A stretch of DNA of 41,670 nt. Source: Macrostomum lignano. Lineage: Eukaryota. The stretch lies in the NCBI GenBank assembly GCA_002269645.1, contig NIVC01004574.1, forward strand, positions 1-41,670, written 5' to 3'. The notes under the pieces are model-generated. The model was given only the letters and a program-made list of their open reading frames with translations. It was not told the origin of the DNA and made no database searches. A program made the translations under genes and the position numbers. Shown here one piece after another: positions 1 through 41,670 of this stretch (the stretch's first letter is position 1; each line of letters starts with the position of its first letter).

Positions 1-302
1 CAGTCGACCAATGAAAATGCAGTTAGATTTAGCGGCCTGGTCTGTATAATTGATACAGCCGAAATTTTAACAGTCATCATAATGGCATTTTTGTCTAACT
101 TGCACCAAAATTTGGCTGCAGAAATTTCGGAGTGGTAAATTTTAATCTTGGAGTGACAAATTAAGATTTTGGAGTTGCAGAAAGTTATGGGCTACTGAAA
201 GAAGACTTAAGAGTGACAGAAGATGGCTTTTTGAGTGAAATCAGTAAATGAAGATCGGAGAGACAGGCAGATAAAATCTATAGTGGGGTGCAGAATTATA
301 TA

Positions 303-660
303 AGGGAGTGACAGTATTCGAAAAGGGAGTGACAGTATTCAAAAAGGGAGTGACTGTATTCGATAAGGGAGTGACAGTATTCGAAAAGGGAGTGACAGTA
401 TTCAATAAGGGAGACAGTATTCATAAGGGAGTGACAGTATTCGAAAAGGGAGTGACAGTATTAGATAAGGGAGTACAGTATTCAATAAGGGAGTGACAGT
501 ATTCGATAAGAAGTGACAGTATTCGATAAAGAAGTGACAGTATTCCATAAGAGTGACAGTATTTGATAAGGGAGTGACAGTATTCGAAAGGGAGTGACAG
601 TATTCGATCGGGGAGTACAGTATTCATAAGGGAGTGACAGTAGTTAATAGTCGAGTGACA
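303..660. repeat. Minisatellite, ~21-22 bp unit (AAGGGAGTGACAGTATTCGAT)
   Basis: Direct tandem copies; explains the VTVF[ED]KG periodic ORF at 308-496. Degenerate GGAGTG cores continue upstream to ~130. Confidence 0.95.
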
Positions 661-786
661 ATTCAGTGTCACTCAAGCACATTGATCACGAATAGACATC
701 CACAGAGTAGAATGCAGACGCCAACTAAAAATGGTAACAATCGCATTATCAAACAAGCAATTCCCGATGCTCAAAATGAGGCTCAC

Positions 787-886
787 CTGATGCGGCACTG
801 CTGGCTCCTACGCCGCCATAAATCTGTCTTCTGGGTGGAGACATCGACTGGTAAATAGACAGCTGCTGCTGTTGCTGCTGCTGAAC
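787..886 (-). CDS. Candidate cytoplasmic-tail exon of the protocadherin (VQQQQQQQLSIYQSMSPPRRQIYGGVGASSAAS)
   Basis: Minus strand has acceptor ...caactttcAG|GTT and donor TCAG|GTGAGC. The 100 bp are open, phase 0 in and phase 1 out, compatible with the phase-0 donor ending the large exon at 5390. Linkage is inferred. Confidence 0.55.
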
Positions 887-1321
887 CTGAAAGTTGATTA
901 ATTGACTTTTACTCTGAAACATGAAACATGACTCTTAAAAAGCGCGAATAGACCTCTATGAGCCTCTAGAAGGATCCACCTAGGAACCTTAGTAATAGGC
1001 TTTATGAGTAGGTTTCGCTGAGCACATTGATGAATTAATTAACACTAAACTTAAAGAGAGGGGCAGAGTCCTATTCCCAAACTAGGAGTTTGATGGATTG
1101 ACTTCCCTCCACATTTATGGGGGGGGGTGAACAGCAAGGTAAATTGCTTGTGACTTCGAGTCTGTTTGCTTTTGACTTTGAATTTGCATGAGTAGCTTTG
1201 CATTAGTTTTAGGATAAAAGCTTTTGGATAAACTTTTACAGTACGCTTCTGAATACAAAGTTATAGGCTATTATGATCCAATTGTACTCATTGACTGGCT
1301 CAGTGGGCTCACTTAGTGGGG

Positions 1322-1545
1322 AGGGGTTGCAGCCTAGTGGTTAGAGCGTCGGACTCACGACTGAAAGGTCCGGGGTTCGATTCTTGACCAACTCGGAACA
1401 ATTTGTGTCCTTGAGCAAGATACTTAACTCTGCATTGCTTCAGTTCACCCAGCTGTAAAATGGATGCCAGCATTAGCTGGGTAATTGAGGCTGTGTGTGG
1501 CGACCCCCCAGTCCTTGGGCTGACAGCCGTACGCAACCTTCAGAT
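1322..1545 (+). mobile_element. tRNA-derived SINE with CORE-like central domain
   Basis: A-box-like CAGCCTAGTGG and B-box GGTTCGATTC, with degenerate anticodon and T stems. Followed by TGTGTCCTTGAGCAAGATACTTAACTC...CAGTT...CTGTAAAATGG, which resembles the MIR CORE (TGTGACCTTGGGCAAGTCACTTAACCTC...CTGTAAAATGGG). Confidence 0.75.
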
Positions 1546-1578
1546 GCGCTGCGCAATAGCTGCGCGGCTGAGCTGTCG

Positions 1579-1824
1579 GTTGCACATCTGCCATTCAAAC
1601 AAGAATCAAGTCGCCAGCCCACCGGACCTTCGAGATATTCGACGATTCTGCCAAAGGGTCGGATTTTTCCCATAAGCGCCAATCAGCACGGTGCCTCAGT
1701 ACAGCCTTGCCAAGCCTCCAAATTTCATCAGCACGTCGACCGCATGTGTCTGCATCAGCTCTAAATTCATTGGTCACTGGCCTTCACTCACGCGGAGCTT
1801 CTGGACCTTCAACAGGTGGCACCA
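1579..1824 (+). mobile_element. Dispersed repeat fragment, degenerate coding sequence of an unclassified element
   Basis: Aligns to the reverse complement of ~28910-29185 (VAHL..KQESSRQPTGPSRYSTILP.GRIFPISA...WSLAFT.AELLDLQQVAP) with many third-position changes. Confidence 0.75.
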
Positions 1825-2300
1825 GCTACTGTAATCAAATTGTAATAACAGTCGATAAATTCACTTGAGAAGCTACCCTCATCAAAGCATGCTCAATACA
1901 GAATTAGCGGCTGCATTAATTTGTTTAGTTAGCAACAGCTCAGAGACTCAAATTATGTCAGAGACCCGCTACAATAAGGTTTCGGCTTGCAAAAACAACA
2001 AAAACGAGGCTAAAAAAGTAACAGAGAAACTACCAGCATCTCTATATTATACATGCATATTTAACTAAAGAAACGGTTCGTGCCAGCCCTCTTTGTTGGC
2101 TTTTTTTCCACCCCACATCTCCCAGCTCCTTGCACCTGCCCCACCCCAATCAATTTGAGCGTAGGTGCGTGAATAATTAACACGAATCCTGCAGTCATAA
2201 ACTTACTGCGGTGAGTTCTGCTCGTTTCATCCGATTTTTATCGATAATAATGACTGGAACTTATAGTGAGTGGCGTTTAGTGCACCACATGGACATGTAG

Positions 2301-2933
<633 letters not shown>

Positions 2934-3380
2934 GGTCTCTGCCCAGTAACGCGGTGTAACTTTTACAACTTCACATCATTGCCCAGAAAGCGCTGGAGCA
3001 TAAGTATTTATACGAGCCATCAGCCGTCTCCCACAGACTCTCGCACCGAGAGTCATCCTAGAACAAAACAGATGGAAAGTCGGAATCCAAAATATCATTT
3101 TCTGCATTGTAAAAACTCCTCTTTTAAAAGCGGGACCAATGCAGCAGCCCAGTTTTGATTTAAGGTGTCATAAAAGTGCTCTTTCTCGCAAAGAAGCTTT
3201 GGAGAATTTCGAATCAGCTGGACCTTGCTGTGAATGTGAAGTGACCATGGAGTCTTAAAGGGAGATTCTGGAGCTGAGGACTCCTATATCATCGTAGTTG
3301 CTACATCAGAGGTTGACAGAAAATTTACTCCAAGGGTCAGATAAAGAATTCGCTCGTAGATCATTGCTGCCGGCCAGATG

Positions 3381-3530
3381 AGAGAGAAAAGGAGAAGGAA
3401 TGGAAGAGAGAGGAGATATAGAAGAGGGGGAGAGGCGAGAGGAGAGAGAAGAGGGGAGAGAGAAGAGAGGAGAAAGGAGGGTAGAGAGGGGCGGGGAGAG
3501 AAAAGGGCAGAGAGAAGAGAAAGGAGCTGA
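3381..3530. repeat. GA-rich low-complexity tract
   Basis: Purine-only run (GAGAGG/GAGAAG). Confidence 0.85.
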
Positions 3531-3904
3531 GAATAGATGCAAATCTTGAGCGGGAAGACTCGAAAATTTCAAAGGACTCGAAAGCCGGATAGAGAGGCTT
3601 CACGGGCCGGATTCTGTTCTACATCAAAAGGTTTCCATAATCGAAATTCAAGAAAGATATTAGTGAAACATCTACGAATAATCAGCATTATCTCTGCCAT
3701 AAATTTTGTTAATTCTATAGATTATCTATGTAGAGTTAATTTCTAAACTGAGCAGTCAGTGGAGATCAGTGGCACCTAAATTTGACCCCAGGGGGAGGGC
3801 AGGTGACCTCTTTAACCGTCCCTAAGACTGGATTCCCACGTCAATTGTTGAGAGGCTGCCAGGCAAGTAAGGAACACAAGAGGGGACAAAGGGGGTCGCC
3901 GCCC

Positions 3905-4090
3905 CCATCTCTTCCTCTCTCCATCTCCCTCTCTCCCTCTGTATCTCCCTCTCCTCTCTCTCTCTCCCTCTCCCTCTCTCCTCTCTCTCCTCTCCTCTCT
4001 CCTCTCTCCCTCTCCCTCTCTCCCTCTCCCTCTCTCCCTCTCCCTCTCTCCCTCTCCCTCTCTTCCCTCCCTCTCCCTCTCCCTCTTTTC
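3905..4090. repeat. CT-rich low-complexity tract
   Basis: Pyrimidine-only run (CTCTCC). Confidence 0.85.
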
Positions 4091-4784
4091 CTAAATTCAG
4101 CTAGATTTCCTTTTTTATTTTCTCAGCCAGATATCTACATTAAGTCGTCCATGACGGGAAAATCCCGCCAGTTCCGCCCAGAAAACTTTCCTGTGATTCA
4201 CCAACTCTCACAGATCCGCTCCGTCACTTTCTTTCCACTTTTCCCCTCTCTCTCTCCCTGTTCCTCTCTATAAGTTGTTAGCAATCTTCAGTTCCCGCCA
4301 ACCCTGCACCCCCATATTTGAATTTATTTGGAATCTTCAACACACACACACTGTGCAAAAAGCAACAGCTGGTCTCTTCTCCTTTTAGCGAAATTCTTTC
4401 GTTTTTCCCCGATTATAACTAACAGTGGGCTTCATATGCCGAAGATTCACCGCCTTTATGCGGTTGATTACGAGCTAAAATACTGAAGTTGATTATTTCA
4501 TATATGAAATGGCTATTAATATTAAGATTGGAGTGTTTTACCCCTCTTCACCCTAAGTCGCAGAACTTCGGGATAAAAACTGATCAAGAGAGAAGCACGT
4601 GGGTGGGTCCCCGACTTTGTTAGGAAACAATGAAAAGCTTTTAAGGCTCATTGATAGGTAGGTATGCTTATAAGTATTTGTATAGAATTAGGCTCAAAAC
4701 ACTTGATAGCCTGCACTCTCTGTGCATGGGCCCTATGACATCATATGCACAACGGCCTATTATACACGTAAAATATACACATGG

Positions 4785-5045
4785 ACATCTGTTAGACAGG
4801 AATTGACATCTGTTAGACAGGAATTGACATCTGTTAGACAGGGATTGACATCTGTTAGACAGGAATAGACATCTGTTAGACAGGAATTGACATCTGTTAG
4901 ACAGGTATTGACATCTGTTAGACAGAAGTTGACATCTCTTAGACAGAAATCGACATCTGTTAGACAGGATTTGACATCTGTTAGACAGAAGTCGCCATCT
5001 GTTAGACAGGAATTGACATCTGTTAGACAGTAACGTCTGTTAGAT
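4785..5045. repeat. Minisatellite, 21 bp unit (GACATCTGTTAGACAGGAATT), ~12 copies
   Basis: Direct tandem copies inside the protocadherin intron. Confidence 0.95.
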
Positions 5046-5389
5046 GAGAAAGTCTCTCGGATAATGCTAGACAGGTGCCACTCAAGCTCGTCAGCTACTT
5101 GTAGTTTAAATTTGCGCGAAAATAGGACATTGATTAAACAAACTAAGGTTCTATTTAGCCATCTGTGGCAGTCTCTTTCTCAGTTGTTCGTATCGGATTG
5201 GAACTTTTCATTTTGGGTCTCCAGAGTGTCTCTTTCTGTTCGAAGTCTAAAACACCTGCTAGGCAGAAACATCTGGTTTACATAAGTTTCTATTCATCCA
5301 TTCTGCCTACGATCTTTCCTTTAGCTCACCCTAAAAGACCATCCAGCAACTTATCAACGCGCTTTCACGGCAACACGGCAACGCCTTAC

Positions 5390-8248
5390 CTCAGTCAGGT
5401 CGCCTCCCGCCTTGCCGAAAGTCCCTCCAGTAGACAGCAGCCTCCGCGAGCCTGGCTGTAGCGTCGAGGACGCCTGTTGAATCTCCTCGCCAGCCTCGGC
5501 GCTGTGCTTGATTGTCGCCGCAGGCTGCACCGGCCCCAGACACGGCTCGAGCAGGTCCGGCAGAAACTCCGGCGTCCTGTGCCAGTGCCTGGCGTACAGA
5601 AACAACAGCAGAGTGGCCAGCAGAAGGAGGCAGACAAAGACCGCTATCGCGGCTAGAACGCTCGAGTCAGTCAGCAGGGAGCCGCGATTGATGACGTCAC
5701 CGTCGCGTCTGACACCGTTTAACGGATTGCGCGTTCTGCTCCCACCTCCGCTGTCTACCACTCGACTGTACGGCACCGAGTCGTCAACGAGGATGAAGAA
5801 TTCGCAGGTGGAGCTCAGACTCTTCGGCTTGCCATGATCCTTGGCCACCACGGTGACAAGCTTTGGCCCGATGCTTCTGTAGTCCATTTTCACGGCCACT
5901 TGCACCTCGCCAGTGTCTTCGTCAATCTTGAACAGGCTGTTTCGTAGCATGCTGAATTGAAGGCGCCCGTTAGTCATTTTGTCATGATCATCGTCCTTGG
6001 CATTAACTTTCACCACCGTGTGTCCGATGCCCTCTTTCCAAGAGACTGTGTGGTTATACCGACGCGCTTTACCATTGCAGGGGTACACAATCTGCGGCGA
6101 GTGGTCATTGACGTCCTGAACAACTACGGTCACCGTGCTGGTGACCGTGTGTCCAGCCGAACCGTGACCGGCATCCCTGGCCACCAGCAGGAACTGGAAC
6201 TCACTCACCCTCTCGCTGTCCAAGCTGTCAGTAGCCTGCAGATAAAACCTGCCGTGCTCTTCAAGTACTTGAAACGGCAGTCGATCCAGCAATCTCAGAG
6301 GCTGCAACGTCAAGGACAGTTGGCCAACCTTGTCGGGATCGGTGACGTTAATCTCGCCGATAGGATATCCAGTCGAGTTGTTCTCAAACACCGTGAAAGT
6401 CATGCGCTGCTCCATCTGGGGCTTGTTGTCGTTCACGTCTTTGAGACGAATCTCCAGGTTAATCGAGTTGGACCTGGCCGGCGTGCCTTTGTCTCGAGCA
6501 ACTACAACTATTTGAAAAAGGTCGCCAGGTAGGTTGAGCGTTTCTCGATCCAGCGCCCGCCGGATGAAAATATGGCCATTATTATAGATACCGAAAGCCT
6601 CAAACGGATACAAATTCTGTTGGTCCATTGAGAACACCACTGTGCCGTTTTCCCGATAGTCCGGATCCAGCGCGCTTACTGTCGCGAAAACTGTATTTGG
6701 CGACAGGTTCTCAGCGATTTCGACTGTTTTAGCGTCGCTTAGCGAGCTTTTCCCGAGCACAGCGTGCACCTTGAGCATTGGACTGTTATCGTTGAGGTCC
6801 AGAATGCGGATATTGACACTCGTGTTTGCACTTCTCTGCGGCGTACCGTGATCGCTGCACATTATCCGCACTTTGATCTGGACCTCGGTTACCGATGGGT
6901 TGATAGATGGGTTTCTCAGAAACTCTTCGCGATCCAGTCCATGTCCAGTTTTAGTGCGCAAGTAGTACTCGACTCCTGGCAAAATTTTCTTCAAAGTGAA
7001 GTGTTCCCGATCTTTGGTGTCAAGAATTTCACACGTAACCTGGCCGTTGAGTCCCTTGTCTCGGTCAGCTGGAGTTATTATTGCTACCGTCATTGATTCC
7101 GCTTGGTTCTCCACTATGCTGGCCATGTGCTGACCTTCGTCTGTCAAGTAGTGCACGCTGACTACAGGAGTTTCGTCATTATCGTCAAGCACAATGATAG
7201 TCACGGTAGCAGTTGAGAGTCGGTTGCGAGTACTGTATGGCACTCTATTTCGAGCAATAATAGCCAGCTTGTACTCTGTTGCCTCTTCATAGTCCAGCTG
7301 GCGTATTAGCACAACATTTCCGGTGCTTCGAGTAGAATCGACCCGGAAGTGTCGCTGGATGGCGCTCAGATCGGCCTGATGCGGGTCCAACTCGTACAGA
7401 ATCTCAGCATTGACACCTTCGTCTTCGTCCTTAGCAACAACTCGAGCAACGATAGCGTTGGGTTTCCTACTCTCAAGCAATCGTATTGTCTGGCCTCTGG
7501 AGCTGCTGCGCTCGAAATGCGGATAAATATCGTTGCGATCTGTCACGTTGACAATGATCCGCGTGCTGCCTTTCTGCTCTCCGGAATCGATTGCTGTCAA
7601 AACGAATTCGTACGAGGCTGTGGTCTCTCGGTCAAGCGGCGTCTTCAGCTCCAACCAGAGCTGACCGTTTGCTCGACTGCCGCGACTGCGCGAGCTCTCG
7701 TGTTTTAGACCGAACGGCGAGCTGTCTGGCATGAGAATGTACCGCTGCACCGCATTCTCGTCCGAGTCCAAGTCCGTTGCCACTGGCAACCGTTCCAAGT
7801 GTCCAGGCTGAGTGTCCTCCGGAATGAAGAACGCCTTTGAAGCCGTCTCAAAGCGCGGAGTATGATCGTTTCGATCTCTTAGCCCGACGCGGAGAACTTT
7901 TCTCTGCAGCGGGGTTGTCCGGTGGCTAATAAATGTCAGGTCCAACTGACAGATTAATCTGTCATTTTCGCAGCAAAGTTTATCATTTTGACACATAACA
8001 TCTCGATCGAGGGTCTTCTTGGCTTTTAGTAAACCGGATTCCTTGTCGAATGTCACGTAGGGGTGCGGCAGCAGTTGATAAGAGTTCGAATCGATGCCAT
8101 TGTTGTGCAGTAGTATTCTCGAGTCGGGCAGCTCAGAATCCTGCGGTATGTCTTCGTCAATTGTCGCATCGAAAGTAGATTGCAAGCAGTACGATGCACA
8201 AACAGCGACTGCAAGAACAAAGACTGTTAGTAGAAACTGCCTTGTCAT
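5390..8248 (-). CDS. Protocadherin large exon: signal peptide, 7 cadherin repeats, TM helix, start of cytoplasmic tail (953 codons)
   Basis: Hydrophobic N-terminus; six DxND-x-P linkers (DRNDHTP, DRNDIYP, DDNDETP, DLNDNSP, DVNDNKP, DVNDHSP); LDRE/LDYE motifs; Cys pair region in EC1; TM VLAAIAVFVCLLLLATLLLFLY. GAG|GTAAGG donor at 5389 truncates the ORF after DLTE. Confidence 0.92.
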
Positions 8249-9511
8249 TGTATTGTGAAAGTGCGATTAATCACTGCATCAAAATGTTCCTTGGGTAAAA
8301 ACTTAAGCAAACTTCAAAGCATGACAATATGATACAGATGCTTGTTTCGTATTTCCTTCTGTATTAGTTGCTTCTTAAATGATTTCAGGCAACACAGTTG
8401 ATCTTGCCTTGATGAAGAATGCGCAGCATTGGTTGCTTACACTGGGCACCCAATTGCAGCCCGATCTGTGGACGATTTTTTATTGACAGCCAAACGCAAG
8501 CTACCCAATTGGACAGTGAGGAGAGATTAGTCTAAATTAGGCGTCCCATAATAAACTGGAGTGTAGATTTATTGCTATTTACTTAGTACACTACTTGTCC
8601 GCAGTAGTTTGTAGGTAATTTTACTTCAACAGATGTATGAACGGGTCCTCATTCTATACAAGTTTGCTAATTGACTCACCCACGGGACTCGCTCACCCGT
8701 TAACACACCGATAAACTCACACACTCAAGCGCCAACTCACTTAACTCCCACTCATAAAATTCCTTATGAACTCACTCATAAAATTCCTCATTAACTCACT
8801 CATAAACTCACTCATTAACTCACCCATAAACTGACCCATGAACTCATGTACTCAAACATCAACTTACTTAGTAAAAAAATGAGAAAATGAGACTTAAAAG
8901 AAAACGGTTAAGAAAGTTAATTAGCATAGCAAAGCAATTAATTACACAGTTTTTACACTACACACTACAAAACACACTACACCTAACCAGTATCATGTAA
9001 AATACATGGAGACAGAGAGGGCAGATGGGTGAAAAACGAGGAGGGGGGGGGTTGAGTGTAGAAAAACGCAATGTACATACATTCCCGGGAGTGTACACAC
9101 AGTCCAACACCTCTCTTACCCTCCCTCTTAGCCCTTATGCGTTCCTTTCTATCCATCCAGCCAGGCCCCATGCGGTTGGTTAAGGAAAGAAAGACAGGAC
9201 TGCGACCAACAGAGAAAAGGTAAGACACATGTGACCTGTCCCACCACTGCCCCGACTCGTTTATATGAGCTTGTACACTCATTTCTTCAGTGACTCAGGC
9301 TCAAAAATTCAAGGTGAGCTCATTTTAATAAGTCTTCCTGCTGTCTGAATGCAAGGCGTGAATAAAGTAATAAAATCCTCTAAATTTAACTACGCTGGTT
9401 AATCCCCATTGCCAACCAAGAAGCTACTCAGTCTCACTGTACACTTGGTGCGCCACATACAACTGTAAGTTGATACTCTACCTGTCTTTTCTTATTAGCA
9501 CCTCATCTAGT

Positions 9512-11136
9512 CAATTCTACTAATTAATTAAGCGCCAATTCTACTAAATTAAGCGCCAAATCTACTAAATTAAGCGCCAAATCTACTAAATAAAGCGCCA
9601 AATCTACTAAATTAAGCGCCAAATCTACTAAATTAAGCGCCAATTCTACTAAATTAAGCGCCAAATCTACTAAATTAAGCGCCAATTCTACTAAATTAAG
9701 CGCCAAATCTACTAAATTAAGCGCCAAATCTACTAAATTAAGCGCCAAATCTACTAAATTAAGCGCCAATTCTACTAAATAAAGCGCCAAATCTACTAAA
9801 TAAAGCGCCAATTCTACTAAATTAAGCGCCAAATCTACTAAATTAAGCGCCAATTCTACTAAATTAAGTGCCTATTCTACTAAATTAAGCGCCAATTTTA
9901 CTAAATTAAGCGCCAATTTTACTAAATTAAGCGCCAAATCTACTAAATTAAGCGCCAATTCTACTAAATAAAGCGCCAAATCTACTAAATAAAGCGCCAA
10001 TTCTACTAAATTAAGCGCCAAATCTACTAAATTAAGCGCCAATTCTACTAAATTAAGCGCCAATTCTACTAAATTAAGTGCCTATTCTACTAAATTAAGC
10101 GCCAATTCTACTAAATTAAGCGCCAATTCTACTAAATAAAGCGCCAATTCTACTAAATTAAGCGCCAATTTTACTAAATTAAGTGCCTATTCTACTAAAT
10201 TAAGCGCCAATTTTACTAAATTAAGCGCCAATTCTACTAAATTAAGCGTCAAATCTACTAAATTAAGCGCCAATTCTACTAAATTAAGCGCCAATTCTAC
10301 TAAATAAAGCGCCAATTCTACTAAATTAAGCGCCAAATCTACTAAATTAAGCGCCAATTCTACTAAATTAAGCGCCAATTTTACTAAATTAAGTGCCTAT
10401 TCTACTAAATTAAGCGCCAATTCTACTAAATTAAGCGCCAATTTTACTAAATTAAGTGCCTATTCTACTAAATTAAGCGCCAATTTTACTAAATTAAGCG
10501 CCAATTTTACTAAATTAAGCGCCAATTCTACTAAATTAAGCGCCAATTCTACTAAATAAAGCGCCAATTCTACTAACTTAAGCGCCAAATCTGCTAAATT
10601 AAGCGCCAATTCTACTAACTTAAGCGCCAATTCTACTAAATTAAGCGCCAATTCTACTAAATTAAGCGCCAATTCTACTAAATTAAGCGCCAATTCTACT
10701 AAATTAAGCGCCAATTCTACTAAATTAAGCGCCAATTCTACTAAATTAAGCGCCAATTTTACTAAATTAAGCGCCAAATCTACTAAATTAAGCGCCAATT
10801 CTACTAAATTAAGCGCCAATTCTACTAAATTAAGCGCCAATTTTACTAAATTAAGCGCCAAATCTACTAAATTAAGCGTCAATTCTACTAATTTAAGCGC
10901 CAATTCTACTAAATTAAGCGCCTATTCTACTAAATTAAGCGCCAATTCTACTAAATTAGGCGCCAATTCTGCTAAGTTAGGCGTCAATTCTACTAATTTA
11001 AGCGCCAATTCTGCTAAATTAAGCGCCAATTCTACTAAGTTAGGCGTCAATTCTACTAATTTAAGCGCCAATTCTGCTAAATTAAGCGCCAATTCTACTA
11101 AATTAGGCGCCAATTCTACTAAGTTAGGCGTCAATT
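9512..11136. repeat. Minisatellite, 21 bp unit (AATTCTACTAAATTAAGCGCC), ~77 copies
   Basis: Direct tandem copies between the divergent protocadherin and CEP70 starts; explains the LALNLV[DE] ORFs. Confidence 0.98.
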
Positions 11137-11288
11137 AGACCAATTGGTCGTCTGTTGACCCAGAAATGGACGTTTTTATTGGTTCCCAGATTCTGTCTAT
11201 GGCCAAATGTAAAAATCTGACTAACGCCTTAAAGTTTTATAGCAGTACAACTTTAAATAGTATTGCGAATCAGTAACTAAACTCTAAA

Positions 11289-11657
11289 ATGGCATCCAAC
11301 CGGCCTTTACAGACAAATATGAGCGTCAATGGTGCACCAGCAACAGCCGGCAATCTTGGCGAACAACTCGATGATGAGTGCCAACTGTGGCAGCGAGCTC
11401 TGAGACTGCTCAGCAATCGTCAGGGCATCGAACTGCCAAGGAATGAACGACTGTCTTGGACTCTCAAAGGTGTCTGCATGCCGATCAACCTGTCACGCTT
11501 GGCTCGAACTTGGCTGCTGGATCTGTGCAACGAATCAGACCAGAGGCAAGCTAGCATTGACCGACTGGAAGAAGCTGAGCGGCATGCTCGGGCTGACTTG
11601 AGATACAGCCAAGAAAAGATGCAGCTGTATAGAGAGAAGCTGGCCTCATTGCAACAG
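11289..11657 (+). CDS. CEP70: Centrosomal protein 70 homolog, exon 1
   Basis: ATG to CAG|GTAAAT donor, phase 0; coiled-coil; joins in frame to exon 2. Confidence 0.8.
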
Positions 11658-11732
11658 GTAAATGAGAATTAGTTTCAAGGGGCTGATTTCTAAGAAAAAG
11701 TAGCTGTGTTAGAGGTGCTTGATATTTCCTAG

Positions 11733-12410
11733 GATTTCCTAGCTTCCTGGGTGGAAATAGGGGCGGATTTCCAAGGGTTGATGGAGGCTTCCTGAGTGGA
11801 AATAAGGGCGGATTTCCATGGATTGATAGAGGCTTCCTGAGTGGAAATAGGGGCGGATTTCCATGGATCGATGGAAGCTTCCTGGGTGGAAATAAGGGCG
11901 GATTTCCATGGATTGATAGAGGCTTCCTGAGTGGAAATAGGGGCGGATTTCCATGGATCGATGAAAGCTTCCTGGGTGGAAATAGGGGCGGATTTCCATG
12001 GATCGATGGAAGCTTCCTGGGTGGAAATAGGGGCGGATTTCCATGGATTGATGGAAGCTTCCTGAGTGGAACTAGTGGCGGATTTCCAAGGGTTGATGGA
12101 AGCTTCCTGAGTGGAACTAGGGGCATTTTTCCATGGATTGATGGAAGCTTCCCAAGTGGAAATAGGGGCAGATTTCCATTCATTGATGGAAGCTTCCTGG
12201 GTGGAAATAGGGGCGGATTTCCATGGGTTGATGGAAGCTTCCTGAGTGGAAATAGGGGCGGATTTCCATGGGTTGATGGAAGCTTCCTAAGTGGAAATAG
12301 GGGCGGATTTCAATAGATTGATAGAAGCTTCCTGGGTGGAAATAGGGGCGGATTTCAATAGATTGATGGAAGCTTCCTGGGTGGAAATAGGGGTGGATTT
12401 CTGGGCTAGA
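11733..12410. repeat. Intronic minisatellite, 45 bp unit (GATGGAAGCTTCCTGGGTGGAAATAGGGGCGGATTTCCATGGATT), ~15 copies
   Basis: Direct tandem copies filling CEP70 intron 1. Confidence 0.95.
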
Positions 12411-12471
12411 CGGTAATTGAGATTTTAAGGGCATAAAAATCATTCAAAAATATTTTTCCCCTAATCTTCAG

Positions 12472-12850
12472 TCCTCGTTGGACTCGGCTCGCTCCTCGAA
12501 CTTCCTTGACTCAGTGCCGGACTCGCTGTTGCTACCCGCCTCAGTTTCGAATGCTTCATCATCGAATCGCGAAGCAGAACTGCTCAACTCCAAGTCGGTG
12601 GCCAATAGCCGTGCCAAAGCTCTGGAGTCGCGGGTGGAGTCGCAGGCGGCGGAGATCAGCCGCCTACGCCGGAAGCTGCATGACTCCGAGCGGACTGAAG
12701 CCGAACGGCACAAACGGCAGTTGGAAATTTTTCGCAGTTTAAAGCAGCGCAAGCCGACAAAAAACTCCCCGATGGACAACCGGATGCTGGATATTATTGA
12801 CAGCTACGAGACTCAGCTGCATCGGATGCGGCTGGAACTGCAGGCCTGCG
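12472..12850 (+). CDS. CEP70: CEP70 exon 2
   Basis: ttttcccctaatcttcAG acceptor, phase 0; TGCG|GTGAGC donor, phase 1; coiled-coil sequence. Confidence 0.85.
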
Positions 12851-12904
12851 GTGAGCTGCTTTTAGTGATATGACAGCTGGTCTGTTTAGAATGCGTTAAT
12901 GTGA

Positions 12905-13046
12905 TAGTCAATCAATTAATCAGTCAATCAGTCAATCAATCAATCAATCAATCAATCAGTCAATCAATCAACCAATCAATCAATCAACCAATCAAGCCAT
13001 CAATCAATTAATAAATTAATCAACCACCCAATCAATCAATCAAGCT

Positions 13047-13080
<34 letters not shown>
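12905..13080. repeat. (TCAA)n degenerate microsatellite in CEP70 intron 2
   Basis: Directly visible; abuts the putative acceptor. Confidence 0.9.
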
Positions 13081-13081
13081 G

Positions 13082-13812
13082 GCATCCCTGAAGAAGCCGG
13101 CTCAGAATCGGCGGCCGCGCCAACCTCAGCAGCAGCAGCAGCAGACGGAGGCTCCGAGGACCTCCTGCAGGCAGTCCCGGGCCGAGGCTACCGCGTCACC
13201 ATCGAGCAGCTGAACCGGCAGATCGCCAGCCTCACGGACCAGCTGCAGTCCATGGAGAGCGAGCGCGACCTGCTGTGCACCGAGCTGGAGTCCCGGCCAA
13301 CCAACAGTGACCACGTACTGCTGATGTCGAAACTGCAACGATGCGAGCGACTTCTTCGCCGGCACAACATCGACATCGGCAAGGAGGCATCAACGGCGGC
13401 AGCTGGTCGAGATTTCAGCACCCGAGTGGAAGACATCGACCTGCTGCCATTGTCGGTGTGCCAGAAACACCTCAAGGACTCAGCCAGACTGCTGGGCATC
13501 GAAGATCTGAAACAGCTGCGCGAGGCTCTGACAGATTTGGTGAGCATATCGGATGCATACGGCATCGCGCATCCTATAGTGGCCAAGATACAGGCCATTG
13601 TACTCGATGATGAAGCGTCCCAGCATCTTCTTCAGCAACATCAACAGCAACAATCTGTCAATCAGTCGCAGAAGAGTAAAGATCGCGTTAACCTTCTGGT
13701 TCCGGTGCTGGAGCAGTGGAGAGATCAGCTGATCCGGCTGCCAGAGTTGCAGCAGTCCTTGGAGCGCCTGTTTATGCAACTGTATCCTTGGTCGGCTGTG
13801 GAAAAACTACAG
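13082..13812 (+). CDS. CEP70: CEP70 exon 3 (5' boundary could be 13082, 13094 or 13106; all in frame)
   Basis: Phase-1 entry continues into the frame of ORF 13252; CAG|GTGGGT donor, phase 0. Confidence 0.8.
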
Positions 13813-13904
13813 GTGGGTTTTTTATTGAACCTGCTGTACAGTACACTGTACTGTAAATATTTTTGCATGTTTTAATACTATAAAGATTCTATAAAGACAT
13901 CTGA

Positions 13905-14462
13905 CTTATCGATATCCGCCCTTAAACCCCCTGGATATCCACCCCTAAACCCACCTGGATATCCACCCCTAAAACCCCTGACCCTAAACCCACCTGGATA
14001 TCCGCACCTAAACCCACCTAGATATCCACCCTTAAAGCCAACTGTATATTCGCCCCTAAACCTCGCTATATCCGCTTCTAAACCCATCTCGATATCGGCC
14101 ACTAAACCCACCTGGATATCCGCCCCTAAACCTACATGGATATCCGCCCCTAAACCTACATGGATATCCGCCCCTAACCTACCGAGATATCCGCCCCTAA
14201 ACCCACCTGGATATCCGCACCTAAAACCCCTGACCCTAAACCCACCTGGATATCCGCACCTAAACCCACCTAGATATCCACCCTTAAAGCCAACTGTATA
14301 TCCGCCCCTAAACCTCGCTATATCCGCTTCTAAACCCATCTCGATATCCGCCCCTAAACTAATCTCGATATCCGCCCCTAAACTCATCTCGATATCCGCC
14401 CCTAAACTCATCTAGCTCGCCCCTAAACCCACCTGAATATTTGCTTCTAAACCCCCTATATA
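13905..14462. repeat. Intronic minisatellite, 21-24 bp units (GATATCCGCCCCTAAACCCACCTG) with an internal larger-block duplication
   Basis: Tandem copies filling CEP70 intron 3. Confidence 0.9.
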
Positions 14463-14478
14463 CCTACCCCTGCTCCAG

Positions 14479-15042
14479 GCCGCCCCAGACACGGTCAGCT
14501 TGATCGCCGCAATCGATCGAATGGCATCGGACGAGAATTATGAGCTGGCTCCAACAGACTTGAATGGTGTCGCTAGTAGTGATTCGGCTGGAGCTTCCGG
14601 TTCCCAGCAGCAGCCGCCTCATTCGATGCTCCTCGGCATGGTGGATCATTTCCGTAGGCTATTCGACGTTGCTCAGTTGTCGGGAGTTTGCACGAAAATG
14701 AATTCAATCTACACAGAGTTGGGCGTCTGTCGCAACGCTATGAACAGTATTAAAGAGTCACTGGGATTTGTTGAACAAACTCCCATGGAAGCTGTGGTCA
14801 GCGCTGTTGACAGGCTGATGCAACTCGAACGGTTGGCTGTCAACGATAAAATCCAAGAGATTTTCAGTCACGAGGATGTCCAGCTAGCGTTCGATCGACT
14901 AGAAGAATACGACCAATTTTTTCCGGTGTTTGAAGAGCTCGTTAAGAGCCTCATGACGGTGCTCGGCGTTGATCGTATTGATCAGATTCTGCCTAAAGTG
15001 ACCGCTCATAAGCGAGTGTTTGACAGTCAAAGTGGCGCTTGA
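14479..15042 (+). CDS. CEP70: CEP70 exon 4, C-terminal TPR-like domain
   Basis: ctccAG acceptor, phase 0. VDHFRRLFDV..LSGV..KMN..Y..LG...NA and LEEYDQFFPVF...LM.VLGVD.ID.ILP.V match the recalled CEP70 C-terminus ([22 protein letters not shown]...LEEHEEFFPAF). Joined CDS is 2043 nt (680 aa). Confidence 0.9.
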   Translation, partial: AAPDTVSLIAAIDRMASDENYELAPTDLNGVASSDSAGASGSQQQPPHSMLLGMVDHFRRLFDVAQLSGVCTKMNSIYTELGVCRNAMNSIKESLGFVEQTPMEAVVSAVDRLMQLERLAVNDKIQEIFSHEDVQLAFDRLEEYDQFFPVFEELVKSLMTVLGVDRIDQILPKVTAHKRVFDSQSGA

Positions 15043-15316
15043 TTTTTAATTTTAATGACTAATTGAATCTTTAGACTTTATAAAGTAAAATTTCCCCGTC
15101 ATCGATTTATTAGAATCAAGTCGTAATTTAAATTCTAGAAACGAACTAGAATCAGGAAGTACGGTAATTGTTTACATTCGTTGCAGAATCATTATTTAGT
15201 TAAAATATGTTTGTTACAAATTTACCTTGGTGACAAATGTACGTGTAAGTTTAAACGGCCATTCTTGAAATTGTTATAATACTTGCAGCTTTGACCGGTT
15301 CACATATTGTTTTCAA

Positions 15317-15550
15317 TCAAATTACAAAAGTAACGTAGCGCGCTTGAAGCTTATTTGAACTTATGTACTTGGATCGATCCAAGACGTCTAGTAATTTAAG
15401 AATGTCTGCATTCTGCATATCGGTGATGCTTGAAGCATTTGCCTTTTTGTTTTTTGTACTAGTTGTACGCAATCCTATAGACTCGTAAGCTGTCTTCTGA
15501 TGTAAAGATTGCACTTCTTTCTTTTTAAATTCCAAAATCCAAAATTGCAA
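15317..15550 (-). mobile_element. Possible CR1/L2-type LINE ORF1 N-terminal remnant
   Basis: Pattern F....EV......YESIG.R....NK.....DILKLLDVLD......P/A.[YF]V resembles, from memory, invertebrate LINE ORF1 N-termini. No database confirmation. Confidence 0.25.
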
Positions 15551-16479
15551 AAATGTGTTATTAATTTTTTACTCCGTCCGCAGTTTTTTTGTTGCCTTAT
15601 GAATAAGATTGGCTGGCCTGCTGCTTTTTAGCAATTCATGTGCGTATGCATGCGTTTCATTAACAGCTTTATTATTATTGCTCAAATAAAAAATGCGGTT
15701 AAAATAAGTCCCATATACAAATAAGTTTGACATTCGAAGATCGAGTACACCTACAAATCATTTTTATACTATGCAACTAAGAATTAATTGTAACAGTAGT
15801 TCAAAAGTGGAAGCGCAAGAAGTTGTGTGATCTTTGGATGTTAGATCCCTTACTAGGTCACCAAAAACGATCAGTATAGAGGGGAATGGAGCCATTGAAA
15901 AGAATGCATCACTCTGATATCTCAACCAGTGGAATAAAGAAATAGAGAATATTGTCTAAAATCGTGGTTGTCTTTTCGCATCCACACGACCAGCAACCTG
16001 TATTTTAATCAGAAAGAGAATAATAGCCTCCATTTCTATATAATTTAGCAAATCCTTTCTTGAAAGAAGACAAAATTAATTAAAGCGGATCGAAAAAATT
16101 ATGTTAATGTTCAAAGCAAGCAGGTTCGATGTTTAATTGAAAGTTAAACGTTTCTGTAATATTATTTGAAACTGATAATACAATTAAACTTTTTTTATTT
16201 TTATTACTATAAAAAGAGTTTTTATCATATTTTGTATTGTTCAAGAAACAAATATTTGTTTTACTAACAATAAATCTGAAAATTTCTAACTAACGATATT
16301 TTCAAGGAAACTTTTGGTTGGTCGTGCACGAAATTACTTTATAACACTCAAGTTCACCTGATTATTAATTATTTGATGACTCTATCGTTTCTGTTATTTG
16401 TTCTTCAGTGCCTCAGGATATTGCTAGCCTAATTTTCAGTTTATGCTTTCCTTAAGCTTTTCAATTTCATTGAGGTTCG

Positions 16480-16497
16480 ATGTCGGTAGTGAAGGAG
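16480..16497 (+). CDS. POLR3E: RNA polymerase III subunit RPC5, exon 1 (MSVVKE)
   Basis: ATG with in-frame TGA 9 nt upstream; GAG|GTAAAT donor. Joins to give MSVVKEIPVYLSK, cf. RPC5 PVVQEIDVYLAK. Confidence 0.7.
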
Positions 16498-16784
16498 GTA
16501 AATACATTTTAAAATTAAACTATTAATCACTTTGTAAACCAATTAAATAATGCAAGAAACTATTTAATAATAGCCATAGCAAGTTGGCTGGTAAGCCAGA
16601 TAGTCCTAGTTCAAAAGGTTGCATAAATATATTATCACTTGGGCAGTTTGAAACAAAGTTGCCTAGTTCAAACTCCTGTTTTTATTATCATGCTATGTAT
16701 GTATCCCTAAGCATTTTATTGATATGCCATTATGGAAACTGAATTATATATATATATATACATATTTGTATATTTTAATTTCAG

Positions 16785-16835
16785 ATTCCTGTTTACTTGT
16801 CAAAGCAAGCTATACATGATTTACTTCTATTCGAG
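16785..16835 (+). CDS. POLR3E: POLR3E exon 2 (IPVYLSKQAIHDLLLFE)
   Basis: aatttcAG acceptor, GAG|GTAAGA donor, phase 0/0; homology to IDVYLAKSLAEKLYLFQ. Confidence 0.8.
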
Positions 16836-16931
16836 GTAAGATAAAATTTTAATTTTCTTTAGGCTTTTTTAATTAAATATAAATTAAACTTTCCTACCTT
16901 CAGAAATGCATTCCTTTATACTGATTTTCAG

Positions 16932-17009
16932 TTTCCAAACAGGCCAAAGGATAATCTATTGAAGCCATCATCTATAATTGATTGCAAATATAAACCAAAA
17001 GCACAATGT
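16932..17009 (+). CDS. POLR3E: POLR3E exon 3 (FPNRPKDNLLKPSSIIDCKYKPKAQC)
   Basis: ctgattttcAG acceptor, GTAAGT donor, phase 0/0; homology to YPVRP...AKIKPKQQK. Confidence 0.8.
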
Positions 17010-17697
17010 GTAAGTTTTTGTCTATTAATCTATTGTATTTTTATTACTAACAATAACAATATATATTCTTTATAAATCTTTTATGAAAACATTAGTATCC
17101 ACACTTTTTGGTGCCTAAGCCTTAGCTAAATCTTCTTAGCACATAGTCTAAGTGGAGTATTATAAAAAATATGGATATTCAGCAAATGCAATTTAATTAA
17201 ATAGCTTTTTAAAAATTAAAGAAGTATGCTAGTTTAACTAAAAGGACACTACTTTTATCAGGAAAATAAAAAGTTTTGTAAAACATTTATTTTATTGTTT
17301 TAAGATGACTTTATTATTTAGGCATCATAAACTAGGGCACCAGAAAGCAATCTCCAGTGCTCAAGGTATAGGCAATAAAAAGCATGGAAATCAAGACATT
17401 CTAGTTGTAGCTGCTTATCTTAAATGTATATATTGTTCTTAATAGAAAGGTTTTATTTTTATTTATATGTAAGGCTAGGCCTACATTAGTGAGCTATTGT
17501 ATTATTGCTTTGCCTTTTAAATCTCTTGACTTTAATTTAAAGCAAAAGAAAATATTAACAAAATCTGCCATTTAGCTATAGAGGAATTGCAGGCAATGTA
17601 ATTTTAGAATGCAAAATTCAATGTATGATTTTGTTTAAAAAATTAGCACCCTATTTTAATTGTTAAAAGTCAATTCATCTTTCATTTAATCAATTGA

Positions 17698-18370
17698 TCA
17701 GTCAGTCAGTCAGTCAGTCAGTCAGTCAGTCAGTCAGTCAGTCAGTCAGTCAGTCAGTCAGTCAGTCAGTCAGTCAGTCAGTCAGTCAGTCAGTCAGTCA
17801 GTCAGTCAGTCAGTCAGTCAGTCAGTCAGTCAGTCAGTCAGTCAGTCAGTCAGTCAGTCAGTCAGTCAGTCAGTCAGTCAGTCAGTCAGTCAGTCAGTCA
17901 GTCAGTCAGTCAGTCAGTCAGTCAGTCAGTCAGTCAGTCAGTCAGTCAGTCAGTCAGTCAGTCAGTCAGTCAGTCAGTCAGTCAGTCAGTCAGTCAGTCA
18001 GTCAGTCAGTCAGTCAGTCAGTCAGTCAGTCAGTCAGTCAGTCAGTCAGTCAGTCAGTCAGTCAGTCAGTCAGTCAGTCAGTCAGTCAGTCAGTCAGTCA
18101 GTCAGTCAGTCAGTCAGTCAGTCAGTCAGTCAGTCAGTCAGTCAGTCAGTCAGTCAGTCAGTCAGTCAGTCAGTCAGTCAGTCAGTCAGTCAGTCAGTCA
18201 GTCAGTCAGTCAGTCAGTCAGTCAGTCAGTCAGTCAGTCAGTCAGTCAGTCAGTCAGTCAGTCAGTCAGTCAGTCAGTCAGTCAGTCAGTCAGTCAGTCA
18301 GTCAGTCAGTCAGTCAGTCAGTCAGTCAGTCAGTCAGTCAGTCAGTCAGTCAGTCAGTCAGTCAGTCAGT
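17698..18370. repeat. (TCAG)n microsatellite, ~670 bp, POLR3E intron 3
   Basis: Directly visible. Confidence 0.99.
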
Positions 18371-18411
18371 CAATCAGTCATCAACCGGCCAATTAATCAA
18401 TCAACCAAAAG

Positions 18412-19009
18412 GCCGAGCTGTCACTCGCAGTGGACACGAAGTCGCCCAACTACGAGCGCCACCGAGGCCAAGAGCTGGGCCAGCTGGCCCCAGAGCAGTT
18501 TCCACGCGGTCAGTTTGACCGTCAGCTGCTCCGCTCAATGCCCAAAGCTGGTCAGCAACAGCAACAGCAAAATCGTTTCGTTGTGGCCCGTTTCCATGAC
18601 AACAGATTGACTCTTTGCCCGATCTCGTCTACGGCTAGACTAGTAATGCAGCCTGTGCTGGAGCATCTGGACTCGGCGGCAGCAAAATCTTCGACCGAGC
18701 AGCAGTCGAATGCTGGTGCAGCTGGCGACGATGCAGACGCTGCCAGAGCCGTCACTCTGCGCTTCGCTCGACAGGAGACTCCGGAAGCTCGTCAGCGTAG
18801 GGAGCAGAGCTACCGAGTCTGCCAGCGGCTGCTCGAACAGGAACCCTGGACTGGATGCCAGTGGCTGTCAGTTGACGAGGATCAGCCTCTTCGTAGTAAT
18901 GACGAATTTCTTTTAGGCGTTGTTAATAGCAACAGCGAGAACGAGCCGGTTGCTATGGATACGAGAGAACCAGTGCCTAAAACTGGTGGAGAAGCTAGGG
19001 AGGCTGGTG
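18412..19009 (+). CDS. POLR3E: POLR3E exon 4 (Sin/RPC5 domain)
   Basis: AELSLAVDTKSPNY... and VTLRFARQETPEARQRREQSY...EEPW-like motif match RPC5 (AIDTLNPNY; VRFSRPESEQARQRRVQSY). AAG acceptor; GTAAGT donor, phase 1. Confidence 0.92.
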
Positions 19010-19214
19010 GTAAGTTTTTCATTTTTTTCATGTGCTTAGACTCTCACTTGATGACTAAGAGTTTGACGAAATCAGAGTCTTGATTTATTTAATCCACTGT
19101 TGCTTTTGCATCAAAGTTGCAGACTTTTGTGTCTTACCTTTGGTCTGCCACAATTTACACTGGCTGGATCCGTCGTATGTTCTGTCCCGTCTAAAATTGG
19201 TCTCTCTCCTTATT

Positions 19215-19745
19215 GTTCTCTCATTGTCTGAGCTAGACTGGGCCTGCCCCTAGGCTGAGTTTCCTCCCTTTGACTTTCACTTCTCTCTTTACTGCTCTCT
19301 TATTGGCTGAGCTAGACTGGGCCTGCCCCCTAGGCTTAGTTTCGTCCCTCTGACTTTCACTTCTCTCTTTACTGCTCTCTCATTGGCTGTCTTGGCTGAG
19401 CTAGACTGGGCCTTCCCTAGGCTGAGTTTCGTCCCTCTGACTTTCACTTCTCTCTTTACTGCTCTCTCATTGGCTGAGCTAGACTGGGCCTGCCCTAGGC
19501 TGAGTTTCGTCCCTCTGACTTTCACTTCTCTCTTTACTGCTCTCTTATTGGCTGAGCTAGACTGGGCCTGCCCCCTAGGCTTAGTTTCGTCCCTCTGACT
19601 TTCACTTCTCTCTTTACTGCTCTCTCATTGGCTGAGCTAGACTGGGCCTGCCCTAGGCTGAGTTTCGTCCCTCTGACTTTCACTTCTCTCTTTACTGCTC
19701 TCTCATTTGCTGAGCCAGACTGGGCCTGCCCATAGGCTGATTTTC
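19215..19745. repeat. Intronic minisatellite, 78 bp unit, ~7 copies
   Basis: TTGGCTGAGCTAGACTGGGCCTGCCCTAGGCTGAGTTTCGTCCC... repeated in POLR3E intron 4. Confidence 0.95.
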
Positions 19746-19862
19746 GTCTGTCTTGCGTTCACTGGTGTACATCGAGTTAACTGCTTTATAAGGCCTATTC
19801 AAAACCCGTAAATTTGTGTGCCATAGATTATGCTAAAAATCTTTTTACAACCAAATTTTCAG

Positions 19863-20131
19863 CAATGGGCAGCAGTGGCAACAGCAGCGAGCTGTACCTG
19901 AGCCGCCTGTGCCCTCCGGTGTCCTCCGTTTCGTCCGTCGACGAATGCGCCGCCTCAGTTGCCGACTGTGGACGCCCGTCAGTCTCGCTGGCCCGTCTGA
20001 AGGCGATGCCTTGCGACGAACGGCTGAGAGCCCTGTTTAAAAGCGCATGCGTGCTGCGATGGACTCAACTGGTCGATTTGCTCAAGCAGTGCGGCATGTC
20101 GCACGCGCAACTGACCGAGTCGCTGACGCAG
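19863..20131 (+). CDS. POLR3E: POLR3E exon 5
   Basis: ttttcAG acceptor, phase 1; CAG|GTTTGT donor, phase 0. YLSRLCPP...VSLARLKAMP cf. YLMMLMPP...LSMAQLRTLP. Confidence 0.88.
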
Positions 20132-20205
20132 GTTTGTGTAGCAGCTGACTTTATATCCGCCAAAAATAAGTCAATCGAAGTCCCATTACAAATTATTAAA
20201 AATCC

Positions 20206-21003
20206 CATCTGAAATCTAAGGTCAAAATCCCATCTCAAATCAATCAAAATCCCACATCAAATCAATCAAAATCCCATCTCAAATCAATCAAAATCCCATA
20301 TCAAATCATTAAAATCCCATCTCAAATCAATCAAAATCCCACATCAAATCAATCAAAATCCCATCTCAAATCAATCAAAATCCCATATCAAATCATTAAA
20401 ATCCCATATCAAATCATCAAAATCCCACATCAAATCAATCAAAATCCCATAATCAAATCAATCAAAATCCCATCTCAAATCAATCAAAATCCCATATCAA
20501 ATCATTAAAATCCCATATCAAATCATCAAAATCCCACATCAAATCAATCAAAATCCCATAATCAAATCAATCAAAATCCCATATCAAATCATTCAAAATC
20601 CCATATCAAATCAATCAAAATCCCATATCAAATCAATCAAAATCCCACATCAAATCAATCAAAATCCCATCTCAAATCAATCAAAATCCCACATCAAATC
20701 AATCAAAATCTCATACTCAAATCAATCAAAATCCCACATCAAATCAATCAAAATCCCATATCAAATCATTCAAAATCCCATATCAAATCATTTAAAATCC
20801 CATATCAAATCATTCAAAATCCCACATCAAATCACTCAAAATCCCATATCAAATAATTTAAAATCCCATATCAAATCAATCAAAATCCCACATCAAATAA
20901 ATCAAAATCCCATCTCAAATCAATTAAAATCCCACATCAAATCATTCAAAATCCCACATTAAATCAATCAAAATCCCATACTCAAATCAATCAGAATCCC
21001 CAT
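20206..21003. repeat. Intronic minisatellite, ~22 bp unit (AAAATCCCATATCAAATCAATC), nearly G-free on + strand
   Basis: Tandem copies filling POLR3E intron 5. Confidence 0.95.
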
Positions 21004-21033
21004 GATCTCAATTCCCCTTAACTCTCAATGCAG

Positions 21034-21426
21034 ATTCACGGTCACCTAAATGAGCTCGCCTGCTTAGTTCACGGCCAATGGGTGGTGAAATCGGAGATCC
21101 TGTACCCGCCTGGCACTCTCAGCATGTACAGCGGCGTCCCCTCCGAGGTGATGTGCCGCGGTCGGGACTACATTCTCTGCCGGTTTGTCCAGGGCCGCAC
21201 AGTCACTCGTAAAGAAGTCGCTTCCCTGGTGAAAATGCCTAGCGAAGAGATCTCGCAAATATTGTCGAGAATTTCTAGGATAGTCAGGCCTACAGGGGAT
21301 TCTGGGCAGCAGCATCATCAGCATCAGCATCATCAAGAGCCTCATCGGGCCCCGAAAATGCGCCTAGCCTTTGTGCTTGACGAGGACACCGAGTATATTC
21401 GACGAAATCCGGATGTTGTTAAGAAG
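21034..21426 (+). CDS. POLR3E: POLR3E exon 6
   Basis: LVHGQWVVKSEILYP...SGVPSEVMCRGRDYIL matches RPC5 LVQGNWVVKSDILYP...SGVPAEVLCRGRDFVM. tgcAG acceptor; AAG|GTCAGT donor. Confidence 0.93.
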
Positions 21427-21489
21427 GTCAGTTTTGAATGGTTTTTGTGTTTATCTCCTTCCCTGATGTTAATCCACCCTGCTTTGTCC

Positions 21490-24400
21490 ATCCGCCTCCT
21501 AATCCTCCTTGAGTGTGTGACCCATCCGCCTCTTAATCCTCCTTGAGTGTGTGACCCATCCGCCCTCTAATCCTCTTTGAGTGTGTGACCCATCCGCCCC
21601 TTAATCCTCCTTGAGTGTGTGACCTATCCGCTCCTTAATCCTCCTTGAGTGTGTGACCCATCCGCCCCTAATCCTCCTTGAATGTTACCCATCCGCCCCT
21701 AATTCTCGAGTGAGTGACCCGTCCGCTCCCTAATCCTCCACGGGTGTGTTACTCATCCGACCCCTAATCCTCTTTCAGTGTGGGACCCATCTGCCCCCTA
21801 ATCCTCCACGGGTGTGTGACCCATCCGCCCCCTTATCCTCTTCCAGTGTGTTACTCATCCGCCCCCTAATCCTCCATGAGTGTGTTACCCATCCGCCCTA
21901 ATCCTCCACGGGTGTGTTACTCATCCGACCCCTAATCCTCTTTCAGTGTAGGACCCATCTACCCCCTAATCCTCCACGGGTGTGTGACCCATCCGCCCCC
22001 TTATCCTCTTCCAGTGTGTTACCCATCCGCCCCTAATCCTTTTCCAGTGTGTTACCCATCCGCCCCCTAATCCTCCATGAGTGTGTGACCCATCCGCCCC
22101 CTAATCCTCCTTGAGTGTGTGACCCATCCGCTCCTTAATCCTCCTTGAGTGTGTGACCCATCCGCCCCCTAATCCTCCTTGAATGTTACCCATCCGCCCC
22201 TAATTCTCGAGTGAGTGACCCGTCCGCTCCCTAATCCTCCACGGGTGTGTTACTCATCTGACCCCTAATCCTCTTTCAGTGTGGGACCCATCTGCCCCCT
22301 AATCCTCCACGGGTGTGTGACCCATCCGCCCCCTTATCCTCTTCCAGTGTGTTACTCATCCGCCCCCTAATCCTCCATGAGTGTGTTACCCATCCGCCCT
22401 AATCCTCCACGGGTGTGTTACTCATCCGACCCCTAATCCTCTTTCAGTGTAGGACCCATCTACCCCCTAATCCTCCACGGGTGTGTGACCCATCCGCCCC
22501 CTTATCCTCTTCCAGTGTGTTACCCATCCGCCCCTAATCCTTTTCCAGTGTGTTACCCATCCGCCCCCTAATCCTCCATGAGTGTGTGACCCATCCGCCC
22601 CCTAATCCTCCTTGAGTGTGTGACCCATCCGCTCCTTAATCCTCCTTGAGTGTGTGACCCATCCGCCCCCTAATCCTCCTTGAATGTTACCCATCCGCCC
22701 CTAATTCTCGAGTGAGTGACCCGTCCGCTCCCTAATCCTCCACGGGTGTGTTACTCATCCGACCCCTAATCCTCTTTCAGTGTGGGACCCATCTGCCCCC
22801 TAATCCTCCACGGGTGTGTGACCCATCCGCCCCCTTATCCTCTTCCAGTGTGTTACTCATCCGCCCCCTAATCCTCCATGAGTGTGTTACCCATCCGCCT
22901 TAATCCTCCACGGGTGTGTTACTCATCCGACCCCTAATCCTCTTTCAGTGTAGGACCCATCTACCCCCTAATCCTCCACGGGTGTGTGACCCATCCGCCC
23001 CCTTATCCTCTTCCAGTGTGTTACCCATCCGCCCCTAATCCTTTTCCAGTGTGTTACCCATCCGCCCTCTAATCCTCTTTGAGTGTGTGACCCATCCGCC
23101 CCTTAATCCTCCTTGAGTGTGTGACCTATCCGCTCCTTAATCCTCCTTGAGTGTGTGACCCATCCGCCCCCTAATCCTCCTTGAATGTTACCCATCCGCC
23201 CCTAATTCTCGAGTGAGTGACCCGTCCGCTCCCTAATCCTCCACGGGTGTGTTACTCATCCGACCCCTAATCCTCTTTCAGTGTGGGACCCATCTGCCCC
23301 CTAATCCTCCACGGGTGTGTGACCCATCCGCCCCCTTATCCTCTTCCAGTGTGTTACTCATCCGCCCCCTAATCCTCCATGAGTGTGTTACCCATCCGCC
23401 CTAATCCTCCACGGGTGTGTTACTCATCCGACCCCTAATCCTCTTTCAGTGTAGGACCCATCTACCCCCTAATCCTCCACGGGTGTGTGACCCATCCGCC
23501 CCCTTATCCTCTTCCAGTGTGTTACCCATCCGCCCCTAATCCTTTTCCAGTGTGTTACCCATCCGCCCCCTAATCCTCCATGAGTGTGTGACCCATCCGC
23601 CCCCTAATCCTCCTTGAGTGTGTGACCCATCCGCCCCCTAATCCTCCTTGAATGTTACCCATCCGCCCCTAATTCTCGAGTGAGTGACCCGTCCGCTCCC
23701 TAATCCTCCACGGGTGTGTTACTCATCTGACCCCTAATCCTCTTTCAGTGTGGGACCCATCTGCCCCCTAATCCTCCACGGGTGTGTGACCCATCCGCCC
23801 CCTTATCCTCTTCCAGTGTGTTACCCATCCGCCCCCTAATCCTCCTTGAGTGTGTTACCCATCCGCCCTAATCCTTTTCCAGTGTGTTACCCATCCGCCC
23901 CCTAATCCTCCATGAGTGTGTGACCCATCCGCTCCTTAATCCTCCTTGAGTGTGTGACCCATCCGCCCCCTAATCCTCCTTGAATGTTACCCATCCGCCC
24001 CTAATTCTCGAGTGAGTGACCCGTCCGCTCCCTAATCCTCCACGGGTGTGTTACTCATCCGACCCCTAATCCTCTTTCAGTGTGGGACCCATCTGCCCCT
24101 AATCCTCCACGGGTGTGTGACCCATCCGCCCCTTATCCTCTTCCAGTGTGTTACCCATCCGCCCCCTAATCCTCCTTGAGTGTGTTACCCATCCGCCCTA
24201 ATCCTTTTCCAGTGTGTTACCCATCCGCCCCCTAATCCTCCATGAGTGTGTGACCCATCCGCTCCTTAATCCTCCTTGAGTGTGTGACCCATCCGCCCCC
24301 TAATCCTCCTTGAATGTTACCCATCCGCCCCTAATTCTCGAGTGAGTGACCCGTCCGCTCCCTAATCCTCCACGGGTGTGTTACTCATCCGACCCCTAAT

Positions 24401-24645
24401 CCTCTTTCAGTGTGGGACCCATCTGCCCCCTAATCCTCCACGGGTGTGTGACCCATCCGCCCCCTTATCCTCTTCCAGTGTGTTACCCATCCGCCCCCTA
24501 ATCCTCCTTGAGTGTGTTACCCATCCGCCCCCTAATCCTCCACGGGTGTGTGACCCATCCGCCCCCTTATCCTCTTCCAGTGTGTTACCCATCCGCCCCC
24601 TAATCCTCCTTGAGTGTGTTACCCATCCGCCCCCCTAATCCTTGA
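21490..24645. repeat. Intronic satellite, ~33 bp monomer (GTGTGTGACCCATCCGCCCCCTAATCCTCCTTGA) with ~501 bp higher-order repeat
   Basis: Marker AATTCTCGAG recurs at 21701, 22202, 22703, 23204, 23671, 24003, 24333. Confidence 0.95.
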
Positions 24646-24748
24646 ATCCTTAGATAATAAACTGAAAGTCCCCACTACTTCAAGTAACGTATTAATGCAG
24701 TCGCAATCCTACAAGTATAAAAACTGATTCCAAATGCCAAACCCGAAG

Positions 24749-25236
24749 GCCCGCTACTACTGGGACGTCAAGTGGAAGCTGCTGTCTGAGCAGTTGAAGC
24801 TGGACAAAGCGTCTCGTCATTTTCGCACCGCTTCGATCTCGGACGCTGCTCAACACTCCGGCTCCGGGTCGTCCCGTCGGTCTCGAACTCGGTCGGCTCG
24901 CTACTCGCACTGCGGCGGAGGCGGCGGTGATGCCAGCTCGTCCGATTCGTCCTCGACGACTTCTAGTCGACAGAGTCCAGTCGTGGTGGAGGCGGCAGTC
25001 GAGGAGGTGGGCGGCAGCAGAGACGCCTGTACTCTCGACGCCAGTGCGTGTCCATGTGCGAGAGCGTCGGCGGAGACGAGGTGGATAATAATCAACAATC
25101 CAACAATAGTCGGAGTAGAAGTCCCAGCCCGAGGCGGCGTCAGCAAGGTCAACAAGGTCGCGAGTTCGAATCTTCGTCCGGCGGTGGCAGCGAATTGGAA
25201 CAGCGAATAAGAGCTTTTTTATTGACTAAATTGCAG
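24749..25236 (+). CDS. POLR3E: POLR3E exon 7 (contains a frameshift or a 47-nt intron at 24927-24973)
   Basis: AAG|GCC acceptor, phase 0, gives ARYYW.... The frame changes before ...ELEQRIRAFLLTKLQ and the CAG|GTCAGT donor. Confidence 0.7.
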
Positions 25237-25267
25237 GTCAGTTTGGGGACCGGGTTCTGCGAATTTT

Positions 25268-25630
25268 GACTGGTGGGAGGGTGAGACTGCTGGGTGGAGG
25301 GTGAAAGTGTTGGGTTGGAGGGTGAGACTGCTGGGTGGAGGGTGAAAGTGTTGGGTTGGAGGGTGAGACTGCTGGGTGGAGGGTGAAAGTGTTGGGTTGG
25401 AGGGTGAGACTGCTGGGTGGAGGGTGAAAGTGTTGGGTTGGAGGGTGAGACTGCTGGGTGAAGGGTGAGACTGCTGGGTTGGAGTGTGAGACTGCTGGGT
25501 GGAGGGTGAAAGTGTTGGGTTGGAGGGTGAGACTGCTGGGTGAAGGGTGAGACTGCTGGGTTGGAGGGTGAGACTGCTGGGTGAAGGGTGAGACTGCTGG
25601 GTTGGAGGGTGAGACTGCTGGGTGAAGGGT
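25268..25630. repeat. Intronic minisatellite, 20/21 bp alternating units (GGGTGAGACTGCTGGGTGGA / GGGTGAAAGTGTTGGGTTGGA)
   Basis: Tandem copies in the last POLR3E intron. Confidence 0.92.
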
Positions 25631-25888
25631 GAGACACCATTGGAGATGCAGGGTGTGAGACACCATTGGAGATGCAGGGTGTGAGAAACCATTGGAGATG
25701 CAGGGTGTGAGAAACCATTGGAGATGCAGGGTGTGAGACACCATTGGAGATGCAGGGTGTGAGACACCATTGGAGATGCAGGGTGTGAGACACCATTGGA
25801 GATGCAGGGTGTGAGAAACCATTGGAGATGCAAGGTGTGAGAAACCATTGGAGATGCAGGGTGTGAGAAACCATTGGAGATGCAGGGT
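25631..25888. repeat. Intronic minisatellite, 26 bp unit (GAGACACCATTGGAGATGCAGGGTGT)
   Basis: About 10 tandem copies abutting the previous array. Confidence 0.92.
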
Positions 25889-25942
25889 GGGAATCACCAT
25901 AATACAAGTCACTCCACCCCTCCCTCCCTGAATCGAACCCAG

Positions 25943-26389
25943 GACCGCATGGTGGCAGGTCTCGAAGAGCTAGTCCGTTTCTATCGCGCCGAGACTGCCT
26001 CGCCAGACGGTGGCAGCGGAGACGCTGCCGCAGCAGCAGCCGCCTCCCTTCCAGCATCCGATGAAGCGTGCCGCAGACTGTTCGACTCGGCTGCTGAATC
26101 AGCCGGTTTGGTGATCTTTCAGGGCGGCAGTGGCTGCCGTCTGTACGCCTACAGTCCCCAGAGCAGCGGCTCATCCCAATTGGACTCCCAGCCTCCTCAC
26201 GCGCGTCATCGTCAAGAATTATTAGCCGCATTGAAGGCCGGCAATGCTCAGGTGACGCTGGCCCAACTCAGAGCGCGGTTCGACGCCGCCCAGCTGGAAC
26301 CGCTGCCCGAATCAACTTTGAAATCGCTAGTTAAAGACTATTGCGTGTTTCGCGGTAAAGCCTATTATGCTAAGGGATATCAGCACTAG
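25943..26389 (+). CDS. POLR3E: POLR3E last exon (C-terminal winged-helix)
   Basis: cccAG acceptor, phase 0. Ends DYCVFRGKAYYAKG, cf. human RPC5 end CVSYGGMWYLKG. Confidence 0.85.
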   Translation, partial: DRMVAGLEELVRFYRAETASPDGGSGDAAAAAAASLPASDEACRRLFDSAAESAGLVIFQGGSGCRLYAYSPQSSGSSQLDSQPPHARHRQELLAALKAGNAQVTLAQLRARFDAAQLEPLPESTLKSLVKDYCVFRGKAYYAKGYQH

Positions 26390-26444
26390 ATTGATGTATA
26401 GCTTTTTTGCTGGATTTATCGCCTGTCAATCTGAATTAACTATT

Positions 26445-26712
26445 AGCGGAGGAGAAGGGGTGGGTGTTAGCGGAGGAGAAGGGGTGGGTGTTAGCGGAGG
26501 AGAAGGGGTGGGTGTTAGCGGAGGAGAAGGGGTGGGTGTTAGCGGAGGAGAAGGGGTGGGTGTTAGCGGAGGAGAAGGGGTGAGTGTTACAGGAGGAGGT
26601 GGGGTGGGTGTTAGCGGAGGAGAAGGGGTGGGTGTTAGCGGAGGAGGAGGGGTGAGTGTTACAGGAGGAGGAGGGGTGGCTGTTATAGGAGGAGGATGGG
26701 TGGGGGTTCGCG
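26445..26712. repeat. G-rich minisatellite, 24 bp unit (GTTAGCGGAGGAGAAGGGGTGGGT)
   Basis: Tandem copies just 3' of the POLR3E stop. Confidence 0.92.
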
Positions 26713-27114
26713 GAGAACTTTGATCAGGTGTGTGATTTTGAGTACTGCTCATGTACTTTATGTTTCATCTGCTACTATGACCGATCTGGCATTTAGATAA
26801 CTAAAAGTAAAAAATCTAGGATACTAAAAAAATCGATCATTTTAAGGTATTTGTACGTCTTTGACAAGTGACAATAAATTTGTTCTGTCGGTGTTTGAGA
26901 CATAAACAGGCAATGCTCTTACAGGCGTATCAGGTCAGTTGATTCAATACATAGTTGTGCTTTTTGATAAACAGATAAGCTTGCTTTATTAAGAGTGTCA
27001 ATTCTTTCTTTATCCATTTTGAACAATTGTGAGAATGGGTACTAGTGGGTGCAGCTGTCAGAACACAGATGTATCAGAGTGAGTTATTTTTTATTGACAC
27101 GGGTGTACAAGGGT

Positions 27115-27800
27115 AATGGTAGATTGACCCGGATGTGGAGTGGGTATACTGGTAGATTGACCCGGTTATAGAGTGGGTATACTGGTACCAGGTAGATTGA
27201 CCCGGATGTAGAGTGGGTATACTGATAGATTGACCCGGATATAGAGTGGGTATACTGGTAGATTGACCCGGATATAGAGTGGGTATACTGGTAGATTGAC
27301 CCGGTTATAGAGTGGGTATACTGGTACCAGGTAGATTGACCCGGATGTAGAGTGGGTATACTGATAGATTGACCCGGATATAGAGTGGGTATACTGGTAG
27401 ATTGACCCGGTTATAGAGTGGGTATACTGGTAGATTGACCCGGTTATAGAGTGGGTATACTGATAGATTGACCCGGTTATAGAGTGGGTATACTGGTAGA
27501 TTGACCTGGATATAGAGTGGGTATACTGGTAGATTGACCCGGATGTAGAGTGGGTATACTAGTAGATTGACCCGGATGTAGAGTGGGTATACTGGTAGAT
27601 TGACCCGGATATAGAGTGGGTATACTGGTAGATTGACCCGGATGTAGAGTGGGTATACTGGTAGATTGACCCGGATATAGAGTGGGTATACTGGTAGATT
27701 GACCCGGATATAGAGTGGGTATACTGGTAGATTGACCCGGTTATAGAGTGGGTATACTGGTAGATTGACCCGGATGTAGAGTGGGTATACTAATAGACTG
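27115..27800. repeat. Minisatellite, 33 bp unit (TAGATTGACCCGGATATAGAGTGGGTATACTGG), ~20 copies
   Basis: Tandem copies between the convergent POLR3E and GPCR 3' ends. Confidence 0.95.
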
Positions 27801-27897
27801 ACTGGTAGATTTCAGTAGTGAACTGGTATGGGTTTTTTTCTATAGTGCAAAAAATTAAGTTTAACAATTGCTTTGAGTTTCTTTATTTCAAATTAAG

Positions 27898-28581
27898 TCA
27901 AATTGATCGTGTGCACTTCACTCGGACAACTCGTAATCGCGGAGCCGAACCTCTAGCCAGATGAATAACTCTATTGTAAGACTGCGGGTGCGTCTTCACT
28001 GCTGAACCATCTGAGGCCAGGCGGTGTGGCTTCTGTGGTTGAGATCCATGTGCAGCAGCTGCTGCAGTACCTCCTCCGCTGCTCTGATGGTTCAGCTGGT
28101 GATGCTGCTGCAGTAAATGCTGAAGCTGCTGATGCTGCAGTTGCTGCTGGCCAGACTGACACCTCAGAAAGCGCACAATGGCCAGTCGGTATCCTTTGTT
28201 CATAAAACAGTAGAACAGAGGATTCAGAAACGCGTTCATGTAGCTGAGTATCCAGAACAGGACGTAGAGCCAATCTGTGCTGGTCAGGTTGGTTGTCCCT
28301 GTGACGATCATGTTCTCAACCACTTGCCAGGGCATATTGGTGAGCAGGAAGGAGATCAGTACGCAGGTGACAATGCGGAACGATTTCACCAGTCGGTTGG
28401 CCAGGGTTGAACTTCGACGTACATGTACGCCGGCATGCTGACGGGAGAGTCGGCTGTTGACTCCGCTGCCACCAGCTGTACATGTAGCTATTAGCGACTG
28501 CGAAGCGGTGTCCACGCAGCTCTCCTGCAGCGAGGAGGCTGCAGCAGCCAAGCGGTGATTGGGGCTTCTTGACTGACGAGC
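27898..28581 (-). CDS. Class A GPCR exon 2 (ICL3, TM6, TM7, C-tail)
   Basis: cactaaa...ttgcAG acceptor, phase 0; FLLTNMPW (TM6); SYMNAFLNPLFY (NPxxY); helix 8; Gln-rich tail. Confidence 0.88.
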   Translation of the reverse strand, partial: ARQSRSPNHRLAAAASSLQESCVDTASQSLIATCTAGGSGVNSRLSRQHAGVHVRRSSTLANRLVKSFRIVTCVLISFLLTNMPWQVVENMIVTGTTNLTSTDWLYVLFWILSYMNAFLNPLFYCFMNKGYRLAIVRFLRCQSGQQQLQHQQLQHLLQQHHQLNHQSSGGGTAAAAAHGSQPQKPHRLASDGSAVKTHPQSYNRVIHLARGSAPRLRVVRVKCTRSI

Positions 28582-28647
28582 CTGCAATCAGGTTTTAGTG
28601 GGTGAACGACTTGAATTGAAATACTTTTAAGACGCTTCGCTTCCTAT

Positions 28648-29224
28648 AACGCAGGCACACGAAATTCAAGAACACGAACCAACTTTTTGTTGCGCACCTT
28701 CTCAAACAAGAATCAAGTCGCCAGCCCTCCTTGCGTAGATAGACCTCATGATCACCTTGCGCCACCTTTTGAAGGTGCGGACGGCGTCGGAGTGATGACG
28801 GAATGCTTGAGAGACTAGCTGAGGATGTCCAGCAGTTGAGGCTTGTCCACTGTCGAGACTTGATCGACGAAACTAGAGAAATCCGCATCAGGGTGTCCAT
28901 AGTCACCTGGTGCCACCTGCTGAAGGTCCAGAAGCTCCGCCTGGGTGAAGGCCAGTGACCAACAAAGTCAGAGCTGATGCAGACGCAGACACATGTGATC
29001 GGCGTGCTGTTGAAATTTGGAGGCTTGGCAAGGCTGCACTGAGGCGCAGTGCTAATTGGCGCACAGGGGTGTACTGAAGACACAGGCGCTTATGGGAAAA
29101 ATCCGACCTTCTGGCAGAATCGTCGAATATCTCGACGGTCCGGTGGGCTGGCGACTTGATTCTTGTTTGAGAAGGTGCGCAACAAAAAGTTGGTTCGTGT
29201 TCTTGAATTTCGTGTGCCTGCGTT
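28648..29224. mobile_element. Fold-back element fragment: perfect 80-bp inverted repeats (28648-28727 / 29145-29224) around a 417-bp core
   Basis: Arms are exact reverse complements. The right arm plus core is homologous to 1579-1824. No TSD found. Confidence 0.75.
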
Positions 29225-29509
29225 GCTCCCTTCCGGCGCAGCAAAAAATTGTCAGGGGGGAATTTTCCCTCCCTCTCGGTAGTTCTACCGTTAAGATTCT
29301 TTTTAATGTGTCATTTAACTATTAAGAATAGTTACTGAACTGAGAGGTTTGACCCGGTATAACAAAGACGCAAACTATAAAATGTGATGCATAATGTGAA
29401 ATTCGATATTTGCTACCAGCTCGCACCAGTTATAAATAGGATAGCCCCGTTTTGTTTTTGTATTATAAAATACATGTAAACTGTTTCGAGAACGTGCGAG
29501 TTTAGAGAA

Positions 29510-29900
29510 GCGCCCCCTGTCTATTGGTGGGCGCCCGTCTCTTAGTGAGCGCCCCTGTCTCTTCGTTGGGCGCCCCTGTCTCTTAGTGGGCGCCCGTCTC
29601 TTATGAGCGCCCCCTGTCTCTTCATTGGGCGCCCCTGTCTCTTAGTGGGCGCCCGTCTCTTATGAGCGCCCCCTGTCTCTTCGTTGGGCGCCCCTGTCTC
29701 TTAGTGGGCGCCCGTCTCTTATGAGCGCCCCCTGTCTCTTCGTTGGGCGCCCCTGTCTCTTAGTGGGCGCCCGTCTCTTATGAGCGCCCCCTGTCTCTTC
29801 GTTGGGCGCCCCTGTCTCTTAGTGGGCGCCCGTCTCTTATGAGCGCCCCCTGTCTCTTCGTTGGGCGCCCCTGTCTCTTGGTGGGCGCCCGTCTCTTGGT
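29510..29900. repeat. Minisatellite, 59 bp unit built from three ~20 bp GCGCCC-TGTCTCTT monomers
   Basis: TAGTGGGCGCCCGTC recurs at 29584, 29643, 29702, 29761, 29820. Confidence 0.93.
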
Positions 29901-30487
29901 TACCAGACTGCTATTCTTTCTGTAATGCAAAAATTATGATACAATTCTATTATCAATTAATCTAGAATAAGAATCAATAAATATTTAATTTTTAATATAT
30001 TTGTCGTGATAGACCTGTAGATTAAACTCTATGATAAAGAAAAGCTAGAACAGTTGTTAAATCTATTTTTTAATCCTCGAATATCTTCGAATATTTTCTT
30101 ATCTTTTGGGAGATGAAATCCGAATATTACCGAACAGATATTCGACAAGACAGCTCGTGCTTCTATGAGTATTTTATTTCTTAGCTTTTATTAACTCTTG
30201 GCCTTTGTTTCAAAGTTCACTAGACAATCCCGTTCATGATTATCAAACTTAGATTAATCCTTCGGTCTCTTAAAAACAAATAATTAATTAAAATCCTCAT
30301 CCAATTATTTGGCGGCTCATTGAGACGGCACGAACGACAAGAACACCCTATTGAGATTAAACAAAAGGCTTTGGAATGATATCACAGATTGTGAGTTATG
30401 GAATTACTTCTAGTTGCTGCCAAGATTATGAAACCCTTCCACTAAGCTACAACCCTTTCCATTGAGGAGAATGTTTTGTGCGCGTGA

Positions 30488-30697
30488 GGGGTTGCTTTCA
30501 CAAACGCGAAAATTCACAACCACTAAATCACCTTCTTTCATAACCGCGAAACTTCACAACCGCTAAAAAGACTACCGTATATGAAAGTAAGTGCAAAAGT
30601 TTTAGCGGTTGTGAAGTTTCGCGTCTATGAAATTTAGCGCTTATGAAAGTAGGTGCTTTTAGCGGTTGTGAAATTTCGCGTTTGTGAAAGCCACCCC
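30488..30697. mobile_element. MITE, 210 bp, long imperfect TIRs (GGGGTTGCTTTCAC...GTGAAAGCCACCCC), 8-bp TSD with one mismatch
   Basis: TIRs pair over ~80 bp with internal CGCGAAA.TTCACAACC.CTAAA subrepeats. Flanks are GCGCGTGA and GCGTGTGA. Confidence 0.75.
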
Positions 30698-31033
30698 GCG
30701 TGTGAGGGTTAGGAGCCTGCCGCGGAAGTGACAGCGGGATATCAACTTGGTTGACAGGCTAGAGGACAAATTCTGTTTCTCAAACTTCGCAGATATTATC
30801 TCTGTGCCATTTTTAGCAGATCTTCTCAATCTGCTCGGTTCTTGCAGAATCTTCTACGAAGGGAGGTAAATTTGTTTTGTCATTCATTTGGCTTAAGTTT
30901 TAGCTTTATTATTTTTTATTTTCTGGTAAAATAGGACAATAAATATAATAAAAATGTGATTTGAAGCTATAAGAACATATAAAAGTTAAGATCACAGAAT
31001 ACTGTGGTATTCTGTGGTTAAGATCTTGTACGA

Positions 31034-32186
31034 TGTAGCAAGTCGCCCAGATCTGGTAAGTTTACTGAAATACAATGGTTTTCTCGGGGTGGCCTGGTAG
31101 GTCTTTGAATCCCACCGCTGCCACCAGTGAAATAGATAGCGTTTTTCTCGGGGTGGCCTGGTAGGTCTTTGAATCCCACCGCTGCCACCAGTGAAGTACA
31201 ATGGGTTTTCTTCCCGGTTTAGGCCCTTGCGGATTACCTTAATCTTGAGCCTCTTCAGTGGGAAGTTCTCTCAACTCTCTCAGTAGCGTAGGTAGTGCTG
31301 CCACCAGTTCCTTCAGGTCTCGGCCTTCGATGAGGTGAGCTTCCCGTCGGAACGAAATAAACAAGTCAACGAACTCAGCACAGTGTGCAGATTTGCAGAT
31401 TAATGAACAAGGCGTCCTGATCAGCAGATCCCCGCCGGGCTCAGGGGTGGCTAGGAAGGCAGTGTTAGCCTCCCTTAGGCTTGGGCTTTAGTGGGGTCTC
31501 AGTCAGACCAGTACAAACGGATTCAGTACGCAAAGGGCACTTAGTTAGACACTGACGCACACGGGTTCTTAGTGAATTCTCCGCAGATAAGAAGCCAAAA
31601 TCCTTGACGGAAACAAGGGGAGAGGGGTCCTATTTATAGCCGGGAAACACCCACGCACAAGACCTCGTGACTTGTTCTATTTTTAGAACTGACGTCACTT
31701 GAGATCTCGAGGCAGGGTCTCAGTGCGCGCAAGACCTCGTGACTCGTTCTATTTTTAGAACTGACGTCACTTGAGGTCTCCGGCCAGAGTACACGCGGCT
31801 GTGACTCAGTTGCTATTTTTAGCAACATGAGTCACTCCTCTCCTTAGAGAAGGGAGGGGTCCAAAAGCACGTGATTCTCCCGGTAAACAGGGCCAACGAG
31901 TGCAGTAAACATGTTTACTGCACTTTAGGACTCGAAGAACGCAGAGTCTGTCATGTGACTTGCTCACATGACAGAGGAAAACGGGACGGGAACGAAACAG
32001 AGACAGCCCACAGCAGAGAAGCTAAGGGCTGAGAACAGAGACGCCGAAGGGCAGAACAGGCCAAGGGCAGCAACAGACGGGCCAAGGGGGCGGGAAGCTG
32101 ACCAGCGGCAGACAGCAACCCAGGGCGAGGGCGAGGGAGACTGCTGACAAAGTGGGACGCCTAACACCAACTAGCGGATCACTACA
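31034..32186 (-). mobile_element. Possible solo LTR (1153 bp)
   Basis: TGTAG...CTACA ends; TATAAATA on minus strand (31638-31631) downstream of tandem 72-bp enhancer-like repeats; 64-bp-spaced duplication at 31079/31143. No TSD, PBS, PPT or minus-strand AATAAA found. Confidence 0.35.
31630..31975. promoter_or_regulatory. Dense cis-regulatory motif cluster (MEF2 x4, CRE x2, AP-1 x2, FOX x3, E-box/M-box x3)
   Basis: Exact consensus matches; see the finding for positions. Confidence 0.6.
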
Positions 32187-32335
32187 TTACCCTAAGTATT
32201 ATCATAGCGAAGATCTTGCACGTTCTTGAAAGTACTTGCGCAGCAACCCAAGAAGATAGATAAGATCTGTTAAGAATCAACAAGTCAATGCCTTCTAGGG
32301 GATCCTTGGACTGAACAGCCGTACGCAGCCTTCAG

Positions 32336-33048
<713 letters not shown>

Positions 33049-33056
33049 AGACTCAC

Positions 33057-33779
33057 CGCGTTGGTCGAAGTGGCACCAAAAGCGCGAGAGGACTTGAGAA
33101 TGCGGAATACCACAGCGCCGTAAAAGAAGACCAGCAGCACGATGGGGATGTACAAGGCCACCGTCCGGTGTGCGATGCCCGCCGCGGTGTCCTGGTAAAT
33201 CGGATGGCCGCAGGCACCGAAGGCCTCCCTGGCCCGGAAGCCGGACAGCACGGCCCACATGGGGAAGGTGGCGATGCACCTGGCGGAGGTGACGAGCCAC
33301 ACCGCGGCGCACAGACGGAGCTGATTGGCGCGGTGCATCCAGCGCTTGTGCAGGAACACAAAGTTAGTAGCTAAAAATCTGTCGAAAGCAACAGTGGTCA
33401 CGCTCAGCATGCCAACGTTAGTGCTGATGTAGTCCACCGTGATCCACAGGTCGCAGGACCATTTCGGCAGCGGCCAGCCGCCGCACAGGGTTCTCACCAG
33501 GTAGCCCGGCAGAGCCAGCATGCCGACAAGAATGTCGCTGCTCACCATCAGGCCGACGATGAACACGTGACCGGGGACGCGGTGGACGCTGCGGTCGCGA
33601 AGGAAGACGGCAAAGATGGCCGCGTTGACGAAGGTCACGTAGCCGGCAAGCAGAGAGCCGAGGGAGGCGAGCAGCAGGCGATGGGAGAGTTTGTAGGGGC
33701 TGCTGACGGAGCAGGAGACGAATGAGGAGCGGTGATCGGTGGCGTTTGGAGTTGCTGAGGGCAGACTGTGGAGAGACAT
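33057..33779 (-). CDS. Class A (aminergic/muscarinic-like) GPCR exon 1 (TM1-TM5)
   Basis: SDILVG (TM2), GGWP, CDLWITVDY with Asp3.32, DRF, W4.50, IP...FFY (TM5). GCG|GTGAGT donor, phase 0, joins exon 2; about 468 aa in total. Confidence 0.9.
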
Positions 33780-35720
33780 CCTTGAGCGGTGGAGGTTGAG
33801 CTGAGAAAAGTAAAACCTTTCGCACGAGGGCGTTAGAGTATTTTCGCTCTTTTTTCGTCTGATCGGGGCTTCGTATATTTGATCCGTTTTGCCTTGGTCG
33901 GCTGATGAGGATTAAGGGCTGCTGACAGCTGATTGGCTCCTCGAGTTGGTATTGGAACTCTTTCTTCCCTGATCTTCCCTTTCAAGCTCAATCAAATGAA
34001 TATTCTTGCACATGTATTCTCTCCGTTTGTCTATCTTTGCTATCTGCTTTGGTCCTTATTCTCAACATGTACATCGTTCAAGTAAAGAATTTCATTGGTT
34101 GCATATATGGACTTCGATTGCGTATAGGCGGACAAAGACCATTAAACGTCTAAACAAAGTTACGAGTACATGTACACAGTACATCCACCAGCTCCTCATA
34201 CAAATGTCCAGTTTAGTGTTTGATTGATTGTTTACACATGCAGGTAAAGCCTGTGACTCGTTGGTGCGAAAGAAAAAAAAACATATTTTGCAAAGCTGTT
34301 TCCTGATTCTGACCGTGTGAAAGATATTGCTATACCTGTACTGTATCTTGAAAAATTGACGTGCAAATCTATAGGAATTTAACTTTTTGTTTTACTTATA
34401 CACTGCTTCATTAGAGCGCACGCATTTAACATGATACCTCATTCGGGTTAAGTTGTTCGAATCTTTACCCGAAGTCGGACGAGTATACTATTTAAGATAG
34501 CACTCAGTATGGCTGCTGCGGATTAGTAACTAATACAATATACTAGTAGTTTACATGCAAATTATTAATTTTTATTATTATTATTTTATATGATTATTTT
34601 ATGATTATTTTATATTTATTATTATTAATCTGTTTTGAGTTTCAAACCAAGACATTGTTTGTATGCAATAATTAATGTTAACCTTTGACTGCGTTGTGAA
34701 TCGATTTGTAATACAATTTTGAACAAAAAAGCTAACTTAGTCAAAATACAACGCATAAGCTGCATGGCGATTTTAATTGACTCATCGTTACAATATTAAT
34801 TAATACAAACAGTCTGTAAGCTGTAGTTTGTCGATTAAATAAGTCACTATTAATTTTAGATTTACCTGTCTGTATGCATAAATGAAGTCAATATATATAT
34901 TTAATTGTCAGGTTTTCGAATATTTAATTTTCTATATCTTATAACCTAAAAAATGCACAGGCAGATATTCGTTAGACTGAAATATTAAATAATGTTTCTT
35001 ATTTTATTTACGAGTACTCTTTTATTACTTGCAGTCATTGTAGCTAGATATAAAAATTTTTACTGATAATTATACTATTATTAATATAATAGATTATACG
35101 TTAATATTATGAAAATAATAATATAATTGTTAAAATTATAATATTATCAGTATATTATCAATATCGATTTTCAGACACACTGTAGTAACTTAGTCTAAAT
35201 GTTCCAACATTTTTATTGTTTAACTTTTTTGTTTTGAATAATTTATACAATTTGGTTTGTGTATTATAAACTGTCTGTAATATATTTCAAGCTGGTAACT
35301 TAGCTAAAGCCTCGCTAATCTTCATGACTACTGCTGCAACTATCTCGAAAGTTTCATCTATAAGTTTTAACTCAAATTCTCAACTTGAATTCTCATTCCT
35401 GTTATTCATTATAACAGGCAAGCAAGAACAAGCATTTTCCAATAAATGCCGGCCAGATGTGTCACAAAAAGTGTAAGTGCACACCATAGAAATTTAAATG
35501 AATTATGGAGGATAAGTGAAAAGAGGGGTAGAATTAATCATTTTTAGTTGCAACAAACTTTGAATCAAAATGGTTCCATTATTGAAATACGTCAGCATTT
35601 GTCCTAAATGAGTTCCTGAGCCCCTCCATCGGACTAAAAGTGCAGCTTCTGCAGTTCCCTGAGCACACGCTCCACAATGCCTCAGCTTCTCCAAACTCTC
35701 CTCTTCAGCTCAGATGAGCC

Positions 35721-37271
35721 ATGACCGAAGCCACTCAAGCAGGCAGTCGGCGCTGCTCCCTGGCCACCTGCAGCGAAGCAGCTGCTGGCGCCGGAGCTCA
35801 GACACTGCAGCCTCTGTGCCAGAGACACCTGGACCGAGACTCCGACAGAGTGCGCGAAATTCATGCCAGAGTCGAAGCGAGGCTGCAGCCTCTGAGGCTC
35901 GTTCGCGACCTGCTAAGAACGGACTCGCAGGCGCTAGAAGCGAAGCTACAGGTCACTGAGGATCTGCTCAATGCCGCCATTGAGTCGCTGATGAAGCACA
36001 AGGAAGCTGTTACGAATCGACTCACTGCCACAACTGACGCAGCAAGGCAGAAGCTGAGCGACTTCGCAGTGCTGCAGGAGTTCGACAGCTCGATGGCAGC
36101 GGCGGAAAGCGCCAACAATCTTCGAGGCATCTTTGAGCAGTGCTCTCGCATGGAGCTGGAGTGCAGCGATCTCGAAAACGCTGTGTCTGGTGGAGACGAA
36201 CAAGGACGACTGAAGCTGGGCGACGTTTGCGGAGCTCTGAGAGACTTGCAGCTGAGCATCGACAGGCAGTTCGAGGACGTGATGAAGCTGTTCGAGAGTG
36301 TTAGTCCGCTGAGAGAGGAGAAGCAGAGCATTTGTGAGTTCCACAGCGAGATCCAAGAACTCGATGGTGCGCCTGCTTGGGTTTCATGCTGCAGCAACAC
36401 GAAGGGCTTCTCCGCTGATGCTTCAGGCAGCAAAGTGGTGAAGGCGGAGTCTGCGGTCGATGGTGCACAGATGCTTCCCGAGCCGTGTCTGTTCGTAGCT
36501 TTTGATTTGCGATCCGATCTGGATTACCTTCTCGCGTGTTCGATTGACGGATCCGTGAGGCTGAAAGTTCAAGTCGACCTCGACTGGTTCACGCCAATCA
36601 CAGGACTCAGCTGTGACAGCAAGCGCCAAGCTCTGTACATCTCGCAGAAAAACGTGGTCAAGGTGTCGGACCTGAGCGGTCAGGTGTCACTCGAGATCAA
36701 CTCGAGCAGCCTCGGACGGCCTGTCAGATTCATGGGGCTGACCTGCAGCTCTGACAAGATAATTGCTCTGGACAAAAGCGGCTCGGAAATGCAGCTGCTG
36801 TGCATCGACAAAGACAGCGGCCAGCTGCAGACCTGCGTTTCTGTCGGTGGCGTGCCCAGTTCCCCAGATCGCTCGGAATCCATGTCGGTCATCGACCATG
36901 CGGTGCTGATCACTGACTGGGCAGCTAAAAAGATCTACAAAGTGTGCATCGTCAGCGGTCAGCTGATCTCGACCTACCCGACAAGCCGAAGTCGTCTTGA
37001 TGAGCTTCTGAGTCCTGCAGGAGTTGTGGCTCATCGCTCAGGTCTGGTGTTCGTCAGCGAGTATAATAGGCATGTGGTTCGTGTGATGCAAAGTGACGGC
37101 ACTGTGCTGCAGACTGTCGGAGTCGAGGGCGAGGCTGGCAGAGGCCGAGACAAAATGCACTGTCCGTGTGTCTTGGGCACCGTCGAAGGCGACTCAGAGC
37201 TGCTTGCCGTGTGCCAGCAGGAAGGACTGTCCATCAGATTTTACCGAGTTTCAACTGGTTCTGCCGTGTGA
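35721..37271 (+). CDS. Intronless Zn-motif / coiled-coil / NHL-type beta-propeller protein (TRIM-NHL-like, no RING), 516 aa
   Basis: C-x4-C...LC-x2-H N-terminus, heptad region, and propeller repeats (LYIS, VLITD, SPAGV, VFVSE..HVVRV, QTVGVEG). Confidence 0.8.
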   Translation: MTEATQAGSRRCSLATCSEAAAGAGAQTLQPLCQRHLDRDSDRVREIHARVEARLQPLRLVRDLLRTDSQALEAKLQVTEDLLNAAIESLMKHKEAVTNRLTATTDAARQKLSDFAVLQEFDSSMAAAESANNLRGIFEQCSRMELECSDLENAVSGGDEQGRLKLGDVCGALRDLQLSIDRQFEDVMKLFESVSPLREEKQSICEFHSEIQELDGAPAWVSCCSNTKGFSADASGSKVVKAESAVDGAQMLPEPCLFVAFDLRSDLDYLLACSIDGSVRLKVQVDLDWFTPITGLSCDSKRQALYISQKNVVKVSDLSGQVSLEINSSSLGRPVRFMGLTCSSDKIIALDKSGSEMQLLCIDKDSGQLQTCVSVGGVPSSPDRSESMSVIDHAVLITDWAAKKIYKVCIVSGQLISTYPTSRSRLDELLSPAGVVAHRSGLVFVSEYNRHVVRVMQSDGTVLQTVGVEGEAGRGRDKMHCPCVLGTVEGDSELLAVCQQEGLSIRFYRVSTGSAV

Positions 37272-37439
37272 CACAAATGACTGTAAATCACCTTTCGATT
37301 CAGCTCTGCATCTGCATGTTTTTGCTTTATCAAAATGTACTATTTTTATGCTCTGCGTGTTTTGACACATGAATTGAAGCTTGACCATTATAGTTTTAGA
37401 ATTTGTGCCTGGTAACAGCAGTAATTTTGTATAACAAAG

Positions 37440-38345
37440 CGGATTTTTACCTTAACCATGACTTCAGCAGAGAAAATGAGTTCGTCTTTGACTTTTAAAT
37501 GGATGTGTTTCACCAATTTTGAGAATTTCAGTTCCAAACTTGGTGAAATTTGGTTGCAGATTTTGCATTTAGGCGTTGATATGGTTTCGCTGTTACAAGT
37601 TGTTCGCTGTTGCTGATTTAGATTTAGATTTATTAAATTATTAAATAATCAAATTTGATTATTTGATTATTAAATTTAGATTTTGCTTGAATATGAATGG
37701 GAGTTTCATTTGTGAGTTTAACTTGGTGGCAGCTAAGTTCTTCTGGCTACCTGGGTGAACGAGTGTTGAATTAGCGAATAAATCAGGTGCTATTCCGGAC
37801 ATGAATGCTGGCTCTAGATTTTGGCTGTGTGATTTTATTTGTTAGGCCGAGCTCAAACATCATCTGATTTGCCGACGAACTCAGCGCAGTTCAGGCGCTG
37901 CTCTGATGAAGAACCAAGGCTGCCAGCTTCGTAAGGCTTTGTTTGACGTCTTTGTTATTCAGCTCAGACAGTTTGACTCAAAGCATTCTCATGTGTTTGA
38001 CTGCACCATGTGAGTTGTTGCTAATCTGATGCCTGATCAGTGCTCAATTGCATGCATTGCTACTCATCTGTACTACGAGCAAACGAATCTTGAAGGTTTT
38101 TATGAGTCCTGATGACATCTGTGATAACTTTTATTGAATTTTAAAACTTCCAAATCTTTACCAGCCAAGCTAATGTACCGGTTTCTGCTGTCTTGCAGTT
38201 GGGTTTATTGATTTTTTGTGACTAGTGGTGTACTTTAGCTAACAACTGCGTGTACTTTTACCAGCAGCAGCCAATGTTGCCTCAAATACATCAGTTTGCA
38301 GAGCTGTTATTGTTGTGATGCTGTTCGACAAATTTCATTTTAAAC
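37440..38345 (+). repeat. 3' flank of NHL paralog 1, homologous to ~40460-41270 (segmental tandem duplication, period ~3 kb)
   Basis: Shared blocks, e.g. GAAAATGAG.TCGTCTTTGA, CCAGCCAAGCTAATGTACCGGTTTCTGCTGTCTTGCAGTTGG, GACAAATTTC.TTTTAAACAC. Confidence 0.9.
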
Positions 38346-38804
38346 ACGATCATGCAATCAGCATCAGACAGAGCAACAAGTGCCAGCTGAGTAGATCCGA
38401 AACCCCTCAAGACTGAGCTAAGCTGAAGGCATCATTTGATGAGGTAAATTAAAAAAACTCAAGCTCTCAGATACTTAAGATTTCTTATGTTCTCCCCAAT
38501 TAACCTACTGAGGCTGAGACCTGGGATTTTCTATGACCCATTTTCTATGATTTTCTATGAGACGACTCTGCACCCTCGTGGCCAATCCGATGGGATTCGG
38601 CACAGAATCCGCTCCGGTAGTTCGACTAAGCTGACATCTTTTTTCGGTGTTGTAAAAGTCCCTGAGCTGGTCCTGCGCAATGCTGATGCAGTGTCTCCCG
38701 CAGCTGATCCATTTTCTATCAAAACAATAATGAAGCATTTTAGCCTGGCGCATTCGATATATTGAAAACTTTTTGCACATTTTCAACGCCATTCTTCAAG
38801 CACA

Positions 38805-40339
38805 ATGTCTGACTCGAGCCCGAGCTGCTTCATCAGAGGCTGCAGCGCTGCCCCGACCGGTACCGGCGTTCGCCTCCAGAGCCCCTGTGCGAGAGACACG
38901 TGGCTCAGGACGCTGCCGCGGTGCGCTACCTCGCACAGAAGGCGCTCGAGCAGCTGCAGCCGCTGAAGAGTCTGCGAGACGGCCTTCGAGTTCATCAGCG
39001 AGCGCTAGCAGCCGAGCTGCAGAGCGTCGAGCAGCTGTTCGAGTCGGCTGTGGAGTCGCTGCTCACCTACAAGGAATCTGTGCTCAACCGATTGACTGTG
39101 AGACATGAGAGCAGCCTGCAGAAGCTGAATGAGCTGTCAGTGCTGCAGGAGTATGAGATTGGCCTTACTGAAGCTGAGGCCAATGCTGACCTGAAGACAT
39201 TGCTCTCACTCTCAGCTGCAGTGAGTGCGGAGTGCGGCGACTTGGATGAAAAGAGAGACAGCTTTGAGTAAGTCGGCAGAGACATTGGCGACGTGAGCGG
39301 AGGCGTGAGAGACTTTCAGCTGCTGATTGACAGGCAGCTGAGCGATGTGATGAAGCTGTGCGAGAGTGTTGGTCCGCTGAGCGAGGAGAAGCAGAGCATT
39401 TGTGAGTTCCACAGCGAGATCCAGGGACTCGGTGGTTTGCCTCTTTGGGTTTCATGCTGCAGCAACACGAAGGGCTTCTCCGCTGATGCTTCAGGCAGCA
39501 AAGTGGTGAAGGCGGAGTCTGCGGTCGATGGTGCACAGATGCTTCCCGAGCCGTGTCTGTTCGTAGCTTTTGATTTGCTATCCGATCTGGATTACCTTCT
39601 CGCGTGTTCGATTGACGGATCCGTGAGGCTGAAAGTTCATGTCGATCTCGACTGGTCCACGCCAATCACAGGACTCAGCTGTGACAGCAAGCGCCAAGCT
39701 CTGTACATCTCGCAACAAAACTGGGTGAAGGCGTCGGACCTGAGCGGTCAGGCGTCGCTCGAGATCAACTCGAGCAGCCTCGGACGGCCAGTCACATTTA
39801 TGGGGCTGACCTGCAGCTCTGACAAGATAATTGCTCTGGACAAAAGCGGCTCGGAAATGCAGCTGCTGTGCATCGACAAAGACAGCGGCCAGCTGCAGAC
39901 CTGCGTTTCTGTCTGTGGCGTGCCTTATGGACAAATATTTGACGAATCCATGTCGATCATCGACCATGCGGTGCTGATTACCGATTGGGAAGCTGGTAAG
40001 CTCTACAAAGTGTGCATTGACAGCGGTCAGCTGATCTCTACCTACCCGACTAAGCGAAGTCGTTTTGATAAGCTTCAGAGTCCTGCAGGAGTCGCTGCTC
40101 ATCGCTCGGGTCTGGTGTTCGTCAGCGAGTGTTTTAATCATGTGGTTCGTGTGATGCGTAGTGACGGCACTGTGCTGCAGACTGTCGGAGTCGAGGGCGA
40201 GGCTGACAGTAGCGAAGACAAAATAAACCATCCGTATGGCTTGGCCATCGTTGAAGGGCACTCCGAGCTGCTTGCCGTGTGCCAGGAAGAAAGCCTCTCC
40301 ATCAGATTTTACCGAGTTTCAACTGGTTCTGCTGATTGA
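38805..40339 (+). pseudogene. Tandem paralog of the 35721 gene, disrupted by a frameshift (~38882) and an in-frame TAA (39269-39271)
   Basis: ATG 38805 is in a different frame from PLCERH.... ORFs 38900 and 39293 share a frame separated only by TAA, which aligns to CAA in paralog 1. Confidence 0.7.
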
Positions 40340-41670
40340 CGGCGGATGATTGTGAATTTACCTGTTATCGCCATGTTTTTGCTGAATTACAAATTTTTAT
40401 TTTTATAATCTGCATGTTGGACCAATTAATTGGAGCTGTTTTACCGCAGCCTGTGAGCACAGAATAGAAAATGAGCTCGTCTTTGATTTTTAAATGGATC
40501 TGCTTTACGAAATTGTTATGCTTTGCCAAATTTCAAAATTTCAGTTACAAACTCGGAGCACCAATTTTCGTGAATTCTGTTAGCAGACTTTACATTGGCG
40601 CGTTGATTTGGTTTTCCTCTCACAAACTGAGGTGACACCAATCTGCTTGTAGAGTTAATCTGTGATTATGATTGATCAGGAGGTTCATCTGTGGGTTTAA
40701 CTTCTAAACTACCAGGTTATTCTGGCTACCTTCGTGAATAAGTGAAGAATAAGCGAATAATCAGGTGACATTCTAAACATGAATGCTGGCGCCAGATTTT
40801 TGTCTCATCAGAGCTTCTGCCGCTTGAGGCTACTCAAAGTTGCTGTTAGAGTTTATTTGTTAAGCCGTGCTCCAATAAAATATGATTTGTATCTGTTCTA
40901 TTCAGACAGTCTCAAAGCATTCTCAAGTGTTTGACTTTACCATGTGAGTTGTTGCAAATCTGATGCTTGACAGTGCTCAATTGCATGCATTGCTACTCAT
41001 CTGTCTCATCTAATATTGGAGGCTTTATGAGTCCTGATAATATCTGTGATAACTTTTATTGAATTTTGAAACTTCCAAATATGTACCAGCCAAGCTAATG
41101 TACCGGTTTCTGCTGTCTTGCAGTTGGTTTTATTGATATTTTAGTAGTAACGTACTTTAGATAACAATTGCGTTTACTTTTACCGGCAGCTGCCAATATG
41201 TTGCGTGAAATAAAGAAGCTTTCAGAGCTGTTACTGTTGTGCTGCTGTTTGACAAATTTCTTTTTAAACACAGATTCGAGGTTCTCAAGAAAGGGCGTCT
41301 TCTTCTTTAAATAACGGAATCGGAGTCGTGTGCCCCTATCGGTTACTCTAGGGTACCAAAATCATCAATTGATAATCCTCTAAGGGTATTGGAATCGGTC
41401 CGCAGATCCTATCCAATCCCTTAGGAATAGGGAGGCCTCAAATTCAAAAAAATTCAGTAAATTCAACTGAACAGTAACGGCCGTCAATAAAATCGCTCTC
41501 AATAATCAAATAACGAAAACTTGAACAAAGGCTTACCGAACGGCATCTACTTCTCTCAGAGATGTACATGTAGCCTCGTAGTTCCTGGGTGTGCTCAAGT
41601 CGAGGCTGCTCCGAGTCTGAGATTTCAGCTCGGATTTTTCGCTTGTATTTATAGACAAGTTTGCGAAATA

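Follow-up and report, generated by a model that had tools for sequence, protein, structure and literature searches.

A dense motif cassette in a GPCR intron of Macrostomum lignano is probably the U3 enhancer-promoter of an LTR retrotransposon

Duplication of enhancer units is a recurrent means of strengthening retroviral promoters. The LTRs of deltaretroviruses carry three CRE-containing 21-bp repeats, while those of gammaretroviruses carry tandem enhancer repeats of 72–75 bp. In Macrostomum lignano, a flatworm, LTR retrotransposons make up 21% of the genome, and simple and tandem repeats make up 15% (PMC5730564). Six LTR families of this species have canonical heat-shock elements (HSEs) upstream of their TATA boxes, and four of these six are induced more than 250-fold by heat (PMC12801592). 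Six families with moderate induction in heat-stress RNA-seq have no HSE. Additionally, an isolated M. lignano LTR drives a reporter in transgenic worms in an HSE-dependent manner (PMC12801592). In a genome this rich in LTRs, an LTR promoter is an ordinary object.

The window analyzed here, 41,670 nucleotides long, is M. lignano contig NIVC01004574.1 (assembly GCA_002269645.1) in its full length. It contains more than 20 tandem arrays, a 517-codon NHL-like ORF (35718–37268) that is 100% identical to an annotated M. lignano protein, and a cadherin ORF whose relatives reach no more than 32% identity. An earlier note on this window had described a dense cluster of MEF2, CRE, AP-1, forkhead and MiT/TFE-type motifs between 31630 and 31975 as a signal-responsive enhancer located in the intron of an aminergic receptor gene and carried by a transposable element. 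We read this cassette, with a probability of roughly 85%, as the U3 enhancer-promoter of an LTR from a M. lignano LTR retrotransposon, lying on the minus strand.

All of the motifs listed in the earlier note were located at the positions it gives. The four matches to CTA(A/T)4TAG, at 31630, 31677, 31749 and 31813, are the only ones in the window. The CRE TGACGTCA occurs at 31690 and 31762, so that the cassette holds two of the window's three TGACGTCA sites. AP-1 sites (TGA(C/G)TCA) are found at 31802 and 31828, forkhead sites (GTAAACA/TGTTTAC) at 31883, 31905 and 31912, and the E-box CACGTG at 31868. The MiT-type sites GTCATGTGAC/TCACATGA, at 31950 and 31964, account for both of the TCA(Y)(R)TGA sites in the window. 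The 72-bp duplication (31654–31718 versus 31726–31790, 89% identity), the perfect 26-bp palindrome at 31899–31924 and the palindrome with a 12-bp stem at 31947–31975 were each confirmed by repeat and palindrome analysis.

To compare this density with background, as the earlier note had proposed, we counted motif matches in 20,000 dinucleotide-preserving shuffles. The 346-bp cassette contains 14 matches, far above the shuffled mean of 0.33 and the shuffled maximum of 5, and 12 matches are left after one of the two 72-bp copies is removed. All sliding windows of the contig with at least five matches overlap the cassette. The motif set for these counts was picked post hoc, after the sequence had been read, and we therefore added, to reduce this bias, a count of palindromes that uses no motifs. 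Perfect inverted repeats with stems of at least 7 gave 8 calls, representing three distinct palindromes, compared to 0.25 in shuffled sequence; none of 2,000 shuffles reached 8.

The identity of the cassette became apparent from a second genomic copy. Looking for other copies and for per-site conservation had been suggested in the earlier note, and we searched ∼95 kb from elsewhere in M. lignano, taken from the surroundings of NHL-like gene paralogues. One copy was found: positions 31190–32187 of the window align with positions 4211–5233 of locus L005 (contig NIVC01000989.1) at 81.5% identity over 1037 bp by blastn, while the flanking sequences are unrelated. In both copies the similarity ends precisely at TG and CA; the copies open with TGTAGTGA and close with TTCA. 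In the window these ends delimit an LTR of 995 bp on the minus strand (31192–32186, ending ..TACTTCA), matching 4213–5232 of L005. The L005 copy is a solo LTR with CTTA on both sides, a 4-bp target-site duplication. The window copy is flanked by a different 4-mer, GTAA, present upstream at 32187–32190 and again at 31062–31065, where the last remnant of the LTR end (..CCATTGTATTTCA) is followed directly by GTAA. The independent target-site duplications, the unrelated flanks and the shared TG..CA ends indicate a dispersed LTR element.

A primer binding site adjoins the LTR. One base past the terminal CA, the minus strand reads TGGTGGCAGCGGTGGGATTC (31171–31190), which agrees at 20 of 20 positions with a published antisense probe against the CCA-bearing 3′ end of tRNA-Leu(AAG) (PMC6103689); the tRNA reference for this match is human. 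Retroelement primer binding sites are recognized by just such an exact complement of a tRNA 3′ end directly after an LTR. Read-through into a longer tRNA-derived segment was considered and rejected, as the next 10 positions match the tRNA probe at only 4. Additionally, ARAGORN called no tRNA gene in the window or in M. lignano loci L001–L004. The 10 nt with which the primer binding site starts, TGGTGGCAGC, also occur at 31297–31306 on the minus strand, within a block of ∼100 nt that is ∼96% conserved in the second copy. We rejected TGGTGGCAGC at 31306–31297 as the primer binding site itself because the second copy places it inside U5. A 9-nt direct repeat, GGAACGAAA (31351 and 31990), was likewise weighed as a possible target-site duplication and dismissed as a chance match. 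Thus the claim that the cassette is borne by a transposable element is upheld by the TG..CA ends, the target-site duplications, the tRNA primer binding site and the second copy.

The whole insertion runs from 32186 to 31066 on the minus strand and consists of one LTR, the primer binding site and a short tail, with GTAA on both sides. The tail (31066–31191) is made of two 64-bp tandem units, each composed of a C, the primer binding site, ∼21 nt of leader and the LTR's final ∼21 nt (TRF period 64, 2.3 copies, 86% matches). TGGTGGCAGCGGTGGGATTC is thereby present twice on the minus strand, at 31190–31171 and 31126–31107, and the second unit ends ..TTTCA at the target-site duplication. No second LTR is present within the window, the 3′ LTR having shrunk to ∼21 nt. 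Neither gag-pol in the window nor any ORF of at least 110 aa between 29311 and 32273 was found, and exact look-up of two small ORFs inside the LTR, intended to lead to other copies, returned no record. Such a remnant possibly arose by an internal deletion followed by the 64-bp duplication; an aberrant reverse-transcription product that kept both of the ends recognized by integrase is another possible origin. For the site before insertion, the predicted minus-strand sequence is ..ACTTAGGGTAAACTTACCAG... The 4-bp target-site duplication, together with the predominance of Ty3/Mdg4 (gypsy) elements in M. lignano (PMC12801592), would make Ty3/Mdg4 the likeliest candidate superfamily.

Read on the minus strand, the sequence appears to have the layout of a complete promoter in the U3-R-U5 arrangement of an LTR, which argues against the free-standing plus-strand enhancer described in the earlier note. 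That note had also counted four MEF2 sites. On the minus strand, the first of these (31630–31639) is a TATA box, CTATAAATAG, that is 100% conserved in the second copy including its flanks CCCGG..GGA. An initiator-like CGTCAAG (31603–31609) follows, in the conserved context CCGTCAAGGA, and its A at 31605, which lies 33 nt beyond the TATA box's first T, is the putative transcription start. Identity between the two copies collapses ∼12 nt past the TCA initiator, and this fits a boundary between promoter and transcript at that point.

Taking the TATA box and initiator as a guide, we assign the entire motif cassette to U3 (31606–32186, minus strand) and 31192–31605 to R-U5; both assignments are inferred. 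R-U5 contains no minus-strand ATG and lies within an ATG-free minus-strand run of ∼850 nt (30977–31825) that is the longest outside the satellite arrays. Only 2 ATGs (as CAT on the plus strand) occur in the segment compared to 11.3 expected (P about 2e-4). AATAAA and ATTAAA, which would help to place the boundary between R and U5, are both absent from the minus (sense) strand of the LTR. A possible 5′ splice site of putative use, TTAAG/GTAATC, is present in U5 at 31236–31238 on the minus strand, and both copies read TTAAGGTAATC there.

In transcriptional order on the minus strand, U3 begins its series of sites with palindrome P5 (31947–31975), which has the form TCTGTCATGTGA-5 nt-TCACATGACAGA, carries two MiT/TFE or E-box-like CATGTG sites and folds at -12.0 kcal/mol (z -5.5). 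It is followed by P4 (31899–31924), the perfect 26-bp palindrome with head-to-head forkhead sites GTAAACA/TGTTTAC, then by a third, single forkhead-type site, GTAAACA (31883–31889), and by the E-box CACGTG (31868–31873; TCACGTGC on the minus strand). Unit 3, also called P3 (31801–31835, -14.4 kcal/mol), reads TGACTCA - GTTGCTAAAAATAGCAAC - TGAGTCA, that is, two AP-1/TRE sites flanking a core that fits the MEF2 consensus or is TATA-like. Units 2 and 1 are the two copies of the 72-bp repeat and read GTGACGTCA - GTTCTAAAAATAGAAC - (G/A)AGTCAC. Unit 2, the distal copy (31726–31797), holds the CRE TGACGTCA and the core CTAAAAATAG within an imperfect palindrome of ∼46 bp; unit 1, the proximal copy (31654–31725), has the CRE and the same CTAAAAATAG core. 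The series ends with CCCGGCTATAAATAGGA and then CCGTCAAGG, 33 nt past the first T of the TATA box.

Units 1, 2 and 3 are clearly homologous and lie 72 and 64 bp apart. In length, one base separates the CRE found in units 1 and 2 from unit 3's TRE. The paired change that the earlier note had pointed out, from GTTCTA..TAGAAC in units 1 and 2 to GTTGCTA..TAGCAAC in unit 3, is real and is found in both genomic copies. It represents a difference between paralogous units that keeps their dyad symmetry, as expected of a site for a homodimer.

Conservation along the LTR is uneven; all of the figures that follow come from comparison of two copies. Identity is 83% in distal U3, 91% in the cassette, 64% (with several indels) in the 200 nt after the putative start, and 85% in the rest of U5. 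Identity is higher in the cassette than elsewhere in the LTR (Fisher P 1.6e-12), and remains higher when only distal U3 and late U5 are used for comparison, leaving out the hypervariable R part (P 3e-4). Within the cassette, the spacers have diverged more than the palindrome and TATA blocks that they separate (P 0.008). P4, which lies inside a 49-nt perfect block, and the TATA box are 100% identical, followed by unit 3 (97.6%), the core of unit 1 (97.4%) and P5 (93%), whereas two spacers are at 71% and 77%. The third forkhead-type site and the E-box are also kept.

While most sites are kept in the one copy found, some are lost. In unit 2 of L005 the CRE has become TGATGTCA and the core CCAAAAATAG, removing both sites, and neither change is matched on the other arm. 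Similarly, a single arm of P5 is mutated in L005 and the other arm does not compensate. These uncompensated losses suggest redundancy of the duplicated units and argue against a need for hairpin pairing. Some cassette sites thus appear to be redundant or decaying, and not every site seems to be constrained. The conservation excess of U3 in this comparison of two copies could also reflect a mosaic or recombinant history of subfamilies and not selection.

These features suggest how the element would work. The cassette would be part of the element's own RNA polymerase II promoter, in which dyad-symmetric upstream sites would be bound by dimeric host factors. Candidate binders are bZIP proteins of the CREB/ATF and Jun/Fos types and, on the A/T cores, MADS-box proteins of the MEF2 type or TBP. 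Further candidates are forkhead factors and, among the bHLH-Zip proteins, those of the MiT/TFE, USF or Myc types. The three bZIP units, two with a CRE and one with a pair of TREs, are each built around a CTAAAAATAG core fitting the MEF2 consensus. Together, the upstream sites would feed the TATA box CTATAAATAG and the TCA initiator, and transcription would proceed through the ATG-free R-U5 towards the primer binding site. Protein binding, the position of the start and the activity of the window copy are all inferred from sequence. The earlier note had recognized an activity/immediate-early grammar and a FoxO plus TFEB starvation grammar in these sites; this is vertebrate knowledge carried over to a flatworm by analogy, and we treat it as a hypothesis.

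The LTR remnant is located within a gene, as the earlier note had stated. A Pfam 7tm_1 domain is split over two minus-strand ORFs (33045–33911 and 27901–28587), and we predict a GT..AG intron of 4,475 bp between them (28582–33056, minus strand, phase 0) whose removal yields an in-frame junction, ..TSTNA/ARQSRSP... Coding exon 1 (33057–33779) encodes TM1–TM5, covers model positions 2–186 (1.5e-20) and ends ..AACGCG/GTGAGT. The acceptor side reads ..TTGCAG/GCT, and coding exon 2 (27898–28581), covering model positions 188–260, encodes ICL3, TM6–TM7, NPLFY and the tail. The solved structures (PDB) closest to exon 1 are the muscarinic M2, 5-HT5A, beta-1 adrenergic and histamine H3 receptors. The description of the receptor as aminergic therefore seems fair, and by sequence the gene would encode an amine-type (muscarinic/5-HT-like) rhodopsin-class GPCR. 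A search of exon 1 against a set of 5.8 billion proteins gave no match, and the GPCR is not among the genes called in the contig stretch 25721–41670.

The LTR is in the sense orientation relative to the GPCR. If active, this copy could produce transcripts that enter the intron in the direction of exon 2, or it could serve as an enhancer within the intron, and in principle LTR transcripts could be spliced from the U5 donor TTAAG/GTAATC into exon 2. Whatever its origin, the window copy may have been exapted and now serve the GPCR gene as a signal-dependent intronic enhancer or alternative promoter. Its TATA box, initiator and most of its sites are intact, the GT donor in U5 is conserved, and no canonical poly(A) signal lies on the sense strand to truncate the host transcript. 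However, the same motifs are kept in L005, an unrelated intergenic solo LTR, so that their conservation is explained by the transposable element family and not by this locus. The receptor itself is missing from the genes called in 25721–41670, the exon 1 search returned no relative from the protein database, and a spliced transcript from the LTR to exon 2, if made, would encode TM6–7 only. We consider exaptation of this copy distinctly unlikely.

A different possibility is that the palindromes work as nucleic-acid structures, such as cruciforms, hairpins of the retroelement RNA or DNA, or precursors of small RNAs, and not as protein sites. Folded as single-stranded DNA, the five dyad blocks do far better than shuffled sequence (z-scores -3.1 to -6.6), and the genomic RNA includes U3 at its 3′ end. 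In unit 3, compared to units 1 and 2, both arms carry a symmetric insertion that leaves the dyad intact, but such an insertion is equally expected of a homodimer site. Consensus sites of dimeric factors are by nature palindromic, and the cores match such sites exactly; the differences between the two copies, one arm of P5 and two unpaired changes in unit 2, are non-compensatory. Among Rfam searches of the intron, only sub-threshold, microRNA-like matches to the palindromes were obtained, the sole family being mir-17 at 22.6 bits against a cut-off of 49.5. A structural role is thus very unlikely to account for the cassette. Some large insect DNA viruses have homologous regions made of palindrome arrays with CRE-like and TRE-like sites, and a repeat region of a DNA virus, or a chance cluster of short motifs, might resemble what we describe. 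The motifs were indeed selected after the sequence had been read, but none of the 20,000 shuffles reached the observed count. Moreover, the element shows hallmarks of a retroelement: ends of TG..CA, a tRNA primer binding site and, at two independent sites, 4-bp target-site duplications. Neither the CRE/MEF2 unit nor the 26-bp palindrome turned up in two scans of viral contigs for exact patterns. One metagenome locus, seen in two samples, shares 24 nt only, and we take it as coincidence or as a convergent CRE-TATA module. Chance or a viral fragment is extremely improbable.

What looked like an exotic enhancer cassette thus becomes, on the reading as an LTR promoter, an ordinary and checkable object. 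The canonical heat-shock element nGAAnnTTCnnGAAn is absent from the whole window, and the only two-unit match to GAAnnTTC/TTCnnGAA between 31200 and 32300, at 32223, is outside the LTR. Because the LTR has no canonical HSE, any inducibility would run through other pathways. The combination of CRE, TRE, MEF2-consensus, forkhead and E-box sites differs from the site compositions so far described for M. lignano LTRs, which are HSEs; the window LTR might belong to one of the 137 published families. At ∼370 bp, with intact and partly conserved sites, this compact promoter is a candidate for a second kind of stimulus-coupled promoter borne by a transposable element. Specifically, the family might form a second, HSE-independent class of signal-inducible M. 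lignano promoters, acting through cAMP/CREB, AP-1, FoxO-type forkhead and MiT/TFE or USF factors and responding to wounding, regeneration, neuronal or muscle activity, or starvation, with the intronic copy perhaps regulating the GPCR or driving truncated transcripts; we offer this as a speculative and rather unlikely proposal. Transgenesis works in M. lignano, as it does in few other flatworms, and the ∼370-bp LTR promoter might double as a small transgene promoter. For annotation, the motif density in the GPCR intron is to be masked as a repeat and not scored as regulatory sequence of the host.

The closest described systems differ from the window element in several respects. The HSE-bearing LTRs of M. 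lignano (Mlig-id115/Mag, Mlig-id55/CsRN1 and Mlig-id38/Gmr1/Osvaldo; PMC12801592) belong to the same species, have sites for host factors in U3 upstream of a TATA box, and also occur as full-length copies and as solo LTRs near or inside genes. In contrast to these, the window LTR lacks a canonical HSE and has CRE, TRE, MEF2-consensus, forkhead and E-box sites. It also resembles exapted intronic solo LTRs and internally deleted elements in being a single LTR with an intact promoter, in the sense orientation within a host intron. It departs from a clean solo LTR in having retained the primer binding site along with a duplicated 64-bp tail that ends in the last ∼21 nt of an LTR. Similar to the LTRs of delta- and gammaretroviruses, its U3 has, upstream of a TATA box, enhancer units that have been duplicated in tandem and contain bZIP/CRE cores, yet the element is unrelated to them in sequence, shows no sign of an env gene or viral transactivator, and is the remnant of a flatworm retrotransposon primed by tRNA-Leu.

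The LTR insertion in the intron of the predicted amine-type GPCR gene is not a clean solo LTR, as two 64-bp units come after the LTR (window 31066–31191). Each unit consists of the primer binding site, a leader segment of about 21 nt and the terminal ~21 nt of the LTR, and the second unit directly adjoins the target-site duplication. The insertion represents either an internal deletion with tandem duplication or the relic of an aberrant reverse-transcription event that involved template switching, with both integrase ends kept.

Inspection of U5 identified a second match of 10 nt to the 3' end of tRNA-Leu, TGGTGGCAGC, located at 31297–31306 (minus) in the window and at about 4313–4322 in L005, the locus carrying the second LTR copy. 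The match precedes the actual primer binding site by ~105 nt and lies within a ~100-nt block that is ~96% conserved between the two LTR copies. TGGTGGCAGC may serve as a second primer-contact or packaging element. Additionally, the 12-nt start of the primer binding site, TGGTGGCAGCGG, occurs in exon 2 of the GPCR gene (window 28463–28474, minus), where it encodes part of the third intracellular loop (..TAGGSGV..). This occurrence in GC-rich coding sequence is probably due to chance.

The two-exon reading frame of the GPCR gene (window 27898–33779) is intact and retains the TM3 aspartate, DRF and NPLFY motifs. The gene is absent among those called on the contig stretch 25721–41670, and a search of a 5.8-billion-protein set returned no relative of the predicted protein. 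The receptor is divergent and apparently lacks an annotation. Its intron contains a 713-bp (ATCT)178 microsatellite (32336–33048) that starts 8 nt past the predicted splice donor of exon 1, with the LTR insertion located 146 bp past the far end of the repeat. Just within the intron, beside exon 2, is a foldback or MITE-like element (28648–29224) whose 83-nt arms show 99% complementarity and are separated by 411 nt. A related copy (86–97%) is found in inverted orientation 27 kb away on the same contig, at 1595–1825.

More than 20 tandem arrays are present in the window (21488–24642, 9512–11136, 29514–29897, 27117–27802 and others). These include a 34-bp unit repeated 95 times (3.2 kb), a 21-bp unit repeated 77 times, a 59-bp unit with 6.5 copies in the GPCR intron and, shortly past the GPCR stop codon, a 33-bp unit repeated 20 times. 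Such arrays account for several of the long "ORFs" of the window, which are artefacts.

A 970-codon open frame (5357–8266, minus) encodes six cadherin repeats following a signal-peptide-like start, and the product is protocadherin/FAT-like. In a database protein search, no match exceeded 32% identity and the window's own protein was not among the matches. In addition, an exon-sized ORF at 18397–19080 (plus), directly 3' of a (TCAG)171 microsatellite, matches RPC5, a subunit of RNA polymerase III (E 1.4e-25 to Pfam PF04801).

The window covers contig NIVC01004574.1 (M. lignano assembly GCA_002269645.1) from end to end. Positions 36153–41670 overlap the end of contig NIVC01001356.1 (L003, 1–5508) with 97% identity, and this contig presumably stems from the second haplotype or from a recent duplication. 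The overlap ends short of the GPCR gene and therefore provides no allelic view of the LTR insertion. Tandem paralogues encoding a protein of about 510 amino acids are found at 35721–37268 (plus) and 39272–40336 (plus), as well as in L003 and four other M. lignano loci (L005–L008). The N-terminal half of the protein is coiled-coil-like; no Pfam domain scored above threshold, and the match to NHL repeats is weak (E 0.062). The only relatives found were M. lignano proteins (47–67% identity), and the genes, clustered in tandem on three or more contigs, look like a family that has undergone lineage-specific expansion. A family member is located within 5 kb of each of the two LTR copies, a proximity that may reflect only where we searched.

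Lastly, the CRE plus CTAAAAATAG core of unit 1, the proximal copy of the 72-bp repeat in the LTR U3, has an exact 24-nt match (TCTATTTTTAGAACTGACGTCACT) in two JGI metagenome contigs, Ga0209681_1001146 (44–67) and Ga0056131_1001805 (1756–1779), which represent one eukaryote-like locus from two metagenome samples. Beyond these 24 nt, the locus has no similarity to the window or to the other M. lignano loci. With roughly 0.1 chance matches expected by a rough estimate, the shared 24 nt are either coincidental or a CRE-TATA promoter module that arose by convergence.
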